The notes below the pieces were generated by a model. It was not told the DNA's origin. It did not search any database and saw only the letters and a program-made list of their open reading frames with translations. A DNA stretch of 64,000 nucleotides from an uncultured Spirochaetaceae bacterium (lineage in GTDB: Bacteria > Spirochaetota > Spirochaetia > SZUA-6 > RPPD01): contig CAZWYY010000013.1 in NCBI GenBank assembly GCA_964638895.1, positions 2,522-66,521 of the forward strand. Reading direction: 5' to 3'. Made by a program: the position numbers and the translations under genes. Shown piece after piece: positions 1-64,000 of the stretch; positions within the stretch are counted from its first letter, which is position 1; the number at the start of each line of letters is the position of its first letter.

Positions 1-42
1 AAGACGATATCCTGCGGGAGCCGATTTAAAGGAATTTGCCGT

Positions 43-1323
43 ATGCGGTCATGGAAAAGCATAAAAAGACTCATTCACACGGGAAAACATTTTTGCATAA
101 TTCCGTGGATTCACCTTCATATCACGGGTTTGGGGTATATGGGGTTATGCTGCGGAGAAAAAAAAGGGCCGTACGCCAGGGGTTACGGCAGTGTAAATAA
201 AAATACCTTCCGGGCCCTGTGGCAGGGGGAGGCAATCAGGGAACTGCGCTTGAAAATGTTGAATGATGAAGCGGACCCGCGCTGCCGGCTCTGTTACGAG
301 CAGGAAAACCTGGGGCAGACAAGTCTGCGTTTTTTACATAACCGTTCGTATGCTGAAAAATTTTTGGACTGGTTGTTGAATACGGATGAGTGGGGCTTCG
401 CCCCGGATGCCAAACCGGTGTATTGGGATATACGCTTTTCCAATTTATGTAATTTACGGTGCAGGTCATGCAGTTATACGGCAAGCTCCGCCTGGTTCGA
501 GGACGCCAAAGCCCTGGGACCGGTAAGAACACGGAAAACAGGCGCCGCTGTTATCCGCGTGCAGCATACGGCCAGGCTTTTAAAGGAGCTGGAACCATAT
601 TATTCCTCCCTGGAAAAGGTGATATTTGCCGGAGGTGAACCTCTGCTCATGGATGAAAATTACGATATCCTGGACAACCTGGAAAGGCTGCAAAAGTATG
701 AGACCGAGCTGCATTTCATTACGAATTTAACGACCCTGAATTACAAAGGCCGTGATATCTTAAAGATCTGGAATAAATTCAAAAACCTGTTTGTAACGGT
801 CAGCCTGGACGGCAGCGGGGACCGCTGCGAATACCTGCGTAAGGGTTTGAAGTGGAAAGCGGTATTAAAAAACCTGGAGTCCCTAAAGGAAAACTGCCCC
901 AATGCGCGGTTGAGTATTAATTGCACGGTCAGCGTTTTCAATATTCTGCATATAACGGATTTCCACCGGGAACTGGTGGAAAAAAATTTCATCTCCCCGG
1001 AAATGCTGCAACTATGCTTTCTTTATGAACCCTCATATTACAGCGTAAAAATCCTGCCGTCTGAGATGAAAAAACATGCCATTAAAAAAATAATCACCCA
1101 TATACACTGGTTAAAAACACGGGAGCCTTTTCATAATTTACAGGGATTTAATATGCACGCGGAGCGTTTTTTCCAGTGGGAAAACTGCATCAAATATATC
1201 AGGGAGGGCGACCGGACACATTTGATTCCCAAATTCATAGCCTTCACCGAAAAACTGGATGCGTTGCGGAATGAAAACTGCCTGGAAATTTTCCCGGAGC
1301 TTAAACCCCTGTACACCCTATGA
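43..1323 (+). CDS. Radical SAM enzyme, family A, with an N-terminal Cys-rich SPASM-like region (FCxxPW...GxxxxCC) before the CxxxCxxC core
   Basis: CNLRCRSC cluster with GGEPL downstream; N-terminal FCIIPWIHLHITGLGYMGLCC and CRLC; about 55 percent identical to ORF 3717-5003. Confidence 0.7.
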   Translation: MRSWKSIKRLIHTGKHFCIIPWIHLHITGLGYMGLCCGEKKGPYARGYGSVNKNTFRALWQGEAIRELRLKMLNDEADPRCRLCYEQENLGQTSLRFLHNRSYAEKFLDWLLNTDEWGFAPDAKPVYWDIRFSNLCNLRCRSCSYTASSAWFEDAKALGPVRTRKTGAAVIRVQHTARLLKELEPYYSSLEKVIFAGGEPLLMDENYDILDNLERLQKYETELHFITNLTTLNYKGRDILKIWNKFKNLFVTVSLDGSGDRCEYLRKGLKWKAVLKNLESLKENCPNARLSINCTVSVFNILHITDFHRELVEKNFISPEMLQLCFLYEPSYYSVKILPSEMKKHAIKKIITHIHWLKTREPFHNLQGFNMHAERFFQWENCIKYIREGDRTHLIPKFIAFTEKLDALRNENCLEIFPELKPLYTL

Positions 1324-2330
1324 TGTCTGATATGATTTTTCTGGATCACAGAGCTGAAGAACACAAAAAGAATTTTTTACTCGACTGGTACCTGGAAAAT
1401 CCTTATAACCTGAAAATGAAGGCCGGGAGCTCCTCCGGTTCCCCGACCGAACCCGATGTGGGCAGATATCTGGATGTAAGGGTTATCAGTGAATTTTGTG
1501 ATCGGGTTCTGTGTCATTACGCGGATAAACTCCGGCGTAAAGTGATTTTTGAGTTCAGCGGCGGCGAGCTGACCCCCGTACGTTATCTTCTGCAGATTCT
1601 GGGTTATCTGAAAAACCGTGCATGCAAGAGGTCTCTTGTGGTTAATCATGCCAGAAAGCAGCCATACTGGAAAAAACTCATTGATGAGGTGGATTTCGTT
1701 ACCCTTACCTACCCGTCGGGATATAATCAACCGGAAGCGTACATCGCGCTGATGGAGTACCTTCAGAATCATACGATACTGAGGGCGGCGATAGTAATGC
1801 AGAAAGAACGCTTTGCGGAGTGCCGGGACCTGGCGCAGACCATTATGCGTTCTTTTCAGAATGTTATGCTCAGCATTTTACCACCTGAAGAGGAAAAATA
1901 CCTGACGTACTCCGGGGAAAAGCGTGAACGGCTTTCGGCCCTGCTTGATCTCTGCCGCGCTCACAATGAAAAAAACGGGCTGACAAACAAGTGGTATCGT
2001 GGGGAAATGACCGCTTACACTACCGACGGCGGGACGGGTCATCTGACCCCTGAACAAATTTTGGCCCATCGGCAAAACAACTGGAAATCATGGATGTGCT
2101 GGTCCGGTCTGCATAAAATGGTCGTAGCGCCAGACGGAGACGTTTACCGGGCATGGTGCTTTAATGAACGGTTGGGCAATGTAGGCGGTGACGTCACTTT
2201 TCCGACGGTACCTATCAGCTGTCCGCTGAAACGCTGCGCCGATATAAGGGACATCGCCTTAAAAAGACAAAGCCTTGTGTTATTTAATCCGGGGAATATC
2301 CGGGAACTCGCCGAAATCGGAATTTTCTGA
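1320..2330 (+). CDS. Pseudo-radical-SAM protein (family B paralog lacking the CxxxCxxC triad)
   Basis: Colinear with 2333-3358 (KVIFEFSGGELT vs KILFEFTGGEVT; C-terminal WMCWSGL...RAWCFNERLGN vs WLCWTGL...RAWCMQEQLGN) but no Cys triad; ATGA overlap with upstream gene. Confidence 0.55.
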   Translation: MMSDMIFLDHRAEEHKKNFLLDWYLENPYNLKMKAGSSSGSPTEPDVGRYLDVRVISEFCDRVLCHYADKLRRKVIFEFSGGELTPVRYLLQILGYLKNRACKRSLVVNHARKQPYWKKLIDEVDFVTLTYPSGYNQPEAYIALMEYLQNHTILRAAIVMQKERFAECRDLAQTIMRSFQNVMLSILPPEEEKYLTYSGEKRERLSALLDLCRAHNEKNGLTNKWYRGEMTAYTTDGGTGHLTPEQILAHRQNNWKSWMCWSGLHKMVVAPDGDVYRAWCFNERLGNVGGDVTFPTVPISCPLKRCADIRDIALKRQSLVLFNPGNIRELAEIGIF

Positions 2331-2332
2331 AC

Positions 2333-3358
2333 ATGGAAATGCGAAAACCTTTATATAAAGATAAGACCGTTTTTATTGATCATGAACTGGACAAACATAA
2401 GGATGTGTTTGTGGTCAACTGGAACCTGGGCAACCGTTGTAATTATCGCTGCAGCTATTGCAATGAGACGCTGAACAGCGGGTCGGTCCCCTGGCTGGAC
2501 GCGGAGGCCGTGTTATGCTTCGCCGACAAGGTTATAGCGCATTACTCGGGGAAATTGCATAAAAAAATCCTGTTCGAGTTTACGGGCGGTGAGGTTACCC
2601 TCTATAAGGATTTATACAAGGTATTGAAATATTTAAAAGAAAACGGGTGTAAAACGGAAATCTTATCGAACGCCAGTCCCCGGCTGGCGTTCTGGGAGAA
2701 AATAAAAGACGTGCTGGATTACGCGATTCTCAGTTACCACGCGGAACACTGCGCCCCCGAGCATTTTTATGAGGTAGTGAAATCCGTAAACCGCAATATC
2801 AATGTGCACGTCAACATCATGATGAACAGGAATCGTTTTAACCTCTGCCGGGACCTCGGGGTATCGATTATGGACCTGGGCTCCGGTATTTCCTTAAGGT
2901 TCCAGCCCTTGTTGGAAAAATTGGCCGTAAACGCAAAACTGATCGGATACACCGAAGAGCAGCTGGCGTCCATAGGAATACTGAATGATCGGTGCAGCAC
3001 GGATTTTACCGGCCAAAACAGGTACCGCGGGCGCATGATCCATTACACCAGCGGGGGCGGTGAGTTCATCATGGATCCCCTGCAGTATGTAACGGAAAAG
3101 AAGAATCACTGGAGAGGCTGGTTATGCTGGACCGGATTGGAACAGATCGTTGTTTCACAATGGGGCGAGGTTTTTCGTGCCTGGTGTATGCAGGAACAGC
3201 TAGGGAATATCAGCGGACATATTGAGTTTCCGACAAAGCCGGTGGTCTGTACGAAAAAGACCTGCCATTGCAATATCGACATGCTGTGCAAAAAGCAGCT
3301 GCCGGTTTACCTGGATCCGGCAAACCTGAACCGGCTTAAAAAAATCGGCCTTGTGTAA
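2333..3358 (+). CDS. Radical SAM enzyme, family B, with a C-terminal Cys-containing twitch/SPASM-like region
   Basis: CNYRCSYC, FEFTGGEV, C-terminal CTKKTCHC; paralog of 21303-22325. Confidence 0.7.
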   Translation: MEMRKPLYKDKTVFIDHELDKHKDVFVVNWNLGNRCNYRCSYCNETLNSGSVPWLDAEAVLCFADKVIAHYSGKLHKKILFEFTGGEVTLYKDLYKVLKYLKENGCKTEILSNASPRLAFWEKIKDVLDYAILSYHAEHCAPEHFYEVVKSVNRNINVHVNIMMNRNRFNLCRDLGVSIMDLGSGISLRFQPLLEKLAVNAKLIGYTEEQLASIGILNDRCSTDFTGQNRYRGRMIHYTSGGGEFIMDPLQYVTEKKNHWRGWLCWTGLEQIVVSQWGEVFRAWCMQEQLGNISGHIEFPTKPVVCTKKTCHCNIDMLCKKQLPVYLDPANLNRLKKIGLV

Positions 3359-3422
3359 ATTCACCGTCAACCGCGAAGTGTTGATGTAACCTAATATCAA
3401 ACTTTTAAAGGAGAGAACAGCA

Positions 3423-3695
3423 ATGAGTAATAACGGAGACGTAAAGGCAAAGATAAAAGAGCTTTTGGCCGAAGTGACGGGTGACACCGCATTGTCGGGA
3501 AATCTAACGGACTCCTCCGATCTTATCAATGAGATCGGTCTGGACTCGATCCAGATGATCAATTTTATCCTTATGGTCGAGGATGAATTCGGGATCGAGA
3601 TTGATTTTGAGAACTTCGATTACACCAATTTCGAACGCTTTGACTCTTTCTGTCAATTTGTCTCGGAAACCGTGAAGTACCAGACGGTTTCATAA
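3423..3695 (+). CDS. Stand-alone acyl/peptidyl carrier protein (ACP-like)
   Basis: 90 aa, acidic, GLDSIQ phosphopantetheine-attachment-type motif; RBS AAAGGAGAGAA upstream. Confidence 0.65.
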   Translation: MSNNGDVKAKIKELLAEVTGDTALSGNLTDSSDLINEIGLDSIQMINFILMVEDEFGIEIDFENFDYTNFERFDSFCQFVSETVKYQTVS

Positions 3696-3716
3696 GCTTG
3701 CAATAAAGGGATTCTC

Positions 3717-5003
3717 TTGATGAGAACAAAACGCGACATTCAGCGGCTGTTAAAAAAGGGCAAACATTTTTGTCTGGCGCCGTGGGTGCACCTACATGTG
3801 ACGGGCTTGGGGATCATGGGGTTATGCGCCATGTCGGAGCAGGGTCCCTTTGATACGGGGTACGGCAGCCTGAATACCAATTCATTCCCCGAATTATGGC
3901 AGGGTGAGGCTATCAGGGAGTTCCGTTTGAAGATGCTGGAGGATCAGCCGGATTCCCGCTGCGTCAACTGTTATAAAAGTCGGCTGGGATATACCACGTT
4001 GCGGAATGAGATCAATTCCTATTATTGGGGACATCTTGACTGGGTGGCGCATACGGACGCCTCGGGATACGCCCCGCGGGCGAAACCCATATTCTGGGAT
4101 ATTCGTTTTTCCAACATATGCAATTTAAAGTGCCGTTCCTGTATTGATGTATCCAGCACCGGATGGTATGAGGATGCCAAGGCCATGGGATTTTTAAATG
4201 CACGCCATAACGGGGAACCCATCCAAGGCGTAAAAGACCCTGCCCGGTTGTTGCAGGATCTTGAGCCGTACCTGCCCCACCTGGAAGGCATACGTTTCGC
4301 GGGGGGGGAGCCTTTATTAATGGAAGAGAATTATTATCTCATGCAGAAACTTGACGCCCAGCGCAAATACAACATTCGCATTGAATACGAAACGAATATG
4401 ACGAAGCTGTATTACAAAAAAGACCTTTTATTATCTCTATGGAAAAAATTCAAAAATATCCTGGTATCCGTCAGCCTGGACGGATTAGAGGAGAGGTGCG
4501 AATACCTGCGTAAGGGGCTGAAATGGGAGAAGGTACTGGGGTATATAAATGACATTAAAGCACACTGCCCGGGGATCGGCCTGCGGATTAATTACACGGT
4601 GAGCGCCTATAATATCCTGCACGCCGCGGAGTTTCACCGCACCATGGTGGAAAAAAAGTATATCGGGCCTGAACAGATTCAACTCATCTTCCTTGTTGAA
4701 CCCAATTACCTGAGTATGAAAATACTCCCCCCGGCAATGAAAAAAGCCGCAACCAACAAGCTGATGAATCACATACGCTGGCTGCACAGGGAGTATCCAT
4801 TCCGTTCCACCTGCGGATTCAGGAACTGCGGCGGGCTTTTCATTCAATGGCTTACCTGTATTAAAAAACTGAATGAAGAGGATTGGTCGCACCTGATACC
4901 GCAATTTATCGATTACACCAACAAACTGGATACGCTGCGCAGGGAAAACTGCCTCTCAGTTTTCCCTGAAGTAAACGGGCTTTTCCGGTTGCGGGTCGGA
5001 TGA
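3717..5003 (+). CDS. Radical SAM enzyme, family A (paralog of 43-1323)
   Basis: CNLKCRSC, GGEPL, N-terminal FCLAPWVHLHVTGLGIMGLC; likely ATG at 3720. Confidence 0.7.
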   Translation: MMRTKRDIQRLLKKGKHFCLAPWVHLHVTGLGIMGLCAMSEQGPFDTGYGSLNTNSFPELWQGEAIREFRLKMLEDQPDSRCVNCYKSRLGYTTLRNEINSYYWGHLDWVAHTDASGYAPRAKPIFWDIRFSNICNLKCRSCIDVSSTGWYEDAKAMGFLNARHNGEPIQGVKDPARLLQDLEPYLPHLEGIRFAGGEPLLMEENYYLMQKLDAQRKYNIRIEYETNMTKLYYKKDLLLSLWKKFKNILVSVSLDGLEERCEYLRKGLKWEKVLGYINDIKAHCPGIGLRINYTVSAYNILHAAEFHRTMVEKKYIGPEQIQLIFLVEPNYLSMKILPPAMKKAATNKLMNHIRWLHREYPFRSTCGFRNCGGLFIQWLTCIKKLNEEDWSHLIPQFIDYTNKLDTLRRENCLSVFPEVNGLFRLRVG

Positions 5004-5006
5004 ATC

Positions 5007-6734
5007 ATGGAGCTTGTTAAAAGGAAATTAAAGCAAGGCATCACTTTTTTTATGCCCGTCACGGCCGCCCCCCTGATAAATGAGATCTGGGAAAAGGAGG
5101 TGTACAACCGGGCATACTCGCTGAAGGAAAACGATATTGTGCTTGATGTGGGCGCGAATATCGGTGTTTTTTCACTCTACGCCGCTTCCAGGGGGGCGAA
5201 GGTCTTCAGTTTTGAACCCAACCCCGAAGTCTTTGCTGTTTTACAAGAGAACATCAGGATCAATAACCTGGAAAACAGGGTCACACCTTTGAATATGGCC
5301 CTGGGCGATCATAAAGGTAAAGCGACCTTATTCATGGCGCTTTCGGAAAAGATATACGCGCCGGGTTCGGCTTCCATTATGAGGGATTTTATTGATGATC
5401 TGGATAAAAGGTACGGCAAGAATGATTATACCGCCTTCACGGTTTCCTGCCTGCGGTTGGATCAGGCATTGGATTTACTGCGCCTTAAGATGGTTGATTT
5501 TATGAAGGTGGACTGCGAGGGAGCGGAGTACGACATCATGCAAAGCGTTCCGCAGCACAGGCTGGGAGAAATCCGCCGTATCGCCATGGAGATCCATATC
5601 GCCTGTTACTCCCAAAAAGAGTTGTGCCGGATTTTGCGGCAAAAGGGATACGTAGTCAACGAGTTCGAAAAAGCGGATGAATCCTCCCTGACCGGTTTTT
5701 TGTACTGTACCCATTCCGCAATGGGGATAACCGCACCCGGCAAACCGGTCGCGGTTTTGTCGGTCAGGCAGGGGCAAGACATAGATAAAGATTATGTTTT
5801 TTGTAATCAAAGCGTTATTTTTGACGGCAGCCGGAGTTTTATCACAAACGGCGGAGAGCGGAAACCCGTTTTTAAATGGAGCATAGATGAAATTAATGCC
5901 CGCAGCCAAGCTGAAAAATGGAGTTACAGGTTTACGGAACCGGGTTATCACCGGGTGACGCTCTGCCTGCGCCATGACCGTAAATCGGATTCGGCCGAAA
6001 AAGAACTCATGGTTTTACAGGCTGATTATTTTCGGGGCGGCGTTGATCATTACCTTTCACCGCTTAGGGAAGATACGGGAAGGAGTGATGCGAAATGTGT
6101 GACCTTTCATGACGGAGTCAAATTCTCAATCCGGAGTGATCACCTGCCGGCAACCAGGTTCGGACAGCTCTTGATCGAACTTGAAATTAAAAGTTTCCCC
6201 GGTGAACCGCTCTCCGGATTACAGGAGCAGCTGCTCTTATTTGAAATGAACGGCCGGAAGATCGTCCTCGGTGAGCCGAACGAAAAAATACTTATGGATA
6301 CAATTCTTTACGGCATCGACGCCGTTTTTACCCTCACTCCTTATATTTACCGGGGTCAAAGGGAGATCAGCATCAAATGGGGAATACCGGACACGATTTC
6401 CAACATACAAGAGGGAAACAAACCGGACACGGCTCCGCCGGCCGGGGAGACCGGTTTGTATCTTTTCCGGGGCGAGAAGCTTTTTACCATCGGCGTGGAT
6501 ATGTTTCCCCCGGACTGGACCCCGCGGGAAATTGTTATCGATATCAAGCCTTCACAGTACCGGGGCAAAAAAACCGCTTTGTCCGGCTTTCTGTGTTACG
6601 GAAAGCGGGTTACGGCATTATCCGGCTGGAAAGATGGGGCGCGCATAAAAAAGGGCGAGTGGGAGGATGATTTCTCATTCTCGATCAACCTGCCCACGGA
6701 GAATTGTCTCAGGCTGACATGGTGGCCCGAATGA
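5007..6734 (+). CDS. FkbM-family SAM-dependent methyltransferase fused to a ~330-aa C-terminal domain of unknown function
   Basis: LDVGANIGVFSLYAA, FEPNPEVF; C-terminal domain ends TWWPE as in paralog 23308-25038. Confidence 0.65.
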   Translation: MELVKRKLKQGITFFMPVTAAPLINEIWEKEVYNRAYSLKENDIVLDVGANIGVFSLYAASRGAKVFSFEPNPEVFAVLQENIRINNLENRVTPLNMALGDHKGKATLFMALSEKIYAPGSASIMRDFIDDLDKRYGKNDYTAFTVSCLRLDQALDLLRLKMVDFMKVDCEGAEYDIMQSVPQHRLGEIRRIAMEIHIACYSQKELCRILRQKGYVVNEFEKADESSLTGFLYCTHSAMGITAPGKPVAVLSVRQGQDIDKDYVFCNQSVIFDGSRSFITNGGERKPVFKWSIDEINARSQAEKWSYRFTEPGYHRVTLCLRHDRKSDSAEKELMVLQADYFRGGVDHYLSPLREDTGRSDAKCVTFHDGVKFSIRSDHLPATRFGQLLIELEIKSFPGEPLSGLQEQLLLFEMNGRKIVLGEPNEKILMDTILYGIDAVFTLTPYIYRGQREISIKWGIPDTISNIQEGNKPDTAPPAGETGLYLFRGEKLFTIGVDMFPPDWTPREIVIDIKPSQYRGKKTALSGFLCYGKRVTALSGWKDGARIKKGEWEDDFSFSINLPTENCLRLTWWPE

Positions 6735-6752
6735 ATGGGAGGGAAATGAGCA

Positions 6753-8087
6753 TTGGCCGGTAAATTAGTATTAGGCACGTTCAACGCGGAAAAATATTGG
6801 CGGGAAGACGGATTGGCCTGTCTGCCCGAGTTGTATGACGCGGGCGCGGCAAAGATCGTGCGCGCCATGGACGAGCTGTTGTTTCCCCTTTGTGAAAGGG
6901 GTGATGTGTTACTTACCCGTTTTAAGATGGACCCTGCCTTTAAAGACTACCTTAACAGGCTGGGTTTTCAATTTGTGTCAAACAATTTTAACCTGGAGGA
7001 AATCACTGCGGCGGCCGCGGGGCCGGGCGGGGGCTGTATTGAGGAACTGCTGAACCGCAAACGCCGTGACCCGCGACTCTTGGAGTTTCTGGGACCGGTT
7101 AGCTCCTTACACCCGTACGCCGTGCTCCCCGGTACGACGGAGACCGTAAAAAACTTCGGCTGGGAGGAGTGCCACCCGCCTTACGAGGCCGTGAAAAAGG
7201 TAAATTCCAAGGAATATTCCAATGAACTGAACGAGCGGATCGGTGTAAAAAAGTACGGAAAAATAATTCACAGTACGGACGAATATCATGAGACGGCCGC
7301 CCGGATAGGCAACGGAAGGGGGTTCATCATCAAGGACCTGTACGGCGTATCCGGTAAGGGGAACCTGCTTGTCGCCGGGCCCTCACTGCAGAAAAGGATC
7401 GGAAAGCACCTTGCCGCGCAGGAAGAGAAGGGTCTGGCCGTCCGCTTTCTGATGGAACCGTATTTTGACAAGGTGTATGACTTTTCCTGCCAGCTTTACA
7501 TCGGCAGGACGGGGGATTCCCGCATAGTTTCGATACAGGAGATCAAGAATTATCTCTTTACCTACATCGGTTCCCTGAGCGCCGGAGATGATTTTATCTG
7601 TTTTCTTAAGGACCGGGGATACTTCGAACTAATGCAAAAGGTTGCGGAAGAACTTTACGGCGACGGATACTGCGGCGATGTCTGTATAGACTCCATGATC
7701 CTCAAGAACGATGAGCTGGTTCCGGTGGTTGAGATCAACGCGCGTAAATCCATGGGACTGATAAATTATTACATCGACCGCTTCCTGGCTGGATATTCCG
7801 CGCGCGGATATTTTGTTTTTTTTACCGCTGTTTGTGAAGGTCGGACCGGTTTTCACGACATCCTGGAAAAGCTGGAACATGAAGGCATCCTCTTCACCGC
7901 CGCGCGCGGTCGCGGCGTACTGCCGTTGTCGGCCAATGCCCTGTTCGTGAACCAGGACGAGGAGAAGAGTTACAAAGGAAGATTTTATTTTTCCGCGGCC
8001 GCGGGCACCCAGCATGAAAGGCAGGGGCTGGTGGACCGGACCGTCAATGCCTTTACCTCGATGGGATTCCGTGTTTATTACCGCTAA
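6753..8087 (+). CDS. ATP-grasp domain ligase (TTG start)
   Basis: GFIIKDLYGVSGKGNLLV glycine-rich loop, VVEINARKSMG C-terminal motif; RBS GGAGGG upstream of TTG. Confidence 0.5.
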   Translation: MAGKLVLGTFNAEKYWREDGLACLPELYDAGAAKIVRAMDELLFPLCERGDVLLTRFKMDPAFKDYLNRLGFQFVSNNFNLEEITAAAAGPGGGCIEELLNRKRRDPRLLEFLGPVSSLHPYAVLPGTTETVKNFGWEECHPPYEAVKKVNSKEYSNELNERIGVKKYGKIIHSTDEYHETAARIGNGRGFIIKDLYGVSGKGNLLVAGPSLQKRIGKHLAAQEEKGLAVRFLMEPYFDKVYDFSCQLYIGRTGDSRIVSIQEIKNYLFTYIGSLSAGDDFICFLKDRGYFELMQKVAEELYGDGYCGDVCIDSMILKNDELVPVVEINARKSMGLINYYIDRFLAGYSARGYFVFFTAVCEGRTGFHDILEKLEHEGILFTAARGRGVLPLSANALFVNQDEEKSYKGRFYFSAAAGTQHERQGLVDRTVNAFTSMGFRVYYR

Positions 8088-8098
8088 AGGAGACATAA

Positions 8099-9243
8099 TG
8101 AAAGAAGACAAGGTTACTATTTTGGCCTCGGGCGTGGCCTTGGGAGTATATATCCCGGCCCTGCTTGTCAATTATCAGCTGCGGCGGCGCGGTGTGGCGG
8201 CTGAGGTTGTTGTTCTGGAAAATCTTTTGCTGCCTGAAAAAAAGGCGAAGATACCCGCCAACAAGCAGGCCTTTCACAGGAGTTTCCGTGTCGCCCTAGC
8301 CGGACAAAAAATGGCTGTCGACCTTTGGCCTCATTATGATAAGAAGGCGCTGGCCGGGTTATTCGACGCTTGGCAGGGGGAGGGGAGGAGGAACTTTATT
8401 GTTTTTTCCGGGTTCTGGATGTCCGTGCTCCGTGAATATATCAACACGGTTCCCGGAAACGGAATGAACGTGGAGATTGTGCACATGGACGCGGATATAT
8501 CCGCCTCGTGGCGGCTTTTCAGGCGGGAGACTACGGGGTTTAATAATGTCTGGCTGTTTGACGGGCGGAATAAGAAGGTGGACTATGAACTCAGGATCGC
8601 GCAGCATCCCCCCGTGCCGTACCGAAGCAGGCCGGACCGTTACGTAATTCACGGTGGCGGTTGGGGAATGGGGAACTACCGGGAAAAAATCGCGGAATTG
8701 GAAGAAGGCGGACTGAAGCTTGATATCGTTGCCTATGAAGCGGAGGAAACCGAGAACCTTAAAGCGGGCCACAGGAGTTTCATGATTGATCCGTGCTGGT
8801 CACCCTGGATAAAGAATAATAACGATGAACACGAGTTTCCGCCCTTCGGTCAAATAACCGGCGGCCGGGCCCCTGTATTTAAAAACAAACAGGAGTATCA
8901 CGATCTTTTTGACGTGATCCGCCTGAGCAGGGCGATTATCAGCAAGCCCGGCGGCGCTACCCTGGCGGATTCCCTGGCTTCAGCCACGCCCCTGGTTATA
9001 CTGGAGTCTTTCGGGAATTATGAGCAACAAAACGCTGAACTATGGGAGCACCTTGGTTTCGGTATCCGGTATGATGATTGGAAAACGGCAGGTTTCTCAG
9101 GGGGTATTCTGGAAAAATTTCATTATAACCTTTTATCTGCCGCGGGTTTGGCCGTGGACTATGTCAGTGATTATATAGACAGGAATTGCGGCCGCGCGCC
9201 CGGGGTCTTGGGACCGGGAAGGTCGCTTCACGGCGTAAATTAA
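8099..9243 (+). CDS. GT-B glycosyltransferase, MurG/MGDG-synthase (GT28)-like
   Basis: VIHGGGWGMGNY and KPGGATLADSLASATPLV motifs; RBS AAGGAGACA; start moved from ORF-track 8014 to ATG 8099. Confidence 0.5.
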
Positions 9244-9269
9244 CCGCCGTCTTTGTAAGGAGGATTATT

Positions 9270-10442
9270 TTGCAGCCAAAAACAGCGGTCAGGTTTGACC
9301 GGAAATCGTTCGAACGTATTAAGCGGACCATACGCAATATGTCGGTGGGCAGGAGCTCCATCAGGCAGGATCCCGGGTTTGCCATGAGGCTTCCCGATGA
9401 AATCGGCATCCAGTTGACCAACAAATGCAATCTGCGCTGCCGCCATTGTTTTCAATGGAATGAGGAGGGTTTTTTCAACAGCTTTGACAAGGGAACACAG
9501 AAAGACGAGCTTGATTTCCCGCTGATAGAAAAAATTCTGGCTCAAACGGCGGGCGTCAAATCCAACCTGTATTTATGGGGCGGTGAACCGCTTTGTTACA
9601 CCCACTGGGATGAGCTTTCGTATGCCCTGGAAAAGGATCCGCGTTGGACGGTCTTCTGTACGAACGGCATCGATGTTGAGAAGAAACTCGAGTCCCTGCT
9701 GCGGGTGTCCTCATCACTCGCCATGCTTGTCAGCGTTGAGGGGTTCGAGGAAGAGCACGACGCGGTCAGGGGCCGGGGTACGTATAAGAAGGTGATGGAA
9801 AGTATCGATCTGTTATTGAAGCTGAAAAGACAAAACAAGTTCAAGGGAGAGGTGTCCGTCAACTGTGTGATAAACGAGAGTATGATCGGGAAGCTGTATC
9901 AGTTCGCCCGGATGTTCGAGGAAAATGGCATCAACACCCTGTATTTCTGTTTTCCGTGGTACATCCCCCGCTCGTCCGCGCTGCATATGGATGCGTTCTT
10001 TAAAAAGAACTTCGGCTGGCTGCGCACATTGGACAATGACCATGCCGCGAGTTGGCATTCCTATACATACCATCTTTCCCCCGACGTGACGCGCGCGCTG
10101 ACGGCCGATTTGGGCCGGGTAAGCGAAAAGGTTTGGAAAATAAGAATGCGTTACCAGCCCGCGCTTAAGCCCGGAGAGATTGAAGGTTTTATCAGGGGTG
10201 AGGAAACCACAGCCCAGAAAAGAAGCAAATGTATCGGTCTTACCAACCGCATGAATGTCATGCCGTCGGGAAAGGTCACCGTCTGTAAGCTATTCCCGGA
10301 ATTTGAAATAGGCGACCTTACGGGTTCGGGCGTTGAAGAGGTATGGAACAATGAGACCTTCAGGCGGGTGCGTGAAATCTTAAATCGGGGACTGACCCCG
10401 GTCTGTTCAAAATGCATTCTCCTTTATCTGCACGGGGTGTAG
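9270..10442 (+). CDS. Radical SAM/SPASM-domain enzyme (AtsB/PqqE-like architecture)
   Basis: LTNKCNLRCRHC, GGEPL, C-terminal CIGL...VCKLFPEFEIGDL...CSKC; TTG 9270 with AAGGAGG at 9257-9263. Confidence 0.7.
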   Translation: MQPKTAVRFDRKSFERIKRTIRNMSVGRSSIRQDPGFAMRLPDEIGIQLTNKCNLRCRHCFQWNEEGFFNSFDKGTQKDELDFPLIEKILAQTAGVKSNLYLWGGEPLCYTHWDELSYALEKDPRWTVFCTNGIDVEKKLESLLRVSSSLAMLVSVEGFEEEHDAVRGRGTYKKVMESIDLLLKLKRQNKFKGEVSVNCVINESMIGKLYQFARMFEENGINTLYFCFPWYIPRSSALHMDAFFKKNFGWLRTLDNDHAASWHSYTYHLSPDVTRALTADLGRVSEKVWKIRMRYQPALKPGEIEGFIRGEETTAQKRSKCIGLTNRMNVMPSGKVTVCKLFPEFEIGDLTGSGVEEVWNNETFRRVREILNRGLTPVCSKCILLYLHGV

Positions 10443-10451
10443 CGGATTACA

Positions 10452-11528
10452 ATGAAGACCTACAGCTTTGTTATTCCCACGTATAATAAAAAAGCACTCC
10501 TAAAGAACACGCTTGAAGCGCTGAACTACCAGCCGGGCTACGGCTACTATGAAGCGGTTGTGGTGGACGACGGCTCGGACGACGGCACCCGTGATTATAT
10601 CAAGGAAACGGCCAGGAATTACGAGCTGAAGTATCTCTACCTGGAAAGGGATATGAATTCGTGCCGGGCCAGAACAAGGAACCACGGATGGAAGAACGCC
10701 GGGGGCGAGGTGATTGTCTTCATCGATTCGGATATAATCATCAAGCCGGATTACCTGGCGGAGCTTGAGCGCTGCTTTGGGCTTGATGATGATATCGCGG
10801 TTATCGGCAACAGGCTGATGCTGCCGGAACCGTCGACATATAAAGAGGTGACCGGCCTGGAGATCTACCGGAAATACGGCTTCGGCGGGCATAAGGATCT
10901 GCGGGAGTTCCGGTACCTTTTATACGGAGATACCTCCTACAATATCAACGCCCATGCCTACCCCTGGACGCAGTTTTACAGTTGTAATGCGGCGCTGCCG
11001 AAGAAATGCCTGGAACAAACCGGCGGCTTTGATGAAAATTTCAAGGGCTGGGGCGTGGAGGACATTGAGCTTGGTTATGAGCTGTATAAAAGGAACATTC
11101 CTATTGTCATAAACCATAAACTGGAAGTGTTTCATCAGTATCACGGTCCGAGGAACGACCTGTCCATTAAGCCTGAGCTTGTTCCCGACTATGAAAGGAA
11201 TATCGCTTACTTTCTAAAGAAACATCCGCAGTCGCTACACATGCCCGACAAGTATAAGTATGATTTTTTAAAAGGCGAGTTAAAGGACGATTCGTTTTTT
11301 AGCGAAAACGGCAAGCGGTATATCGGCGTGGATTTCAGAGACCGGTCTCAATTGGGTAATCTGAAGAACCTGCTGCTCAAGTCGATATCCAGGGATAAAA
11401 CCGTCATAGTGGTTAATGACTACCTTGAAAATACGGACCTTGATATCTGGATTCAGCTTCCCAAAAAGCAGGGGCAGATCACGGCCCGCTATTTCCCAAT
11501 GTCAAAAAAGGCGGAACGGCACGGATGA
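10452..11528 (+). CDS. Family 2 glycosyltransferase with a conserved C-terminal extension
   Basis: FVIPTYNK, VVDDGSDDGT, FIDSDI; paralog of 14112-15290 including the tail VNDYLENTDLDIWI...YFPMSKK. Confidence 0.7.
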   Translation: MKTYSFVIPTYNKKALLKNTLEALNYQPGYGYYEAVVVDDGSDDGTRDYIKETARNYELKYLYLERDMNSCRARTRNHGWKNAGGEVIVFIDSDIIIKPDYLAELERCFGLDDDIAVIGNRLMLPEPSTYKEVTGLEIYRKYGFGGHKDLREFRYLLYGDTSYNINAHAYPWTQFYSCNAALPKKCLEQTGGFDENFKGWGVEDIELGYELYKRNIPIVINHKLEVFHQYHGPRNDLSIKPELVPDYERNIAYFLKKHPQSLHMPDKYKYDFLKGELKDDSFFSENGKRYIGVDFRDRSQLGNLKNLLLKSISRDKTVIVVNDYLENTDLDIWIQLPKKQGQITARYFPMSKKAERHG

Positions 11529-12328
11529 GAGTCTTTATCACGGTTATAAAACTCTACCTCAAGGTGATGATCCAATACCGCACAACCTTCATGCTTTCGC
11601 TCATCGGGGAGCCTGTGCTGTATCTGATCAATATCATTTATTTTTCCGCCATCTATGCCTACAATGGCAAGGACACGGTTTTGGGTTATAGCCTGACCCA
11701 GATGATATGGTATTTTGCCGGTATATCACTTGTCTGGCAGTGTATCTGGAACTCCACCGACAATAATATCTCTCAAAAGATTCTATCCGGCGACCTGGCG
11801 GTAGACCTGTTGAAGCCGTTTTCCACGTTAAAACTGGAACTGGCCTATGCCCTGTCGGCGAGAATCCTGGCCGTTATGCTGGAGTTTGTACCGGTTCTGG
11901 CCATATACATGCTGCTTTTTTTCCCCGGGTTTATCACCATTTTTGTGGTAATCAAATTTTTGATCGTCATGCCCCTGTCTTTTCTTATGTTTTTTCTGTT
12001 GAACTACCTGATCGGGCTGACGGCATTTTTTATTAAAAACAATACCTCCCTGCAGACCGTCAAGTACGTGCTTATTACCCTGACGGCCGGCGGGTTCATT
12101 CCCCTGGATTTTTTTCCGCAATGGGTGCAGCGCGTAACCGGAGTGCTGCCGTTTCAATACCTTTTTTACTGGCCAATTCAGATCCTTTTAAACCGGGAAA
12201 CGACAAAGGGGTGGGAAAATTTTACGCGAATCGTTTCCTGGCAGTTGTTATGGATAGCGGGCTTTTATCTTTTATCCAGGATTTTCTGGAAACGGGCAAT
12301 AAGAAAATATTGCGCCGTGGGGGGATAG
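11525..12328 (+). CDS. ABC-2 type transporter permease
   Basis: About six hydrophobic segments; C-terminal KRAIRKYCAVGG similar to the next permease; 4-nt overlap with upstream gene. Confidence 0.55.
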   Translation: MRVFITVIKLYLKVMIQYRTTFMLSLIGEPVLYLINIIYFSAIYAYNGKDTVLGYSLTQMIWYFAGISLVWQCIWNSTDNNISQKILSGDLAVDLLKPFSTLKLELAYALSARILAVMLEFVPVLAIYMLLFFPGFITIFVVIKFLIVMPLSFLMFFLLNYLIGLTAFFIKNNTSLQTVKYVLITLTAGGFIPLDFFPQWVQRVTGVLPFQYLFYWPIQILLNRETTKGWENFTRIVSWQLLWIAGFYLLSRIFWKRAIRKYCAVGG

Positions 12329-12377
12329 CGTAATATTAATCCTCAACCTGTTCAGATTTTTCTTACTCAACAGCAGA

Positions 12378-13124
12378 TTGAAACTGTTACGGGGAATGCA
12401 GTACAAGACCGACTTCTTCATGGGCATATTTCTGTCCATGAGCTTTTCCAGTCTGGGTCCCCTTTTCCAGTACCTTATCTTCAGCCAGACAAGGGGATAC
12501 CCGCGCTGGAACCTGAAGCAGATCATCCTATTCCAAGGTGTGGTACTCTTATGGCTGGGTATAAAAGACCTGCTTTTCGGAGAAATACGCGGTTACGTGG
12601 AGAGTATGGTAAAAGGAGGGAATTTCGACAGGCTGCTGCTTAAGCCGTATCCCCCTCTGGGCGTTATCCTGACCAGCGGCTTCTATTACCATGCCTTTGG
12701 CACGATTATCGCGGGAGCGGTAATCATTGCCGTTTCCCTTCAGCAGTTGGGACTGGTCTTAAGCTGGTGGCAACCGCTGCTTTTCGTGGGTTTCTTTGCC
12801 TGCGGCATTTTGCTGCATATGACCATAACCATATTGTACTGTATCATGATTATCAGGCTTACCCACATGGGACGGCTGGGAGAAATCATCGACAAACTGC
12901 TCCAGTTCTCCCAATATCCCCTGGATATCCTTTCCCCGGTTCTCCGCATGGCCCTGATGGTGTTTCTGCCGATCGCCATCTGGATCTATTTCCCCACGGA
13001 GATCCTGCTTGACAGGCTTGAGGTGAACGCTTTCATGGGAGTGGCGGTGGCTCTTGCACTCTTCTTTGCCAGTCTTTTTTTATGGAAGAGAAGCCTTAAG
13101 AGATATACCAGTGCGGGAGGGTAG
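12378..13124 (+). CDS. ABC-2 type transporter permease (second subunit)
   Basis: Polytopic hydrophobic protein; C-terminal KRSLKRYTSAGG. Confidence 0.55.
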   Translation: MKLLRGMQYKTDFFMGIFLSMSFSSLGPLFQYLIFSQTRGYPRWNLKQIILFQGVVLLWLGIKDLLFGEIRGYVESMVKGGNFDRLLLKPYPPLGVILTSGFYYHAFGTIIAGAVIIAVSLQQLGLVLSWWQPLLFVGFFACGILLHMTITILYCIMIIRLTHMGRLGEIIDKLLQFSQYPLDILSPVLRMALMVFLPIAIWIYFPTEILLDRLEVNAFMGVAVALALFFASLFLWKRSLKRYTSAGG

Positions 13125-13127
13125 GTT

Positions 13128-14111
13128 ATGAGTGATAACATTATCAAAATAAAAAACTTAAAGAAGGTCTTCAAGGTGCGGGTAAAAAGTAAAGAAGGCA
13201 TGTGGGCTTCGGTAAGGCTGCTGTTTAAAGGAGAGTACAAGCTGGTGACCGCGGTTGACGGATTGAGCATGAATGTGAAAAGGGGCGAGATAAAGGGGCT
13301 GATCGGTCCGAACGGTGCCGGAAAGTCCACCACCATCAAAATAATTTCTGGTATTCTTTTTCCCAGTGAGGGTACCGTGGATGTGCTGGGGTTTACGCCG
13401 TGGCTGCAGAGGAGGGAGTACGTCAGGCACATCGGCGTACTCTTCGGTCAAAAAACGCAGTTGTTTTGGGATTTACCCCCTATGGACACCTTTTTACTGC
13501 ACAGGGAAATGTATAAAATACCCGAAAAGCGCTTTCGGAAAAACGTGGCGTATTTTAAACAGGTGCTGCAGCTGGAAGAGGTGGTAAAAAGGCCCGTACG
13601 GAATCTCTCCCTGGGAGAGAGGATGAAGTGCGAGCTGGTGTGCGCCATGCTGCATGAGCCGGAGCTTGTCTACCTGGACGAGCCGACCATCGGGCTTGAC
13701 CTGTTTGCCAAAGAGTCCATCAGGAATTACATCAAGCGGATTAAGAAAGAGAAAAACACCACCTTTATCCTGACCACCCATGATCTGAATGAAATTGAAA
13801 ATATCTGTGAAAACGTCAGTATCATCAATAAGGGCAAAATCGTATATAACGGGGCGCTGGAGAATCTCAGCTCCTTTTTTACAAAACGGAAGATTATCGA
13901 GGTGAAGTTTACGCGGAAAACGGACACGACGGCGCTGGGTAATTTCAAGATTGTTTCCTCCAACCCCTTTTCCGTAAAGATCGAGGTGGACCTGACAAAA
14001 AACAAGATTCAGGACGTCGTGTACGGTATTTTTAACGTACTGCCGGTACAGGACATCAATATACAGGATGTCGGTATCGAGGATATCATAAAACAGATTT
14101 ATACACGGTAA
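13128..14111 (+). CDS. ABC transporter ATP-binding protein with a ~90-aa C-terminal extension
   Basis: GPNGAGKSTT Walker A, LSLGERMKCEL signature, LVYLDEPTIGLD Walker B. Confidence 0.8.
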   Translation: MSDNIIKIKNLKKVFKVRVKSKEGMWASVRLLFKGEYKLVTAVDGLSMNVKRGEIKGLIGPNGAGKSTTIKIISGILFPSEGTVDVLGFTPWLQRREYVRHIGVLFGQKTQLFWDLPPMDTFLLHREMYKIPEKRFRKNVAYFKQVLQLEEVVKRPVRNLSLGERMKCELVCAMLHEPELVYLDEPTIGLDLFAKESIRNYIKRIKKEKNTTFILTTHDLNEIENICENVSIINKGKIVYNGALENLSSFFTKRKIIEVKFTRKTDTTALGNFKIVSSNPFSVKIEVDLTKNKIQDVVYGIFNVLPVQDINIQDVGIEDIIKQIYTR

Positions 14112-15290
14112 ATGAAGTACAGTATTGTAATTCCCACCCATAACAATAAAATCCTCTTGAAAAATACGCTGGAAGCCTTAAACCGCCAAAATGGATTCGG
14201 GAAAGACGATTACGAGGTGATCGTGGTCGACGATGGTTCACAGGACGGTACGTGGCGCTTTATCCGTGGGGTAGGGAGAAACTACGAATTAAAATACCAC
14301 TACCTTGAAAGGTGCAAGGACTCTTGTCGCGCCAGAACCAGGAATTACGGGTGGCGGAACGCCGGCGGTGATATTGTGGCGTTTATCGATTCCGATATCC
14401 TGGTGGCGGATGACTATCTCTTACAGCTTGAACGTTGCTTTTCAATAAGCGAGGATATCTTGTTAATAGGCAACCGCCTCATGCTCAACAAGCCCGTCTC
14501 CCCGGGGAGTATTGCCGGCGGAAGGGTGTTCAGGGATTTTGGTTTTGACGGAAATGATTTCAGTATCCTGGAATTCCGTTATTTTCTGTACGAGGTAGCG
14601 TCTTATAACGCCAATGCCATCATGTGTCCCTGGATGCAGATTTACAGCTGCAATATGGCCGTTTCGCGGAACTGGCTGCACAAGGTCGGGGGTTTTGATG
14701 AGCGCTTCAAGTTTTGGGGCATGGAGGACCTTGAAATCGGTTTTGCCCTTTACGACGCCGGGATCCAGATCGTTATCAATCCCAAGTTGGAGGTTCTGCA
14801 TCAATACCACGGCAGGCGCAATGATCTGGTGGTGGAGCAGAGAAAAATCGCCGGGTATGAAAAAAATATCGATTATTTCCTGGACAAACATCCCCACGCG
14901 CTCCGCATGGGTAGAAAATTCGCCTACAAATTATTCAAGGGGGAAATATCCTCTGATAAAATGCTTATCGACAACAAATGGGAAAAGACCGTGCTGGATT
15001 TCAGGGACAGTACCAGGCTGAATGAGATCAAGGACGTGATTTTAAAATTAAGCGCCAAAGAAAAAATAAAGCCTATTGTCAATGATTATGTTGAGGATAC
15101 AGACCTGGATATCTGGATCAACCTGCTGGGCGTCACACCCAGCGTAGTGAAGTATTTTCCCATGTCGAAAAGGCTCCCTGCGGGCAAGATGCTGAGTTTT
15201 TTGAAAGAGGAGAAAGCACGACAGCTCGGCACCCCGCCGACCGGATCCTGCCGCGAATTTAATACCGATGGAATAAGAAATGCAAATTAG
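14112..15290 (+). CDS. Family 2 glycosyltransferase (paralog of 10452-11528)
   Basis: IVIPTHNN, VVDDGSQDGT, FIDSDI; conserved tail VNDYVEDTDLDIWI...YFPMSKR. Confidence 0.7.
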   Translation: MKYSIVIPTHNNKILLKNTLEALNRQNGFGKDDYEVIVVDDGSQDGTWRFIRGVGRNYELKYHYLERCKDSCRARTRNYGWRNAGGDIVAFIDSDILVADDYLLQLERCFSISEDILLIGNRLMLNKPVSPGSIAGGRVFRDFGFDGNDFSILEFRYFLYEVASYNANAIMCPWMQIYSCNMAVSRNWLHKVGGFDERFKFWGMEDLEIGFALYDAGIQIVINPKLEVLHQYHGRRNDLVVEQRKIAGYEKNIDYFLDKHPHALRMGRKFAYKLFKGEISSDKMLIDNKWEKTVLDFRDSTRLNEIKDVILKLSAKEKIKPIVNDYVEDTDLDIWINLLGVTPSVVKYFPMSKRLPAGKMLSFLKEEKARQLGTPPTGSCREFNTDGIRNAN

Positions 15291-16260
15291 TATCCAACTT
15301 GAGAGGGTTGCCTGCAATATGAAATGTAGGGCATGTTATAATCATGACGGAAACCTCAGGCAAACTTCTCACGGCGCCGAAACCCGAAAATTGTTTTATA
15401 AAATAGAATTTATCAGACAGTCCATGGAGATATTTAAGGATTTATCCGTGGAAATTTTCGGCGGGGAGCCTTTTGTCTCTAAGGAAGAGCTTTATTTTTT
15501 GCTGGAGTATCTGTTTAAAAAAAACATACCGGTTTTTATCGTTACCAATGGAATTTTGCTTAATGAAAAGACCGTAAAACGTATTGCCAAATACGGGAAT
15601 CTGCTGCTTTTGGTGTCTTTTCACAGCTACAGGGAAAGAGGGTACAATTTGTACACCAATTCAAAAGGTAATTACCCCATCCTTGCTAAAAATTTGAAGT
15701 TATTGGTGAAGTATAATATCGATTTTAAACTCACCACCGCATTAATGCGTTTGAATGAAAATTATATCGTGGATCAAATCAGCTTTTTTAAAGAGAGTTT
15801 CAACCGGCCGGTCTACTTGTCATTTATTAATCCCACCTTCAACAATACCGACTGGCTTAAACTGCAGATAATGGCGCCCGCGCAGATACAGGAAACACTG
15901 TTGAGTATCCGCAAAAACCATCCGGATGTGTTGAGTGATATTGATATGGAGTATGTCTTCGATTATTACGACGGGAGATGCAAGGGACAACCATGTGATT
16001 TTATGAGTAAAAACCTGATTTTAAATAATAACGGGGTTTTAAACCTGTGTTTTATCGGTGATACACTGCCCTTTGATTTTTTTGAACTTCCGGACTTAAG
16101 CTCGTATATGGAATACATATATCCAAAAAACCGGGAATTACAAACATCAAATTTTTGTAAAAACAACAGCTGCCAGATATTGCAGGTAACCTGCAGGGAA
16201 AAGTTTGTACCCCGATATAGTACCGCAGGTGAAAAGGAAACAAATTTATGCAAGCATTGA
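15280..16260 (+). CDS. Radical SAM enzyme with C-terminal Cys residues
   Basis: CNMKCRACY, FGGEPF; overlaps upstream gene by 11 nt. Confidence 0.6.
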   Translation: MQISIQLERVACNMKCRACYNHDGNLRQTSHGAETRKLFYKIEFIRQSMEIFKDLSVEIFGGEPFVSKEELYFLLEYLFKKNIPVFIVTNGILLNEKTVKRIAKYGNLLLLVSFHSYRERGYNLYTNSKGNYPILAKNLKLLVKYNIDFKLTTALMRLNENYIVDQISFFKESFNRPVYLSFINPTFNNTDWLKLQIMAPAQIQETLLSIRKNHPDVLSDIDMEYVFDYYDGRCKGQPCDFMSKNLILNNNGVLNLCFIGDTLPFDFFELPDLSSYMEYIYPKNRELQTSNFCKNNSCQILQVTCREKFVPRYSTAGEKETNLCKH

Positions 16261-17681
16261 AACATAAAAAACAGAAGACCAGGCTGTTGCTGCTTCGCCC
16301 TTTTTATGGGATCACGGTTCACGGTGACATGCACGGCGACCTGGGGATCTCCGATCACCATCCGCATATTTACCCGGATCTGTCCTTTATTTACGCGGCA
16401 ACCATCGCCAAACACTCCCGGGTTACAGACCTGCACGTTATCGACGCCAATTCCGGTGAGTTTATGCCGGCGGCCGTATGGACGCAGATGGAGGATTATT
16501 ATGATATCATTATAATAAAAACCGCGGCGCCTACCGTGCGGTATGACCTGATGCTCGCAAAAGAGATTTTGAAGCGTTATCCCTTTTCCAGGGTCATACT
16601 GGCGGGGCAGGCGGCGAATCTCGTCCGAGGCTGGATAGAACGTAATCTGCCGGGCATATATGACATAGCGCGCGTTCCTTTGGAGTATTACGTACATAAC
16701 ATGATTTACGGTAGCCAAGAAATCTGTATGAATGATCTGCCCAGTCCTGATTATTCCCTGTTTCCCTATGAGAAACTCAGGGATATGGACGGGAATTTAC
16801 GCGGCTCGCTGTATACAAGCCGCGGCTGCGCGGTAGGCTGTTCGTACTGCCCGTATTCGCATTTTTACGGGCGTAACATGGAGTTCCGCTCCCCTGAACT
16901 GGTGATAAATGATATCAAACATCTTCTGGCTTTGGGTTTCAAGAAAATTCTTTTTCGCGACCAGTATTTTTCAATCAATCCGAGAAGAACCGAAGAGATC
17001 TGCCGGATGATTCTAAAACAGGGACTCAGGTTCAACTGGGAGTGCGAAACGCGGCTTGAGTCGCTTACGCCGAAGCTCATTAACCTTATGACGACAGCCG
17101 GAATGGATATGGTGTGTTTCGGCGTGGAGACCGCCTCACCGCAAACCCTGGAAACATACAACAGGCCCCCGGTTGACGAGGAAAAACTGGTGAAACTGAT
17201 CAATCACCTGCACACCAGGAAGGTAATGACCATAGCCTTTTACATGATTGGTTTTCCCAGGGACACATGGAGCATAATCCGTCAGACCTATGAGCTTGCC
17301 GTGCGCCTGGCCAGCAACAGCGCAAAATTTTCAATCTTCTCACCCTGTACCCCCCTTGTATATCCCCACCTGGAGCTGACCCCCGCGGAATTCACGCCCC
17401 TTGAGAATACCATGACCACCAATCCCTGTAAAAACCTGAGCAGAAAGGAGCTTGAGTTTCTGGTGGACCATTTGAACAATCTTTACCACACGGACATTGT
17501 GCGAAAAGAATCACGCAAAAAAAACTACATTGAGGTTATCTATAGGTTTCACGTTATGCACCAGATGAGATATCACAGCCTGGTAAAATACCTTAAAAAA
17601 AAGCTTGCGGAAGATAAAATCTTCAATATTGCCGTAAAAAAAGTCCAAAGGAGAAGAGCAAATGCATACAAGAGGATTTGA
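16248..17681 (+). CDS. B12-binding-domain radical SAM enzyme (class B-like)
   Basis: N-terminal LLLLRPFYG Rossmann-like region, then YTSRGCAVGCSYCPY. Confidence 0.6.
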   Translation: MQALKHKKQKTRLLLLRPFYGITVHGDMHGDLGISDHHPHIYPDLSFIYAATIAKHSRVTDLHVIDANSGEFMPAAVWTQMEDYYDIIIIKTAAPTVRYDLMLAKEILKRYPFSRVILAGQAANLVRGWIERNLPGIYDIARVPLEYYVHNMIYGSQEICMNDLPSPDYSLFPYEKLRDMDGNLRGSLYTSRGCAVGCSYCPYSHFYGRNMEFRSPELVINDIKHLLALGFKKILFRDQYFSINPRRTEEICRMILKQGLRFNWECETRLESLTPKLINLMTTAGMDMVCFGVETASPQTLETYNRPPVDEEKLVKLINHLHTRKVMTIAFYMIGFPRDTWSIIRQTYELAVRLASNSAKFSIFSPCTPLVYPHLELTPAEFTPLENTMTTNPCKNLSRKELEFLVDHLNNLYHTDIVRKESRKKNYIEVIYRFHVMHQMRYHSLVKYLKKKLAEDKIFNIAVKKVQRRRANAYKRI

Positions 17682-18831
17682 AAGCAACAAGGGAACCATT
17701 AAAGGCCCCAAGAAGATGCAGGGCAGGTACTGCCTGCAGCCGTTTACCAATATTGATATTCACTCCAACCATGGGGTCCGCTGCTGCAGTGAGTCCTGGA
17801 TGCCGTCGTGGATCGGGGATTTTTCCACGCATAACCTGAAGCAAATTTGGAACGCGCCCGCCATCCAGGCCATACGGCAGAGTATTTTGGACGGAAGTTA
17901 TTCATTTTGTGATTGGCATCAATGTCCTTTTTATTGCAATGACTCCTATTACCTGTACTCGCGGGAGGAGTTGGAGAATCCGCAGGGCCTTGGAGGGGTG
18001 GACGCATACAGACTTGCGAAATACGCGCCATGGATCAGGTATATTCTGCAGGAAAAAACCGAACTCGACATCCTGCCCGCCAATTACAACCTGGCCTATG
18101 ATGAAACCTGTAACCTGGCCTGCCCCAGCTGCCGCAAAAAAAGGGTGGCTTTCAGGAAGGGGGCGGAGTATACCCTGCGCTTGGGGATTCATAACAAGCT
18201 GTTAAAGGAGGTTAAGGAGAACGGGTTTGAACATATCGGACGCTTTAACCTGACCGGCTCCGGTGAACCCTTTGTGTCTCGTATTTTCACTGATTTTCTC
18301 TATAACTTTGACGGCGGGAAGTATCCGCGCCTGGATATTAATATTCAATCCAACGGGGTTCTCTTTACTCCCGCGGCCTGGGCCAGGATGAAAAAAATCC
18401 ACGTTAATATCAATGAGGTTATTATTTCATTGGACGCCTGCTGTGCCGAGACCTATAAAAAAATCCGGGTAAACGGCTCCTATAAAAAACTCCTGGTCAA
18501 CATTGAATTCCTGGCCGCGCTGCGCGCACAGGGCAAGATCCGCCGTTTTATGCTGGCTTTTGTGGTACAGCAAAAGAATTACCGTGAAATGCCCCGGGCC
18601 GTAAAAATGGCGAAATACTACGGCGCGGATCTTTTTATCTTTAATCTGTTAAACGACTGGAAATCGTGGAGTCCCCGGGATTATGAGGCAAACGCTGTGT
18701 GGAAGAGTTTTCATCCGGAATTCGAGGAGTTTCTGGGGGTTTTAAGGGATCCCGTGTTCAATGACCCCATTGTTGACCTAGGTAACATGATCGAGTATCG
18801 CAATAGGGCCTATTCTTATGCCGGGGCTTAA
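17662..18831 (+). CDS. Radical SAM enzyme with an N-terminal Cys-rich region (related to family A)
   Basis: CLQPF...HGVRCCSESW...CDWHQCPFYC, then CNLACPSC and LTGSGEPF. Confidence 0.6.
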   Translation: MHTRGFESNKGTIKGPKKMQGRYCLQPFTNIDIHSNHGVRCCSESWMPSWIGDFSTHNLKQIWNAPAIQAIRQSILDGSYSFCDWHQCPFYCNDSYYLYSREELENPQGLGGVDAYRLAKYAPWIRYILQEKTELDILPANYNLAYDETCNLACPSCRKKRVAFRKGAEYTLRLGIHNKLLKEVKENGFEHIGRFNLTGSGEPFVSRIFTDFLYNFDGGKYPRLDINIQSNGVLFTPAAWARMKKIHVNINEVIISLDACCAETYKKIRVNGSYKKLLVNIEFLAALRAQGKIRRFMLAFVVQQKNYREMPRAVKMAKYYGADLFIFNLLNDWKSWSPRDYEANAVWKSFHPEFEEFLGVLRDPVFNDPIVDLGNMIEYRNRAYSYAGA

Positions 18832-18857
18832 AAAAACAGCACCAGGGGGGTGATACA

Positions 18858-20249
18858 ATGAATATATTTCCAAGCACGTTTCATCGAAAAAAGCCCATGC
18901 TCATAATGTCCAATGGAAGCGAGCGCGGGGAGTTTGTGCCGATCGGGCGTATTTTTTCATGCACGCAGAGAATACATGACGGTATCCAGGCCTTAAAGGC
19001 TTATTATCCGTACGAGGCCAACTGGTCACCGCATCATAAAATATCCGAGGTAAGCCGCCGGGAAGAGGTGGATTTTGCCTGGGGCTATGAGTATGAGGAT
19101 TACCATCCCTTCAACCTGAATGCACGGGGGGGTGACTGCCGGGGGCAGTTCGAGGATATTAAGCGTTACGGGTCGGATCTGCACCTGACATTGGCCATGG
19201 ACCTTTCGCTGGGCGACAGGGATATAGAAGAGGTGATACGATCTTTAGGGCCGTACGGGCGCATATTCTTAAGGATTAACCATGAATGTAACGGCAACTG
19301 GTTCCGCTTTAATAAATACCACAGTTACAAAGAGGTAAACGATTTTTTTGTCCGCTGCCACCGGATTGTGAAGGCCAATTCATCACAGATATTTACGGTC
19401 TTCAGTTTAAGCGGGGATTTTTTTGCCCGGGAAAAGGTGGTCAGCGACTTCTTTTTACGGATCGCACCGGATGAGATGAGAGAAGCGCTTGAGCTGGCCG
19501 ATTATTGGTCCCTGGACAGGTATTCTTCTCTGCACTACGGCTGGCCCTTTGAGCAGACCATAAACCCAGAAAGCACGAATTCGTATTTCAAGGGCACGGC
19601 GGATGACTGGTGGCATTTAATTGAAGAGTGCTACCTCAGCATGATCTGGCATAACGGTTTGAAAATGAAACCGCTGTTCATTAATGAGTTTAATGCGGAT
19701 TCCAACGTTGACGGCCTTCAGGTTCAGGCGGAAATCGTGGGCAGCGTTTATGATAGGCTGTCAAGGGGAGATTTCGCCTGGCTTGCCGGAATCGCCTTTT
19801 ATCAGTACCGCGACCTGGGAGGACTGGGCCTGGAGAAGGGAAACACGGATAAGTTCTCCGAGAACCCCGTACTGGAAGTGTATCGCCGGGCCGTGAACAC
19901 CATACGCTACCATACAAAAATCGAAGACTGGCAGGAATGGCCGCGGGGCGAGTACTATTTCTCCTGGTACAACTCCGATTCCATCCGTGGATTATGCGTT
20001 CGCGGCGCCGGGGAACAAAAACAGTTTACCAACATCCTTCCGGTTCCGGTATACCTTGTGCTTGAAGAACAGCAGTGGGTGCGGCTTGAATCCGGGCAGG
20101 CATGCGGTATAAACGGACAGGAGCAGTTTTTTATGCTTGTGCCTCCCTATGTGGATGCGGCTGATAGAATTCAATATTCATTTGAGGTGCGGGACATTAA
20201 ACAGGCTTTGGGCCGGATGATGGCGGTGAAAAGTGAAATCTGCAATTAA
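18858..20249 (+). CDS. Hypothetical protein, possibly a TIM-barrel glycoside-hydrolase-like fold
   Basis: 463 aa, no Cys cluster; weak motifs LRINHECNGNW and FINEFNADSN; RBS GGGGGG upstream. Confidence 0.25.
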   Translation: MNIFPSTFHRKKPMLIMSNGSERGEFVPIGRIFSCTQRIHDGIQALKAYYPYEANWSPHHKISEVSRREEVDFAWGYEYEDYHPFNLNARGGDCRGQFEDIKRYGSDLHLTLAMDLSLGDRDIEEVIRSLGPYGRIFLRINHECNGNWFRFNKYHSYKEVNDFFVRCHRIVKANSSQIFTVFSLSGDFFAREKVVSDFFLRIAPDEMREALELADYWSLDRYSSLHYGWPFEQTINPESTNSYFKGTADDWWHLIEECYLSMIWHNGLKMKPLFINEFNADSNVDGLQVQAEIVGSVYDRLSRGDFAWLAGIAFYQYRDLGGLGLEKGNTDKFSENPVLEVYRRAVNTIRYHTKIEDWQEWPRGEYYFSWYNSDSIRGLCVRGAGEQKQFTNILPVPVYLVLEEQQWVRLESGQACGINGQEQFFMLVPPYVDAADRIQYSFEVRDIKQALGRMMAVKSEICN

Positions 20250-21315
20250 TAATTATTTAGACGCGGAGCAAACCGAGGAAGAAATTAAGCGCGGGTTCGA
20301 GGAAAATATCTCCGCTTACCTGGACTGCCGCTATGCCGTCCCGGTTGTCAATGGCACGGTTGCGCTTGAGGTTGCCCTGCGCGGGCTGGGCCTCTCACGG
20401 GGAGACTGCGTTATTGTGCCTGATATCTCCTTCATCGCCACGGCCACGGCCGTGGCCAATTGCGGCCTGGTGCCGGTGTATGCGGATGTAAGTCCCACAT
20501 ACTTCGGACTTACCCTGGAAACACTGCAAAACAGGAATTGTTCCGGGGTAAAAGCCGTGGTGCTGGTACATTTTTCCGGGTTTGTCAACAGGGAGCTGTT
20601 TGAGATAATCGAATACTGTTACAGTAACGGCCTGGCCCTGGTGGAAGACTGCGCCCAGGCGTTTGCCTGTACGGCCCACGGTAGAAAGGTGGGCACCTTC
20701 GGCGACGCGGGCGCGTTCAGTTTTCAATCCTCCAAAAGTATAAGCGCCGGTGAAGGGGGGCTTGTCTGCACCGACAAGCGGCACCTGGCCGCGCAGTTCC
20801 AGGCCGTTTCCGACTGGGGGATGAGCCCCTTGTTTAAGCGCCGAAAACTTGCGCTTGCCAGCAGCAACTTCCGGCTCAGCGCCCTGCAGTGTTATGTTTT
20901 GGGCCGGAAACTCGAACATATCGACAGCACGGTAGCGGCAAGACGCGAACGCTGCGCCCGGTTGGAAGACGCCTGCCGCGAACTGGGCCTGGAACACTGT
21001 CTGCCTGCCCCCAGACCGGAATATTTTGACTGCCCCTTCTTTTTTCCGCTGAAAAGCGCGCGCAAACTTAACAGCATAGAGCCCCGGGAAGAGTCTCCCC
21101 TGCATAGATCCGCCATAGTAGTCGCCATTCTGGAACGCTTTTACCCGGATCTGCTGAAGCGGTATTATGAACTCAATCCTCCCGGGGTCATGTCGGAATT
21201 CGCCGGCAACAAGGTTATTACTGATATTGATTTTATCAACATCAGCCAAACATGGAATCTGCCCGCGGATCAGGTAGTGTCTGCGTACAAGGAGGCGGTG
21301 TTATGTCGGAAATAA
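20233..21315 (+). CDS. DegT/DnrJ/EryC1/StrS-family PLP-dependent (sugar) aminotransferase
   Basis: VNGTVALEVAL, GDCVIVPDISFIATA, FSFQSSKSISAGEGG (PLP Lys). Confidence 0.75.
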   Translation: MKSAINNYLDAEQTEEEIKRGFEENISAYLDCRYAVPVVNGTVALEVALRGLGLSRGDCVIVPDISFIATATAVANCGLVPVYADVSPTYFGLTLETLQNRNCSGVKAVVLVHFSGFVNRELFEIIEYCYSNGLALVEDCAQAFACTAHGRKVGTFGDAGAFSFQSSKSISAGEGGLVCTDKRHLAAQFQAVSDWGMSPLFKRRKLALASSNFRLSALQCYVLGRKLEHIDSTVAARRERCARLEDACRELGLEHCLPAPRPEYFDCPFFFPLKSARKLNSIEPREESPLHRSAIVVAILERFYPDLLKRYYELNPPGVMSEFAGNKVITDIDFINISQTWNLPADQVVSAYKEAVLCRK

Positions 21316-22325
21316 TGGCCCTGCGGCACCAGTTTGAAAAAACCGAAAATATTCTGCTTGTAGACTGGTGTGTCAGCAATATCTGTAATTTCGCCTGCTC
21401 GTATTGCCCGGAACATACCCACGCGGGTACGCATCCGTTTATGCCAATTAAAAATATCCTACTGTTTTCGGACCGGATTGTGGATCACTACGTAAAGAAA
21501 CTGCATAAAGAGGTCTATTTTCTTTACACGGGTGGCGAGGTGACCTTGTATAAGGATTTTATTCCCCTGATCCGCACTCAAAAAGAGAACGGCCACCGTG
21601 TGAGTATCAGTACCAATGGATCGCGCAGGTTGTCCTTCTGGCAGGAGGTTAAAAAATACCTGTTCCAGGTAAGCATGAGCTACCACGATGAGTATACGGA
21701 CCTGGATCATTTCATCAATGTAATAAACCTGATAAAGTCGGACACCTATACCCATGTTAATATCATGGTCCAGCCCGACCGCTTCCAGCAGTGTCTGGAC
21801 GCGGCCTACCGGGTGCTGCATGAAACCGATGATATCACCATCGATCTCCAGATTGTGTTGAGGGATTTCATCGAGCCTTACCCATATACAAATCAGCAGC
21901 GCAGGCTCATCATCGCGGTGGGTAAGGAAATCAACGGCAAACTGAAACTAAAACGCAAGCGGGACAGTTACCGCGGGCTGATGAAACTTGTGTTTCGTGA
22001 CGGCTCACACGAGTTGGTAAAACCCGGTGATCTTCTAACAAGAAATTTGCACGCCTGGCGGGGCTGGAGCTGTTACATTGGTCTTGAGATCCTGGTGGTT
22101 GATCTGAACGGTGATATCTACAGGAGCTGGTGCGGCGACGCCGGTAAAATCGGGAATATTAATGATGAACAGATACACTTTCCCACAAAACCGCATATCT
22201 GCGGCAGGGCCTATTGCAGCGGGGGGATCACCGACACCATGGTCACAAAAATCAAGGAGGCATGTAATGAGCAGCCGGACGACAGCCGGAGTGTTCTCGC
22301 CGTTTACAATCAGGGACGGGTTTGA
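21303..22325 (+). CDS. Radical SAM enzyme, family B (paralog of 2333-3358)
   Basis: CNFACSYC, YTGGEVTLYKDF, C-terminal WRGWSCYIGL...CGRAYC; AAGGAGG RBS before ATG 21303. Confidence 0.7.
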   Translation: MSEIMALRHQFEKTENILLVDWCVSNICNFACSYCPEHTHAGTHPFMPIKNILLFSDRIVDHYVKKLHKEVYFLYTGGEVTLYKDFIPLIRTQKENGHRVSISTNGSRRLSFWQEVKKYLFQVSMSYHDEYTDLDHFINVINLIKSDTYTHVNIMVQPDRFQQCLDAAYRVLHETDDITIDLQIVLRDFIEPYPYTNQQRRLIIAVGKEINGKLKLKRKRDSYRGLMKLVFRDGSHELVKPGDLLTRNLHAWRGWSCYIGLEILVVDLNGDIYRSWCGDAGKIGNINDEQIHFPTKPHICGRAYCSGGITDTMVTKIKEACNEQPDDSRSVLAVYNQGRV

Positions 22326-23292
22326 GCTGTCCAACCGGATAGTGTTCGCCCCCGTATACATAAACAGGGCAAACGAGTCCGCTGAGTTCAGGAATTTCTA
22401 CGCCGGGCGGGCCAAGGGCGGCGCCGGGCTGATAATCACGCCGGTTCAGACAATGGGGGGCTTTACCGATCTTTATACCCCGGCCTTCCGCAAGGCGGCA
22501 CGCATGCTTCTGGATGAATGCAGGGCGCACGGAGCCCGGGTTATCCCGCAGGTATTTTCCGGTGTGGGAGCCTGGGTAAACCGGATGAGTACGCGGGAGC
22601 TTTCCCGCCTGCCTGAGGCCTTCGCGCTCTGCGCACTTAAACTGCGTGAGGCCGGATACCCCGGCATGGAGATTCACGGTGCGCATCACAGCCTGTTCAT
22701 GCACCTGCTGTGCCCCGGTATTAATCAGCGTACCGACCGTTATAACGGCGGTTTGGAGGCAAGAGCCGCCCTTCAGGTTGAAACCGTAAAAGCCGTTAAA
22801 GCCGGGGCGGGACGGAATTTCAGCCTTTTTTACCGCTTGAGCGCCACGGACTTCACTGCGGGAGGTTTTGATATTATCCATGCCGTGGATGTTGCCCGGA
22901 TGCTTGAGCGGGCCGGCGCGGACTGTCTTGATATTTCGGCGGGAGGGACCTCAATCAGCCCCACGGGTTCCGAATGCCCGGACCATACACAGCCGGAGTC
23001 TTGTTTCCGTTCATATTTCAGTAAAGTGAAACGGGCCGTAAAGATTCCCGTAATCGGCGCGGGCAGAATCAACTCACGCGCGGCCGCCGAAAAAATTCTG
23101 GTACAGGGAAGGGCCGACCTGATCGCCCTAGGCAGGACGCTGGTGGCTGATCCCTTCTGGCCGCTTAAAGTCAGACAGGGGAGGGAGACGGAGATTCTGC
23201 CCATGAACGAATGGTATAAATATATGCCCGGGTACCGCTCGGCGGAGCAACATGCCGCGACAGGCGATGGCGCCCTTGGAACTAAAGTATAA
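22267..23292 (+). CDS. Old Yellow Enzyme family NADH:flavin oxidoreductase
   Basis: MEIHGAHHSLFMHLL, RTDRYNGGLEARA, GGFDIIHAVDVARMLERAGADCLDISAGG; start uncertain (ORF track 22111, first ATG 22267). Confidence 0.75.
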   Translation: MSSRTTAGVFSPFTIRDGFELSNRIVFAPVYINRANESAEFRNFYAGRAKGGAGLIITPVQTMGGFTDLYTPAFRKAARMLLDECRAHGARVIPQVFSGVGAWVNRMSTRELSRLPEAFALCALKLREAGYPGMEIHGAHHSLFMHLLCPGINQRTDRYNGGLEARAALQVETVKAVKAGAGRNFSLFYRLSATDFTAGGFDIIHAVDVARMLERAGADCLDISAGGTSISPTGSECPDHTQPESCFRSYFSKVKRAVKIPVIGAGRINSRAAAEKILVQGRADLIALGRTLVADPFWPLKVRQGRETEILPMNEWYKYMPGYRSAEQHAATGDGALGTKV

Positions 23293-23307
23293 AGGGAGGG
23301 TTTTCTG

Positions 23308-25038
23308 ATGAGGACCGTGACAAATAAACTGGACAATGGCTATGAGGTGGAGATGGACCCCGGTGCTGAGTTCATTGTGCATGAGATCTGGGACGATTTG
23401 TTTTATGACCGTGATTACCACATCGGACGCGGTGATATAGTCCTGGATATCGGGGCGAATATAGGCATATTTTCGCTTTTCGCCGCATACCGCGGGGCCC
23501 GGGTCTATGCCGTGGAACCGGATGAACATAACTACAATCTATTGTGCTCGAATATTGAAAGGAACGGACTCGGCCGCCGGATTCATCCCATTTTCTGCGC
23601 TGCCGCCAAAAATGACGGTACTATAGCGCTTTACATCCCCCCTGCGGAAAAATTATGCGCGTCCGGCATGATAACAACCTCGCTTGCCCAGATAGAGAAG
23701 CTTACAGGGCATGACACTTCCGGGGTCAGTGTAACCAGGGTGAAATCCGTCTCACTCCCCGGCCTGCTGAGGCAAATAGCGGAAGCGCACATCTCCCTAT
23801 TAAAACTGGATACCGAAGGCGCGGAACTGGATATTCTTCTCGGAACGGACGCGGACGATCTGCGATCCGTGGAGTGCATAGTCATGGAGACACACTCATC
23901 CTATACCGAGCGGGAGCTTTATCACCGGGTGCGCAGGCTGGGATTCGACGTTATCAGTTATGAAAAGCGCACCGGACCTTTCTTAACCGGCTATCTTTAC
24001 GCAAAGAAGGCCCGGGCGGGAAGGCCTGCCGGTCGTACCAGGCCCGTCGCCATCCTCACTGTTCCCGGGAGTGTGGATTCCCCGAACAGTGCCATCGCAG
24101 ACGCCGGACAGAGTTTTTCAACCGTAAACCCGGATTGCTGCGGTCTCGGTTACCGTTTCAGCGTGGATGGGAAGGAGGAACCATTTTCCACCGATCCTGT
24201 CCGGCATATACATTTTAAGAAACCGGGACTTCACCGCATTTCAGTTGATATTCTGGAAGGCGGTATTGACAACTGCAGGCAGAAAAACATGCCGGCCGGT
24301 TTCGGCAGCGACCGGGCCGAGAAAACAGTATGGGTTTTCACCGAGCACTACGGACCGTCCCCGCGCGCCCTGGCCCTGCCCGAACTGGGGAAAAAAAAGG
24401 AGTTTACCGTTTCCGCCCAAACAGAGTTTTTCATACCGGCAGAGAACATTCCCAAGCAATGGGATTATGACGCCCTGGGTATCGGTGTAGGTCTATTGGA
24501 CACGCCCGAAAACCCGGAAGAACCGCACATCAGCCTGCTACATAACGGGGTGCGGACCAAAATCACCTCAAGTTACCAGGAGGTCATTATTCCCGCTTTT
24601 CCCAGGGGGCGCGATCTTTGTTTTTCTTTCGAAAGCGCGTGCAATTTCCGGGTATGCCTGCATTGGTTTGCCAGAGTCGGGGCGGAGGCTCCCGTGCTTC
24701 CGGTGCTTGATTGCCGTAACAGCCGAGGACAGCTTCTTGGAGAAAAATCATCGGCGCATATCTGCCTGTTCGAAGGTGAGGGCCGTTTGGTGGTCGCGCG
24801 GGAGTTATTGCCGAAAACATGGAATCCGGTCTGTGTAAAGATCTGTTTTTCGGTGCACGAGCGGGATACCACAGGAAAGGAACTGGAGGGCGAACTGGTG
24901 TTCAAGGGGCGTTGTTTCACATTACTGGGTTGGTATAAGGAAATTAACTTCAGCGGGGAGGAGATCCGTAACAAAATGGAGTATATGGTGCGGGTGCCGT
25001 GCGCCCGTGTCTATCAGGTTACCTGGTGGCCCGAATAA
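23308..25038 (+). CDS. FkbM-family methyltransferase with C-terminal unknown domain (paralog of 5007-6734)
   Basis: LDIGANIGIFSLFAA, VEPDEHNY; C-terminus YQVTWWPE. Confidence 0.65.
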   Translation: MRTVTNKLDNGYEVEMDPGAEFIVHEIWDDLFYDRDYHIGRGDIVLDIGANIGIFSLFAAYRGARVYAVEPDEHNYNLLCSNIERNGLGRRIHPIFCAAAKNDGTIALYIPPAEKLCASGMITTSLAQIEKLTGHDTSGVSVTRVKSVSLPGLLRQIAEAHISLLKLDTEGAELDILLGTDADDLRSVECIVMETHSSYTERELYHRVRRLGFDVISYEKRTGPFLTGYLYAKKARAGRPAGRTRPVAILTVPGSVDSPNSAIADAGQSFSTVNPDCCGLGYRFSVDGKEEPFSTDPVRHIHFKKPGLHRISVDILEGGIDNCRQKNMPAGFGSDRAEKTVWVFTEHYGPSPRALALPELGKKKEFTVSAQTEFFIPAENIPKQWDYDALGIGVGLLDTPENPEEPHISLLHNGVRTKITSSYQEVIIPAFPRGRDLCFSFESACNFRVCLHWFARVGAEAPVLPVLDCRNSRGQLLGEKSSAHICLFEGEGRLVVARELLPKTWNPVCVKICFSVHERDTTGKELEGELVFKGRCFTLLGWYKEINFSGEEIRNKMEYMVRVPCARVYQVTWWPE

Positions 25039-25062
25039 CATGGATGATGATGGGAATATTAC

Positions 25063-26457
25063 ATGAGAATCGTACTGATAATCTTGCCCTGCTGGTCGGT
25101 CAATACGCCGCCCCTGGGCATATCTTACATTGCCGCTGCCTTAAGAAAGGCGGGGTATGACGTCACCGTATTTGATTTAAACACAAGGTTATGGAATGAG
25201 TTTAAAGCGGATGAGGACGACCTCTGGGAATCACGCAATCACACAAAATGGGAGTTCCATGATGATTTTATCGGATACGTGTTGCCGCATATTAAACACA
25301 GGCTTGATTATCATATAAAAAGAATAATCGACGGCGATTTTGACATTGTCGGATTTTCCGTTTTTATCACCTCCCTTAATACGACAAAATATTTTATAGA
25401 AGAAATAAAAAAAGAGAAACCGGAAACAAAAATTATTTTCGGCGGTCCGGGGGTGGATATCTATGAAATAAAAAACAGTCTGAAAAAAGGATTTGTCGAC
25501 GCCGCGATCGTCGGAGAAGGTGAGGAGGCAATCGTCGGTTTGCTTTCAAGATGGAAAACAGGCGATGATATATTGGGGATACCGGGCATTATTGCCAAAA
25601 GTAAAACCGGGAGGTTTGTTTTTTCGCAGGGTGCGCTTATTGAAATCCTTGATAATCTGCCCCCACCCGATTTTAGTGATTATAGGGACCTGACCTATTC
25701 CGACAAAAGGCTTCCGATAATGATGAGCCGCGGATGCATCGGTTCCTGCAGTTTCTGCTCCGAAGTTAAATATTGGAAGAAATTCCGCAGGCGGTCGGCT
25801 TTTCATATCTATGAGGAGATCGAAACGGACGTAAAAAAGTATGGGATATCAAAATTTATTTTTGCCGATTCGCTGATCAACGGAGATCATAAAATACTGG
25901 AAGAACTGGTGGATTTAATACTGGAAAACGGGTTGGAGATTACCTGGTTGGGAAACGCGAGAATTGACGGAAGATTAACCAAAAATTTACTGCAAAAAAT
26001 GGCTGCCGCCGGATGCGCCTGTTTGATGTATGGATTGGAGAGCGGCTCACCGAAGATCTTGAAATTGATGAAAAAGGGAATCAGACTCGAAGAAGCCCGG
26101 CGGGTTATCAGGGATACCTGTAATGCGGGAATTGAGGTGCAGATAAACATGATCGTCGGGTTCCCGGGTGAAACGGAGGAGGATTTTTGCAGCAGCCTTG
26201 ATTTTCTGTTTAAAAATCAGGTCTTCATTAATGTAGTGAATACCGGTGTTCCCTTAGGAATCGGCCCCAACATGGAACTATACGAACATCCCGAGAAATA
26301 CGGGATAATGACCAATAAATACGGGAAAGTATTTTATGATGAGAATGATTCATGGATGACTATCGACAAAAAAAATACGTATCCTGTGCGCTATAAGCGG
26401 TTATTACGCATGCGAGAATTTTTAGCGTATAATCATATAGACTATAATCCAAGGTAA
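25063..26457 (+). CDS. B12-binding-domain radical SAM enzyme
   Basis: MRIVLIILP...GISYIAAALRKAGYDV B12-like N-terminus; MMSRGCIGSCSFCSE. Confidence 0.7.
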   Translation: MRIVLIILPCWSVNTPPLGISYIAAALRKAGYDVTVFDLNTRLWNEFKADEDDLWESRNHTKWEFHDDFIGYVLPHIKHRLDYHIKRIIDGDFDIVGFSVFITSLNTTKYFIEEIKKEKPETKIIFGGPGVDIYEIKNSLKKGFVDAAIVGEGEEAIVGLLSRWKTGDDILGIPGIIAKSKTGRFVFSQGALIEILDNLPPPDFSDYRDLTYSDKRLPIMMSRGCIGSCSFCSEVKYWKKFRRRSAFHIYEEIETDVKKYGISKFIFADSLINGDHKILEELVDLILENGLEITWLGNARIDGRLTKNLLQKMAAAGCACLMYGLESGSPKILKLMKKGIRLEEARRVIRDTCNAGIEVQINMIVGFPGETEEDFCSSLDFLFKNQVFINVVNTGVPLGIGPNMELYEHPEKYGIMTNKYGKVFYDENDSWMTIDKKNTYPVRYKRLLRMREFLAYNHIDYNPR

Positions 26458-26477
26458 AAAACCGGCGGATCCTCGCA

Positions 26478-27722
26478 ATGATCCGCACAATGAACAAAAA
26501 AAGGCTTTCAATTCAGAAGAGAAGTATTCACATGGTAAAAGAACAGCCCGTATTCGTGATTCGTAATAAAATCCATACGTTTATCAGGCGGTTGGATTTT
26601 AAGGTGTATGTTCAGTATAAGGTATGCGGACGGGAAAAACAAAAACTCATGGCTGTGGGAACCGTTAACGGCGGGGACCTTGAGACTCTGCGGATAAACC
26701 TTTGTGCCTTTGGTTTCAAACTTACTATTATAGACACACCGCATTACCGGGGTCTTTACGGTCAGGCCCCTTCAGGGATATACGGGCTGTTTTTATCACC
26801 CAAGCGGGAAATCATCTCATTGAACCAGGATATCCTGAATCAAACCCTGCTTGAACAGCCCATATTCGAGCTGAATCGATTCGGTAAGGAGCACGGGATT
26901 GAGGACCTGGTGTTTCTGGAATATGAAGCCTGCCTTTCACTCTGGGCATGCCTGGATCGGGTATTTGCCGAACTGCTTGGAATCTCCTATCCTGAATTGC
27001 TTTTTACAAAATATAAAAACAGCCATAACCAATATATCAGAAACTACCTGAAACTTAAACGGAATGCGGAAATCTTTCATTATGATCCGGAATATGCCGG
27101 TAACAACATTGCCTTGTTTAGTTGGATATATTGCCTGGAAGTAAAAATAACCGAGGAACTGGTAAGAGGTGAAACGGTTTCCCTTCATGACACGGGCACA
27201 AGCCTGGCCCATTTTCCCCTGCTTTTAAGCGGATTATCCTGCGCTCAACTCTTTGGCTTGAAGATTGGCGCGATTTCAGCCTCGGACAAAGTCTGGACCG
27301 GGCAGGGGTATATAGAGAGAATACTCCGGGAGAATCCGCATTACAGAAAAATCGATTTCGTACGGGCCGATTTGACCAAAGACATGGAGCTGTTACCTGA
27401 ATCCGATGTAATCATTTTAAATGATGTTTTGGAGCACCTGCCGGATGACCGCACCGCATTCGCGGTCTTACACGGGCTTTGGAACAAGGCCGGCAGACTA
27501 CTGATTGCCCACGTGCCGTTGGAATCCGAACCGAACGCGGCCTGGGATCACCATATTTCGTTTACCCCCGAGAAGATCCGTGATTGGTCGCGTTCATTGC
27601 CGGGGGGGTGTGTGCGTTCCGACACCTATTCCGCCGGCGACATAAGCCTGACCGCTTTGGGTTTTTTCATCATAACAAAAAACAACTTATCATCATCAGC
27701 AGGACAGCGGCACCGGCACTGA
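26478..27722 (+). CDS. Class I SAM-dependent methyltransferase with an N-terminal unknown domain
   Basis: VIILNDVLEHLPDD motif in C-terminal half; last gene of the co-directional block. Confidence 0.45.
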   Translation: MIRTMNKKRLSIQKRSIHMVKEQPVFVIRNKIHTFIRRLDFKVYVQYKVCGREKQKLMAVGTVNGGDLETLRINLCAFGFKLTIIDTPHYRGLYGQAPSGIYGLFLSPKREIISLNQDILNQTLLEQPIFELNRFGKEHGIEDLVFLEYEACLSLWACLDRVFAELLGISYPELLFTKYKNSHNQYIRNYLKLKRNAEIFHYDPEYAGNNIALFSWIYCLEVKITEELVRGETVSLHDTGTSLAHFPLLLSGLSCAQLFGLKIGAISASDKVWTGQGYIERILRENPHYRKIDFVRADLTKDMELLPESDVIILNDVLEHLPDDRTAFAVLHGLWNKAGRLLIAHVPLESEPNAAWDHHISFTPEKIRDWSRSLPGGCVRSDTYSAGDISLTALGFFIITKNNLSSSAGQRHRH

Positions 27723-27935
27723 TCCCGCCCCGCCTTGATCTGTCCGGGTAAGGCGTACCGCATTTTTCTCCTCCCACCGCTTATGAGGCGAATATGCCGG
27801 GCCGCGTACGATGCTTTCGGCCTTCCGCGCCTTCCCGCACAGACAATCCCCCTCTTCCCCGAATTAATACTTAAGTATGATGGTAAAACACTCCCGGTAT
27901 GCTAAACTTGTAAACGTAACCATGGGGGTGCGTCG

Positions 27936-28589
27936 ATGAAACAAAAAAGCAAAATAGTTCCCTGTCTCCTCCTTTTACCGGTATTCGTTATGTCAGCGGC
28001 GTGTGTGAGTATAAAAAGTGAGGTCTGGGTGGAGGAAAACGGCGACGGCAGGGTGGAAATGCAGTACCGCATGCCGGTGAAGCTGATCGAGTGGCTTAAG
28101 CAATCAGATTATGGCGGGCAGGTGATTCTTGTCAATGGGATTGAGATTCCCGAAGGGCTGTCCGAACCATACATGCGCGGGGAAATTTCCGATGAACAGG
28201 ACTTGCGCCTGTCCGCGTATAAGGTGACCCAGGACGGAAACGATATCTTCGTCTCTTTTACAATTGAGTTCATGCAGGCCGATGATCTGTCCCGCATTTC
28301 ATTTATTCCGCCCATATCCATAGACCCCGGAGATGGAACCATGGAGTTCAGTCAGTCCGTATGCATGCAGGCGGATCTGGACACTTCGAACAGTGAGGCG
28401 GTCAGGGTGTATAAGGACTACAAAAACACGTTTATTGTGCACGCACCGCGGCCGATCACGGCGCATAACATGGGCCGGTTGGAAGAGGACGGACGCACTC
28501 TGGTTTTTGAATACGAACTATTGTCCTGTCCGGAATGTGAGAAGGCCATGCAGGACGGGGGGGATGGGCAGTTGACGGCATCATGGTAG
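27936..28589 (+). CDS. Secreted protein / putative lipoprotein
   Basis: N-terminal signal-like LLLLPVFVMSAAC. Confidence 0.4.
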   Translation: MKQKSKIVPCLLLLPVFVMSAACVSIKSEVWVEENGDGRVEMQYRMPVKLIEWLKQSDYGGQVILVNGIEIPEGLSEPYMRGEISDEQDLRLSAYKVTQDGNDIFVSFTIEFMQADDLSRISFIPPISIDPGDGTMEFSQSVCMQADLDTSNSEAVRVYKDYKNTFIVHAPRPITAHNMGRLEEDGRTLVFEYELLSCPECEKAMQDGGDGQLTASW

Positions 28590-28598
28590 GCGGATGAA

Positions 28599-29309
28599 TC
28601 AGGCAAACAAATCCACCCGGCTTCCGGGGTCGGATATTTTGACGGTTCGGGTAGTGCCGCCCGCGATGTACGGCTGGCCGGTCCTGGGGTCATACCGTAC
28701 CCTATAGGAAACGGTCACCAGGATGCGTTCACCCTTGAGTGCGGCCTCGCTCACTCTTCTGCCCACGTGTTCCGCTTCATGGGCGGGAACGGCCAGAAAG
28801 GACTGGGGGCCGGTCAGGGTGGAGGGATAGGTGAACGACACGCCGGCATCATTGGAAACATCCTTATAAGTGTGCTTCACCTGTTCCGGCGTTTGTAAGG
28901 CAGGCTGCGGGGCCGGTTTTTCAGGCGGATTTGCCTCTGCTGCCCCAAGCGGAGGCATACGGCTTTTTTCGGATGGCGGGCCGGGTGGTGTGGCGCCGGA
29001 CTGCAGAGGCGGTGCGCCGGTTTCTTTTCCCGGGCTGAGGATCCGAACCGCCTTCTGCGCGAAATTCTCAGCCGCGGCTGTATTCCCGTTTTTCAGCGCG
29101 GTCTGGGCCATGAACATAAGATTCAATACCCTGGGATCAACAGCGCCGAATGTTGACCTAAAAAGTAATGCCCTGGCCTTACGCAGGGTCTCGCCCGCCT
29201 GACCCGGGGAGACCCGGGGACGAGCCGGTAAAATCGCTGACATGTTGGTATAATACCCGGCCGCACCTGTTACGAACGCACTTCTCATACTATTAATAAT
29301 ACTATACAC
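28599..29309 (-). CDS. Hypothetical protein with Pro-rich linker and an HExxH motif (possible metallopeptidase)
   Basis: AHEAEHV motif; immediately downstream of the hybrid kinase gene on the same strand. Confidence 0.3.
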   Translation of the reverse strand: MYSIINSMRSAFVTGAAGYYTNMSAILPARPRVSPGQAGETLRKARALLFRSTFGAVDPRVLNLMFMAQTALKNGNTAAAENFAQKAVRILSPGKETGAPPLQSGATPPGPPSEKSRMPPLGAAEANPPEKPAPQPALQTPEQVKHTYKDVSNDAGVSFTYPSTLTGPQSFLAVPAHEAEHVGRRVSEAALKGERILVTVSYRVRYDPRTGQPYIAGGTTRTVKISDPGSRVDLFA

Positions 29310-29330
29310 GTTACGGATTTGAAAAATGAA

Positions 29331-32300
29331 TTATTCCATTTCCTGAAGTTCCGTAAAACCAACTGTTTTATTTTTTCCGGTTTTTTTGGCATGGCTCATT
29401 GCACGTTGTGCCATTTCCAAAAGCAGGTTTTTAATATCCTGTTTTATTTTTTGAATACCACGCCAATCCGTACTTTCCTCAAGGTTCATTTCAAAGACGG
29501 CCTTAAGATCTTCTATGTTAAGCTTCGAGCAAATATAGCCGCCGTTGTCTATCAATGATGAAATTCCCAGGCTGGCACTCAAGGTGATTTTTTTTCCTCT
29601 TGCGGTGATTTGTGTGCTTTCAATGGTATGCCGAAGCTTTTCAGCATATGAATGCGCCTGTTCGAGTGTGGTCTCGGGCAGTATGATCAAAAACTCCTGT
29701 GCGTTGTAGCGCCCGGCCCGGTAGTATCCCCGAAGCGAATCCTTGATTATTCTTCCTGCGTCGGCAAGAATCGCGTCACCGGAACGGTATCCGAACTCCT
29801 TGTTTAAAGCGGTAAAATCATCAAGATCAAACAGGATTACCGAAAGGTGCCGGTATACGCGCAGCATAAGCAGGTCTTCCAGTGAAACCATGATTGTGGT
29901 CCTGTTGGCAAGCCCGGTCAGGCTGTCGAGGGGTGCCTGGTTAAGCAGCTGCAGGTACTCCATATGCCTCCGCATATGGATATCGACACTTACCAGGAAC
30001 TCCTTTTCGTCAATCGGTTTGGTGAGAAAGGTCAGCACGCCTTTTTCCTTTCGTTCCTGGATGATGCGTTTGTCGGTCATCACGGTCAGGAAAAGCACGG
30101 GTGTCTGTTTTAAATACGGATTTGAGGCGATTATATCTTGCATTTCATCCCCGCGCATCTTGGGCATATTATAATCCGAGATGATCAGGTCGACGCCGTA
30201 TTTATACACGGCATCGATCGCGTCCCTGCCGTTGGTGGCGGTGATAAAATTCATATACCCGGCCTTTTCCAGATACTCCTTGACAATGGCCCGGATGGGC
30301 TCGTCGTCATCCACGATGAGGATTACCCCTTTTTTGGGATCATACTCGTTTTCCCTGTTTCGCTCGGGGAAAAAGGTCTGAATCTCCTCTTTTTGCAGGC
30401 TGTCCTTGATATTTGATTTGATAATTTTTTTCAATTGAGAACGCTTTGAGAGATCCGACGGTTCATTTGCGTTTTGGCTGTCAATACTCAAATCATAAAA
30501 GGCCTCCGTACCTTTTTTAAACTCCAGAATAAAACAGGCTCCCTTTCCGGGGCCCTCGGACTCGGCCCGGATTGAACCCCGTAGGTAGCGGGTAAGCTCT
30601 TTCGCGAAGGCCAGCCCGATACCCGTGCCCGCGTACCTGTTATTGTGATGTTCATCCAACTGCTCGAACCTGCCGAAGATTATTTCAAGCTTATCCCGGG
30701 GAATTCCTATGCCATTGTCGCGGACCCTGATTTCCACCGTAGTTGCTTTATTGAGTAATGAGATGGTGATTATCCCTTTGCGCGGGTCAACAAACTTCAG
30801 TGCATTGGATACCAGGTTATGCAGAATCTCTTCCAGTTTATCCACATCGGTATAAAAATCTTCTATTTCATGTTCGGGCAGGCGACTTTGAATGGTTACC
30901 CCGGACGAGGCCGTGGCCGATTTATAGAAATTGATTATATTTTCAATATAGGCCTTGAGTCCTAGCTTTTGAATCCGTAGTTTGATGCCCAGGGCGTCCA
31001 TCTTTGCCAGGTCCAACAGCCTGTCTATGGTTTGTTTAAGTTTCACGGACGCTTCATAGATGATATTATACCGGTCTATGACCTCATTAAAATGCTCCTT
31101 AGTATCGGACATAAGGCCGAGCCGGGCGGAGTTGAGAATTACCGTCAGGTGGGACCGAAAATCGTGCGTAATATTGGCTATAAAATCGTTTTTTAAGCGG
31201 TCCAGGTCGGACAGCTTTTTATCTTTTTCTATAATCTCCTGCATCATCATGGAAGCCTTAAGTGAGCTTCTAATCAGCTCACTTAAGGCCAGGCTGGATA
31301 TCTCCTCCAGTGGGTTAAACTCCAGGCCCACAAAACCCATCTGTTCCTGCCTGAAGATAAGGGGCTGGAAGATGATATTGTAGCGGCGCTTCAGTTTTAC
31401 AACTTCTTTAGGGAGTAAATGCCTGGCCGTGTACATATACCCTGTTTTCCCCAAGGGAATCCGGCCGTTTTCATTATAGGCAAGCAATAGACAAGCTATT
31501 TTATAAATTTTTTCCGCGGCCGTATGCACCGAAAGATAACAGCTTTTTATCCCGATCCGGGGAAGCTCAACGGCAAGGTTATCCATGAGTGTGGGTACAT
31601 CAAAAGACCCGATAAAGGTATCGATTACATACTGCAGGGTTTTGGTGGTGTCAGCAAGCCTCAGTCTCTTGTCGGATTCGAAGTGTTTGGCCATATCTTT
31701 GATCATAATCCTGGCCTGGTGCAGCATGTTTTCGGCTTTTATCAGTTGATCGGGGTTGGTGCGGAGATAAGGCAGCATGATTTTCCGCAGACTCGAGATA
31801 GTATTTCCCCAGACCATATCATCCATACCCGCGGGCCAGGATCTGTGCAAAGCCTTATCGAGTCTGGGCAGGAATATATTCGATTGTGTATCGATACTTA
31901 ATTCAGTCTGAAAAGCGTCGATCACATCCTCAACAAACGGGGTGATGAAATTTTGGGATATGGGCCCATTATGTTCGTTCAGTTCATGCAGCAAAGAGGT
32001 TTTAATGCTGTCAAAACCGGGCTTAGAGGCGTTTTTGGGCGTGTCCTTCCCGGACGGGGCCACCCTCCCCGTTTCGTGCGAAAGGCAACCGCATGAGCGC
32101 CTGATTATTACCTTGGTCTTGAACAGTTCCAAATCAGGCACCGGCTCTCCCCTTATTTTTTGCAGCAGGATCTCGGCGGCACGTTTGGACATTTCAAAGG
32201 TCGGCTGACGCACCGTGGTGAGCGGCAGAAAAAGGTGGCGGGCGCTCCGGATATCATCAAAACCGGTAACGGCCACCTGGTCTGGAATAATGATATTACG

Positions 32301-32987
32301 GTCTCGTAATGCTTTCATGGCGGCTATGGCCATTCCGTCATTGGCGGAAACTACCGCTTCAAACTCCCGTTTCTTGTTTAAGGCGTCAAGCACAATCCTG
32401 TAAGCCGCATCCGTATAAAAATCGGCTTGTGTTATCAACGCGGGATCGGGCATAATATTATGTGCCTGCAGAGCGGATTCAAAAATGCGCTGTCTTTCCG
32501 CCGCGTCCTGGTTTGTTTTGGGCCCGCCGATATAAAGGAATTTGCGGTACCCGTGATCTTCAATAAGGTGGTTCATGATTGATCTGAAACCCAGTTGGTT
32601 TTCGGCCTGGACATTGGTAATGCCCTGAAGTTGAAATCCGATGCTGACCATAGGCAGGGGCTGAAATCTTTTGCAGTATTCGCTTAACCGTTCATTCCCT
32701 ATAAACGTTGCCAAAACGGTGGAGGCCACGATCAGGCCGTTCAGTGAAAAAGGGGAGATGAGTTTGAATATTTCGTTATGCAGGCGCGCCGATTTATCCT
32801 CAGGCTTAAAATCACCGCTTAGAAAACAGACTACATTGACATCGGCCTCCTTGGCGGTCTGTTCCACTCCGGCCCAGATAATCCGCTGGTAGTCATCATC
32901 CACGTTATCCAAAAGCAGACCGATGGTAAGGCGTAAATCCTTTTTATCCGTGTTCTTTTTATTCGCTGTCTTCTTCCGCATTTTCAT
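29331..32987 (-). CDS. Hybrid sensor histidine kinase / response regulator with LacI-type (PBP type-1) ligand-binding domain and degenerate GGDEF domain
   Basis: N-terminal PBP1 sugar-binding-like region; H-box ITHDFRSHL; HATPase GTGIGLAFAKEL; REC ILIVDDDEPIR...DLIISDYNMP; GGDEF-like region with RYNAQEF. Confidence 0.8.
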   Translation of the reverse strand: MKMRKKTANKKNTDKKDLRLTIGLLLDNVDDDYQRIIWAGVEQTAKEADVNVVCFLSGDFKPEDKSARLHNEIFKLISPFSLNGLIVASTVLATFIGNERLSEYCKRFQPLPMVSIGFQLQGITNVQAENQLGFRSIMNHLIEDHGYRKFLYIGGPKTNQDAAERQRIFESALQAHNIMPDPALITQADFYTDAAYRIVLDALNKKREFEAVVSANDGMAIAAMKALRDRNIIIPDQVAVTGFDDIRSARHLFLPLTTVRQPTFEMSKRAAEILLQKIRGEPVPDLELFKTKVIIRRSCGCLSHETGRVAPSGKDTPKNASKPGFDSIKTSLLHELNEHNGPISQNFITPFVEDVIDAFQTELSIDTQSNIFLPRLDKALHRSWPAGMDDMVWGNTISSLRKIMLPYLRTNPDQLIKAENMLHQARIMIKDMAKHFESDKRLRLADTTKTLQYVIDTFIGSFDVPTLMDNLAVELPRIGIKSCYLSVHTAAEKIYKIACLLLAYNENGRIPLGKTGYMYTARHLLPKEVVKLKRRYNIIFQPLIFRQEQMGFVGLEFNPLEEISSLALSELIRSSLKASMMMQEIIEKDKKLSDLDRLKNDFIANITHDFRSHLTVILNSARLGLMSDTKEHFNEVIDRYNIIYEASVKLKQTIDRLLDLAKMDALGIKLRIQKLGLKAYIENIINFYKSATASSGVTIQSRLPEHEIEDFYTDVDKLEEILHNLVSNALKFVDPRKGIITISLLNKATTVEIRVRDNGIGIPRDKLEIIFGRFEQLDEHHNNRYAGTGIGLAFAKELTRYLRGSIRAESEGPGKGACFILEFKKGTEAFYDLSIDSQNANEPSDLSKRSQLKKIIKSNIKDSLQKEEIQTFFPERNRENEYDPKKGVILIVDDDEPIRAIVKEYLEKAGYMNFITATNGRDAIDAVYKYGVDLIISDYNMPKMRGDEMQDIIASNPYLKQTPVLFLTVMTDKRIIQERKEKGVLTFLTKPIDEKEFLVSVDIHMRRHMEYLQLLNQAPLDSLTGLANRTTIMVSLEDLLMLRVYRHLSVILFDLDDFTALNKEFGYRSGDAILADAGRIIKDSLRGYYRAGRYNAQEFLIILPETTLEQAHSYAEKLRHTIESTQITARGKKITLSASLGISSLIDNGGYICSKLNIEDLKAVFEMNLEESTDWRGIQKIKQDIKNLLLEMAQRAMSHAKKTGKNKTVGFTELQEME

Positions 32988-33153
32988 AATTTATATGTAA
33001 TTTATTTTTATCCTCTTATATATATTTTAAATGGAAAACGGATGAATATCAACACAAGATACGGGAGAGTGCGGGTAAAAAAGTCTTACCGCCGTCTGAA
33101 ACAATGATTTTTTTCTTGAAGAAAACCATTCTACATTATAGTGTAAGAACCAA
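32988..33153. promoter_or_regulatory. AT-rich divergent intergenic region between the kinase (-) and SDR (+) genes; probable promoters
   Basis: ATAATTTATATGTAATTTATTTTTATCCTCTTATATATATTTTAAATGG between two divergently oriented starts. Confidence 0.3.
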
Positions 33154-33999
33154 ATGGCGGAAGGCCCCGTTGGAACACATGTTATGAAAGATTCATTCTT
33201 AATGCGCTACGGGCCCTGGGCTGTGGTGGCCGGGGCTTCGGAGGGATTGGGAAGGGCCTTTGCACAGGCTTTGGCCGGTAAGGGACTGGATCTTATCCTT
33301 ATGGCCAGGAGACGGTCACCGCTGCAGGCGCTTGCCGCTGAATTAAAAGCGAAATTTGCAGTCCGTGTTCGTGTTTTAATAATGGACCTGGGCCGTGTCG
33401 ATCTTTCGGTGTACCTGAAGCGCGCACTACGGGGCATCGACATCGGGTTAGTGGTCTATAATGCCGCCTTTTCCAATATCGGAGGATTTCTGGAGAGGTC
33501 CCTGGAAGATCATAGAAGGCTTGTATCGGTCAACTGCCTGGGGCCGCTTATCTTCTGTCATGTAGTCGCTGGGCGGATGAGAAGCAGGGGAAGCGGCGGA
33601 ATCATCCTGATGTCTTCCCTGAGCGGAATGGTGGGCAGTGCCAAGCTGGTCCATTATGCGGCCAGTAAGGCCTACCTGAGGATTTTGGCCGAGGGCCTGT
33701 GGTATGAGTTTAAGCGGTGCGGGGTGGATGTCCTGGCCTGCTGCGCAGGCGCGGTCGACACGCCCAACTATCGCCGCAGCCTGACCACTGCGCAGACCGG
33801 GGCCGGAGTTCCGGTGACGCGGGCCGAGACGGTGGTGGCAAAGACCCTTGCTGCGCTGGGCAGAAAAATAATAATTGTTCCGGGTTTTTTAAACAAACTG
33901 AATTATTTCTTGATACAGAGGATTCTTTCCAGAAAAGGCGCGGTCTCTCTGATCTGTAAGGTAACCGAGAGGTTGTATAAAGGCGACTCCCGAAAGTAA
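33154..33999 (+). CDS. Short-chain dehydrogenase/reductase (SDR)
   Basis: AVVAGASEGLGRAFA cofactor-binding motif; YAASKAY catalytic motif. Confidence 0.8.
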   Translation: MAEGPVGTHVMKDSFLMRYGPWAVVAGASEGLGRAFAQALAGKGLDLILMARRRSPLQALAAELKAKFAVRVRVLIMDLGRVDLSVYLKRALRGIDIGLVVYNAAFSNIGGFLERSLEDHRRLVSVNCLGPLIFCHVVAGRMRSRGSGGIILMSSLSGMVGSAKLVHYAASKAYLRILAEGLWYEFKRCGVDVLACCAGAVDTPNYRRSLTTAQTGAGVPVTRAETVVAKTLAALGRKIIIVPGFLNKLNYFLIQRILSRKGAVSLICKVTERLYKGDSRK

Positions 34000-34015
34000 G
34001 TTTCCAGGGGAAAAA

Positions 34016-34029
34016 GCCGCTTAAGCGGC
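34016..34029. terminator. Palindromic hairpin (GCCGCTTAAGCGGC) between convergent genes
   Basis: Perfect 14-nt palindrome after the SDR stop; no T-run, so weak. Confidence 0.25.
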
Positions 34030-34065
34030 CGCGCGCAAGCTAATATGATATCCGTACGGCCGCGC

Positions 34066-34785
34066 TTACGCCTCCGTATGTAGGAAGAACGGCCAGGCTG
34101 ACCTCCGCCCCGCCTTGTTTTTGACTATGGTCTGATCCCTTTTCCACGCCTTGTATGAACCGTACTCATTTTCAGCAGAGGATTTAATACTCAGCCGCAA
34201 AATACGAAGACCACAGTGTAATATACCTTGGTAGAGAAACGTATCATGCGCATAAGCTAAATTTGTGTTGCTGTCCGGTGGAACGAACAGGTAAAAAGCC
34301 AACTCGGCCAACCCGGTGGCGATCAATACTCCGCCCCCAATATACCTGTCGCTTTCCGTCTCGTGCGCCAGTTTTTCCAGGTATATTTCGCCTGTATTGA
34401 TCTTTTTACGCATATTCTCCGGAGTGTCCTGGGGAAGCTCCTTAAACCGTTCCGGGAGGGTCTCAAAATCCGTCGGCAGGCATAAGACCAGCACCCCGCC
34501 GATAACGGCCGCGCCGACGCTGGCCGCAAAAATTATATCATACATCAGGCGGTCATCAGATGGTACATCAGGTATTGTCTCGGCTAATATCACCCCGCCC
34601 GCGCCGATAAGTACCCCCGAACCTATGAGGGCCCAGCCTCCTATATTTCTTCCCAGCCTGGCCACCTCCTGAATCAAGGAAAGATGAGTTTCCAGTCGAT
34701 CCAACTGCCGATGCTCGTATTCCTGGCTGAAACCACTGAACCCCAGGCAGATCGTAAGAATCGTAACCATAATTATTTTCTTCAT
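34066..34785 (-). CDS. Membrane/exported hypothetical protein
   Basis: N-terminal signal-like MKKIIMVTILTICLGFSGFS plus internal hydrophobic segments. Confidence 0.4.
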   Translation of the reverse strand: MKKIIMVTILTICLGFSGFSQEYEHRQLDRLETHLSLIQEVARLGRNIGGWALIGSGVLIGAGGVILAETIPDVPSDDRLMYDIIFAASVGAAVIGGVLVLCLPTDFETLPERFKELPQDTPENMRKKINTGEIYLEKLAHETESDRYIGGGVLIATGLAELAFYLFVPPDSNTNLAYAHDTFLYQGILHCGLRILRLSIKSSAENEYGSYKAWKRDQTIVKNKAGRRSAWPFFLHTEA

Positions 34786-34914
34786 TTTTTATCCAATCCG
34801 CTTCTACATATTAAGAGCAATAAATAGCAGTGATTTTAAAAAAACAATACCTGTAGGATACATTCAAAAAATAGATTCTGGTTGTTTTTGAAATAATTCT
34901 CTATACTACGAAAC

Positions 34915-37900
34915 ATGAGTGCGCTTGAGCTTTTCCATCCCGTAATTCGGGAATGGTTTTTACGCAGGTTTGGGTCTCCTACCGAGGTGCAGGAGCGCTC
35001 CTGGCCCGAAATCAGCGCCGGCAGGCATGTGCTGGTTACGGCGCCTACGGGCAGCGGAAAGACTTTGACGGCCTTCCTCTGGGCCTTGGACCGGTTCATA
35101 CGCGGAGCGCTCCCGCGGGGAGGCATGCGCGTGCTTTATATCTCGCCGCTGAAGGCCCTGAATAACGATATGAAGCAGAACCTCCTTTCGCCCCTGGAAG
35201 AATTGGAGGGTGTGTTTGCCGGAAAGGGACTGGAGTTTCCCCGACTTACGGTCGCGGTACGCAGCGGGGATACTCCACAGGCCGAGCGGCGGGCACTGCT
35301 TCACCACCAGCCCGAAATATTCATTACCACACCGGAAAGCCTGAATATTCTGCTTACCTCGATTCACGGCCGGCGGTTGTTTGCGGGCCTGACTGTGGTA
35401 ATCCTCGACGAGATTCACGCATTGGTTTCTCAGAAGCGAGGTACGCACCTGATTACCGCGGTGGAAAGGCTTGTGCCGATATGCGGTGAGTTCCAGCGCA
35501 TCGCGCTTTCGGCCACCGTGCGTCCGCTTGAGGTTGTGGCCGAGTTTGTGGGCGGTTACAGCATGCGTTCGGAGGACAAGACCGCCCTGTACAACAAACG
35601 CCCGGTTACTATAATAGAGGTTCCGCAGGGCAAGCGATATGAATTGGCCGTATGCCTGGCCGAAGAGGAAGGGCTGGAGGCCGTGCCGCGGATCCAAGAG
35701 CAGGGGCCGCGGGCGGGAGAGAATGGGGAGCCGGGGGATACGACGCGGGCGCCTGCGTCCACGGCGTCCCAGGTGATGGATTCCCTCGCGGGGCGGGACG
35801 CGGACATGGTATGGGACCTGCACGCCGCGGAGTTCCTGAAGCGGATTTCCGCGCACAACTCCACCCTGCTTTTTGTAAACAGCCGCAAAACAAGCGAAAG
35901 GGTCGCCCACCTCATAAACCAACAGGCCGGGGGGCTGGTTGCGTACTCACACCACGGCTCTCTTTCCCGGGAAATCCGCCTGGCGGTGGAGGAAAAGCTT
36001 AAATACGGGGAACTGAAGGCGATCGTGGCCACCAGTTCGCTTGAGTTGGGTATCGACATCGGCGAGCTGGACCAGGTGATTCTGGTCCAGACCCCGCCGT
36101 CACTCTCCTCGGCCGTGCAGCGCATCGGCAGGGCCGGTCATAAAGTAGGGGAAGTAAGCAGGGGCCTGTTTTACCCGCTGTTCGGCAGGGAGTTTGTTCT
36201 GGCCGCCGTGGCCGGCAGGTGCATCGTGAGACATGAGATCGAGGAGGTGCGCCCGGTAACAGGAGCGCTGGACATACTGGCCCAGGTTATTCTCTCCATG
36301 ACCGCGGTCGAGACCTGGGACCGGGATGAGCTTTATAATTTTATACGCTGCAGTTATCCGTATCATACACTCTCGCGCAGGCAGTTTGAGCTGGTCCTGG
36401 CCATGCTGGCCGGACGTTATGCCGATACCCCGCTGCGGGAGTTAAAGCCACGTCTGTCGCTGGACAAACTGGATAATTCCCTGCGGGCCAAAAAGGGGGC
36501 GCCGCTTCTGCTTTACCTCTCCGGCGGCACCATACCAGACCGCGGTTATTATAATCTTCGCCTTGGGTCCGGCGGGGAAAAAATCGGCGAACTGGACGAG
36601 GAGTTCGTCTGGGAGCGCAACATCGGTGATACCTTTGCCTTCGGGGTTCAGGCCTGGCGCATCCAACGCATCACCCATAATGACGTGGAGGTGGCGCCCG
36701 CTGACCGGGGCAGGGGCATGATCCCCTTCTGGCGGGCCGACCCCCGGAACAGGGACTTCTATTTTTCCGAGCGGATTCTGCTATTTCTACGGAAGGCGGA
36801 CGCCGAACTGGAAACGGCCGCGTTTGCGGATTATCTGCAGGATGAATGTTTTATGGAGCAGGAAGCCGCCGGCGAGCTCATCCATTATCTAACGCGACAG
36901 AAGCAGGTCCTGCAGACCGCTTTACCGCACCGGTACCATATCGTGATCGAGCATTACAACGATCCTTTTAATACCTCGGGCGGCAAACAGGTGATACTGC
37001 ATACATTCTGGGGGGGCAGGATCAACAGGCCCTTTGCCCTGGCCCTGGCCCAGGCCTGGGAAGAAGAATACAAATACCCACTGGAGGTTTTTGCGGATGA
37101 CGACTGCATTCTTTTAAACCTCCCCCATGATTTTCATGCCGAAGAACTGCTGCGGCTTGTACCCACCGATAAACTTGAGCTGCTGCTTAAAAAAAAGCTC
37201 CCAGGCTCGGCTTATTTCGGCGCCCTGTTCCGCGAGAACGCCGGCCGCGCGCTGCTTTTACCCCGGGCCTCCTTCGCCAGGCGCATGCCCTTGTGGCTCA
37301 ACCGCCTACGCGCGCAAAAGCTGCTGAAAGCGGTATCGCGCTATGACGATTTTCCCCTGGTTGTGGAAACCTGGAGGCAGTGCCTGCAGGACGAGTTTGA
37401 CCTTTCTTCACTCCAGATGCTGCTTGCGGAAATCGGCGGTGGTGAGATTACAGTCTCCGAGGCTGTCACCACCGTCCCTTCCCCCTTCGCGGGTAATATC
37501 ATCTGGAGGCAGACCAATAAATACATGTACGCGGACGACACCCCGTCCGCGGACGCCGTCTCATCCCTGGCCCAGGACCTCTATAAGGAGGTGGTGTCCT
37601 CGGCGCTTCTGCGGCCGCGCATCCCCCCTGAGCTGATCGAAGAACTTGAGCGCAAGCTGCAGCGGACTGCGCCGGGGTATGTGCCCGCGGACGCCCGGGA
37701 TATGCTGGACTGGGTTATTGAACGGCTGGTTATTCCGGAAAAAGAATGGCCGGCCCTGGCCGGCGCGTTCGAAAGGGATACGGGCAGGAGTTTCGGTGAG
37801 TTGCACCCGGAGCTATCTCTAAAACTGGTCCTGCTCTGTTTTCCGGGGGCGGCGGAGCGGATGGTTGCCGCGGCGGAGAACCTGCCCAGGATTACCAGGG

Positions 37901-39546
37901 GCTTTGGAATCCCGCCGCAGATGCTTATAGTCTCGCTCTTTTCTGCCCCCGATTCCGCGGCTGTTGGTGAAAATGCGCAAAAATTGTTCCCGGCGGCGAG
38001 TCCCCGGCCGGTGGAACTCAAGGCGGGACGGCCGGCCGCGGCGATAACCTCACCACCGGCGGAAAAATCGGCGCATGACGCACCGATTCAGGAAACGCCT
38101 GGGGCCACGGAGCTTGTGGAACAGTTTCTGGCTTATTACGGACCGCTTGACCCGCGGAGACTGAAGAGCTGGTTCGGTTTTTCAGACGGCGTACTGGCCG
38201 AGCTTATCCGCGGACTCAGGCAAAACGACGTGGTGTTGTACGAACCCCTCAGTGAAGGGGCCCGTGACCCGGAGCTGTGCCTGACCGAGAATGTAGAGCG
38301 TCTGCTGCGCATGTACCGCCGGCAGAGAAGGCCGTCATTCACCGCGCTGCCTATCCGGCACCTGGTCCTTTTTCTGGCCCGGCACCAGGGGGTGATAGGG
38401 GCGGGCGTAAAACAGGCCGATCTTGAGGGTGTCCTGGAAAAGCTCTTCGGTTATGTAACACCTGCCGCGGCCTGGGAGGAGTACATCTTCCCCGTGCGCC
38501 TTAAACCCTATTACCCGGCATGGCTGGACAGCATCATGCAGCAGAGTGATCTGATCTGGCTGGGATGCGGAAAAGAGCGGCTGACATTCTGTTTTCCCGA
38601 GGACGCTTCCCTATTCGGTCAGGCGAGGGCGGGAGCCGCCGCCCTGCTGCCCTCGCTTAAGGGCAGATACAGCCTTTCGGAGATCGCAGACCACGGCATG
38701 TTGGACAGCCTGCGGGCCACGGAGCTGGTATGGAAGCAAACCTGGCAGGGGGCATTGACCAATGATACCTTCGAGGTGGTGCGCAGGGCTGTATTAAACA
38801 GCTTTACGCCGCAGCGCCTACAGGGCCCCGGCTCAAGATCAGCGCGCCATGGATACTCCCGCTGGCGGTCCACGCGCGCCCTGCGCGGAAGCTGGTACGC
38901 GGTTGCGTATGAAGAGCAGGAGGAACCGGACCCGGTCATGGGCCTGGAGCTGCAGCGCCGGCGGGTAAGGCAGGTTCTGTCTCGCTACGGTATCGTATTC
39001 AGGGAACTTCTGCTGCGTGAGAGCAAACCGCTGAGGTGGCCGGACCTGTTCCGCACCCTGCGCCTGATGGAGCTTGCGGGTGAGGTGTACAGCGGGTATT
39101 TCTTTGAGAATATTCCGGGGTTGCAGTTCGCCTCGGCCGAGGCCCTACACATGCTGCGGCAGGAATTCCCGCTTGACGCGGTTTACTGGCTGAACGCCGC
39201 CGACCCCGCCTCCCCATGCGGTCTGGGACTTGATGCGCTGACGGGTACGCTGCCCAGGCGTGTGGCCACCACCTCCCTTGTCTACCATGGGGTGCGCCTG
39301 GTACTGATTGTATTGCGTAACGGCCGGGCGCTGGAGATCCGGGTTCCGCCGGATCATGCCCGCCTGCTTGAATATTATGGGGTTTTGAATGAGCTGGTGA
39401 CCAGGGAGTTCAATCCGTTACCCGCGGTCAAGGTGGAGATCGTGAACGGAAAAGCCGCGGCGCGCAGCCCGTACAAGGAAAGCCTTTTGGAGTTCGGCCT
39501 GCGGGAGGATTACAAGGCCCTGGTCTTAAGGAAACGATACGTGTAA
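34915..39546 (+). CDS. lhr: Lhr-family large ATP-dependent helicase (superfamily 2)
   Basis: 1543 aa; VLVTAPTGSGKTLTAF Walker A, ILDEIHAL DEAH box, helicase C motifs (HHGSLSRE, VATSSLELGIDIG). Confidence 0.8.
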   Translation: MSALELFHPVIREWFLRRFGSPTEVQERSWPEISAGRHVLVTAPTGSGKTLTAFLWALDRFIRGALPRGGMRVLYISPLKALNNDMKQNLLSPLEELEGVFAGKGLEFPRLTVAVRSGDTPQAERRALLHHQPEIFITTPESLNILLTSIHGRRLFAGLTVVILDEIHALVSQKRGTHLITAVERLVPICGEFQRIALSATVRPLEVVAEFVGGYSMRSEDKTALYNKRPVTIIEVPQGKRYELAVCLAEEEGLEAVPRIQEQGPRAGENGEPGDTTRAPASTASQVMDSLAGRDADMVWDLHAAEFLKRISAHNSTLLFVNSRKTSERVAHLINQQAGGLVAYSHHGSLSREIRLAVEEKLKYGELKAIVATSSLELGIDIGELDQVILVQTPPSLSSAVQRIGRAGHKVGEVSRGLFYPLFGREFVLAAVAGRCIVRHEIEEVRPVTGALDILAQVILSMTAVETWDRDELYNFIRCSYPYHTLSRRQFELVLAMLAGRYADTPLRELKPRLSLDKLDNSLRAKKGAPLLLYLSGGTIPDRGYYNLRLGSGGEKIGELDEEFVWERNIGDTFAFGVQAWRIQRITHNDVEVAPADRGRGMIPFWRADPRNRDFYFSERILLFLRKADAELETAAFADYLQDECFMEQEAAGELIHYLTRQKQVLQTALPHRYHIVIEHYNDPFNTSGGKQVILHTFWGGRINRPFALALAQAWEEEYKYPLEVFADDDCILLNLPHDFHAEELLRLVPTDKLELLLKKKLPGSAYFGALFRENAGRALLLPRASFARRMPLWLNRLRAQKLLKAVSRYDDFPLVVETWRQCLQDEFDLSSLQMLLAEIGGGEITVSEAVTTVPSPFAGNIIWRQTNKYMYADDTPSADAVSSLAQDLYKEVVSSALLRPRIPPELIEELERKLQRTAPGYVPADARDMLDWVIERLVIPEKEWPALAGAFERDTGRSFGELHPELSLKLVLLCFPGAAERMVAAAENLPRITRGFGIPPQMLIVSLFSAPDSAAVGENAQKLFPAASPRPVELKAGRPAAAITSPPAEKSAHDAPIQETPGATELVEQFLAYYGPLDPRRLKSWFGFSDGVLAELIRGLRQNDVVLYEPLSEGARDPELCLTENVERLLRMYRRQRRPSFTALPIRHLVLFLARHQGVIGAGVKQADLEGVLEKLFGYVTPAAAWEEYIFPVRLKPYYPAWLDSIMQQSDLIWLGCGKERLTFCFPEDASLFGQARAGAAALLPSLKGRYSLSEIADHGMLDSLRATELVWKQTWQGALTNDTFEVVRRAVLNSFTPQRLQGPGSRSARHGYSRWRSTRALRGSWYAVAYEEQEEPDPVMGLELQRRRVRQVLSRYGIVFRELLLRESKPLRWPDLFRTLRLMELAGEVYSGYFFENIPGLQFASAEALHMLRQEFPLDAVYWLNAADPASPCGLGLDALTGTLPRRVATTSLVYHGVRLVLIVLRNGRALEIRVPPDHARLLEYYGVLNELVTREFNPLPAVKVEIVNGKAAARSPYKESLLEFGLREDYKALVLRKRYV

Positions 39547-39673
39547 GCATTTTCCGTCAACTTTGCTTGTTCCGGCCTCACGATTGTTTTAAAATAAGTA
39601 TAGAAAGCGGAGGCGTTCCGGCGGGTTTTTCCCACATTCGGATTTTATTGAGTTGCAAGAGAGGATCTAACAG

Positions 39674-39865
39674 GTGTCCAAGAAGGTAAGCTCATTCAAG
39701 GAACTGGCGGAGTTCGTGCAGTCCTTCGGCATCAGCGAGAGTGAGGCCATTCACATTGCCGAAAGCTTTATGGACAGGAATAAGATCGATTTCGACGCGG
39801 ACGGGAACTTCACCCCGCTTGACGTGGATTTTTCCAAAGACAGCAATGAAATAAAAAAAGCCTGA
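39674..39865 (+). CDS. Small hypothetical protein
   Basis: 63-aa ORF with RBS-like GAGAGGA upstream; no recognisable motif. Confidence 0.25.
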   Translation: MSKKVSSFKELAEFVQSFGISESEAIHIAESFMDRNKIDFDADGNFTPLDVDFSKDSNEIKKA

Positions 39866-39869
39866 TACC

Positions 39870-40802
39870 ATGAAGTTTTTTCGAGCCGGCCTGCTGCCGT
39901 GCATCATTATTTTTTTTACCTGCGCCCCGTCTAATCAGTCTTCCCATGTCCCGGTGTATATCCAGGACTACCACACCGGCAGTTTTTACTGGCTGGCACG
40001 GCACCTTGACTGGTACAAAGAGTACCGGCTTATCCTCTTTGACGCGCACAGCGATGCGTTTGCCGTCTACCACTCCCAGACCTTAAAACAGGATCTAAGG
40101 CACGCCGTGGAGCAGGGGCGGCTGAATGAGCTGCTGGAGGCACTGCGCAGCCATAACATCATCCAGTGCTATAACTGGCTGGAGCCCCTCCTGCCGCGGC
40201 CGATCAACAGTGTGATCTGGGTCCCGCCCACGTATGTGGACGCTGAAGCGGAAAAACGCTTTCGCGCGCAGGTGAAACGGGAACTATGCGCAAGAGATCC
40301 CTCGTGCCCGGCCGGAGCATGTCCTCTGGGGAATATATTCAGCATTATGGATTTTGAAAAGTTGCTCTCAACTAATCAGACCGATACCCCCTGCGTAGTG
40401 AGCATCGATCTTGATTATTTTGCCTGCATGACCGCGGAACGGGCGGAAAAGAAACTTGAACAGGTACTCGATTTTGTGTTTCGCCTGCCCGGGCTTACGG
40501 CTGTGACCGTAGCCGTTTCCAACATATATCTGAAGGACGCGGCCCAGGGCCACCTGCTGTTGTTTTTTCTTTTGTGCTCACTTGTGGAAAAGCGCAGCCT
40601 GACCGTATTTTTTGAACCGTTCATGGACAACGGGAAGGACCTAAGCAGGGAAGCAAGAGAGTTTCTACAAAGGGGTGAGGTTCTGCCCGCCTATGATATT
40701 GAAACGGCGCCCGATTTTTTACGGCGGTTTTTCACCAGGCATCGGGAGAGTATAATTGTAAATCATGAAAACCGGCGCTGGCGGGAGCTGCTTGACCATT
40801 AG
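39870..40802 (+). CDS. Hypothetical lipoprotein with arginase/deacetylase-fold-like motifs
   Basis: Lipobox-like IIIFFTCAP; FDAHSDA and SIDLDYFA resemble ureohydrolase-fold metal-binding motifs. Confidence 0.3.
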   Translation: MKFFRAGLLPCIIIFFTCAPSNQSSHVPVYIQDYHTGSFYWLARHLDWYKEYRLILFDAHSDAFAVYHSQTLKQDLRHAVEQGRLNELLEALRSHNIIQCYNWLEPLLPRPINSVIWVPPTYVDAEAEKRFRAQVKRELCARDPSCPAGACPLGNIFSIMDFEKLLSTNQTDTPCVVSIDLDYFACMTAERAEKKLEQVLDFVFRLPGLTAVTVAVSNIYLKDAAQGHLLLFFLLCSLVEKRSLTVFFEPFMDNGKDLSREAREFLQRGEVLPAYDIETAPDFLRRFFTRHRESIIVNHENRRWRELLDH

Positions 40803-40868
40803 AAAAATAATAATTGACAACTGTTCCAGGCGTTTTATAATAAATACTGTTTAAAGGAGGGCGTGAAT

Positions 40869-43619
40869 ATGAAGTATCTTCAAATAGTTTTTGCGATAGC
40901 AGTCATGGCAGTGGTTGTTCCGGCCTGCAGTCCGGAACAGGGGCAAAGTCAGGATACCGCAGCGGGAAATACGGGTTTCGAAGATGAGGAGACTAAAAAA
41001 CTGGAACAGTCGTTGATCGGGGATGTAAAGGTAGATACGAAAAGCATCGATCAACTTCTTGACAATATTTCCGCAACGGACTTTAAACTGCCGGACAGAA
41101 ACATAAAACAGCCTTCCTATAACATGCTGGCCTTATATCTGGATGATCAACTTGTCTTTAAAAGCCTCGATTACGGCACATGGGAGGGAAAACGCATTGC
41201 CGTAGTGGGCAAGAGTAATGTGTTTATCTATGAAGATATTATTGCCGGCGGTTCCACGGATTTTTCCGGCCTTGAGAAAAAAAAGATTATAGAAGTTCCC
41301 AAGGGCACGATTGTTCCGCTTGAGAAAAAATATACAAACAAGGAAGGCGAATACAGCGACCTTTTTACCTATAACAACTACATGAACTACTGGTTTAAGA
41401 CCACCTATAAAGGGAAAAGGGGGATAATCTTCGGTGCCTACCTGGCAGGGCTCGATTACAGCGCAGAGCCCCGGGACGCGGCGGAAATCGTACGCACAAG
41501 TTATTATTATACCAAACCGGAAAAGGAAACGGTTTTTTATGACCATGTAGGAAGCCGACGCTTAAGTGATCAGATAAAAACCTGTCTGGTTGCGGATAAG
41601 CTGGCATTTGAAAAGGTAAAACAGAATGAGTATTACCTCAGTATTGATAACCCGGATGACCTGCTTGCACTTTATAAAAGGCTTTCGAATGACAAAACCT
41701 CAACTATATTCATTACCACCGATATGCTGACGCACTGCCTGCACCTGCTTTTTGACCGCATGCTGGAGTACGTGGAGCAGGAGAAATTCCTCCCCATCCT
41801 TACCTCGCTGGTGGATGATTATCTCCTTGAACTGGAGGCTTTGAAAACCGATACCGATGCTTCATCCAAGGTAATGCTTGCGTCCATAGAAACCATGAAA
41901 AATTATTTTAAGGTGGCCCAGGCCCTGTTAAAGGTTGCTTCTGCGGCAAAGCAGATCAAATCACAGAATGAGTCCCAGCCATGGGAAGATGAAAAAAAAC
42001 CGGCCGTTGATATCAAGACCATCAACGCATCATATCCTGAAATTGTAAAAAGTGAGCTGTCACTTATTTATAAAGCGGAAGGATTCGCCATATCCCCTAT
42101 CTTTAAATACAAGGAGGATTACACTCAGTTCAAACCGCGTGGGCATTATACCCGCAGTGTGGAGCTGGAGGCCTACTTTCGTACTATGATGTGGTTCGGA
42201 CGCATACACATGTATATCGATCCTAGTAAGGCGACGGTAAAAGGAGACGGAACACGTTTTGAAAAATCAATCGAACATGTGCCCTATATTCTTATACTGA
42301 CCAAGATCAGCAAAGAGAATAAAGACATCTTCAATAAATGGGTATCGTTATTCAAACCCATTAATTATGTGGTGGGTGAGCCCGATGATCTAAGCTTTTA
42401 CGATATCTATACTGTCCTGGACAAGGTTGATATGGACAATCTTGGGCCCTGGCTGGAAAAAAAGCAGAACATAGAAAACTTTATCAAACAAGCAGCACCG
42501 CTGCTGCGAGGAGCGCTTATACAGGGAAACACCGATGTGGTGTCCGGTCCCGGAGACACTGGACAGGTACCACCGCCACCCACAGGTTTCCGCTTTTTCG
42601 GCCAGCGTTTTACAATTGATTCGTTTATCCACAACCAGTTGAGCGGTGCCAGGGTAGATACCCGTAACATGGTAAAGGGGCTGGATATTATGGCGGTTTT
42701 CGGCAACAGTACCGCTTTGTCCCTACTGAAGGATGATTTTGCACATGTTAAAAATTTTAAAGAACAGTTTGCGAAGATGAAAACATTGATCCGGGGCTTT
42801 GATAATACAAGCTGGCGCAAGACCTTTTATAACGGCTATCTCAAGCTGGTACAGGAGATCACCACCTTTCAGAAGGGCAGCGGGTTTTATTTTACCCAGA
42901 GTAATAAATGGGATAAGAAGGCCCTGCTTACCTCTCATGCCTCGTGGGCCGAGCTGCGCCATGATACCATTCTGTACGTAAAACAGAGTTATGCCGAGCG
43001 GGCCGGGGGAGGGGGGGATGAGCCCATGTATGATCTTGACCCTATACCGGAGCCGATAAATTATGTGGAACCCAACCTGGGATTCTTTTACTGGCTGCAG
43101 GTGCTGTTACAGGATGGTATAGATATTATGGGTAATACCGGATTTATGGATGATAATTTCAAGACCAAATTCGCTGATTTCAACGAGATTGTTGATAAGC
43201 TTACGGCGATTGTGGAGCAGGAGGTAGCGGACAAACCGATCAGTAAAATGCAGAACGAGTTTATCCGCGGAATACCGGCCAAACTGGCCCGTATCATTCT
43301 TCCCCCCAAGGCCACCTTCGGCGGAAGCGGGGATGTCGATACCTTCAGGATGGCCCTGGTGGCCGACGTGCACACAGATGCGCTTGCCGGAGAGGTATTG
43401 GAAGTAGCCACCGGGATTCCCTACAGGATATACCTGGCCTTGAACGACGGCCAGGGAGGGAAACGCATCGCCATTGGGTATTCATACAGTTACTATGAGT
43501 TCCACCAGCCTATGGACAACCGACTGAACGACGACCAGTGGAAAAAGGTGGTGTATAAACAAACTGGAACACTCGACAAATATTTGCCGCCATGGGCCGA
43601 AGATATTATCTGCCGCTGA
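40869..43619 (+). CDS. Large (916 aa) hypothetical lipoprotein
   Basis: Signal plus lipobox MAVVVPACSP; AAAGGAGGG RBS before ATG 40869; no catalytic motif recognised. Confidence 0.45.
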   Translation: MKYLQIVFAIAVMAVVVPACSPEQGQSQDTAAGNTGFEDEETKKLEQSLIGDVKVDTKSIDQLLDNISATDFKLPDRNIKQPSYNMLALYLDDQLVFKSLDYGTWEGKRIAVVGKSNVFIYEDIIAGGSTDFSGLEKKKIIEVPKGTIVPLEKKYTNKEGEYSDLFTYNNYMNYWFKTTYKGKRGIIFGAYLAGLDYSAEPRDAAEIVRTSYYYTKPEKETVFYDHVGSRRLSDQIKTCLVADKLAFEKVKQNEYYLSIDNPDDLLALYKRLSNDKTSTIFITTDMLTHCLHLLFDRMLEYVEQEKFLPILTSLVDDYLLELEALKTDTDASSKVMLASIETMKNYFKVAQALLKVASAAKQIKSQNESQPWEDEKKPAVDIKTINASYPEIVKSELSLIYKAEGFAISPIFKYKEDYTQFKPRGHYTRSVELEAYFRTMMWFGRIHMYIDPSKATVKGDGTRFEKSIEHVPYILILTKISKENKDIFNKWVSLFKPINYVVGEPDDLSFYDIYTVLDKVDMDNLGPWLEKKQNIENFIKQAAPLLRGALIQGNTDVVSGPGDTGQVPPPPTGFRFFGQRFTIDSFIHNQLSGARVDTRNMVKGLDIMAVFGNSTALSLLKDDFAHVKNFKEQFAKMKTLIRGFDNTSWRKTFYNGYLKLVQEITTFQKGSGFYFTQSNKWDKKALLTSHASWAELRHDTILYVKQSYAERAGGGGDEPMYDLDPIPEPINYVEPNLGFFYWLQVLLQDGIDIMGNTGFMDDNFKTKFADFNEIVDKLTAIVEQEVADKPISKMQNEFIRGIPAKLARIILPPKATFGGSGDVDTFRMALVADVHTDALAGEVLEVATGIPYRIYLALNDGQGGKRIAIGYSYSYYEFHQPMDNRLNDDQWKKVVYKQTGTLDKYLPPWAEDIICR

Positions 43620-44497
43620 TCGCGGCGGCAGTGCTTTGCGCGTGCAGCGGCCGCGGGCATGGGGCCGATTCCGGTTACCCGTATAAGGTCCATCCCACCA
43701 CCGCCATGCTGGATAAGGATGTGCTGCGGGATATTCTAGAGCGGCGGCGGATTCCGCGGCATATAACAGTTCATGCGCTTCCGGCACATATGTTCCCGGT
43801 TGCCGGTTCGGTAAGCCATCACCTGTTGGTGGCTCCGCTGATCAATTTTTGGTTTACGGAGCTGGCACGGCTGCGCCCCGTAAATACATTTATCATCATA
43901 AGCCCGCGCCACTTTGAGCAGGGCAGGGAGTATATCTCGCTTTCGTCTCTTGCCTGGGACGCAGGTATTGGCGTGGTTAAACCGGATATCGAGTGCATCG
44001 CATTTTTGAAGAACCGCCTGGGGCTGGCCGAAGACCCGGAGGCCATGCACCTGGAACATGGGGTGGGTGCCCTGCTGCCTTACATAAAGCGTTATTTCCC
44101 GGCGGCACGGATCGTCCCGATTGTTATTGATCAAAAAAACTCGAAGGCCGGCAGGATAGACCTGCTGGCCGGGGCAATATTAAATTTGATAAGCAGCAGA
44201 AAAAATATATTTTTGTTAATTTCCACGGATTTTTCTCATCATGCCGACCCTGCAACAACCGTACAGCGGGACGAAAAAACGGTGCGGTTTTTGGACCGGC
44301 CGGCACCGGCCACGCTTCCCCTGGTGTACTCGGACAACAACAGGGGCCTGCGGATACTGGCTGAGTTGTATGTGGGGTTGGATCTGAACAGCGGCGCTCT
44401 GCTTTGCCATACGGATTCCTTTGCCTATACGGGTAAGGAGTCGGACGATATTACCAGTTATTTTTTTTACATGTGGGGCCGGACCGCAGGGGAATAA
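43592..44497 (+). CDS. MEMO1-family (AmmeMemoRadiSam system protein B-like) protein with N-terminal signal-like sequence
   Basis: IIISPRHFEQG, HGVGALLPYIKRYFP, LISTDFSHH motifs; N-terminal LPLIAAAVLCACSG. Confidence 0.5.
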   Translation: MGRRYYLPLIAAAVLCACSGRGHGADSGYPYKVHPTTAMLDKDVLRDILERRRIPRHITVHALPAHMFPVAGSVSHHLLVAPLINFWFTELARLRPVNTFIIISPRHFEQGREYISLSSLAWDAGIGVVKPDIECIAFLKNRLGLAEDPEAMHLEHGVGALLPYIKRYFPAARIVPIVIDQKNSKAGRIDLLAGAILNLISSRKNIFLLISTDFSHHADPATTVQRDEKTVRFLDRPAPATLPLVYSDNNRGLRILAELYVGLDLNSGALLCHTDSFAYTGKESDDITSYFFYMWGRTAGE

Positions 44498-44522
44498 TGC
44501 TGAAGCACCCGCGGGCGCGGAA

Positions 44523-45161
44523 CTAATGTAATTCCGCCCAGGGCTTACGCAGGTGTACGGACACCGCCTTGTAGAGACGGGCGTTTGGGTTAAGAAAAGC
44601 ATTCCTGTCCAGTCCCGCCTTGCGGCAGAGGGCGCCTAAAAAGGCCCGCTTGTCATACCCATGCTCTCCTGCGATCTGCGGCTGCAGCATGGCTTCGTGA
44701 TGATCCAGCTCTATACGCAGCATATGGATTTCCAGGTCGAAATCCATGGGATCCGTGATAGGAATCAGCCTGCCGATTACGGTTACTTCAAACTCGCATA
44801 GAGGAAGCTCCTCCTGTCGCAGCGGAGGATAACGGCCGTCGAAGAACGCGGCATCGATGACCGCGGCGCACACAGCCTGTTCCGGGGACCCGACACCTTG
44901 GTAGAACCCGATACAGCCCCGATCTTCCCCGTGATTGATAATTCGTAGGAAAACCCCCAAGTCATTTTCCGTATAGGGAATTTCTTTAAAGCCCAAAGAC
45001 GCGTGTGTGTCAAACTCTTCCCGGATGGCTGTCTTGGCCAGGATCAATAGACTGCGCAGCGTACGGTTATTATATGTCCGTCTCAATGAATCAGGGGAGT
45101 CGGCGACACAGGAAACCAGAAGCAGAATAAGCAGACCGTGAAATATGAAGGTGCGTCTCAC
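44523..45161 (-). CDS. AMMECR1-domain protein with lipoprotein-type signal
   Basis: DRGCIGFYQG hallmark motif, AVIDAAFFDGRYPPL; N-terminal LLILLLVSC lipobox; ATGA-coupled to upstream gene. Confidence 0.6.
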   Translation of the reverse strand: MRRTFIFHGLLILLLVSCVADSPDSLRRTYNNRTLRSLLILAKTAIREEFDTHASLGFKEIPYTENDLGVFLRIINHGEDRGCIGFYQGVGSPEQAVCAAVIDAAFFDGRYPPLRQEELPLCEFEVTVIGRLIPITDPMDFDLEIHMLRIELDHHEAMLQPQIAGEHGYDKRAFLGALCRKAGLDRNAFLNPNARLYKAVSVHLRKPWAELH

Positions 45162-46237
45162 GATGAACCTTCAACCTCGGCCAAGAGGCTTTCGGCGTCC
45201 GTGTAAAACGGGTTTATTTCCAGGGCCTTGCGCAACTCGATGCGCGCTTCATCCGGCCGGTGCCGGACGAGTGCCACCCGGGCACGGTAATACCAGGCCT
45301 CCTCGGAAAAGGGGTTGCGCCTGAGGATGCGTCCGGCAATGCCCAAAATCTGATCATAATCAGCGTCCCGGAAGAATATTTCATACATCGAGGTGTCGTA
45401 CCACGGCAGCCTCCAGGGCAGACCGGCCTTATATGCGTTTTTCAAGGCGGCGGCCGCCTCAGGATATCGGCCGGTGAGCAGCAGGTAGCGGGCCACGTTA
45501 TACCAGGCGAATCCGGATGTGGGATGCGCGGCAAGATCACCGTATACACGCCGCTGAAGCCGGATATGGTACAGGGAATTATCCCGACAGGTATTAATGA
45601 TCTCCCTGATCTTTTTTTGTTTTTGCCGTGGGGCGATCAGTACATAGGTCCACATAAAATGAGACCAAAGTGCATTCAGTTTTTCATACGAATAGAAGAC
45701 CGCGGGGCCGTACAGCGCGTCCATGACGATATAACCGGCCCTTTTATCCGAATACCCGGTGATGATGATATAATGGCACATCCAATTCCCGGGCTCCGGT
45801 TCAAGTCCGATCTTGAGCATCACCGGAATGTTGTTTGTGAGCAGTTCTTTTACCATTTGGCCGCTGCCGTCAGTGTTCCGCACGGCGTACAGTCCCAGGC
45901 CGTGCGCGTAGGCCATAAGCTCGCGTATGCCGGTGTGTTTATCATCCGGATCGGGACGCACCATCTGTCTGATTTCCTCCTGTGACTTATCAATTCCATA
46001 GGCGCTCAACAGCATTGAAAGCGAGGCGGGGCCGCAGTTGTTCCAGGTCTGGTAGTAATGCTTCAGGTTTTTTATAACGTATTCGGCCGGAAGCGCGGCA
46101 GCGTGGTCGTACGCGTGACGCCCCCGGCATTCTACCTGCATATCCTTAATGCGCGACTGCGCGCTGTGGGAACTACAGGATGGTATCGCGGCAAATAGCG
46201 GGATGCAGATACAGCCGAGCAATAATATTCTGTTCAC
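45158..46237 (-). CDS. Peptidase C39-like (papain-fold) domain protein with C-terminal TPR repeats, exported
   Basis: WNNCGPASLSMLLSAYG Cys motif, HYIIITGY His region; TPR-like C-terminal repeats; signal-like N-terminus. Confidence 0.5.
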   Translation of the reverse strand: MNRILLLGCICIPLFAAIPSCSSHSAQSRIKDMQVECRGRHAYDHAAALPAEYVIKNLKHYYQTWNNCGPASLSMLLSAYGIDKSQEEIRQMVRPDPDDKHTGIRELMAYAHGLGLYAVRNTDGSGQMVKELLTNNIPVMLKIGLEPEPGNWMCHYIIITGYSDKRAGYIVMDALYGPAVFYSYEKLNALWSHFMWTYVLIAPRQKQKKIREIINTCRDNSLYHIRLQRRVYGDLAAHPTSGFAWYNVARYLLLTGRYPEAAAALKNAYKAGLPWRLPWYDTSMYEIFFRDADYDQILGIAGRILRRNPFSEEAWYYRARVALVRHRPDEARIELRKALEINPFYTDAESLLAEVEGSS

Positions 46238-46286
46238 GCATAAAGCCTATCATACGGCGGTGGGCTGTGCAAGACGCCGAGGACCG

Positions 46287-47594
46287 CTATAACCTGCGCC
46301 TGTCAATTACGCGCCTGCTTTTACCTTCGCCCTGCTGCAGGAGGGATTTGGGCTCAGCCAGGGTTACCTTGGCCTCGAGCCCCAACTGTTCTTCCAGTTT
46401 GCCGGCGATGGTGCGGCGCAGGCTTTCCAAGGTCTTAAGCTCGTCAATGGAAGGCAATTTCTGTGAGAGCTCGACCCTGATCTCGATGGTTTCCTCACCC
46501 CCCTCTCGATCAAGGACGATCTGGTAGTGGGGGGCCGTGCCCTCGATACCATGGAGTATTTCCTCGATCTGGGAAGGGAAGATCTTCAGCTCTTTATAGA
46601 AGATACAGTCGTCGGTGCGGTCCGTGACCCGGTGCATGCGCACCAGGGTGCGGCCGCAGGAACACGGCTCCGGGATCAGCCTGCTTAGATCCCCGGTGCG
46701 GTAGCGGATAAGGGGGAACCCTTCTTTGGTAATGGTGGTAAACACAAGCTCGCCCTCCTCTGAGGGCCCAACCGGCTCTAGGGTCTTGGGATTGATGACC
46801 TCCACGATAAAATGATCCTCGTTTACATGCAGGCCGCTGCGCTGGTCGCACTCACCGGCCACGCCCGGCCCCACTATCTCCGTCAGGCCGTAATTATCGT
46901 AACACACGACATGCAGCCTTTCCTCCAGGTATGCGCGGAGTTTTTCGCTCCACGGCTCGGCGCCCAGAAGCCCGGTCTTTAAAAACAGGGATTCCGGGTG
47001 CACCCCGCCTTCCTCCAGGGCGTATGCCAACTGCAGGGCGTAGCCGGGCGAACAGACCAGCGCCGTGGTTTTAAAATCCCTCATCACGGTGATTTGCCGT
47101 TCGGGCATTTTGGCGAACGAGGCCGGGATCACGGACGCGCCGATCTGCTCCGCTCCCTGGTGAAACCCGAATCCGCCGGTAAAAAGACCGTAATTATAGG
47201 CGATCTGCACCACATCGTGCTCCGTGATGCCCGCGGCGTTCAACACACGCGCCGTGCACTCGCTCCACATTTTAAGATCGTTCCTGGTATAGCCCACGAT
47301 TACGGCCTTGCCGGTGGTGCCGGAGGTGGCGTGAATCCTGATGATGTCGCGCAGAGGCACGGCGAACATATCGTAGGGATAGCTTTTGCGCAGGTCCTCC
47401 TTGGTGGTGAAGGGCAGGAAGCGCAGGTCGCCGATCGATTTTATCTTTTCGATATTTATATTTTGCCGGTTAAAAAGCTGTCTGTAAAAGGCCACATTGC
47501 GGTATACCCTGTTTAGGGTGGACTGCAGCCGTTCGATCTGGAGCTGATCCAGGTCGCGGCGTTCCATACTCTCCATGTCCTTGTTATACAACAT
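46287..47594 (-). CDS. Phenylacetate-CoA ligase family (PaaK/F390 synthetase-like) adenylate-forming enzyme
   Basis: HATSGTTGKAVIVGYTRNDLKMW; ~40-50 percent identical to paralogs 52764-54062 and 56270-57619. Confidence 0.75.
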   Translation of the reverse strand: MLYNKDMESMERRDLDQLQIERLQSTLNRVYRNVAFYRQLFNRQNINIEKIKSIGDLRFLPFTTKEDLRKSYPYDMFAVPLRDIIRIHATSGTTGKAVIVGYTRNDLKMWSECTARVLNAAGITEHDVVQIAYNYGLFTGGFGFHQGAEQIGASVIPASFAKMPERQITVMRDFKTTALVCSPGYALQLAYALEEGGVHPESLFLKTGLLGAEPWSEKLRAYLEERLHVVCYDNYGLTEIVGPGVAGECDQRSGLHVNEDHFIVEVINPKTLEPVGPSEEGELVFTTITKEGFPLIRYRTGDLSRLIPEPCSCGRTLVRMHRVTDRTDDCIFYKELKIFPSQIEEILHGIEGTAPHYQIVLDREGGEETIEIRVELSQKLPSIDELKTLESLRRTIAGKLEEQLGLEAKVTLAEPKSLLQQGEGKSRRVIDRRRL

Positions 47595-47606
47595 GCTATA
47601 ACCTCC

Positions 47607-48341
47607 CTACTCATTGATCTTTTTGTATTCCTTGCCCAAATAAGCCCGCTGTACGTCGCGGTTATCAAGCAACTCACCGGATGTGCCCTCCAGCACAACC
47701 TGGCCGGTTTCCAACACATAGCCACGATCCGCCACGGCTAGGGCCGCCCTGGCGTTTTGCTCGACCAGGAGAATTGTCACCCCCCGCTTCCGCAGGATGG
47801 TGATTGTATGAAAAATCTGCCGCACCACCAGCGGGGCTATGCCCATGGACGGCTCATCCATCATCAAAAGCCCGGGCCCGGCCATCAGCGCCCGGCCCAT
47901 GGCCAGCATCTGTTGTTCACCGCCGGAGAGCGTCCCGGCCAGCTGCCGCCTGCGTTCCTGCAGCACGGGAAACATAGCGTACACCTCCTCAAGGCGCTCG
48001 GCCGTTTGGCGTGCCCGCCCCTGCCGGAGATGCCGGTACGCGCCCAGGGTAAGGTTTTCCGCTACGCTCATAGGACTGAACACCAGACGCCCCTCGGGTA
48101 CCAGCGCGCACCCCAATCCGATTATCTTTTCCGGAGGTTTGTTTTCGATATGTTCATCGTGCAGCAGTATTTCACCCTGTTGTGTCTTCACTACACCGGC
48201 GATGGTGTTAAGCAGCGTGGATTTTCCCGCGCCATTGGCGCCGATGATGGTGACGATCTCACCACGGTTCACATGCAAAGAAATACCCTTCAACACACGC
48301 AGCTGCCCGTAGCCCGATTCCAGGTTCCGTACCTTAAGCAT
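47607..48341 (-). CDS. livF: Branched-chain amino acid (HAAT) ABC transporter ATP-binding protein LivF-like
   Basis: MLKVRNLESGYG..., IIGANGAGKSTLLNTIAG; start trimmed to Met 48341. Confidence 0.75.
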   Translation of the reverse strand: MLKVRNLESGYGQLRVLKGISLHVNRGEIVTIIGANGAGKSTLLNTIAGVVKTQQGEILLHDEHIENKPPEKIIGLGCALVPEGRLVFSPMSVAENLTLGAYRHLRQGRARQTAERLEEVYAMFPVLQERRRQLAGTLSGGEQQMLAMGRALMAGPGLLMMDEPSMGIAPLVVRQIFHTITILRKRGVTILLVEQNARAALAVADRGYVLETGQVVLEGTSGELLDNRDVQRAYLGKEYKKINE

Positions 48342-49107
48342 ACTCCTCCCCCAAATACACGCGGATGACCTCGGGGTTCTTTTGAATTTCCCTGGGCTTG
48401 CCCTGAGTAAGGAGCCGACCCTGATCCAGGACCACGATATGATCGGAAATGTCCATAATAAGCGACATGTCGTGCTCAACCACCAGCAGCGTTATCCCCG
48501 ATTTTTTTAGGCATGTAATATACGAGGAAAGCTCCGCGGTTTCATGCATATTCAGTCCCGCGGCCGGTTCGTCGAGCAGCATAAGTGCGGGCTTCGCGGC
48601 CAGGGCGCGCGCGAACTCCACCAGACGCTGCTTGCCGAAGGGTAGGCCCCCGGCGAACTCATTAGCGTAAGGCAGCAGGTCGAACCGCCGCAGGAGTTCC
48701 AGTGCCATGCGCCGGAGCTCCCGCTCATCCCTCCAGGAGCCGGGCAGGGCCATAATACAGGAGAAGAAGCCGGCGCGGGAGCGGATGTGGCACCCGGCCA
48801 TGACGTTTTCAAGTACGGTCATGTTCTGAAACAACCTTGTGGTCTGAAAGGTCGAGGTGATTCCCAGGCGGGCGATCTCGTGCGGTCTTAATCCATGAAT
48901 GGATTTCCCCCTGTACCATACGCCGCCGCTGTCCGCCTGCAGCCTGCCGGAGATCAGATTGAACAGCGTGCTTTTGCCCGCGCCGTTGGGGCCGATCACC
49001 GCCTGGATAACCCCGGACGGTACCGTGAAGCTGACATCATGCACGGCCTTAAGGCCGCCGAAAGAGCGGCAGAGGTTTTTTATCTCAAGCAGAATTTCTT
49101 TTGGCAT
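48334..49107 (-). CDS. livG: HAAT ABC transporter ATP-binding protein LivG-like
   Basis: VIGPNGAGKSTLFNLISG, LLDEPAAGL. Confidence 0.75.
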   Translation of the reverse strand: MPKEILLEIKNLCRSFGGLKAVHDVSFTVPSGVIQAVIGPNGAGKSTLFNLISGRLQADSGGVWYRGKSIHGLRPHEIARLGITSTFQTTRLFQNMTVLENVMAGCHIRSRAGFFSCIMALPGSWRDERELRRMALELLRRFDLLPYANEFAGGLPFGKQRLVEFARALAAKPALMLLDEPAAGLNMHETAELSSYITCLKKSGITLLVVEHDMSLIMDISDHIVVLDQGRLLTQGKPREIQKNPEVIRVYLGEEYA

Positions 49108-50176
49108 ATTTTCCGATCTTTTCCACGAGTTTTTCTTTCCAGCGGGCGAGCCGTACCAGGTTCAAAAGCCCGCGCGGGGCGAACAGCATGATCAAAATAA
49201 GGATGGCTCCAAAAACGATATCGTCGAACGAGCCGAATACGCCGCGTAGGGATAAAAAGTTAAGCAGGGCGCTCATCAACACGCAGCCCCAAAGGTTGGC
49301 CATGCCGCCCACGGCCACAATGGCAACGTAGCGTACGGATTTCATCACCGAGGCCTCGGACGGGCCGATCGAGCCGTTATAATGGGTCAGCAGCGCTCCG
49401 GCCACGGCCGCGAACACCGCGCTTAAAATGAAGGTATACAGCTTGTAGCGCGTGGTGTGGATGCCCAGTGAGTTGGCGGCCGTCTCATCCCCATGAACGG
49501 AGCGCAGGGCCCTACCCGCGCGCGAATGGATGAGATTGATGCAGATAAGCAGGGCGATGAAAACAACCCCCCAGGCAATATAATAGTTTGATACGCGCAG
49601 GGGCACGCCGGAACTCACCTCGGTAAGCCCGAAAAATGAGAAGGGCGGGACCCCGGTGATGGGATCGTGCGCCCCCAGAACCGGTGTTGCGTCTATAAGC
49701 GTCTTGATGATCACGCCGAAACCCAGGGTGGCCATGGCCAGGTAATGGCCGCGCAGCCTGATAACCGGAATCCCGATAATCAGCGCCACCAGGACCGCCA
49801 GGAATATGGCCAGCACAAATGCCGCCGCCGGGGCAAAGGAAAGCAGCCGCGCTCCGTACAGGTCCTGCCGCGTAACCAGCAGTCCGGCGGCACGCAGCAA
49901 CCGGATAAAGGGCGACGAGGCAAAAACCGTGAGATCAAAGGTGGTAAGCACGGCGGACGTGTACCCGCCGATGGCGAAAAAGGCCGCGTGGCCCAGGGAG
50001 ATCTGGCCGGCGTACCCGATGAGCATACTCAGGCCTACTACCACGACCGTGTAGTAAGCGGCCTGGGTAAACTCTTTCAGGTAAAAGGAAAGCCCGGCGG
50101 CTGAGAGGATAAGCTGGAGCACAATAATGATTCCTAAAAGTACGCCCAAGGGGAGGTAGCGCCTAAGATCCATCAA
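49085..50176 (-). CDS. livM: HAAT ABC transporter permease LivM-like
   Basis: Polytopic membrane protein in liv gene order. Confidence 0.65.
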   Translation of the reverse strand: MMDLRRYLPLGVLLGIIIVLQLILSAAGLSFYLKEFTQAAYYTVVVVGLSMLIGYAGQISLGHAAFFAIGGYTSAVLTTFDLTVFASSPFIRLLRAAGLLVTRQDLYGARLLSFAPAAAFVLAIFLAVLVALIIGIPVIRLRGHYLAMATLGFGVIIKTLIDATPVLGAHDPITGVPPFSFFGLTEVSSGVPLRVSNYYIAWGVVFIALLICINLIHSRAGRALRSVHGDETAANSLGIHTTRYKLYTFILSAVFAAVAGALLTHYNGSIGPSEASVMKSVRYVAIVAVGGMANLWGCVLMSALLNFLSLRGVFGSFDDIVFGAILILIMLFAPRGLLNLVRLARWKEKLVEKIGKYAKRNSA

Positions 50177-51084
50177 AACTCCTTAAGCGCGTTTTCCTCG
50201 GCACTGCCGAAAAGCCCGCTTGGTTTTATGGTCAGAATAAGCAAAAGAATGCCCACCGAGACCGCGTCGCGATAGGCCATGGGCAGGACACTGACGCTGA
50301 AGCTTTCGATCATGCCCAGCATGATCCCGCCGGCCACGGCCGCCATGCTGTTGCCCAGCCCCCCGATGATGGCCACGGTAAACCCTTTGATCGCAAAGCC
50401 CGAGCCCATATCGTAACTGGTTTTTGCCAGGGGTGAGATGGCGCAGCCGGCCAGGGCCCCCAGGGCCGCTGAGATCATGAAGGAAAGCGTGACCATGAGT
50501 TTGACATTGATGCCGCACAGCCCGGCCGCTGTTTTATTGGCCGCGCAGGCCCGCATGGCCTTGCCCGTAAGCGTGTACCGGAAAAACAGATACAGGGCGC
50601 CCACCAGCAGGGCGCAGATGCCGATGATCCACAGGTCCTGGGGAGAGATGTTCGCGCCCAGGATACCGAGAGAACTCCCCTCCGTGCCGCTGAAAAAGGG
50701 CAGGGCGTAGGTTTTTATACCCCAGATGTAGGACATGCCCTCGCGCATCACGATAGACAATCCGATGGTGATCACGATCAGGCGCAGCACCGCCGGATTT
50801 TGGGGCCAGCCGATAAACAAAAACTCTATGGCCGCGCCGATAGCCGTGGTGATGGCCACGGCCACCAGGATGGCCAGGACCAGGGCCAGGCCGGTGGGCA
50901 GGGCCAACGCGGTAAAAAGCGCGTGTAGGCTGACGGCAAGGAGAGCCCCCACAATGAGGAACTCTCCCTGTGCAAAGTTGATTACTCCGGTTGTGTTATA
51001 GATTATATTAAAACCGATGGCCACGATGGCGTAGATGCTGCCCACGCGCAGCCCGGCAAAAAAGTACTGGAGTATGATATCCAT
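50173..51084 (-). CDS. livH: HAAT ABC transporter permease LivH-like
   Basis: Polytopic membrane protein; ATGA-type overlap. Confidence 0.65.
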   Translation of the reverse strand: MDIILQYFFAGLRVGSIYAIVAIGFNIIYNTTGVINFAQGEFLIVGALLAVSLHALFTALALPTGLALVLAILVAVAITTAIGAAIEFLFIGWPQNPAVLRLIVITIGLSIVMREGMSYIWGIKTYALPFFSGTEGSSLGILGANISPQDLWIIGICALLVGALYLFFRYTLTGKAMRACAANKTAAGLCGINVKLMVTLSFMISAALGALAGCAISPLAKTSYDMGSGFAIKGFTVAIIGGLGNSMAAVAGGIMLGMIESFSVSVLPMAYRDAVSVGILLLILTIKPSGLFGSAEENALKEF

Positions 51085-51093
51085 AACGTCCGG

Positions 51094-52263
51094 TTATTCC
51101 TTATATAAAACGAATTTTCCGTCCTTTACCACGTACATGACCAGCGAGTCCATGCCCAGGCCGTTGTGATCGGTGGGTGAATAATTATAAATACCGCCCG
51201 TGCCCGGGTGATTTTTAAGGTTCTCGATATACTCACGCACTTTTTCCTTGTCCGTTCCCACGGCCTTGATGGCCTCCACCAGGATCATTAATGCGTCATA
51301 AGCATGTCCGCCGAAGGTGCTGACGTCTTCCTTGTAAGTGTCTTCGTACATCTTTTTGTATGCCACCAGCAGCGCCTTCTGGGGGTTGCTGTCCGGTAGT
51401 TGTTCGGCTGCAAGCAGCCTTCCACAGGGGAAGAGGATCCCCTCGGCGGCGTCCTTGCCGATGGCCTCCACGTACTTGATGTTGCCGAAACCGTGACTGT
51501 GGAACAACGGAACGTTAAAGCCGATCTGTTTCATGTTCTGCGGGATGATGGACTGGGCCGGAAACACGGACCAGTTTACCACAGCGTCCACATTGCTGGC
51601 CTTTACCTTGTTGAGTAGGGCCGTGAAATCGCTGTCCTTTACGCTGTACTCCTCCGAGATTACGATCTCCACCCCGTACTGTGACGCGTATTTCTCGAAC
51701 TGCTCCTTGCCGGATTTGCCGAACCCGGTGGCGCCCACAACCAGTCCGATACGCTTGATGCCCTTGTCCTGCATGGTTTTCAGGACCCACTGGGCCGCGT
51801 AACGGTCCTGCTGCGGGGTGGTGAACACCCATTTGGCGACCGGATTGGAAATGGACTCGGCCGCGGCGCATGACATATTGATAGTCCGGCCCTTTTCACA
51901 GATGTCCTTTATGGCCATTGAGGTGCCGCTTGAGGTGGGCCCGATAATGGCGAACACCTGGTCCTCTTCTATCAGTTGGTTGGCAAAACCGATGGCCTTT
52001 TCCGAACTGGCCTGCGAATCTTTGAGAATGAGTTCGATCTTGTGGCCGTTGACGCCTCCTTTGGCGTTGATCTCATCGACAAGCATCTGCGCGGTTTTTA
52101 CCTCGGGATCCCCCAGGAAGGAGATGGGCCCGGTTTGCGCGAAGATCGCTCCGATCTTTATGCTCTCACCGCCCCCCTGGGCGCAGGCGGATAAAAAATA
52201 CGCGAGACTTAGGGCAATAGTGAGAAGCATGGAAAGTCTGAACCAAAGCCGAAATTTTTTCAT
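51094..52263 (-). CDS. livK: Branched-chain/aromatic amino acid ABC substrate-binding protein (LivK-type)
   Basis: Signal peptide, type I PBP features (GPTSSG...). Confidence 0.65.
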   Translation of the reverse strand: MKKFRLWFRLSMLLTIALSLAYFLSACAQGGGESIKIGAIFAQTGPISFLGDPEVKTAQMLVDEINAKGGVNGHKIELILKDSQASSEKAIGFANQLIEEDQVFAIIGPTSSGTSMAIKDICEKGRTINMSCAAAESISNPVAKWVFTTPQQDRYAAQWVLKTMQDKGIKRIGLVVGATGFGKSGKEQFEKYASQYGVEIVISEEYSVKDSDFTALLNKVKASNVDAVVNWSVFPAQSIIPQNMKQIGFNVPLFHSHGFGNIKYVEAIGKDAAEGILFPCGRLLAAEQLPDSNPQKALLVAYKKMYEDTYKEDVSTFGGHAYDALMILVEAIKAVGTDKEKVREYIENLKNHPGTGGIYNYSPTDHNGLGMDSLVMYVVKDGKFVLYKE

Positions 52264-52319
52264 ACCGTGATACCTCCTTTTTTTGCACGTATGATAATAC
52301 TTTTTATCTGATCTTCCAA

Positions 52320-52751
52320 TTATAAATCTTTGAGTCCTGCGTCAGTGACTACCGAGATATTATTGTCCCGCAGCACTTTAATGGCCGCGGAGGCGTCCTC
52401 GATCCTGAATACCAGGATGGCATTGTCCACCCGTTTTTCCACGAACGCGTACATGTACTCGATGTTGATGTTGTTTTTCAGGAATATCTCCAGGATGCGG
52501 TGCAGGCCTCCGGGCCGGTCCTCAACCTCGACCGCGATCACGTCCGTCTCCTGGGCCACGAAATGATGCTCCTTTAACACCTTCAGGCACGCGGCAGGAT
52601 CGTCCACTATCAGGCGCAGAACTCCGAACTCCGCGGTCTCGGCCAGGGCCAGAGTGCGGATGTTTATCCCGGCGTCCGCCAATAGCCCGGTCACCTCGGC
52701 CAGCCTGCCGATCTTGTTCTCCAGAAAAATTGATATCTGTTTTATCTTCAT
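52320..52751 (-). CDS. ACT domain-containing protein (tandem ACT)
   Basis: ISIFLENKIGRLAEVTGLLADAGINIRTL. Confidence 0.6.
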   Translation of the reverse strand: MKIKQISIFLENKIGRLAEVTGLLADAGINIRTLALAETAEFGVLRLIVDDPAACLKVLKEHHFVAQETDVIAVEVEDRPGGLHRILEIFLKNNINIEYMYAFVEKRVDNAILVFRIEDASAAIKVLRDNNISVVTDAGLKDL

Positions 52752-52763
52752 GTTTGACTCCTT

Positions 52764-54062
52764 TTATAACTGACGTTTGTCTATGACCCGCTTGGCCTTG
52801 CCTTCGCTGCGCGGGATTGTGCCGGGCTCCACCAGTTTGACCCTGGCGTGAACGTTCAGCGCGGAATAAAGCTCCTCCTCCATGCGTTTCTCGTTGGCAT
52901 TGAGGTTCTTGATTTCGTCCGAAAAAAGATTTTCGGTCATCTCCACCTGGACCTCGATGCTGTCGAGCTGTTCCTTGCGGTCCACCAGAATCTGGTAGTG
53001 GGGTTCCACCCCCTCCACGCGCAGGAGTACCTCCTCCACCTGGGAGGGAAACACGTTCACCCCGCGCACGATGAGCATGTCGTCCGTACGCCCCAGCAGG
53101 CGGTGCATGCGCACCAGGCTGCGGCCGCAGGCGCATGTTTCGCGCGTAAGAAAGGTGATGTCGCGGGTGCGGTAACGCAGCACGGGCGTGCCCTCCTTGG
53201 TCAGGGTGGTAAACACCAGTTCCCCCCTTTGCCCTTCCGGTAGCGTCTCGCCCGTGGCCGGGTCTATGATCTCGGCGTAGAAATGGTCTTCGAAGATGTG
53301 CAGGCCGTCCTGCTCGAGACACTCGGCCGATACCCCCGGCCCGATAATCTCGGTCAGCCCGTAAATATCCAGGGCCTTTAAAAAAAGTTTGGCCTCGATC
53401 TCCCTGCGCATGCCGTCACTCCAGGGCTCGGCGCCGAACAGCCCCACCCGCAGCGGCAGATCGTTGAAGTCCACTCCTTCGCTTTTGCCGATCTCGGCCA
53501 GCAGCAGCGAGTAGGAGGGGGTGCAGGTAAGTACGGTGGACCCGAAGTCACGCATGATCTGGAGCTGGCGCTTGGTGTTGCCGCCCGAGATGGGAATCAC
53601 ATTGGCGCCCAGTTTGCGCGCTCCGTAATGAACGCCCAGGCCCCCGGTAAACAGCCCGTATCCGTACGCATTCTGCACGGTGTCATCCGCCGTCGTGTCG
53701 CCCATGGCCAGGGTGCGGGCCATGACCTCGGACCAGATTTCAATATCGCCCCTTGTATAGGCATCCACAACGGGCTTGCCGGTGGTGCCGGAAGAGGTGT
53801 GTATTTCTACTATATCGCGCTTGTCCGCGGCCAAAAGGCCCAGGGGATATACATCGCGCATATCGTCCTTGGTGGTAAAGGGCAGCTTGACGATATCCGA
53901 AATATCCTTGATATCGGACGGTTTCACGCGCAGTGCGTCCATCTTTTCCCTATAGAAGGGCACGCGTTTGTACAGCCGGGCCGTAAGCTCGCACAGGCGC
54001 CTGCTTTGCAGCTTCCGCAGCCCGGCCGGTTCCATGGCCTCGTATTCCCGGTTCCAGATCAT
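52764..54062 (-). CDS. Phenylacetate-CoA ligase family protein (PaaK-like), paralog 2
   Basis: [23 protein letters not shown]. Confidence 0.75.
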
Positions 54063-54655
54063 GTGGTTACCTCCTTCGTGAATGTCTTATAATAATCGCC
54101 GCCCTCTGCAAAGGCGGCCAGGTTTTGTTCCAGGAAGCGCCACGGCACCACTCCGGCGACGGCCTGTTCCCAGGCCGTGTTCGGGATTTCCAAGAGCGGG
54201 GCTATAAATCCCAGCAGGGCCGTGTTAAAGAACCTTTTGTCCGCGATACGCCCGGACAGGCGTTCCGGATCAATCAGGAGGAGTTCGGGGCAGGCTTTCT
54301 GCAGCTCATCCTCTATCTGCGCCGGGTACTCTTTCGCGGCCGCGGGTCTGATCCTGAAGCGGCAGACGGCGACCACGGTTTTCCTGTTGGCGTACGCCAG
54401 CCAGCGCAGGGTCTCCATCTCCTCCAGGGAGAGCAGAATGTCGGCCTCTCCCCGTGAGATTACCGGAGAATACACACTGGGGCCGAAGCGAACGTGGCTC
54501 GACACCGAACCGCCCCGCTGGCTCATGCCGTGAATTTCGCTTTTTTTGACATCCAACCCGTGGATCATGGCGGCCGTGCTCAGGATGTTGCTTGCCGTAA
54601 TGATACCCTGCCCGCCCACGCCCACCATCAGGATGTTGAAGTTTTTCCGCCGCAT
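54059..54655 (-). CDS. iorB: Indolepyruvate ferredoxin oxidoreductase subunit beta
   Basis: [19 protein letters not shown]...[16 protein letters not shown]. Confidence 0.7.
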
Positions 54656-54659
54656 GCGC

Positions 54660-56273
54660 CTACTCTTTCTTTGCCTTTTTTTTCAGAATTACGCACTGCC
54701 CCTGCGCCACCACCAGGGAAAGCTCGCGTTTTTCCAGGGCCGCGCTAATGGTCTGTTCCAGTTCCCGGCGCGCGTAGGCGTCAACCAGGTGAATGTTTTG
54801 TTCAGGTATGCCCACGGCCTGGGCAAGTTTCACATAATTGAGCCTTACGGTCTGTTCCCTGTTGATCCGCTCTCCGGACAGTGGATTGGGCTGCATGCCG
54901 GTCATGGCGGTTGTGCCGTTGTCCAGCACGATGATCACCGAATGCCGCTTGTTGTAGGCCGCGTTGATCAGGCCCGTGACCCCGGAATGGGCGAAGGTAG
55001 AGTCCCCGATCACGGCCACGGCGCCCCCCGCGTATTCCCGTCCCATGGCCGCCTCCATGCCTTGGACCATGCCGATGCTGCCGCCCATCTCCACGCAGGT
55101 GTCCATGGCGCTGAAGGGGGGCAGGACCCCCAGGGTATAACAGCCGATATCGCCGGATACAATGACGTTCAGTTTGTTCAGGATGGTAAACACGGCGCGG
55201 TGGGGGCAGCCCGGGCAGAGCGTGGGTGGTCGCGGGGGCAGCGCGAACCCCGCAGCGGGCAGGACCTGTCCGGCGGAAGGGTCGGGAGCCGTAAGCTCCG
55301 GCGGAATAATATCCTTAAACGCCCCGCGGATAATATCCGGGGAAAGCTCCCCTACGGTGGGCAGGTATTGCTTGCCGCGTACCTCCAGGCCCATGGCCCG
55401 GATGCGCATCTCGAAGAAGGGGTCCAACTCTTCCACAACCAGAAGCGTGTCCACGCCTCCGGCAAAACCGCGGATCAGGTCCTCGGGCAGGGGGTGGGAC
55501 ATGCCCAGTTTTAAGACCGAGACCCCCGGGTAAAGTTCTTTCACGTAGGTATAGGCTACTCCGGCGGTGATGATTCCCACGCGCGGATCGCCCTTTTCGA
55601 CGCGGTTTATCTCCAGCGTGCCGCAGTCATGGCGGAGCCGCTGCATGCGCTCCTCCACCACGCCGTGGCGCACGCGGGCGTGCGCCGGGATCATCACGTA
55701 TTTCGGCCTGTCGCGGTAAAAGCCCGCCGGCTTCGGCGGCCGTGCCGTGGTCTCCTCCTTTTGCACCACGGACAGCGAATGGGAGACGCGGGTGGTGGTG
55801 CGCAGCAGCACCGGCGTATCGTAACGCTCACTTATGGAATAGGCCAGGGCGGTGAAATCCCGGGCCTCCTGGGAATCCGCCGGCTCCAGCATGGGCAGTT
55901 TGGCCGCTTCCGCGTAATGGCGGTTGTCCTGCTCGTTCTGCGACGAGTGGATCCCGGGATCGTCCGCGGTTACGATAACAAGCCCCGCGGCAACGCCGGT
56001 GTACGCGGCGATAAAAAGGGGGTCCGCGGCCACGTTAAGTCCCACGTGCTTCATTGTCACCAGGGTGCGCGCGCCGCTTAAAGACGCGCCCAGCCCCACC
56101 TCCAGCGCCACCTTTTCGTTCACCGACCATTCGGTGTACACATCGGGATATTCGGTCAGCGCTTCCAGTATCTCCGAGGAGGGGGTGCCGGGATATCCCG
56201 TTCCCACCGTAACCCCGGCCTGGAAGGCCCCTAAAGCGATGGCCTGGTTTCCGGAGAGCAGCGCTTTTTTCAT
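54660..56273 (-). CDS. iorA: Indolepyruvate ferredoxin oxidoreductase subunit alpha (TPP-dependent)
   Basis: CPGCPH motif, TPP-binding GDSTFAHSG; adjacent to iorB. Confidence 0.7.
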   Translation of the reverse strand: MKKALLSGNQAIALGAFQAGVTVGTGYPGTPSSEILEALTEYPDVYTEWSVNEKVALEVGLGASLSGARTLVTMKHVGLNVAADPLFIAAYTGVAAGLVIVTADDPGIHSSQNEQDNRHYAEAAKLPMLEPADSQEARDFTALAYSISERYDTPVLLRTTTRVSHSLSVVQKEETTARPPKPAGFYRDRPKYVMIPAHARVRHGVVEERMQRLRHDCGTLEINRVEKGDPRVGIITAGVAYTYVKELYPGVSVLKLGMSHPLPEDLIRGFAGGVDTLLVVEELDPFFEMRIRAMGLEVRGKQYLPTVGELSPDIIRGAFKDIIPPELTAPDPSAGQVLPAAGFALPPRPPTLCPGCPHRAVFTILNKLNVIVSGDIGCYTLGVLPPFSAMDTCVEMGGSIGMVQGMEAAMGREYAGGAVAVIGDSTFAHSGVTGLINAAYNKRHSVIIVLDNGTTAMTGMQPNPLSGERINREQTVRLNYVKLAQAVGIPEQNIHLVDAYARRELEQTISAALEKRELSLVVAQGQCVILKKKAKKE

Positions 56274-57619
56274 CCTGTTGTTTCACTCCCCATCTTACTC
56301 CCCACCTCGCTCCCGTCGTTCCTGTGATCGAACACCCTGACCGCCTTTCCCTCGTGCGCCCGCAGGCTGCGGGCCTCCACCAGGTTTACCACCGGGTTCA
56401 CGGTGATCTCGGCGGCCAGTTCCTCCTCAAGCCGTTTCTGCAGGTGCTCAATGCCGGACAGGGAATCCGTAAACCCCGCCTCGTCCAGCTCCACTTTGAT
56501 ATGCAGTTTGTCCATGAAATTTTCTTTGTAGATATGGATCTCGTAATTGGTTCCTACCTGGGGCACGCGCATCAGCACCTGCTCCACCTGGATGGGAAAC
56601 AGGTTGACGCCGTTGATGATCAGCATGTCATCGGTCCTGCCGCGGATGCGCTCAATGCGCCGGTGCGTCCGCCCGCAGGAGCAGGTCCCGGGCAGGATGC
56701 GCGTCAGGTCTCCGGTGCGATAGCGCAAGAGGGGCATGGCCTCCCTGTTCAGGCTGGTGAGCACCAGCTCGCCCTGTTCGCCGTCCGGCAGGGTTTCCCC
56801 TGTGCCCGGATCGATAATTTCGGCCAGGACCTGGTCCTCCCAGATGTGGAGCCCGTTTTGCGCTTCGCACTCGAAGGCCACGCCCGGCCCGCAGATTTCG
56901 GACAGGCCGTATGAATTATAGGCCTTGAGGCCCAAAAGATCCTGGATTTTAACGCGGACCTCCTGGCTGTGGGGCTCGGCGCCGATAAACGCCAGGCGCA
57001 GGGCCAGGTCCTCCCGCGGGTTAACGCCCGTTTCGGCCAGAAGCCCCGCCAGGCGCAGGGCGTAGCTGGGCAGGATGTGCAGGGCCGTTGTCCTGAACTG
57101 ATTCATAAACCAAAGCTGGCGTTTGCTGTTGCCCGGACCGATGGGGATGGTGAGCATGCCCAGTTTTTCCGCGCCGTAATGCAGGCCCAGGCCGCCGGTG
57201 AACAGGCCGTACCCCATCATGTTCTGGAACACGTCACGCGGCCGCGCGCCTGCCGCAAAAAGGCAGCGGGCCATGACATTGCTCCACTCCTCTATATCAC
57301 GGCGCGTATGGTAGACCACGGTGGGGTTCCCCGTTGTTCCGGAGGAAGAGTGCAGGCGCACCACCTGTTCCAGGGGCACGGCCAAAAAGCCGTAGGGGAA
57401 GTTGTCGCGCAGGTCCTGTTTGCCGGTCAATGGCAGGTCCCGTATCCCGTCCATGCCGCGGACACCCGGTTTTTGTTTTTCCAGGAGGTTTTTGTAAAAT
57501 GGCGCCTTGGCGGCCCGCTCAAGCACGGCCGCAAAACGTGAAGACTGAAGCTTGGAAAGCTCCGGGCGGGTGAGACATTCAAGGTGTTCTTCCCAGTAAG
57601 GGCCGCCGGCCATTATCAT
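56270..57619 (-). CDS. Phenylacetate-CoA ligase family protein (PaaK-like), paralog 3
   Basis: HSSSGTTGNPTVVYHTRRDIEEW; start trimmed to Met at 57619. Confidence 0.7.
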   Translation of the reverse strand: MIMAGGPYWEEHLECLTRPELSKLQSSRFAAVLERAAKAPFYKNLLEKQKPGVRGMDGIRDLPLTGKQDLRDNFPYGFLAVPLEQVVRLHSSSGTTGNPTVVYHTRRDIEEWSNVMARCLFAAGARPRDVFQNMMGYGLFTGGLGLHYGAEKLGMLTIPIGPGNSKRQLWFMNQFRTTALHILPSYALRLAGLLAETGVNPREDLALRLAFIGAEPHSQEVRVKIQDLLGLKAYNSYGLSEICGPGVAFECEAQNGLHIWEDQVLAEIIDPGTGETLPDGEQGELVLTSLNREAMPLLRYRTGDLTRILPGTCSCGRTHRRIERIRGRTDDMLIINGVNLFPIQVEQVLMRVPQVGTNYEIHIYKENFMDKLHIKVELDEAGFTDSLSGIEHLQKRLEEELAAEITVNPVVNLVEARSLRAHEGKAVRVFDHRNDGSEVGSKMGSETTG

Positions 57620-57704
57620 GATCTTATTCGAAACAGTACGACATGTAAAGGCCGTTGCCAGAATAATAATTACCTGATACCCTGCGTACGAAAGGGGTGT
57701 TGCC

Positions 57705-58886
57705 ATGGCTGTTGCAGTGAAAATAAAGAGAATGATGGAAGAATCCTCTTGGATACGCAGAATGTTTGAGGCCGGCGCCCAGCTTAAGGAGCGGCATGGG
57801 GAGGATAAGGTGTGTGATTTCAGCCTGGGAAATCCCATCCTCGAGCCGCCGCAGGCTTTCCGGGAGACCCTGCGCGGGCTGGCCGCCGAGGATATGCCTC
57901 TGAAGCACGCCTACATGCCCAACGCCGGCTATCGCTTTGCGCGGGAGGCCGTCTCCGGGTACGTAGGCAGGGAGTACGGCGTGGAGCCCGGCTGGACCAA
58001 TGTAATCATGACCTGCGGGGCCGGGGGCGCCCTGAACGTGATCCTCAAGACCATCCTTAATCCCGGGGACAAGATCCTGGTCCCAACCCCGTGTTTTGTG
58101 GAGTACAGGTTCTATGTGGAGAACCACGGCGGTGTGCCGGAGTTCGTGCCGGGCACGGAGGATTTTAATATTGATGTCGGGGCCCTGGAACGCAGCATCG
58201 ACGCGCATACCGCCGGCATCATCATCAACTCACCCAACAATCCTTCGGGCAGGGTGTATGACGGAGACACGCTCGAAAGACTCTGCCGTATGCTTGAACA
58301 AAAAAGCCGCGACACGGGACGGTCCCTTTACCTGGTAAGCGATGAGCCCTACCGCCGGGTGACGTATGACGGGGTCCGCGTGCCGTCGCTGCCCAAGCTT
58401 TACCGCAATACCGTTATCGCCACCTCGTTCTCCAAGGACCTGTCCATTCCCGGAGAAAGGATCGGCTGGCTGGCCGTGCACCCGGAGGCTGATGACGCCG
58501 CCGCCTTGGTAAACGGATGCATTCTCTGCAACCGCATCCTGGGATATGTAAACGCCCCGGCCCTGATGCAGCGGGCCGTATCAGGGCTGTTGGACGTCAC
58601 CATAGACGCCGGTATATATCGTAAAAAAAGGGATCTGCTGTATGACAACCTGACGCGTTTGGGTTACAGCGCGCGCCGGCCCGAGGGGGCGTTTTATCTC
58701 TTCCCGCGCGCGCCCGGCGGGGACGATCTGAAATTCACGGCCCTGCTGCAGGACCAACTGATTCTGGCCGTACCGGGCACGGGCTTTGCTTTTCCGGGAT
58801 ATTTCCGCCTGGCCTACTGCGTGGAGGATGAGGTGATCGAAAGGTCGCTGGAAGGTTTCGCGCGGGCCCTGGCCGCGGCCGGCTAA
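57705..58886 (+). CDS. Class I/II PLP-dependent aminotransferase (aromatic/aspartate type)
   Basis: SLGNP N-terminal motif, SFSKDLSIPGERIGW with PLP Lys; divergent from the ior/paaK operon. Confidence 0.75.
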   Translation: MAVAVKIKRMMEESSWIRRMFEAGAQLKERHGEDKVCDFSLGNPILEPPQAFRETLRGLAAEDMPLKHAYMPNAGYRFAREAVSGYVGREYGVEPGWTNVIMTCGAGGALNVILKTILNPGDKILVPTPCFVEYRFYVENHGGVPEFVPGTEDFNIDVGALERSIDAHTAGIIINSPNNPSGRVYDGDTLERLCRMLEQKSRDTGRSLYLVSDEPYRRVTYDGVRVPSLPKLYRNTVIATSFSKDLSIPGERIGWLAVHPEADDAAALVNGCILCNRILGYVNAPALMQRAVSGLLDVTIDAGIYRKKRDLLYDNLTRLGYSARRPEGAFYLFPRAPGGDDLKFTALLQDQLILAVPGTGFAFPGYFRLAYCVEDEVIERSLEGFARALAAAG

Positions 58887-58965
58887 AACGGCGCAAAGAC
58901 GGCGCAAACCGCGGCTGTTACGCGAGGCGCACGGCGGGGAACGGCGCGTGCGGACGTCGACCGCC

Positions 58966-59982
58966 TTACAGATCCGTGCTTCCCGGAGGGAAAAACACAA
59001 AGGTCAGCGCGATGTACAGGGCGTAAAGCGCCAGCAGCACGACAGCCTTCCATTTTGTCAGCCTGTATCCCATTCTGGCGAATAACAACAGGACCAGGTT
59101 TATCAGGATCATGAAGGGAAACATGAATATGATCTCCCTGTGATCGATGGCCAGGGGTTTGGCCAGGGCGGCGGTGCCGATAATCCAGAGGAGGTTCAAG
59201 ATATTCGCCCCGATAATGTCCCCGACCGCGATGTCGCCGTGACCCTTTCTGCAGGCCACGATACAGGTGGCTATCTCGGGCAGGGAGGTGCCCACGGCGA
59301 TGATCGTAAGTCCGATAAATATCTCCGGTATCTTGATTACGTGGGCGATGTTCACCGCGCCCTCGATCAGGATCTTGCTGGAGATGACCACCCCCGCCAC
59401 CCCAAGCAGGAACAGGAAAAGCTGCCTGGGAAGCGAACCGGGCCGCTCATGTTCCTGTATCTCCTCCGTCATCTCGCCCATGATGCTCTGCCTGTGTTTT
59501 TTTTGATACCGGATAAGCACGATAAAGTAAACAATCAGCACGGCGATCAGGATCAGGCCTTCCAGCCGCGTGATGTCGCTGCCCAGGATGCTCAGGCCGA
59601 AGGTCAGAAAGGAAACCGCGATCAGAAACAGGCCGATGCCCTTCAAGAGTTTGGAGGGAACCTTGACCGCGGCAGGCGCCATGAGCACACCCAGGGCCAG
59701 GGCCAGCGCATTGTCCGCGATCACCGAGCCCACCGCGTTGCCCAAAGCGATCTTGTTGCGTCCCATGAGTGAGGAGAGCAGCGAGACGGTGAACTCGGGC
59801 ATGGTGGTGGCAAAGCTTACCAGCACAATACCGATGATGATCTTGGGGATGTTTAAAAAACGGGCCACTCCCACGGCTCCGTCCACCAGCCAGTCAGCTG
59901 TTTTGGCGATAACGATGAAACACAGCACCAGCACGGCCGCGTTTAAGGGGATGCTGTCGGGGAAGGGGATTATCTGTAACAT
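58966..59982 (-). CDS. Sodium/calcium exchanger (CaCA family, YrbG-like) membrane protein
   Basis: Two alpha-repeat-like regions (GNAVGSVIADN, GDIIGANILN). Confidence 0.65.
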   Translation of the reverse strand: MLQIIPFPDSIPLNAAVLVLCFIVIAKTADWLVDGAVGVARFLNIPKIIIGIVLVSFATTMPEFTVSLLSSLMGRNKIALGNAVGSVIADNALALALGVLMAPAAVKVPSKLLKGIGLFLIAVSFLTFGLSILGSDITRLEGLILIAVLIVYFIVLIRYQKKHRQSIMGEMTEEIQEHERPGSLPRQLFLFLLGVAGVVISSKILIEGAVNIAHVIKIPEIFIGLTIIAVGTSLPEIATCIVACRKGHGDIAVGDIIGANILNLLWIIGTAALAKPLAIDHREIIFMFPFMILINLVLLLFARMGYRLTKWKAVVLLALYALYIALTFVFFPPGSTDL

Positions 59983-60149
59983 GTTATGGCTCTTTTCATA
60001 TCCTTCTTTCAGGAGTAGCCGCAGTGCATGTGCTCATTTATAGTATATTTTTTTTTCTATGGCAATCGCCGGTATTTAAATATGTATTGAAATATACACA
60101 AAAAGATGGTATGCATAGAGAAGTCGTATCTAAAAAAAAGGAGGAAGGC

Positions 60150-60617
60150 ATGAAGGGCAATGATAAATTACTCGAAAAATTAAACGATCTGCTCGCGGAC
60201 GAACTGACCGCGATCAACCAGTACATTGTGCACGCGGAGATGTGCGATGATTGGGGTTACGAAGAGCTGCACAAGGCAATCGAAAAAAGAGCCATAACCG
60301 AGATGAAGCACGCGGAAAAACTTATCGGCAGAATTCTTTTTCTGGAAGGAAAGCCCATAGTGAGCAAGTTGAATCCCATCCACATCGGCGAAGATGTTGA
60401 AAAGCAGTTTGCCAATGACTGGGCCGCGGAAGAAGGAGCCATAAAATCATACAACCACGGGATCAAGCTGGCCGCCGAGGTGGGGGACAACGGAACCCGA
60501 GATATGCTGGTGGACATCCTCAAGGACGAGGAAGACCATATCGACGAGATTGAAAAACATCAAGGCCAGATTGAAAGAATAGGACTCAAGAGCTACCTGA
60601 TGGAGCTGATGGAATAG
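60150..60617 (+). CDS. bfr: Bacterioferritin
   Basis: LNDLLADELTAINQY, ferritin-like di-iron Glu/His pattern; AGGAGG RBS before ATG 60150. Confidence 0.8.
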   Translation: MKGNDKLLEKLNDLLADELTAINQYIVHAEMCDDWGYEELHKAIEKRAITEMKHAEKLIGRILFLEGKPIVSKLNPIHIGEDVEKQFANDWAAEEGAIKSYNHGIKLAAEVGDNGTRDMLVDILKDEEDHIDEIEKHQGQIERIGLKSYLMELME

Positions 60618-60618
60618 C

Positions 60619-60665
60619 CCTGACAGCCGGGTCCGGGTGTCAGGCCCGGACCGGCCGGGTTTTTC
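60619..60665 (+). terminator. Rho-independent terminator after bfr (two GC hairpins, then TTTTT)
   Basis: CCTGACA-loop-TGTCAGG, then CCCGG-ACCGG-CCGGG followed by TTTTT at 60660-60664. Confidence 0.55.
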
Positions 60666-60761
60666 CTTTGGCATTGCTTTCTGTCCGAACGGGCTGTTTC
60701 TCCGGCATTGCTTCCGGCCCGGACGGGCTTTCCGTTTTCCCTGTTCGCGTCATTCGTCCTG

Positions 60762-61493
60762 TCAGGCCAGGTTTTTCAGGTAACGCCTGAAGAGCAAGAC
60801 CAAAGGCAGTGCGTGGAGCGCAACCGCAGCTCCTGCCGCCAGGGCAAGATACCAGCCGGGCCCGCGGTTCATGGAAGCGAACAAAAACTCCGCGCTCCAG
60901 AACGGGGGGAATATGGCCCCCAGGTATTTGAGCGGGGAAGGCAGGATTCCGGAAGCCACCGGTCCCAAAAGAATTACTCCCAATGCCTTGCCCAGGGCCA
61001 GGCCCTCCACCTTGTTATGGGCCAACGCGGCCAGGGCAAAGAAGAATATCAGGCTTAAGACCGAGCTAAAAACAGCAAATACCATTATCTGCCACAAGGT
61101 GAAGACCACCAGGCCGTTTGTTGCGGCAAGCAGCACCGTAAAGGCGAAGGAAAATACAAGCGGAAAACTCAGGCGATAGGCCAGGTAACCGCTTTTACGA
61201 AGGGGCGTGATAAAAAAATAGGCGGTAAGGCCGTTGTCCTTTTCATCCAGGTACAAAAAGGCGGTTGTCAGCCCCCACAGCATGGCGGGAAGCAGGGAGA
61301 AAAAAACCGCGATCAACGGGTAAAACTGCGCAAGATCAAACGGTAAATAAGCGGCAAGGAGGTCGCGCGCCGCGGGAACACCCAGCCGCATCAGCGCCAG
61401 CAGCAGCAGCGGGGCGCCGGACGCGAACAACAGCATGGGATCACGTCCCATGTTCTTAATATCCGCCCCCAGAAGCATCAGGTATTTTTTCAT
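60762..61493 (-). CDS. ABC-2 type transporter permease
   Basis: Polytopic; ATGA overlap with the upstream permease stop at 61490-61493. Confidence 0.5.
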   Translation of the reverse strand: MKKYLMLLGADIKNMGRDPMLLFASGAPLLLLALMRLGVPAARDLLAAYLPFDLAQFYPLIAVFFSLLPAMLWGLTTAFLYLDEKDNGLTAYFFITPLRKSGYLAYRLSFPLVFSFAFTVLLAATNGLVVFTLWQIMVFAVFSSVLSLIFFFALAALAHNKVEGLALGKALGVILLGPVASGILPSPLKYLGAIFPPFWSAEFLFASMNRGPGWYLALAAGAAVALHALPLVLLFRRYLKNLA

Positions 61494-62215
61494 GAGGGCC
61501 TCCCCATCCGCCGGCGTCCCAAAATACGGCGCAGGCTCCCGTATATATATCGATACAGTACAAGATAACATACACCAAAGAATATAATGTTCCACAACAA
61601 AAGCCCGGCCATGCTCCACAGCGAAAGAGGGGCGGGGGTCAGGGCGGATTGAAACAGGAGATACGCGGCTGTAAGCGGAAAGGCAGTGAATATGGTCTGG
61701 GGTGTGAGCTGCAGGATGTAGGTTGCGCTGGGAATGAAGAAAACCAGAAACCCCATGCTCAGGGCAAAGTACTGGTTCAGGCTCTTGGCCAGGGTTCCGA
61801 GCATCAGGCCGAACAGGGTGTAGAGTGTGCCGGAGAGCACCACGGCATACACAAACAGGGCCGGATTCTCCGGAATCAAACCCGTGCAGGCCTGGACAGC
61901 CAGGCTTGAGCCCGTGATCAGGATAAGAAACGACAGGCATTTGGACGCAATGTACTCACTGATGGAGAGCGGGGTAACCGCCACATTGGTAAGCAGCGAT
62001 TGTCTTTTCTCCAGCAACACCACCCCGCCGATAAAGAAGAACCCCAGCACCGAGGTGTCGGAGAGAATCAGGAACAGGGCCGTAACCTGTCTGTACGCGG
62101 TTGGTAAAAACATGATGATGACGCCGTAGAACACGGTGATGAAAATATAGGCATAGTAGAAGCCTTGTCGGAATTGGAACAATATATCCATTTTGATCTG
62201 CCGCGCCAGTCTCAT
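61490..62215 (-). CDS. ABC-2 type transporter permease
   Basis: Six hydrophobic segments; overlaps ATPase gene by 4 nt. Confidence 0.55.
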   Translation of the reverse strand: MRLARQIKMDILFQFRQGFYYAYIFITVFYGVIIMFLPTAYRQVTALFLILSDTSVLGFFFIGGVVLLEKRQSLLTNVAVTPLSISEYIASKCLSFLILITGSSLAVQACTGLIPENPALFVYAVVLSGTLYTLFGLMLGTLAKSLNQYFALSMGFLVFFIPSATYILQLTPQTIFTAFPLTAAYLLFQSALTPAPLSLWSMAGLLLWNIIFFGVCYLVLYRYIYGSLRRILGRRRMGRPS

Positions 62216-63066
62216 ACCAGCCTCCGTCCGGTTACCTGGATAAACACATCGTCCAGCCGCGCCTCCTGGGTATGCATGGTTTCGATGGTGCGGGCGGCCA
62301 GGATGTCCAGATAGGCTTTGTTTTCGGCCAGTCCGTCCAGCTCAAACGATTCACGCTCCGGAGCGCCGTTTTTATTAAACTCAACAATCAGGATTTTTTT
62401 CCCGTAGCGCAACTTCAGGTTGCGGGGCGAATCGATGAGGTTGATCCTGCCGTCCACCAGAAAGGCAAGCTTGTCGCACAGGGTTTCGGCCACGTTCATG
62501 TTATGGGTGGAGAGAAAGATTGTCTTTCCCTGCCTTTTCAGGTCAAGGATAATTTCGATAATGGTTTTGGTATTGGCCGGGTCCAGTCCGCTGGTGGGTT
62601 CGTCCAGAAAGATCAGATCCGGGTTATTGATCAGGGCGCGGATAAAGTTGAGGCGGACCTTCATACCCTTGGAATACTTTTCCACGCGCACGTCGGCGTG
62701 CTGCCGCAGCCCGACCATGGAAAGCAGCGTAAGCGGCTCCATGCCCGTGCGCTTGTAAAGACCCCTGAAAAAAACCAGGTTTTCCATGGCCGTAAATTTT
62801 TCAAATAGGTTGGGCACTTCAAAGGCCGCGCCCAGGTGTTCGTAGAACTCCTTGCCCGCGGCCCCGGCCGGTTGCCTGAGGACTGTGACCTCACCCTTGT
62901 AATCCTTTAACAGGCCGATGAGCACCTTTACGGTAGTACTCTTGCCCGCACCGCTCGGTCCGATAAACCCGAAGATCTCCCCCCTGCCCACACCGAAGGT
63001 AATGTCATGCAGGGTATCTTCATGGTTTTTGGGATAGCGGAAACATAATCCTGAAACCTTAATCAT
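62212..63066 (-). CDS. ABC transporter ATP-binding protein
   Basis: FIGPSGAGKSTT, IFLDEPTSGLD. Confidence 0.8.
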   Translation of the reverse strand: MIKVSGLCFRYPKNHEDTLHDITFGVGRGEIFGFIGPSGAGKSTTVKVLIGLLKDYKGEVTVLRQPAGAAGKEFYEHLGAAFEVPNLFEKFTAMENLVFFRGLYKRTGMEPLTLLSMVGLRQHADVRVEKYSKGMKVRLNFIRALINNPDLIFLDEPTSGLDPANTKTIIEIILDLKRQGKTIFLSTHNMNVAETLCDKLAFLVDGRINLIDSPRNLKLRYGKKILIVEFNKNGAPERESFELDGLAENKAYLDILAARTIETMHTQEARLDDVFIQVTGRRLV

Positions 63067-63709
63067 GCGCGGCCTCCTTGGCGTTTTTTCTCCCTGCCGT
63101 ATCCGTCGGCCGATCCTTGATCAGCCCTTCGGCCAGAAGCTCTATCAACAGCTCCATCTGCTTATAGAAGTCCGGGCCGATCTCTTTTTTATGGATGGCC
63201 AGAAAAAAGATGGTCTGCAGCAGGGCGCCCGCGGTATTAATATCCTCGGTCCAAAGCTTGCCCCGGCGCGCAAGCCCCTCAAGAAAGGCCAGGAAAAAAC
63301 GGTTGTGTTCGCGTATGTGCCCGGACAGGGCGTCCGGCGGCAGATTCCTTGTCAGATAGGCGATCTCCTCAGGATTGAAAAGGGTCTCCACAATAGGATT
63401 CTCCCTTACCGATTCCAACTGCATCCGCAGCACCTGCTTCAGCCGCTGCTTGGGGTTTTTATCCTCATCCTCAAGAATTTTCTTGAACAGTGGTTGGGCT
63501 TCCGCCTCCAACTCGTCCATGGCCGCCAGAAGCAGGGCTTCCTTGGAAGGAAAAAACGAATAAAAGGTCCCCTTGGCAATCCCCACGCGGCGCGTAATGT
63601 CCTCAATCCTTGTTTTTTTCAGGCCGAACTCGGAAAATACCTTGCGCCCTTCTTCCATCAATTTTTTTTGCAACAGCTCGCGCTGCTCCTGGGTAAAAAT
63701 CCTGGGCAT
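63059..63709 (-). CDS. TetR/AcrR-family transcriptional regulator
   Basis: N-terminal HTH RIEDITRRVGIAKGTFYSFFPSKEALL. Confidence 0.75.
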   Translation of the reverse strand: MPRIFTQEQRELLQKKLMEEGRKVFSEFGLKKTRIEDITRRVGIAKGTFYSFFPSKEALLLAAMDELEAEAQPLFKKILEDEDKNPKQRLKQVLRMQLESVRENPIVETLFNPEEIAYLTRNLPPDALSGHIREHNRFFLAFLEGLARRGKLWTEDINTAGALLQTIFFLAIHKKEIGPDFYKQMELLIELLAEGLIKDRPTDTAGRKNAKEAAHD

Positions 63710-63727
63710 ATCCTGTTCCTTAAAAAA

Positions 63728-63760
63728 CTAAATGACCAAATAAATAATTTAGTCATTTAG
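63728..63760. promoter_or_regulatory. Inverted repeat CTAAATGAC-N15-GTCATTTAG upstream of the TetR gene; candidate TetR operator
   Basis: Perfect 9-bp arms 19-52 nt upstream of the tetR start codon, within an AT-rich promoter region. Confidence 0.4.
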
Positions 63761-64000
63761 ATTATAATAATATATTATCATGCTGTCAAGTTAAAAGACG
63801 GATTCCACAAATTATTAGAAAAACATAAAACCGCAGATTACGCTGATTATAAAGGATTATACAGATTAAACTAGAAAAAGCAAAATCTGTGAAATCTTAT
63901 AAAATCTACGTAATCCTTGTTCCCGTGTTACTACGTGCGCATCCGTGAGCCATACATTGTTCATAACACTTCTTTACAGGATGTGCGGTTTCGGCCTATG

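Follow-up and report, generated by a model that had tools for sequence, protein, structure and literature searches.

Three unrelated radical SAM enzymes within a putative sugar-modifying operon of an uncultured spirochaete

A radical SAM trio inside a 25-gene operon

We analysed a window of 64,000 nucleotides from an uncultured Spirochaetaceae bacterium (contig CAZWYY010000013.1), in which three consecutive radical SAM genes, called rSAM1, rSAM2 and rSAM3 here, lie within a large uncharacterised, putatively sugar-modifying operon (Table 1). An earlier note had described these three genes in a row from the sequence, and their coordinates, forward orientation, CX3CX2C motifs and radical SAM model matches are all confirmed. 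rSAM1 and rSAM2 match the Pfam family Radical_SAM (PF04055, cutoff 29.5 bits) with E=5.2e-17 (62.9 bits) and E=9.1e-18 (65.4 bits), respectively; rSAM3 falls marginally below that cutoff (E=1.2e-6, 29.3 bits), and its identity is backed by TIGR04311 (2.8e-21) and TIGR04317 (9.7e-21). The cluster motif is invariant across the orthologue alignments of rSAM2 and of rSAM3. The operon as a whole holds nine intact radical SAM genes and one degenerate paralogue, and it also encodes a carrier protein, an ATP-grasp-like protein and methyltransferases.

Table 1. Features of the operon in the window
Feature	Coordinates	Strand	Description
N_Twi_rSAM member	43-1323		NF033640, 366 bits
Degenerate rSAM	1320-2330		paralogue of rSAM 21252-22325
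rSAM	2333-3358		paralogue of rSAM 21252-22325
N_Twi_rSAM member	3717-5003		paralogue of 43-1323
GT2 glycosyltransferase	10452-11528	+	PF00535 1.2e-25
ABC-2 exporter	11525-14111	+	two PF06182 permeases and DrrA-like ATPase
ABC-2 permease	11525-12328	+	
ABC-2 permease	12378-13124	+	
ABC-2 ATPase	13128-14111	+	drrA 205 bits
GT2 glycosyltransferase	14112-15290	+	PF00535 3.4e-22
rSAM1	15280-16260	+	326 aa; C12NMKC16RAC19, CX3CX2C
rSAM2	16248-17681	+	477 aa; C194AVGC198SYC201, CX3CX2C
rSAM3	17662-18831	+	389 aa; C150NLAC154PSC157, CX3CX2C
GH26-like barrel	18858-20249	+	clan GH-A (beta/alpha)8 with C-terminal beta domain; no signal peptide
DegT/DnrJ/EryC1 PLP sugar aminotransferase	20233-21315	+	PF01041 E=5.7e-60; catalytic Lys kept (SFQSSK)
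Fourth rSAM of cassette	21252-22325	+	CNFACSYC; PF04055 4.8e-11; true start probably near 21303
OYE-family FMN oxidoreductase	22111-23292	+	PF00724 2.9e-44; likely start near 22264
FkbM-family methyltransferase	23308-25038	+	576 aa; PF05050 8.6e-18; TIGR01444 above cutoff
Bona fide B12-binding rSAM	25063-26457	+	PF02310 1.6e-19 (70.4 bits, above cutoff); PF04055 5.6e-20

Overlaps of 11-20 nt had been claimed for the trio; its two internal junctions do overlap, by 13 and 20 nt, but the 11-nt figure belongs to the upstream GT2 gene, which runs that far into the start of rSAM1. A Shine-Dalgarno-like purine run lies 5' of every trio start (AAAGGAGAAG for rSAM3). Orthologues that align from residue 1 back the starts chosen for rSAM2 and rSAM3, and we place the start of rSAM1 at the ATG at 15280 because the first Cys of its cluster motif is lost in the public 313-aa call. 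The 20-nt overlap of rSAM2 and rSAM3 is the same in three related loci (L005, L017 and L018). Junctions of 0-3 nt, overlap or gap, are standard throughout the 25-gene operon, so gene overlap is no special trait of the trio.

rSAM1 is an accessory gene

rSAM1 is an accessory gene outside the conserved cassette described below. A search of 5.8e9 proteins returned three matches, one of which was rSAM1 itself, and none of the related loci compared contains a homologue. Its GC content (0.379) and GC3 (0.46) stand against about 0.48 and 0.60 in its neighbours. In addition to Radical_SAM the protein matches Fer4_12 (Pfam, 6.5e-7), and its C-terminal tail is Cys-rich and SPASM/twitch-like (GRCKGQPC...GVLNLC...FCKNNSCQILQVTC), with the pattern CX4C...GX4C...CX4CX6C; the tail gives no PF13186 match at E<=0.01. 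The same slot in four Spirochaetota relatives (L001, L005, L017 and L018) is occupied by a gene for a 314-aa NAD-dependent SDR that overlaps the start of rSAM2, and such a gene is absent from the window, from L002 and from the Bacillota loci. We suggest that rSAM1 is a recent low-GC acquisition that probably stands in for the SDR of these close relatives; a precedent for exchange between radical SAM and NAD-dependent enzymes is provided by BtrN (radical SAM) and NeoA (NAD-dependent).

A conserved cassette begins with rSAM2 and rSAM3

Comparison of related loci reveals that rSAM3, the GH26-like protein and the DegT aminotransferase form an invariant core in Spirochaetota, Bacillota and Gammaproteobacteria, usually accompanied by an ABC-2 (DrrA-like) exporter, homologues of which lie within or beside the core in the Bacillota and gammaproteobacterial versions (L008, L010, L011 and L012). 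rSAM2 joins the core in Spirochaetota and Bacillota; since the gammaproteobacterial loci lack it, the core chemistry can do without it. The Spirochaetota cassette has the order (SDR)-rSAM2-rSAM3-GH26-like-DegT-rSAM-OYE-FkbM-(exporters), and a minimal Bacillota operon (L009) consists of just four genes, rSAM3-GH26-like-rSAM2-DegT. A Ruminiclostridium locus places homologues of rSAM2 and rSAM3 with an inosose-dehydrogenase-like ADH, an aminotransferase, a sugar phosphatase, two GT2s and a MatE exporter. We found no characterised equivalent of the cassette. A LacI regulator lies 5' of the Spirochaetota cassettes, a placement that would also suit a catabolic operon.

The tight stoichiometric coupling proposed earlier for the trio finds no support: rSAM1 has next to no homologues and is missing from every related locus, rSAM2 and rSAM3 are non-adjacent in Bacillota, and rSAM2 is missing from the gammaproteobacterial versions. 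It comprises three unrelated enzyme types, and our preferred reading, to which we assign a probability of roughly 0.45, is that it is no three-subunit machine but marks the point where rSAM1, an accessory gene specific to the window, meets rSAM2 and rSAM3, the opening genes of a conserved carbohydrate-tailoring cassette that has spread horizontally.

The GH26-like protein is an obligate neighbour of rSAM3 and matches no Pfam family. In its barrel fold and catalytic Glu pair it is similar to GH26 enzymes (Clostridium thermocellum CelH lichenase, PDB 2BV9/2BVD), with both the acid/base Glu (H-E motif) and the nucleophile Glu conserved (HE...E), but it differs from them in having no Pfam match or signal peptide, in its extra C-terminal beta domain and in being encoded within a biosynthetic-looking operon. 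A non-hydrolytic GH-like enzyme beside a DegT gene is known from pyrrolamide biosynthesis (Man15/Cgc13; PMC12983305), which does not imply kinship to the GH26-like protein. The DegT enzyme, the third invariant core gene, is syntenic in all three groups, and its best NCBIfam matches are LegC, PseC and DesI, all under cutoff.

Further downstream, the fourth rSAM of the cassette is 73-79% identical to its counterparts in Spirochaetota and 54-57% to those in Gammaproteobacteria, and the OYE reductase is its conserved syntenic partner. The FkbM methyltransferase (46-64% identity to cassette orthologues) is the last Spirochaetota cassette gene. The B12-binding rSAM that follows (GC3 = 0.49) is window-specific, relatives having ABC exporters at that position; its top NCBIfam match is TIGR03975 (RiPP maturation radical SAM C-methyltransferase), at 158 bits and under cutoff. 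Upstream of the trio, the two GT2 genes are paralogous (53% identical) and flank the ABC-2 exporter on both sides.

rSAM2 most resembles a B12-independent sugar dehydratase

rSAM2 is a class-B-like protein in which a diverged, B12-binding-like Rossmann domain at the N terminus (residues ~10-160) precedes the radical SAM core (189-351), with a helical domain at the C terminus. The B12-binding N terminus claimed by the earlier note thus holds as regards the fold, whose absence the note had named as the observation that would count against it, but Pfam misses the domain in the window protein. Orthologues score 14-30 bits against PF02310, all below the gathering cutoff of 32.1, with most showing sub-threshold similarity that spans nearly the whole domain, and 40 of 56 family members match at E<=0.01. 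D27-x-H29 of rSAM2 is no conserved DxHxxG motif, since many orthologues have M, A or Q at the position of H29.

Subfamily HMMs, the check proposed in the note, reached no curated B12-rSAM family (among them PhpK, HpnJ, HpnR, BchE, BzaD, ladderane and TsrM-like models): the PhpK, HpnJ and ladderane models gave 99, 88 and 78 bits, against cutoffs of 600, 578 and 360, and these matches are confined to core residues 187-366. The model for AprD4, the 1,2-diol dehydratase of apramycin biosynthesis (NF033070), gave 80 bits against a cutoff of 500, which the PhpK and HpnJ models equal or beat on the core, and its best match among members of the rSAM2 family has E=1.3e-43. AprD4 (PDB 6FD2) is the closest structure over all three domains and comes out clearly ahead in both structural and profile comparisons, at an identity of only 20%; class B enzymes (TsrM, TokK, CysS, OxsB, MgmA/QCMT, and the PhpK and HpnJ families) are structurally further away. 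A radical SAM enzyme that dehydrates sugar diols, AprD4 works with a reductase, AprD3 (PMC5461906); it binds no cobalamin and, together with ArsL, shows that a B12-type fold can lack this cofactor (PMC12931638). The supposed B12 enzyme is nearest, in structure and profile, to a sugar dehydratase that works without B12. rSAM2 differs from AprD4 in its hosts, which are anaerobic Spirochaetota and Bacillota rather than actinomycetes; its loci have no 2-deoxystreptamine (2-DOS) genes, the window lacks the SDR that would be an AprD3-like partner, and its N-terminal domain is closer to PF02310 than is the aligned N-terminal fragment of AprD4.

The B12-dependent C-methylation suggested by the earlier note accordingly loses ground, and we consider rSAM2 unlikely to be a true class B methyltransferase that depends on cobalamin, or another B12-rSAM such as an HpnJ-like ring contractase. 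Such an enzyme would methylate or rearrange an unactivated carbon, more plausibly of a sugar than of a lipid or peptide, and GenK and GenD1 are examples of sugar-directed B12-rSAM chemistry. Because of the sub-threshold PF02310 similarity, and because TsrM, OxsB, TokK and CysS align to the N-terminal domain of the rSAM2 family better than AprD4's own N-terminal domain does, rSAM2 may nevertheless bind cobalamin. Against a B12-dependent role stand the lack of a PF02310 match in rSAM2 and the low scores of its orthologues, the distance from every curated cutoff, the cobalamin-free best match, the unconserved D27-x-H29 and conserved partners that include nothing lipid- or peptide-related; moreover, the operon already has a separate canonical B12-rSAM (25063-26457), to which rSAM2 is only 25% identical, and only from residue 93 on.

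rSAM3 carries an N-terminal twitch/SPASM-like domain

The Cys-rich N-terminal region that had been noticed in rSAM3 is borne out by conservation of C24, C41/C42, C83 and C88 and by a match of residues 24-88 to SPASM (PF13186; 22.5 bits, above the cutoff of 21.5). The protein thus has an N-terminal twitch/SPASM-like auxiliary-cluster domain followed by the core (C150/C154/C157). This arrangement, a Cys-rich domain before the core, and an end-to-end alignment (residues 23-358 to model positions 4-337 of 398) liken it to the N_Twi_rSAM family (NF033640), of which it is no member by the NCBI criterion because it scores 64.1 bits against a cutoff of 170; two true members are encoded in the same operon (Table 1). 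rSAM3 is the most conserved cassette protein (70-81% identity between Spirochaetota and Bacillota, 57% to Gammaproteobacteria), and its family is large, with 843 cluster representatives at E<=1e-30, including relatives that carry fused GT2, CBM48, sulfotransferase and methyltransferase domains.

The rSAM3 profile also gives a weak, marginal match (E about 1e-3) to the core and twitch domain of BtrN, a twitch-domain 2-deoxy-scyllo-inosamine dehydrogenase (PDB 4M7T), although BtrN carries its twitch domain at the C terminus and rSAM3 at the N terminus. BtrN is paired with BtrS, a DegT-family aminotransferase, and rSAM3 is likewise always paired with an aminotransferase of this family. Models of prokaryotic viperins (pVip) and other anti-phage defence systems (PADLOC) yielded only partial core matches, at 31-59 bits over ~150 of 257 model positions, and NF038283 scored 53 bits against a cutoff of 180.

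A tentative route to a deoxy-amino sugar

The earlier note had proposed a lipid or peptide substrate, which the conserved partners (GH26-like barrel, DegT sugar aminotransferase, GT2s and FkbM methyltransferases) do not favour; together with the GT2, CBM48 and sulfotransferase fusions of rSAM3 relatives, they indicate a carbohydrate. We propose, at slightly less than even odds, that a sugar is radically oxidised or dehydrated to a ketone, aminated by the DegT enzyme and exported. The GH26-like enzyme would bind, cleave or transfer a cytoplasmic glycoside or sugar, from which rSAM3, with its auxiliary twitch cluster, would abstract a C-H hydrogen, oxidising a secondary alcohol to the ketone in the manner of BtrN. 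If AprD4-like, rSAM2 would turn a vicinal diol into a deoxy-ketone, with cobalamin not used as a methyl carrier, and amination of the ketone or ketones by DegT would yield a deoxy-amino sugar, which the rSAM/OYE pair and the FkbM methyltransferase may modify further before its export. We infer every chemical step of this scheme from distant relatives.

Among the other ways to read the operon, one that we find improbable is that its genes decorate a surface polysaccharide (O-antigen, capsule or EPS) or a flagellin glycan instead of producing a small glycoside for export: on a polymer exported by the ABC-2 transporter, the rSAMs, DegT and FkbM would build rare amino and methyl sugars. The GT2 pair best matches the EPS glycosyltransferases EpsD and HpsN, the DegT enzyme matches LegC and PseC, FkbM methyltransferases are present, many glycans leave the cell through ABC-2 transporters, and the GT2 and sulfotransferase fusions fit as well. 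However, the 28-kb operon has no priming phosphoglycosyl transferase, Wzx/Wzy, Wzm/Wzt (PF01061), chain-length regulator or NDP-sugar synthase, its exporters being DrrA-like ABC-2 or MsbA-like instead; the minimal four-gene Bacillota operon has no glycosyltransferase, and MsbA-type heterodimeric exporters end the Spirochaetota cassettes.

A catabolic role is more doubtful still. Here the GH26-like enzyme would cleave an unusual beta-linked glycoside anaerobically, and the rSAMs and a reversed aminotransferase would deoxygenate or deaminate the sugar, which would suit hosts that are mostly anaerobic polysaccharide degraders, both retained catalytic Glu residues and the LacI-family regulator, which directly precedes the Spirochaetota cassettes as well as a stand-alone GH26-like homologue. 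The transporters, however, are of exporter type (ABC-2 DrrA-like; fused ABC_membrane/ABC_tran), a solute-binding-protein importer, kinase, isomerase and aldolase are all absent, and the FkbM methyltransferases, GT2s and carrier protein are biosynthetic features. Least probable, and to our minds very remote, is maturation of a possibly glycosylated RiPP, in which SPASM/twitch rSAMs would cross-link or epimerise a precursor, GT2s would glycosylate it and the ABC-2 system would serve export or immunity. Such rSAMs are typical RiPP maturases, ABC-2 exporters are frequent in RiPP loci, there are weak NCBIfam matches to PapB, ScmE/F and WgkB, and the canonical B12-rSAM is closest to TIGR03975; yet all matches to RiPP families are far under cutoff and cover the rSAM core only, no precursor-like small ORF lies beside the conserved core (the sole small gene of the window operon encodes the carrier protein), RRE, protease and leader-peptide machinery are absent, and the genes that invariably accompany rSAM3 encode a GH-fold enzyme and a sugar aminotransferase.

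Returning to the carbohydrate-tailoring cassette, a bolder and quite unlikely extension is that the core, the AprD4-like rSAM and the DrrA-like exporter constitute an unrecognised radical SAM route to an exported deoxy-amino-glycoside in anaerobic Spirochaetota and Clostridia. The product would be aminoglycoside-like or aminocyclitol-like, the GH-fold enzyme would form or trim a glycosidic bond in place of a glycosyltransferase, and the window cluster would make a heavily elaborated congener. If true, this would extend aminoglycoside-like biosynthesis to anaerobes.

rSAM2 represents a roughly 50-member family of anaerobic Spirochaetota and Bacillota, with AprD4 as its nearest solved relative, that is locked to a large uncharacterised family of N-terminal-twitch rSAMs, a Pfam-less GH26-like protein and a sugar aminotransferase, and it offers a concrete case in which the annotation "B12-binding radical SAM" likely misleads. 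The four-gene operon (L009) is a compact, testable system for new radical carbohydrate chemistry, and it could give the N-twitch rSAM architecture its first function.

Three Radical SAM Genes within One Long Operon

The three consecutive radical SAM genes (rSAM1, rSAM2, and rSAM3) pointed out in an earlier note lie on the + strand at the positions it gave, each with a CX3CX2C motif and a match to the radical SAM model (Table), and rSAM3 is also matched by TIGR04311 (2.8e-21) and, in its N terminus, by SPASM above threshold. Purine-rich Shine-Dalgarno-like sequences precede all three starts, orthologues of rSAM2 and rSAM3 align starting at residue 1, and the same 20-nt rSAM2/rSAM3 overlap is seen in three related loci (L005, L017, and L018), which together confirm the trio. 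The junctions do overlap as described (11 to 20 nt), but the 11-nt overlap belongs to the junction with the upstream GT2 gene, those within the trio being 13 and 20 nt. Genes throughout the operon as a rule overlap or lie 0-3 nt apart, and the trio overlaps say nothing particular about rSAM1, rSAM2, and rSAM3. The public annotation of rSAM1 (P0197, 313 aa) begins 13 codons later, at a Met within CNMKCRAC, and so leaves out 15280-15318. As this would remove the first cluster-ligating cysteine, the ATG at 15280 is to be preferred.

The host operon runs on the + strand from 43 to about 28589 and contains 25 genes, with an unusually high density of radical SAM genes: nine have an intact CX3CX2C motif, and one is a degenerate paralogue. 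The other genes are mainly of carbohydrate or transport type.

Genes of the host operon and its downstream neighbor, in window coordinates
Feature	Coordinates	Strand	Characteristics
N_Twi-type radical SAM	43-1323	+	
Degenerate radical SAM paralogue	1320-2330	+	All three cluster cysteines lost; 33% identical to the radical SAM at 2333-3358
Radical SAM	2333-3358	+	
Carrier protein	3423-3695	+	90-aa ORF; PF00550 E=6.9e-11; GLDSIQ serine motif
N_Twi-type radical SAM	3717-5003	+	
Weak ATP-grasp-like protein	6753-8087		
Radical SAM/SPASM enzyme	9186-10442	+	
rSAM1	15280-16260	+	326 aa; CX3CX2C at residue 12; PF04055 E=5.2e-17
rSAM2	16248-17681	+	477 aa; CX3CX2C at residue 194; PF04055 E=9.1e-18
rSAM3	17662-18831	+	389 aa; CX3CX2C at residue 150; PF04055 E=1.2e-6
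463-aa protein	18858-20249	+	No Pfam family
DegT/DnrJ/EryC1 aminotransferase (DegT)	20233-21315	+	
Radical SAM	21252-22325	+	
Bona fide B12-binding radical SAM	25063-26457	+	PF02310, 70 bits
Weak class-I methyltransferase-like protein	26478-27722	+	
1218-aa hybrid protein	29331-32987	-	LacI-type periplasmic sugar-binding domain, histidine kinase, receiver, GGDEF
Two GT2 glycosyltransferases			Paralogous
ABC-2 exporter			DrrA-like ATPase
Two FkbM methyltransferases			About 575 aa each
OYE flavoenzyme			

The carrier protein, of acyl/peptidyl type, fills an apparent gap between two radical SAM genes, and together with the ATP-grasp-like protein it suggests that the product bears an acyl or aminoacyl side chain. 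Near the end of the operon, the B12-binding radical SAM comes closest to TIGR03975 (RiPP maturation radical SAM C-methyltransferase) without reaching its cutoff. This gene and the methyltransferase-like gene after it occupy the slot held in relatives by two MsbA-type ABC exporters, and since their low GC3 (0.49-0.54) resembles that of rSAM1, all three genes may have been acquired together. Directly downstream and convergent lies the 1218-aa hybrid protein, a possible sugar-responsive regulator. No Rfam element was found in the window, and no riboswitch, cobalamin riboswitches included, in the window or in seven related loci; promoter and terminator scans gave counts no different from shuffled sequence. 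Anti-phage defense (pVip) was considered and rejected, with no defense-system match.

A Core Cassette Is Conserved across Phyla

Comparison with 18 related loci dissolves the coupled three-gene unit that the earlier note had proposed. rSAM1 has no counterpart in any of them, and a search of 5.8 billion proteins returned three matches, namely rSAM1 itself and two weak ones, so that it is essentially an orphan. Its GC is 0.379 and its GC3 0.46, against about 0.48 and 0.60 in its neighbors. The four loci whose copies of the genes downstream are most similar (L001, L005, L017, and L018; 67-81% identical) have in its place a 314-aa SDR of the NAD-dependent epimerase/dehydratase family whose stop overlaps the rSAM2 start; no SDR of this type occurs anywhere in the window, and rSAM1 may be its non-orthologous replacement.

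The Spirochaetota cassette has the order rSAM2, rSAM3, 463-aa protein, DegT, rSAM, OYE, and FkbM, with a LacI regulator before it and two MsbA-type ABC exporters after it. The cassettes of Bacillota metagenome-assembled genomes (MAGs) begin with rSAM3 and the 463-aa protein, followed by an ABC-2 ATPase with two permeases, rSAM2, and DegT (seven genes, as in L008); some consist of just the four enzyme genes (as in L009, 10001-15094). One MAG each of Marinimicrobium and Steroidobacteraceae has rSAM, OYE, SDR, rSAM3, 463-aa protein, DegT, and ABC-2, without rSAM2. The invariant core, common to all these orders, is thus rSAM3, the 463-aa protein, and DegT; rSAM2 often accompanies it but is dispensable, and the trio as such is a chance juxtaposition peculiar to this genome. 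The best conserved member is rSAM3, with 70% identity between Spirochaetota and Bacillota versus 46-50% for the others. In the literature on the N-terminal twitch architecture and on the radical SAM/GH26/DegT combination, we did not find this cassette described.

A locus of Ruminiclostridium sufflavum DSM 19573 (L003, 3071-14590) encodes homologues of rSAM2 (45% identity) and rSAM3 (44%) but neither the 463-aa protein nor DegT. Its other genes, a class-III aminotransferase, a HAD sugar phosphatase, two GT2s, DUF1349, DUF362, a MatE exporter, a small methyltransferase, and a Zn-ADH whose best match, below cutoff, is scyllo-inosose 3-dehydrogenase IolM, call to mind a pathway to an aminocyclitol glycoside. 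Ahead of the Bacillota core operon, ~400 nt are 78% identical, with long invariant blocks, in four MAGs (L004, 6900-7365; L008, L009, and L010, 9535-10000), which may reflect their close kinship. This region has no Rfam match; it contains a good promoter (TTGACT-17-TACAAT) some 270 nt ahead of rSAM3, which would give the operon a long conserved 5' leader.

A GH26-like Partner

The 463-aa protein has no NCBIfam match, and all of its >140 homologues are annotated as hypothetical. Its profile matches the GH26 lichenase CelH (E=8.6e-9), and its AF2 model (pLDDT 94.2) consists of a TIM barrel and a beta domain. Invariant in the family are R139, N141, H142, E143, G146, W148, and E277, which we take to be the GH26 acid/base motif and nucleophile. 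It has no signal peptide. Distant members (about 30-37% identity; L015 10001-11410, L016 10001-12186, and L004 12674-13363) stand alone, with a LacI regulator as neighbor in Verrucomicrobia and a PHP_C phosphoesterase gene in Lachnospiraceae, and the Bacillota core operon is likewise flanked by a PHP_C gene. By gene setting, a non-hydrolytic precedent exists in Man15/Cgc13, a GH-like, DegT-adjacent dehydratase of pyrrolamide biosynthesis (PMC12983305).

rSAM3 Belongs to a Very Large Family

Ahead of the rSAM3 core, five cysteines are conserved (C24, C41/C42, C83, and C88) in the part matched by the Pfam SPASM model; the NCBIfam N_Twi_rSAM model aligns end to end but, with a cutoff of 170 bits, gives a score of 64, so that the architecture is common to both and rSAM3 falls outside the subfamily. 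An exhaustive HMMER search with rSAM3 yielded 843 cluster representatives with full-length matches at E<=1e-30, many bearing extra domains. Sampled long relatives are fused to GT2, CBM48/AMPK glycogen-binding, sulfotransferase, or methyltransferase domains (P0203, P0238, P0250, P0324, and P0337 among them), which by a Rosetta-stone argument points to glycan substrates; some relatives (962-1565 aa) contain two to four rSAM3-like repeats. A sequence search of the PDB with rSAM3 found nothing, and a profile of 12 orthologues gave marginal matches to the core and twitch domain of BtrN (E about 1e-3). BtrN is a twitch-domain radical SAM alcohol dehydrogenase whose partner is the DegT-family aminotransferase BtrS. 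As rSAM3 and DegT are obligately paired, a BtrN-like, ketone-forming role would be the most economical guess for rSAM3.

rSAM2 Most Resembles a Cobalamin-Free Dehydratase

In the confident AF2 model of rSAM2 (pLDDT 91.5), a Rossmann N-domain of five strands is followed by a radical SAM barrel and a helical domain at the C terminus. The B12-binding N terminus proposed earlier is borne out as a fold, present in diverged form, without a PF02310 match in the window protein: most orthologues give sub-threshold matches (14-30 bits versus 32.1) across almost the whole model. A DxHxxG-type cobalamin ligation at D27-M-H29-G-D-L-G33 was rejected, since many orthologues have M, A, or Q in place of H29 and the residues are not correctly spaced. 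A profile of 56 homologues matched AprD4 at E=5.2e-51, versus 8.9e-27 for MgmA and 7.6e-20 for TsrM, the alignment spanning the core and C-terminal domain with the N-terminal motifs alignable too, and AprD4 is thus the closest solved relative. This radical SAM 1,2-diol dehydratase acts together with the reductase AprD3 in the C3' deoxygenation of paromamine (PMC5461906), and it binds no cobalamin despite a Rossmann-related domain (2026 review, PMC12931638). Identity to rSAM2 is only 20%, however, and the NCBIfam AprD4 model, with a cutoff of 500 bits, gives 80, while PhpK (99 bits) and HpnJ (88 bits) do at least as well on the core. rSAM2 is no member of the AprD4 equivalog, though it may work in a similar way. 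On balance, rSAM2 seems somewhat more likely to do without cobalamin than to use it. The subfamily comparison suggested in the earlier note assigned none of the trio: rSAM1, rSAM2, and rSAM3 all fall short of any curated-family threshold in Pfam and NCBIfam.

A Sugar-Tailoring Model and Its Alternatives

The cassette is conserved and horizontally distributed, and its partners are carbohydrate enzymes and exporters. In our model, the GH26-like enzyme would handle a cytoplasmic glycoside, a ketone would arise through rSAM3 oxidizing a sugar carbinol and/or rSAM2 dehydrating a diol, DegT (with its Lys retained) would aminate it, the rSAM/OYE pair and FkbM would tailor it further, and ABC-2 or MsbA-type transporters would export the product.

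As to the B12-dependent C-methylation first proposed, with AprD4 as the closest solved relative methylation is not favored as the chemistry of rSAM2, and we consider this reading unlikely. Decoration of a surface glycan is a live rival, though similarly doubtful: the operon contains no priming transferases, Wzx/Wzy, Wzm/Wzt, or NDP-sugar synthases, and one version of four genes does without any GT, for which reasons we prefer an exported small glycoside to a polymer at the cell surface. A role of these carbohydrate enzymes in catabolism seems less probable still. Least probable is RiPP maturation; a search of intergenic gaps for a precursor peptide yielded only the carrier protein in the window and, ahead of the Bacillota operons, only short ORFs that are not conserved.

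We rate the cassette as radical SAM sugar-tailoring enzymes of known kinds in an undescribed conserved arrangement. The clustering of radical SAM genes in biosynthetic operons is in itself ordinary; less so are nine intact genes plus a degenerate paralogue in a single operon and an AprD4-like family outside actinomycetes. The four-gene version offers a tractable system for a very large uncharacterized radical SAM family.

Follow-up and report, generated by a model that had tools for sequence, protein, structure and literature searches.

The locus described here raises the question of why one operon should carry, twice over, a B-type radical SAM (rSAM) enzyme and an FkbM methyltransferase ending in WWPE, that is, whether one set was copied from the other in place or whether the two have separate histories. 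The operon (positions 43-27722) lies in a 64,000-nucleotide stretch of DNA from an uncultured Spirochaetaceae bacterium, hereafter the window, and comprises 24 tightly packed genes, all on the + strand, with one transporter/glycosyltransferase block; ten of the genes are of rSAM type, a carrier protein is also encoded, and all the enzymes are predicted to be soluble. The original prediction had taken the segment 21303-26457 for a second module mirroring the first 6.7 kb, and its inventory was accurate: the ORFs for the B rSAM, OYE, FkbM-WWPE and B12-rSAM proteins lie exactly where it had placed them (g20-g23, Table 1), the first 6.7 kb encodes A (g01), pseudo-B (g02), B (g03), carrier protein (g04), A (g05) and FkbM-WWPE (g06), and g20 is homologous to g03, and g22 to g06, along the full length and far above chance. 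With regard to origin we reach another reading, which we hold to be probable: the operon would be a mosaic in which two tailoring cassettes of one type, whose divergence is ancient, are arranged around one glycosyltransferase/ABC-exporter block, with a putative sugar chemistry.

Table 1. Genes of the operon, with coordinates counted from the first nucleotide of the window.
Gene	Predicted product	Coordinates	Strand	Remarks
g01	A, rSAM with N-terminal SPASM/twitch domain	43..1323	+	First gene of cassette 1
g02	Pseudo-B, B-family paralogue	1320..2330	+	CxxxCxxC lost, C-terminal Cys motifs kept
g03	Cassette 1 B rSAM	2333..3358	+	Radical_SAM match, CNYRCSYC motif
g04	Acyl/peptidyl carrier protein	3423..3695	+	PP-binding, 42.7 bits
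g05	Second A, N-twitch rSAM	3717..5003	+	SPASM 19-86 and Radical_SAM 130-285 (Pfam)
g06	FkbM-PKD-double-β-sandwich methyltransferase, TWWPE end	5007..6734	+	Cassette 1 copy
g07, g08, g09	ATP-grasp-like ligase, GT-B-like protein, rSAM-SPASM	6753..10442	+	Remainder of cassette 1
g10-g14	Shared transporter/glycosyltransferase block	10452..15290	+	Pfam matches
g15	Small rSAM enzyme	15280..16260	+	Radical_SAM 62.9 bits; left edge of cassette 2
g16	Class-B-like rSAM	16248..17681	+	Radical_SAM 65.4 bits; first gene of conserved cassette 2
g17	rSAM with N-terminal SPASM/twitch (A-like)	17662..18831	+	SPASM 24-88, then Radical_SAM 149-287; cassette 2 core
g18	463-aa protein, GH26/clan-GH-A-like signature	18858..20249	+	Cassette 2 core
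g19	DegT/DnrJ/EryC1-type PLP aminotransferase	20233..21315	+	PF01041; cassette 2 core
g20	Cassette 2 B rSAM, twitch-type, BlsE/viperin-like fold	21303..22325	+	Radical_SAM match, CNFACSYC motif
g21	OYE-family flavin oxidoreductase	22267..23292	+	PF00724; start ATG at 22267
g22	FkbM methyltransferase, WWPE end	23308..25038	+	PF05050
g23	B12-binding rSAM	25063..26457	+	PF02310 and PF04055
g24	414-aa protein, weak class-I methyltransferase signature	26478..27722	+	Last operon gene

Cassette 1 in its true extent runs from g01 to g09. The first of its two A enzymes, g01, belongs to NF033640 (N_Twi_rSAM; 366 bits, cutoff 170), with a SPASM domain at 18-85 followed by Radical_SAM at 131-294, and shares 53.5% identity with g05; it has an orthologue (54%) in locus L133, where there is a single A gene, so that g05 is an extra copy. 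Both B enzymes are radical SAM superfamily members according to their motifs and PF04055 scores (35 bits for g03 and 43.5 bits for g20, cutoff 29.5). The pseudo-B protein g02, which is 33% identical to g03, has no Pfam or NCBIfam match and falls outside that superfamily (PF04055) as its CxxxCxxC motif is absent; the motif is likewise missing in its orthologues in L007 (39% identity), L133 (38%) and L047. Higher values were found for the orthologues of g03 (68% in L007, 58% in L133) and g04 (66-71% in the same two loci). L133 also has g07, g08 and g09 (51%, 58% and 64%) in the same order downstream of the carrier protein, and cassette 1 forms a block of its own of eight genes there, being partly seen in L007. 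Among these three, g07 weakly matches an ATP-grasp peptide ligase (8ynd, E 1.8e-5), g08 a processive diacylglycerol glucosyltransferase (E 0.007), and g09 has Radical_SAM followed by a C-terminal SPASM domain.

Cassette 2 extends from g16 to g22 (16248-25038). The best NCBIfam matches of g16 (PhpK, HpnJ and AprD4) are all below cutoff, and its orthologues show 55-74% identity in three Spirochaetota and 44% in [Clostridium] polysaccharolyticum. The g17 protein lies outside NF033640 (64 bits, cutoff 170) despite having the same N-terminal SPASM/twitch layout, and its orthologues (57-81%) occur in all six genomes of the g20 clade, as does g18. The latter has no Pfam match, but a profile of seven orthologues matches the GH26 endoglucanase H (E 8e-5) around an invariant NHExNG motif; E143 and E277 are invariant as well. 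The aminotransferase g19 is a clear DegT/DnrJ/EryC1 member (203.9 bits, cutoff 19.8) that reaches no NCBIfam equivalog cutoff, the nearest being LegC (139 against 420), PseC and DesI; the lysine of its FSFQSSK sequence, which from the family motif we take to be the Schiff-base lysine, is invariant in six orthologues. The ORF of g21 spans 22111-23292, and alignment with five orthologues places the real start at the downstream ATG given in Table 1. This protein is an OYE family member (152.2 bits, cutoff 27) with an HGAHH sequence, containing the H-x-x-H substrate-binding pair, that is invariant in six orthologues, and it meets no specific equivalog (best, mycofact_OYE_2, 167 against 793).

The two methyltransferases g06 and g22 both belong to the FkbM family by PF05050 (66.6 and 65.5 bits, cutoff 22.7) and TIGR01444 (101.6 and 83.6 bits, cutoff 37.7). 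Like other members of this family, their N-terminal 235 residues model as a class-I methyltransferase fold; unlike plain FkbM enzymes, they carry ∼340 additional C-terminal residues ending in WW[PA]E, with one PKD-like Ig domain and two β-sandwiches of ∼105 aa that have no Pfam model. In g22, which ends in TWWPE and whose AF2 model has a pLDDT of 85.5, the FkbM domain occupies residues 1-235, the PKD-like domain 245-345 and the tandem β-sandwiches 350-460 and 461-576, which are repeats of each other according to hhalign (98.6% probability, E 5e-16). An hmmscan search with g22 alone gave no PKD match; we count residues ∼245-345 as PKD (PF00801/PF18911) on the grounds that positions 5-90 of the C-terminal profile match hundreds of multi-repeat proteins, of which the three that were checked are PKD_4/PKD proteins, and that the region is all-β in the AF2 model. 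The whole architecture is rare, with ∼45 clusters (at 50% identity) among 1.8 billion representatives, and in all 11 contexts seen an rSAM gene lies at most two genes from the FkbM-WWPE gene. Three components are common to both cassettes: a B rSAM, an rSAM with an N-terminal twitch domain, and a methyltransferase of the FkbM-PKD-double-β-sandwich type. The proposed mirroring of the modules is in this sense deeper than had been noted, as g17 supplies an A-like enzyme with the unusual N-terminal SPASM/twitch layout to cassette 2, while the boundaries had been misplaced on both sides and g23 lies outside the unit.

The original prediction had explained this resemblance by duplication and divergence within the operon, a reading favoured by the presence of the same families in the same operon and in a similar order (B upstream of FkbM-WWPE), which the comparisons nevertheless make very improbable. 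Identity is 34% between g03 and g20 (over 304 aa, E 1e-64), 26% between g02 and g20 (E 3e-37) and 25-26% between g06 and g22 (over the full 575 aa, E 3e-47), so that the paralogues are 25-34% identical as against 39-79% for the orthologues of each copy, which sit in their own conserved cassette in other genomes. In particular, g20 shares 54-79% identity with its orthologues in six other species and 32-34% with g03, which ranks 123rd among its 125 relatives, and g22 shares 45-65% with its orthologues, for which BLASTP gave 47-64%, and 25-26% with g06, the 37th of 44. In neighbor-joining trees, built on distance matrices and not by maximum likelihood, g03 and g20 stand at opposite ends of the 126-sequence tree with their last common ancestor at its root; the g20 clade has 100% bootstrap support, the g03/pseudo-B clade 98-100% (with the g02 clade as sister to the g03 clade at 100%) and the two FkbM clades 94-97% (94% for that of g06 with P0169, P0014, P0173, P0194 and P0181), and a grouping of g03 with g20 or of g06 with g22 appeared in 0 of 100 replicates. 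At the DNA level, blastn found no similarity between paralogues beyond motif patches of 73 and 32 nt, and the pairs do not qualify as a recent segmental duplication within the operon. Within each family, the paralogues resemble each other no more than they resemble other members, precisely the outcome that the original prediction had set against its own proposal, and the orthologues of each copy lie in their own cassettes; the operon is therefore best read as a merger of ancient, separately inherited cassettes that were not duplicated in place.

This reading agrees with the distribution of the cassettes. Cassette 1 stands alone in L133, and cassette 2 or its core stands alone in six other species. 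Three of these are Spirochaetota MAGs with cassette 2 and no cassette 1 at the same syntenic chromosomal site, and a scan of species-representative genomes with the pattern FTGGEVTLY, which would also detect g03-type genes, found a single B locus in each, the absence of cassette 1 from other Spirochaetota being read from MAG assemblies and this one peptide pattern. The core g17-g21 is also found in [Clostridium] polysaccharolyticum and two Gammaproteobacteria, and thus in all six g20-clade genomes, from three phyla. The cassettes travel independently between genomes and phyla, each with its own B and FkbM-WWPE copies. The OYE gene adjoins the B rSAM gene in all six genomes and is an ancestral part of cassette 2 and not, as had been proposed, an insertion. 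The B12-rSAM gene does not fit the proposed insertion into a duplicated module either: g23 is a low-GC outlier (0.425) that is absent at the orthologous loci, where two fused ABC exporters take its place, and it is a lineage-specific addition outside the conserved cassette. Its class B membership is clear (PF02310, 70.4 bits, cutoff 32.1; PF04055, 72.6 bits), and it belongs to no named subfamily (best NCBIfam, TIGR03975, 158 bits, cutoff 281.85). From these sequence data, the segment 21303-26457 comprises this later-acquired gene and, before it, the 3' half of cassette 2.

On the left side, g15 is also a low-GC outlier (0.379 vs 0.46-0.58 for its neighbors) and has no counterpart at the orthologous loci L001, L004 and L006; upstream of the g16 orthologue, L001 and L006 have an SDR epimerase/dehydratase gene and L004 has nothing. 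Between the cassettes, two GT2 glycosyltransferases that are 53% identical (g10 and g14) lie on either side of an ABC-2 type exporter (g11-g13, by Pfam). A homologous g10-g14 block is present in L056 at 55-60% identity, and g11-g13-like transporters lie beside the cassette 2 core in L018, L019 and L020. The last gene, g24, matches Methyltransf_11 below cutoff (E 0.0077) and has a homologue (31% identity) adjoining another FkbM-WWPE gene in L055.

With regard to the product, the fold nearest to that of g20 is that of BlsE from the blasticidin S pathway (PDB 7vob), at 12-18% sequence identity, which likens it to the viperin/DesII/BtrN group of sugar- or nucleotide-acting twitch/SPASM rSAM enzymes. 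Unlike these, g20 has no sequence-level membership (MoaA is matched in the PDB at E ∼0.008) and has an OYE flavoenzyme as its partner, a component missing from the BlsE, viperin, DesII and BtrN systems. Viperin itself (NF038283/PADLOC pVip) was considered as an identity for g03 and g20 and rejected, as their scores (44.5-48.4 bits) fall short of the cutoff of 180 and the PADLOC matches cover positions 1-100 of the 257 in the profile. AprD4/AprD3-type deoxygenation combines a radical-SAM 1,2-diol dehydratase (AprD4, NCBIfam NF033070) with a separate reductase. In a similar way g20 immediately precedes a dedicated reductase, and AprD4 is the third-best NCBIfam match of g16 (80 bits, cutoff 500); however, g21 is an OYE/FMN enzyme and not of the AprD3 type, and no aminoglycoside pathway genes are present here. 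ABC-transporter-dependent glycan pathways, for their part, have methyl-capping enzymes such as the WbdD-type terminators. The operon resembles them in that it encodes GT2 enzymes and an ABC-2 exporter together with methyltransferases that carry additional non-catalytic domains, and differs from them in having no Wzm/Wzt family match and no kinase or coiled-coil ruler, and in its many rSAM-type genes and carrier protein. Moreover, the minimal cassette 2 loci L001, L006 and L012 contain no glycosyltransferase; therefore, the product need not be a polymer, and a small molecule could serve as the substrate.

The likely chemistry, read from resemblance to known families or folds at 12-18% identity, would consist of radical deoxygenation, amination, reduction and methylation, acting on an exported product derived from a sugar. 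In cassette 2, an SDR enzyme, encoded in five of the six related loci and not found in the 64-kb window, would oxidize or epimerize an NDP- or nucleoside-linked sugar; the BlsE/viperin-like B enzyme could then take a sugar hydrogen and eliminate a hydroxyl to give a keto-deoxy or enone sugar, whose activated C=C or C=O bond the adjacent OYE may reduce. The amine would be installed by the DegT enzyme, further C-H chemistry might be carried out by the two other rSAM enzymes, and the FkbM-PKD-WWPE protein would methylate the product, with the PKD and tandem β-sandwich domains perhaps holding the glycan or carrier. The g23 enzyme may add a C-methyl group in this genome. Cassette 1 could perform an analogous round on, or with, a moiety bound to the carrier protein, and the ABC-2 transporter would export the product. 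In favor of this chemistry we count the constant B-OYE adjacency, the conserved DegT lysine, the frequent SDR gene, the presence of GT2 enzymes and ABC exporters, the predicted solubility of all the enzymes, and the nearness of FkbM-WWPE to rSAM genes in the 11 contexts.

The carrier protein and the weak GT-B match of g08 would fit equally well with a lipid or glycolipid, in which the A/B rSAM enzymes and methyltransferases would modify a carrier-bound acyl chain, the UgtP-like g08 and GT2 enzymes would glycosylate a diacylglycerol-type anchor, and ABC exporters would flip it. The MsbA-like fused exporters of related loci and the sub-threshold matches of g16, g20 and g23 to Tes, rSAM_ladder_B12, HpnJ and HpnR point the same way, but these matches are all far below cutoff, fatty-acid synthase, ligase and acyltransferase genes are absent, and cassette 2 has no carrier protein and a core of sugar-nucleotide-type enzymes, so we consider this unlikely. 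A RiPP cluster, with rSAM/SPASM and B12-rSAM proteins as peptide maturases, FkbM as peptide methyltransferases and the sugar genes for decoration, seems quite unlikely: g01, g09, g15 and g23 match maturases such as PapB, WgkB and TIGR03975, far below the family cutoffs in every case, and the g07 ligase match and the fused ABC exporters of related Spirochaetota would also suit a peptide, whereas the ORF map of the window shows a gap-free operon in which neither a small precursor ORF nor a leader peptidase is present, the conserved core includes DegT, SDR, GH26-like and OYE proteins, and BlsE, the nearest fold to g20, is a nucleoside-sugar enzyme. Finally, PADLOC pVip models match g20, g03, g01 and g17 (E 1e-8 to 1e-14) and viperin_w_prok is among the top two NCBIfam matches of g03 and g20, which could suggest that the viperin-like B enzymes belong to an anti-phage defense locus; this is extremely improbable, as the g20 and g03 matches (44-52 bits, cutoff 180) span the generic rSAM core, no other defense genes are present, and the context is a 24-gene biosynthetic operon with glycosyltransferases, aminotransferase and exporters.

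In the mosaic reading that we prefer, the evolutionary part is strongly supported by sequence comparison and the biochemical part is circumstantial. The operon probably represents a radical-enzyme-rich pathway that tailors and exports a sugar-derived product. Because the same rare families recur in one operon with a single transporter/glycosyltransferase block, it is reasonable to propose that the same kind of putative tailoring unit may be used twice on one product.

The operon at 43-27722 of the window is made up of 24 plus-strand genes that overlap or are closely spaced, and promoter and terminator scans within it gave results at chance level. This single operon carries ten radical-SAM-type (rSAM) genes, which come from two conserved cassettes. 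The segment highlighted in the original prediction comprises four of the 24 genes (g20-g23; see the table), and ORFs and domain matches confirmed the families proposed for them at those positions. The start of g21, which encodes an Old Yellow Enzyme (OYE) reductase, was set by alignment with five orthologues; it overlaps g20 because the latter has a C-terminal extension of ~18 residues (pLDDT <50) that is missing in orthologues. The first 6.7 kb contains, in this order, genes for an N-twitch rSAM protein (A, g01), a pseudo-B (g02), the rSAM protein B (g03), a carrier protein (g04), another A (g05) and an FkbM-WWPE protein (g06). The g02 product lacks the CxxxCxxC motif and matches no family, though it is 33% identical to g03.

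All-against-all BLASTP gave 34% identity between g03 and g20 (E 1e-64), 26% between g02 and g20 (E 3e-37) and 25% over the full length between g06 and g22 (E 3e-47); therefore, the resemblance of the two segments is real and well above chance. It had been attributed to duplication and divergence of a module within the operon, and this is contradicted by the phylogeny. Relatives were gathered for g22, g06 and g20, together with an exhaustive profile search using the last 337 residues of the FkbM-WWPE proteins. The B-family tree (126 sequences) has three groups, with 33 members in the g20 clade and five in the g03 clade (including the orthologue from L007, a cassette-1 relative, and two pseudo-B proteins), and g03 and g20 share no ancestor more recent than its root. 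By identity to g20, g03 ranks 123rd of 125 relatives, and g06 ranks 37th of 44 by identity to g22, so that within each pair the two proteins are no more alike than either is to other members of its family; g22 and g06 fall in separate deep clades of the FkbM-PKD-WWPE tree (45 members). In neighbour-joining trees with 100 replicates, bootstrap support was 100 for g20 with its Spirochaetota orthologues, for the whole OYE-linked g20 clade, for the pseudo-B pair and for the B1 plus pseudo-B clade, 98 for g03 with the L007 B, 97 for the g22 FkbM clade, 94 for the g06 FkbM clade and 0 for any clade made up solely of g03 and g20 or of g06 and g22. The DNA of the two modules aligned only in two patches, of 73 and 32 nt, both on conserved motifs. 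The same kind of unit is thus used twice, but according to the phylogeny it was not produced by duplication here.

The closest paralogues inside the operon are other genes, namely the GT2 genes g10 and g14 (53%), on either side of the ABC-2 transporter, and the A genes g01 and g05 (53.5%). Neither pair is closer mutually than to other genomes, as the GT2 of the Spirochaetota MAG L004 is 61-62% identical to both g10 and g14, and the A protein of L133, another cassette-1 relative, is 54% identical to g01 and 48% to g05.

Conserved blocks in other genomes also moved the module boundaries, which are g16-g22 (cassette 2) and g01-g09 (cassette 1). Orthologues of g16-g22 are found in the same order in three other Spirochaetota MAGs, with identities to the window genes of 64-81% (L001/L015), 47-79% (L006/L016) and 47-76% (L004/L017). 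The block is preceded by an SDR epimerase/dehydratase gene in L001 and L006, with nothing upstream in L004, and is followed by two fused ABC exporters in all three. Neither g15, g23 and g24 nor any cassette-1 gene within 10 kb was found in these MAGs. The window, L001 and L006 have in common the downstream genes g25, a 223/236-aa gene, an Lhr-type helicase gene and two further genes (see the table), which indicates the same chromosomal site. A scan of species-representative genomes with one peptide pattern, [FY]TGGEVT[LMY][YFW], which g03-type proteins match as well, returned a single B locus in each of the three Spirochaetota MAGs carrying cassette 2. Its core, g17-g21, is present in all six species of the g20 clade and spans three phyla. 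Besides Spirochaetota, these species include the cultured Clostridium relative [Clostridium] polysaccharolyticum DSM 1801 and two MAGs from Gammaproteobacteria (Marinimicrobium and Steroidobacteraceae), and in these three the core comes with an ABC-2 transporter like that of g11-g13. Both g16 and the FkbM-WWPE gene are found in four of the six species. The radical-SAM genes g15 and g23, which bracket cassette 2, have a GC content of 0.379 and 0.425, respectively, versus 0.46-0.58 in their neighbours; because of this low GC and their absence from the orthologous loci, they look like recent additions. The SDR gene lies upstream of cassette 2 at five of the six related loci, and tblastn found no homologue of it anywhere in the window, so the proposed first step would be supplied from elsewhere or by the ~2.5 kb of contig beyond the window. 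Immediately ahead of the epimerase gene and cassette 2, both L001 (a Spirochaetaceae MAG) and L018 ([Clostridium] polysaccharolyticum) have a gene for the chaperone HSP33, which is either a coincidence or the trace of transfer of a larger fragment. The window and L006, unlike L001, encode beside the locus a 1218-aa hybrid protein with a periplasmic sugar-binding domain, a histidine kinase, a receiver and a GGDEF domain, which could regulate the cluster through c-di-GMP in response to sugars.

Cassette 1 is likewise a conserved block, longer than originally described. L133 contains A, pseudo-B, B, FkbM-WWPE and carrier protein genes followed by g07-, g08- and g09-like genes (38-66% identity), and L007 has the same order on a shorter contig; compared with L133, the window has one A gene more (g05), and its carrier gene lies at another place in the order. 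Genes for GT2, the ABC-2 transporter and g09 make up a third block, which recurs in L056 (55-64% identical), accompanied by two more FkbM-WWPE genes and one A-like gene. These recurring separate blocks make the operon a mosaic of shuffled cassettes, and what was taken for duplication within it is ordinary cassette shuffling between gene clusters.

The pseudo-B gene lies directly upstream of a live B gene in four lineages, one of them a Bacillota MAG. In the pseudo-B copy the Cys-rich motifs at the C-terminus survive at least partly, and the sequences suggest that this copy may be a maintained pseudo-enzyme partner. Most of the B family comes from genomes of predatory bacteria, at Bdellovibrionota loci (L023-L045, for example L032 and L042; also L013) that have as many as five or six A-like N-twitch rSAM paralogues in arrays, along with several B-like genes and with GT2 proteins that include a region resembling B-family proteins. 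No FkbM-WWPE genes were seen at these loci.

Coordinates of the features discussed
Feature	Sequence	Position	Strand	Description
g01	window	43-1323	+	A rSAM
g02-g03	window	1320-3358	+	pseudo-B/B tandem
pseudo-B/B	L007	429-2572		tandem
pseudo-B/B	L133	1423-3472		tandem
pseudo-B/B	L047	7622-9709		tandem
g05	window	3717-5003	+	A rSAM
g10	window	10452-11528	+	GT2
g14	window	14112-15290	+	GT2
g15	window	15280-16260	+	radical SAM
g20	window	21303-22325	+	Radical_SAM 43.5 bits; CNFACSYC
g20/g21 overlap	window	22267-22325	+	59 nt
g21	window	ORF from 22111, real start 22267	+	Oxidored_FMN 152 bits
g22	window	23308-25038	+	FkbM 65.5 bits; C-terminus TWWPE
g23	window	25063-26457	+	B12-binding 70.4 bits, Radical_SAM 72.6 bits
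1218-aa hybrid	window	29331-32987	-	adjoins locus
1218-aa hybrid	L006	18966-21734		adjoins locus
SDR	window	33142-33996		shared downstream gene
gene	window	34114-34785		shared downstream gene
HSP33	L001	1-820		upstream of cassette 2
HSP33	L018	2251-3135		upstream of cassette 2
LacI, PfkB	L001	823-1842, 15177-15971		near cassette
GH94 phosphorylase	L018	10358-12754		inside cassette
GH116, GH5-RicinB	L012	1199-4534, 19296-20885		flanking cassette
Bdellovibrionota example locus	L013	10950-15473		A-like and B-like genes

In the AlphaFold model of g22 (pLDDT 85.5), residues 1-235 form a class-I methyltransferase domain of the FkbM type and residues 245-345 an all-β domain, after which come two β-sandwiches, at 350-460 and 461-576, that share the same arrangement of strands. 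The all-β domain is PKD-like; hundreds of multi-repeat proteins match profile positions 5-90, and the three that were checked are PKD proteins. The two sandwiches go back to an internal duplication (hhalign 98.6%, E 5e-16); the first closes with HWFA and the second with TWWPE, which makes the WWPE tag the final strand of the second copy. The whole architecture forms only ~45 clusters at 50% identity in 1.8 billion representatives, and a metagenome scan with the full FkbM alignment recovered mostly generic FkbM genes, with family members in just 5 of 80 loci. As for the core proteins, g17 has an N-terminal SPASM/twitch architecture like A and is not an NF033640 member, g18 bears a GH26-like NHExNG signature (E 8e-5, seven-sequence profile) with two invariant glutamates, and g19 has the lysine that is invariant in DegT aminotransferases, for which reason its reading as an E1-type PMP dehydrase was rejected. 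In cassette 1, g07 is an ATP-grasp-like ligase (8ynd, E 1.8e-5) and g08 is GT-B-like (E 0.007).

Three observations (B and OYE always adjacent, DegT and SDR enzymes as partners, and the nearest folds) suggest that radical deoxygenation, reduction and amination would take place on a nucleotide- or nucleoside-linked sugar. Analogous systems are DesI/DesII, BlsE/BlsH and AprD4/AprD3. The FkbM-PKD-WWPE protein would then methylate the product before export, g23 probably adding a C-methylation in this genome, and cassette 1, with its carrier protein, ATP-grasp-like ligase and GT-B-like protein, could provide either another moiety, tethered in a different way, or a further round of tailoring. Literature searches on this gene combination, on glycan clusters with rSAM enzymes of the N-terminal twitch type and on the BlsE/BlsH mechanism returned nothing usable, and a described GH-like dehydratase (PMC12983305) is only a loose precedent.

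The product could be a surface glycan, a glycolipid or a small molecule. Minimal cassette-2 loci have no glycosyltransferase and often lie beside glycan-catabolic genes. Across several loci the cassette-2 core recurs amid genes of glycan catabolism or sugar regulation (GH94, GH116, GH5-RicinB, LacI and PfkB; see the table). A lipid product draws its support from sub-threshold matches, and a RiPP would be expected to come with a precursor gene and a peptidase, neither of which accompanies these genes. A defence role resembling viperin was rejected, as the matches to it are partial and confined to the rSAM core.

The finding as originally framed is ordinary cluster evolution, and the underlying cassettes are moderately interesting. 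To our knowledge, no member of either cassette has a known product. Rather speculatively, the six-gene core (SDR, N-twitch rSAM, GH26-like, DegT, BlsE-like rSAM and OYE) and its dedicated ABC exporter would constitute a pathway so far unrecognised and mobile by horizontal transfer, with a product that is exported, tailored by radical chemistry and derived from an amino-deoxy sugar, a small molecule such as a glycosidase-directed metabolite, although we consider this unlikely. On this view, the FkbM-PKD-tandem-β-sandwich proteins may be a new module, a substrate-holding methyltransferase, and the dead/live B pairs may be another, with a pseudo-enzyme partner. As the core is present in the cultured and obtainable [Clostridium] polysaccharolyticum DSM 1801, its chemistry is experimentally accessible. 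For specialists in radical-SAM enzymes and glycobiology, the interest lies in a BlsE/viperin-like rSAM that is always paired with an OYE reductase, in the conserved tandem of dead and live B copies and in the rare FkbM-PKD-double-β-sandwich architecture, each of which suggests novel chemistry for tailoring sugars and a novel module for recognising substrates.

Follow-up and report, generated by a model that had tools for sequence, protein, structure and literature searches.

The window, the whole stretch of 64,000 nucleotides analyzed here, carries five consecutive genes at positions 39870-46237, and every product starts with a signal peptide and a lipobox Cys. The five N-termini share the same layout, a K/R-rich stretch followed by a hydrophobic stretch and Cys (FFTC, VPAC, LCAC, LVSC, and IPSC). 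The forward strand encodes a 310-aa lipoprotein with a predicted UPF0489/arginase-like domain (39870..40802, lipobox FFTC), a 916-aa DUF3160 lipoprotein (40869..43619, VPAC), and a 301-aa Memo-like lipoprotein (43592..44497, LCAC). The reverse strand encodes a 212-aa AMMECR1-like lipoprotein with the motif DRGCIG (44523..45161, LVSC) and a 359-aa C39-like Cys-peptidase/TPR lipoprotein (45158..46237, IPSC). The open reading frames lie at the positions given in an earlier note on this DNA. The block is flanked by an Lhr helicase gene on one side, and by genes for a Liv-type ABC importer, an indolepyruvate:ferredoxin oxidoreductase (IOR), and three PaaK-like ligases on the other.

A consensus scan found a promoter-like site, TTGACA-16-TATAAT, on the forward strand at 40814..40841 (12/12 matches), directly upstream of the DUF3160-Memo gene pair. 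The DUF3160 gene more likely starts with the ATG at 40869 than at 40863; AGGAGG is located 7 nt before the former, where the NCBI-sourced 916-aa copy (P0116) also begins. The last 28 nt of the DUF3160 gene are shared with the start of the Memo gene. The Memo and AMMECR1 genes are convergent with a gap of 25 bp. The C39/TPR and AMMECR1 genes had been described as ATGA-coupled; they do overlap by 4 nt, but the overlap is GTGA with a GTG start, by which the C39/TPR gene is predicted to be translationally coupled to AMMECR1. Both the 28-nt and the 4-nt overlaps are conserved among relatives.

The DUF3160 protein matches PF11369 with 552 bits (E 1.8e-165) over profile positions 6-623 of 632. The DUF3160 core spans residues ~250-900, and is preceded by an SH3b-like domain at residues ~100-200, for which the SH3_3 matches are sub-threshold (E 0.003-0.08). 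A single-sequence search against PDB returned no match, leaving the core without a solved structural relative.

The identity of the Memo-like protein (43592-44497) was confirmed by domain searches, with 52.1 bits for PF01875 (cutoff 27) and 77.7 bits for TIGR04336, AmmeMemoRadiSam protein B (curated cutoff 26). A single-sequence search against PDB found no match, and only the profile of the clade reached the MEMO1 structure 3bcz (E 1e-3). In the alignment of Memo relatives (A2), C18 is present in at least 90% of sequences, and SHH 75-77, H107, E155-H156, D213, H216, and D248 are invariant. In the profile match to 3bcz, the motifs PxH and DFxH, containing H107, D213, and H216, align with "GPSHH" and "SSDFCHWG" of MEMO1. 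The metal and active-site positions of MEMO1 are H49, H81, D189, H192, and C244; on this numbering, H107, D213, and H216 presumably correspond to H81, D189, and H192. For H49, the likely counterpart is H76 or H77 in the invariant SHH, which is outside the stretch aligned with 3bcz. No equivalent of C244 was found in the Memo-like protein, and the invariant D248 is located in that region of A2.

The product of 44523-45161 is an AMMECR1-like protein, as had been proposed, with 97.4 bits for PF01871 (cutoff 25) as well as the DRGCIG motif. The score for TIGR04335, AmmeMemoRadiSam protein A, is 89.7 bits, below the curated cutoff of 99. R81, G82, C83, and G85 are invariant in the alignment of exported and canonical sequences. 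The relatives with solved structures are 1wsc, 1zq7, and 1vaj (E ~1e-12).

The C39/TPR protein matches Peptidase_C39_2 (PF13529) with 49.5 bits (cutoff 24), as well as several TPR models. The papain-like domain contains Q63, C68, H155, and D173, which are invariant in four orthologues, and is followed by C-terminal TPR repeats. The protein is not an equivalog of the PA2778 family, as the score for NF033920 is 52.1 bits against a cutoff of 150.

The 310-aa protein shows no Pfam family above threshold. UPF0489 (PF12640) is sub-threshold at 14.6 bits (cutoff 27, E 0.044), and five of the nine weak matches in a profile search against PDB are ureohydrolases (E 0.05-3). The protein contains the motifs DYH (33-35), DAHSD (58-62), and SIDLD (178-182). 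In an alignment of 19 sequences (A3), no variation occurs at C18, D33, H35, D58, D62, D161, and D180, and hardly any at H60 and D182. A single-sequence AlphaFold2 model was unusable (pLDDT 38), and thus the fold assignment rests on the motifs and the weak profile matches. BipC from biphenomycin biosynthesis, the only experimentally characterized UPF0489 member that the literature search turned up, is a Mn2+-dependent peptide arginase with an arginase fold and the motifs EEHxE, DxHxD, and DIDLD (PMC12707348). Three putative Mn-binding motifs (xxHxx, DxHxD, and DxDxD-type), as listed for BipC, are found in the 310-aa protein.

The earlier note had pictured Memo and AMMECR1 as exported or lipid-anchored, and the conservation of the signal peptide and Cys throughout the clades agrees with this prediction. 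Among 22 Memo relatives (A2, 29-74% identity), at least 90% retain the N-terminal Cys. In the exported clade, so do all nine AMMECR1 relatives (P0001-P0009, 38-100% identity), whereas canonical AMMECR1 proteins lack the entire N-terminal segment in the homologue alignment. A lipobox heuristic applied to 64 homologous loci was positive for 28 of 32 AMMECR1, 39 of 45 DUF3160, 8 of 8 arginase-like, and 51 of 63 Memo proteins, with a TM-like N-terminus in 7 more of the last. Signal peptides are retained in homologues down to ~30% identity, and true start codons downstream of the hydrophobic N-termini were thus rejected. In all five proteins, the signal peptide ends at a lipobox whose Cys is invariant, and this arrangement is conserved in their homologues.

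The survey of genomic context that the earlier note had proposed was run over the 64 loci. The conserved neighbors across these loci are Memo, DUF3160, and AMMECR1 only. In 54 of the 64 genomes, the gene immediately upstream of Memo of this clade encodes DUF3160; the genomes are mostly from Spirochaetota and include the cultured Sediminispirochaeta smaragdinae and Treponema bryantii. The adjacency persists to 26-30% identity and into Patescibacteria. Two DUF3160 candidates fell outside this pattern: an archaeal DUF3160 gene in Methanolobus (L072) does not adjoin Memo, and an open reading frame upstream of a Memo-PGA_cap gene in Patescibacteria (L059, 3583-5256) was rejected as a divergent DUF3160 (hhalign probability 0.6%, no Pfam match). 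AMMECR1 is near Memo in about 30 of the 64 loci, and the DUF3160/Memo/AMMECR1 trio is also present in T. bryantii (L030) and in S. smaragdinae, whose genome is complete. AMMECR1 was absent from the fetched DNA in 27 DUF3160-Memo loci, several with full 10-kb flanks, and it is therefore not always adjacent.

Domain fusions connect the same components. In most other spirochaetes, the arginase-like domain is N-terminal to AMMECR1 in one polypeptide (L023, L025, L026, L028-30, L036, L038-40, L043, L045, L056, L069, and L071). The arginase-like domain is also fused to an NlpC/P60-like domain in relatives, with or without CapA (PGA_cap); in the fusions with CapA, the NlpC/P60-like domain sits between the two. 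These NLPC_P60 matches are sub-threshold (E 0.011-0.068). Fusions of Memo with PGA_cap were found in Patescibacteria and Bacillota, and a Memo-AMMECR1 fusion is known from the canonical clade (P0115) as well as from the exported one (P0100). The earlier note had mentioned two lipoprotein genes before Memo; both are lipoproteins by their N-termini, but their role as partners had been missed. DUF3160 and the arginase-like protein are the most widely conserved partners of the Memo/AMMECR1 clade. The C39/TPR protein is a lineage-restricted component, present in few lineages. Its link to AMMECR1, likewise suggested earlier, is supported by the 4-nt overlap kept in four lineages, and by its recurrence in a lineage 27-40% identical (L073), where a counterpart 27% identical to it adjoins a Memo-AMMECR1 fusion. 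This locus contains all five components in a different gene order.

The earlier claim that the neighborhood lacks a radical SAM gene holds for the block and its flanks, where no AmmeMemoRadiSam-type radical SAM gene was found, but not for the window as a whole. Nine open reading frames with the radical SAM motif CxxxCxxC are present at 43-26457, spanning 13-40 kb from the block, the nearest 13.4 kb upstream. They sit with genes for glycosyltransferases, FkbM methyltransferases, and an ABC-2 exporter, and belong to a separate glycan-type cluster. The NCBIfam matches listed for the nine (for three of them, the best 25 families) are to other families and do not include TIGR04337. In a CxxxCxxC scan of the 64 loci, no radical SAM family was conserved near Memo and no gene of the AmmeMemoRadiSam type was found; the real radical SAM genes, present in four loci, represent four unrelated families. 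The idea that a radical SAM partner is encoded directly beside the block was thus rejected. Taken together, the sequence data support a Memo/AMMECR1 pair that is exported or lipid-anchored, is linked to a C39-like/TPR protein, and has no dedicated radical SAM partner.

The main comparative treatment of Memo families is Burroughs et al. 2019. The term "Memo-AMMECR1 systems" comes from it, as cited in PMC7159879, and the exported family may already be described there. In the literature searched, no such connection of AMMECR1 with lipoproteins or with the periplasm was found, and DUF3160 appeared in a single paper.

The block is best interpreted, with a probability of roughly 0.6, as an extracytoplasmic, lipoprotein-anchored variant of the Memo-AMMECR1 systems that would work without radical SAM and jointly process a peptide-containing envelope substrate. 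It would comprise DUF3160 with its SH3b-like domain, Memo in one operon with DUF3160, an arginase-like metallohydrolase domain, AMMECR1, and in some lineages C39/TPR; the arginase-like domain and AMMECR1, one polypeptide in most spirochaetes, are split at this locus. The proteins would be periplasmic or sit at the membrane face. Judging from the partner domains, several of them sub-threshold, the probable substrate contains peptide and belongs to the envelope; peptidoglycan stem peptides are one candidate, and a different peptide or a gamma-glutamyl polymer is another. DUF3160 would target the wall through its SH3b domain, the arginase-fold domain would hydrolyze a guanidino or amide group, analogous to the UPF0489 peptide arginase BipC, and the C39 cysteine peptidase would trim the substrate. 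Memo and AMMECR1 would perform their conserved chemistry via a bound metal and the conserved Cys instead of radical SAM. Putative catalytic residues are kept: the Memo motifs presumably corresponding to H81, D189, and H192 of MEMO1, the Cys of RGCIG in AMMECR1, DxH/DxHxD/SxDxD, and the Q/C/H/D set of C39.

The exported hydrolases might instead serve nutrient scavenging, degrading peptides or polymers from the environment (poly-gamma-glutamate or arginine-rich peptides, for instance) and feeding the adjacent genes for amino-acid uptake and fermentation (Liv ABC, IOR, and PaaK). The position of the block beside these genes and the presence of peptidase and arginase-like domains among the partners are consistent with this explanation, as is the description of DUF3160 as a "secreted enzyme" by Makarova et al. 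(PMC4158269). It is nevertheless rather unlikely. The PaaK/Liv neighborhood is kept in close relatives only, while the trio is found in other contexts in S. smaragdinae and Treponema, and the links to SH3b and CapA speak for the envelope of the cell itself. Anchoring by a lipid disfavors freely secreted digestive enzymes, though it is still compatible with surface enzymes.

It is very unlikely that the block belongs to a standard AmmeMemoRadiSam system with its radical SAM enzyme encoded elsewhere, at 43-26457 of the window or at a distant site, and with N-termini that are mis-called starts or cytoplasm-facing tethers. NCBI and JGI label the homologues "AmmeMemoRadiSam system protein A/B", Memo passes the TIGR04336 cutoff, and radical SAM genes are unusually numerous in the window. 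However, TIGR04337 is missing from the listed matches of these genes, their surroundings are of glycan type, and no radical SAM family is conserved near Memo in the 64 loci. AMMECR1 is under the TIGR04335 cutoff, N-termini of the K/R-hydrophobic-Cys kind recur throughout the clades but are missing from canonical proteins, and DUF3160, CapA, and SH3b, as conserved partners, are typical of exported or envelope proteins. Least probable of all, by a wide distance from the preferred reading, are unrelated lipoproteins that are chance neighbors in one spirochaete lineage without forming a functional system: part of the conservation does reflect relatedness, as close relatives (L002 and L007-L009) are syntenic over a wider region that includes Lhr and PaaK, but the DUF3160-Memo adjacency reaches 26-30% identity and Patescibacteria, the components are joined by three independent domain fusions, L073 retains all five genes in rearranged form, and both gene overlaps are conserved.

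Conservation of Memo (human MEMO1) and AMMECR1 (whose human gene bears the same name) extends from archaea to humans, and the human AMMECR1 gene has a disease link. To our knowledge, neither has an agreed biochemical function, and the main prokaryotic clue to both has been the link to a radical SAM enzyme. The exported clade breaks this link: SAM radical chemistry would not be usable, while the putative active-site residues are kept. The operons and fusions with arginase-fold, papain-like, NlpC/P60-like, CapA, and SH3b domains narrow the plausible substrates to envelope peptides or polymers. A broader possibility, doubtful at present, is that Memo and AMMECR1 are not intrinsically radical-SAM-dependent and form, with DUF3160 (as an enzyme of putatively novel fold) and the peptide-arginase-like domain, a new spirochaete periplasmic pathway modifying envelope peptides, for example the peptidoglycan stem. 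Spirochaete walls contain ornithine, and action on arginine, ornithine, or gamma-glutamyl residues is a speculative example. Such a pathway, if true, would reveal the substrate class of a universally conserved protein pair. S. smaragdinae and T. bryantii are cultured and are tractable test organisms. DUF3160, a large family, would gain its first functional context, and the naming of these lipoproteins as "AmmeMemoRadiSam system protein A/B" would be a systematic mis-annotation in public records.

Among known systems, CapA/PgsA (PGA_cap, PF09587) is connected through relatives of the Memo clade and of the arginase-like domain that are fused to PGA_cap domains, which place the module in an extracytoplasmic, envelope-polymer setting. 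In contrast, the window contains neither a PGA_cap domain nor, among its annotated genes, a PgsB/PgsC-type synthetase. The PA2778 family (NF033920)/Peptidase_C39_2 shares with the C39/TPR protein the papain-like Q/C/H/D set followed by TPR repeats, while the coupling to AMMECR1 is a context not described for that family. As for UPF0489 and the peptide arginases (BipC; OspR, PDB 8brp), DxH, DxHxD, and SxDxD of the 310-aa protein correspond to the BipC motifs, and the weak profile matches to UPF0489 and ureohydrolase structures are all below family thresholds. Unlike BipC, the 310-aa protein is predicted to be exported and lipid-anchored, is fused or linked to AMMECR1, and is outside any RiPP cluster. 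The AmmeMemoRadiSam system (TIGR04335/TIGR04336/TIGR04337) likewise pairs AMMECR1, with the Cys of RGCIG, and Memo keeping the His/Asp motifs. The present locus differs in that it is without the radical SAM partner, AMMECR1 scores below the TIGR04335 cutoff, and all members carry signal peptide/lipobox N-termini that canonical homologues do not have. Its partners are DUF3160, the UPF0489/arginase-like domain, and in some lineages the C39/TPR peptidase, and the distribution of the exported system is centered on Spirochaetota.

The genes at 39870-46237 of the window very probably (about 85%) belong to a conserved Spirochaetota set of exported, probably lipid-anchored DUF3160, Memo, and arginase-like/AMMECR1 proteins, with or without a C39/TPR protein, and with no cognate radical SAM gene. 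Five tightly packed genes are found here. The 310-aa protein encoded by the first (39870-40802, + strand) matches no Pfam or NCBIfam family above threshold. The DUF3160 gene (40863/40869-43619, + strand; 918/916 aa; e-value 1.8e-165) and the Memo gene (43592-44497, + strand; 301 aa; PF01875, 52 bits) overlap by 28 nt, and a perfect -35/-10 consensus, a pattern match only, lies right upstream of the former at 40814-40841. Beyond a 25-bp gap, the AMMECR1 gene (44523-45161; 212 aa; PF01871, 97 bits) and the C39/TPR gene (45158-46237; 359 aa; Peptidase_C39_2 and TPR) are encoded on the - strand, convergent with the + strand genes. These two share a 4-nt overlap, which is GTGA and not ATGA as given in the earlier note; the ORF map, Pfam, and NCBIfam confirmed the five-gene block described there. 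The C39/TPR protein scores just 52 bits against the PA2778 family model NF033920, whose cutoff is 150. A 63-aa ORF (MSKKVSSFKELAEFVQSF...) at 39674-39865 (+ strand) stops 4 nt ahead of the 310-aa gene. It has neither a signal peptide nor a Pfam match. Three related loci (L007, L008, and L009) conserve it at the same position with 68-75% identity, which makes it a probable genuine small gene of the lineage.

The Memo-clade alignment was scanned against one genome per species, which revealed 64 loci, and partner genes were traced with the window proteins by tblastn and phmmer. The loci are mostly from Spirochaetota (Spirochaetaceae, many Treponema including the cultured T. bryantii NK4A124, and Spirochaetia with complete chromosomes), and a minority are from Patescibacteria or Bacillota. 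A same-strand DUF3160 gene is directly 5' of Memo in 54 loci, with identity down to 26-30%. AMMECR1 is close by in about 30, either convergent right after Memo or divergent right before DUF3160. Clustering of neighbour ORFs left Memo, DUF3160, and AMMECR1 as the only conserved families. In Sediminispirochaeta smaragdinae DSM 11293, whose genome is complete, a DUF3160 of 921 aa and a Memo of 302 aa are encoded together with a convergent 505-aa AMMECR1 protein. The set is larger and better conserved than was visible to the author of the earlier note.

Treponema, S. smaragdinae, and many others encode AMMECR1 as the last third of a longer lipoprotein (480-540 aa), whose first ~300 residues are a homologue of the 310-aa protein. 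Judging from this fusion, the 310-aa gene is a split-off partner of AMMECR1. In the alignment of the 310-aa family (19 sequences, identity down to 15%), D33, H35, D58, D62, D161, and D180 are invariant and H60 and D182 nearly so; these residues make up the motifs DxH, DxHxD, and SxDxD. The family matches UPF0489 weakly (e-value 0.044), and its profile gave nine weak matches in the PDB, five of which are ureohydrolases (formimidoylglutamase, the peptide arginase 8brp, arginase, and two agmatinases). BipC, a UPF0489 member with the motifs EEHxE, DxHxD, and DIDLD, was shown experimentally to be a Mn-dependent peptide arginase (PMC12707348). These motifs and matches suggest that the domain is UPF0489/arginase-like. 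When 1.84 billion representatives were searched exhaustively, 171 relatives emerged, many of them 590-620 or 820-900 aa in length. The longer ones end with a PGA_cap (CapA) domain, and the middle segment of long relatives has a GADCxNF...H motif; two of three proteins match NLPC_P60 weakly there (e-values 0.011 and 0.068). Many 590-900-aa proteins from outside the window (P0237-P0324) appear to combine the arginase-like and NlpC/P60-like domains, with or without CapA, an architecture for which a limited literature search found no description.

The Memo clade has invariant SHH, H107, E155-H156, D213, H216, and D248, and its profile matches human MEMO1 (3bcz; e-value 1e-3). The PxH and DFxH motifs align with GPSHH and SSDFCHWG of MEMO1, and probably correspond to its residues H81, D189, and H192. 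Relatives from Patescibacteria and Bacillota carry Memo-PGA_cap fusions, which are preceded by an N-terminal membrane or signal segment. Directly 5' of the Memo-PGA_cap gene, six candidate-phyla-radiation loci of Patescibacteria (L059, 3583-5256, and five others) encode a 557-911-aa family with an N-terminal membrane segment and no Pfam match; it was rejected as a divergent DUF3160 (hhalign probability 0.6%). The window AMMECR1 keeps the RGCIG cysteine; its structural matches are archaeal (1wsc, 1zq7, and 1vaj). The AlphaFold2 model of DUF3160 is confident (pLDDT 87.3, pTM 0.83; 63-sequence alignment), and Foldseek found no relative for it in the PDB (best e-value 0.3, TM <0.1). Weak SH3_3 matches were seen at one shared N-terminal region in 4 of 10 spirochaete DUF3160 proteins. 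These two results suggest that the spirochaete proteins have an SH3b-like domain followed by a core for which no solved relative can be recognised. The archaeal proteins lack the N-terminal ~250 residues, and the Methanolobus gene does not adjoin Memo. In the core, ~35 residues are invariant, with His, Asp, Glu, and Arg frequent among them, which is consistent with an enzyme; Makarova et al. termed DUF3160 a "secreted enzyme" (PMC4158269).

Each of the five block products opens with a basic stretch, followed by a hydrophobic one and a Cys. The AMMECR1 search found a small clade (P0001-P0009; 208-212 aa, 38-100% identity) that keeps the hydrophobic segment and terminal Cys throughout, and canonical AMMECR1 starts ~30 residues further in. 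The Memo search found 42 relatives, chiefly from Spirochaetes and Treponema MAGs, and the lipobox Cys is kept in at least 90% of 22 aligned sequences (29-74% identity). A lipobox heuristic was positive for 28/32 AMMECR1, 39/45 DUF3160, 51/63 Memo (another 7 with a TM-like N-terminus), and 8/8 310-aa family ORFs of the 64 loci; it is simple, and several misses are visible lipoboxes under the threshold set. Because of this conservation and these counts, true starts downstream of the hydrophobic N-termini were rejected, and the signal or lipobox N-termini noted earlier on Memo and AMMECR1 hold across their homologue clades. The block proteins are probably exported and lipid-anchored.

Such proteins would act jointly outside the cytoplasm. 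Their substrate may, tentatively, be a peptide-containing envelope component, because the partner domains include SH3b, papain-like and NlpC/P60-like peptidases, CapA, and the putative arginase-fold domain, whose single characterised relative in the literature searched, BipC, edits peptidyl arginine (PMC12707348). The structural and genomic statement combined with this substrate is somewhat favoured. Nutrient scavenging that feeds adjoining amino-acid uptake and fermentation genes is rather unlikely, and shares with the envelope reading a core of exported peptide processing. Downstream of the block, 46287-57838 (- strand) is an aromatic amino-acid/arylacetate module with synteny common to the related locus L002: three PaaK-like ligases (46287-47594, 52764-54062, and 56270-57838), a LivFGMHK-type ABC importer (47607-52263), and a TPP/POR-type pair of indolepyruvate oxidoreductase-type genes (54059-56273).

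Nine radical SAM-like ORFs, which all lie within 43-26457, came out of a CxxxCxxC scan that covered every window ORF of 120 aa or more. NCBIfam grouped two as twitch-domain (43-1323 and 3717-5003, + strand), others as B12-binding (16248-17681 and 25063-26457, + strand), and others as generic SPASM-like or viperin-like; TIGR04337 was not among the reported matches, which for three of the nine are the best 25 families. Since they are interleaved with GT2 glycosyltransferases (10452-11528 and 14112-15290), FkbM-type methyltransferases (5007-6734 and 23308-25038), and an ABC-2 exporter (permease/ATPase pair, 11525-12328 and 13128-14111), all on the + strand, these ORFs are a glycan-type cluster separate from the block. 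The large co-directional cluster (43-27722, + strand), which includes several ORFs without a Pfam match, resembles a glycan pathway that depends on an ABC transporter and has unusually many radical SAM tailoring enzymes. Between it and the block are a 1218-aa hybrid sensor kinase/GGDEF protein (29331-32987, - strand; periplasmic-binding-protein domain, HisKA/HATPase, receiver domain, and GGDEF), an SDR, and a 1543-aa Lhr-type helicase. When all neighbour ORFs of the 64 loci were clustered, no conserved radical SAM family was found near Memo; only 4 of the 64 have a genuine radical SAM gene in the fetched DNA, each of a different family (B12-rSAM, HemW, TIGR03960, and a SPASM protein). The set is without a cognate radical SAM gene, as proposed earlier: none adjoins the block. 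A canonical system whose radical SAM partner is encoded at a distance is very improbable: the conservation of the signal peptides and the absence of any conserved radical SAM neighbour both contradict it. In the exported set the radical SAM step would be dispensed with or replaced, since the space outside the cytoplasm presumably lacks SAM and a low-potential reductant.

The window, L002, L004, and L007 all retain the 4 nt shared by the C39/TPR and AMMECR1 genes, and the peptidase residues Q63/C68/H155/D173 are invariant. In the P0100 lineage (locus L073), Memo and AMMECR1 are fused behind a lipobox, and the 7-kb contig additionally encodes DUF3160, a 310-aa homologue, and a C39_2/TPR protein, in a different gene order and with 27-40% identity to the window proteins. 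The overlap, the invariant residues, and this co-occurrence indicate that C39/TPR is a genuine but lineage-restricted member. At L004 (4427-8517), the locus of a close relative, transposase genes (DUF772 and DDE_Tnp_1_6) stand in place of the Memo/DUF3160 side beside the kept C39/TPR-AMMECR1 pair, which suggests a recent disruption. Domain fusions of three kinds, together with the operon structure, link the members of the set, and putative catalytic residues are kept; that they are chance neighbours is scarcely credible, as the fusions and the complete but rearranged L073 set contradict it.

Clade-wide signals, linkage, and fusions support the earlier interpretation of an exported Memo/AMMECR1 pair with C39/TPR and no radical SAM partner, at the level of sequence. 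The exported set would decouple Memo/AMMECR1 from radical SAM chemistry, DUF3160, present in one paper of the literature searched, gains its first context, and the loci point to culturable organisms for direct tests. The literature searched yielded no account of Memo or AMMECR1 as exported proteins, and Burroughs et al. 2019 may already cover the family; that work reportedly defined five Memo-clade families, linked to nucleotide-base and isoprenoid modification. Public records name these proteins "AmmeMemoRadiSam system protein A/B", although the block differs from the curated system in three of four defining features: AMMECR1 scores 89.7 bits, under the TIGR04335 cutoff of 99, the TIGR04337 partner is missing, and export is predicted instead of a cytoplasmic location. 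The fourth is shared, as Memo scores 77.7 bits against the protein B model TIGR04336 (cutoff 26), and the block set descends from the Memo-AMMECR1 pair and would work like it.
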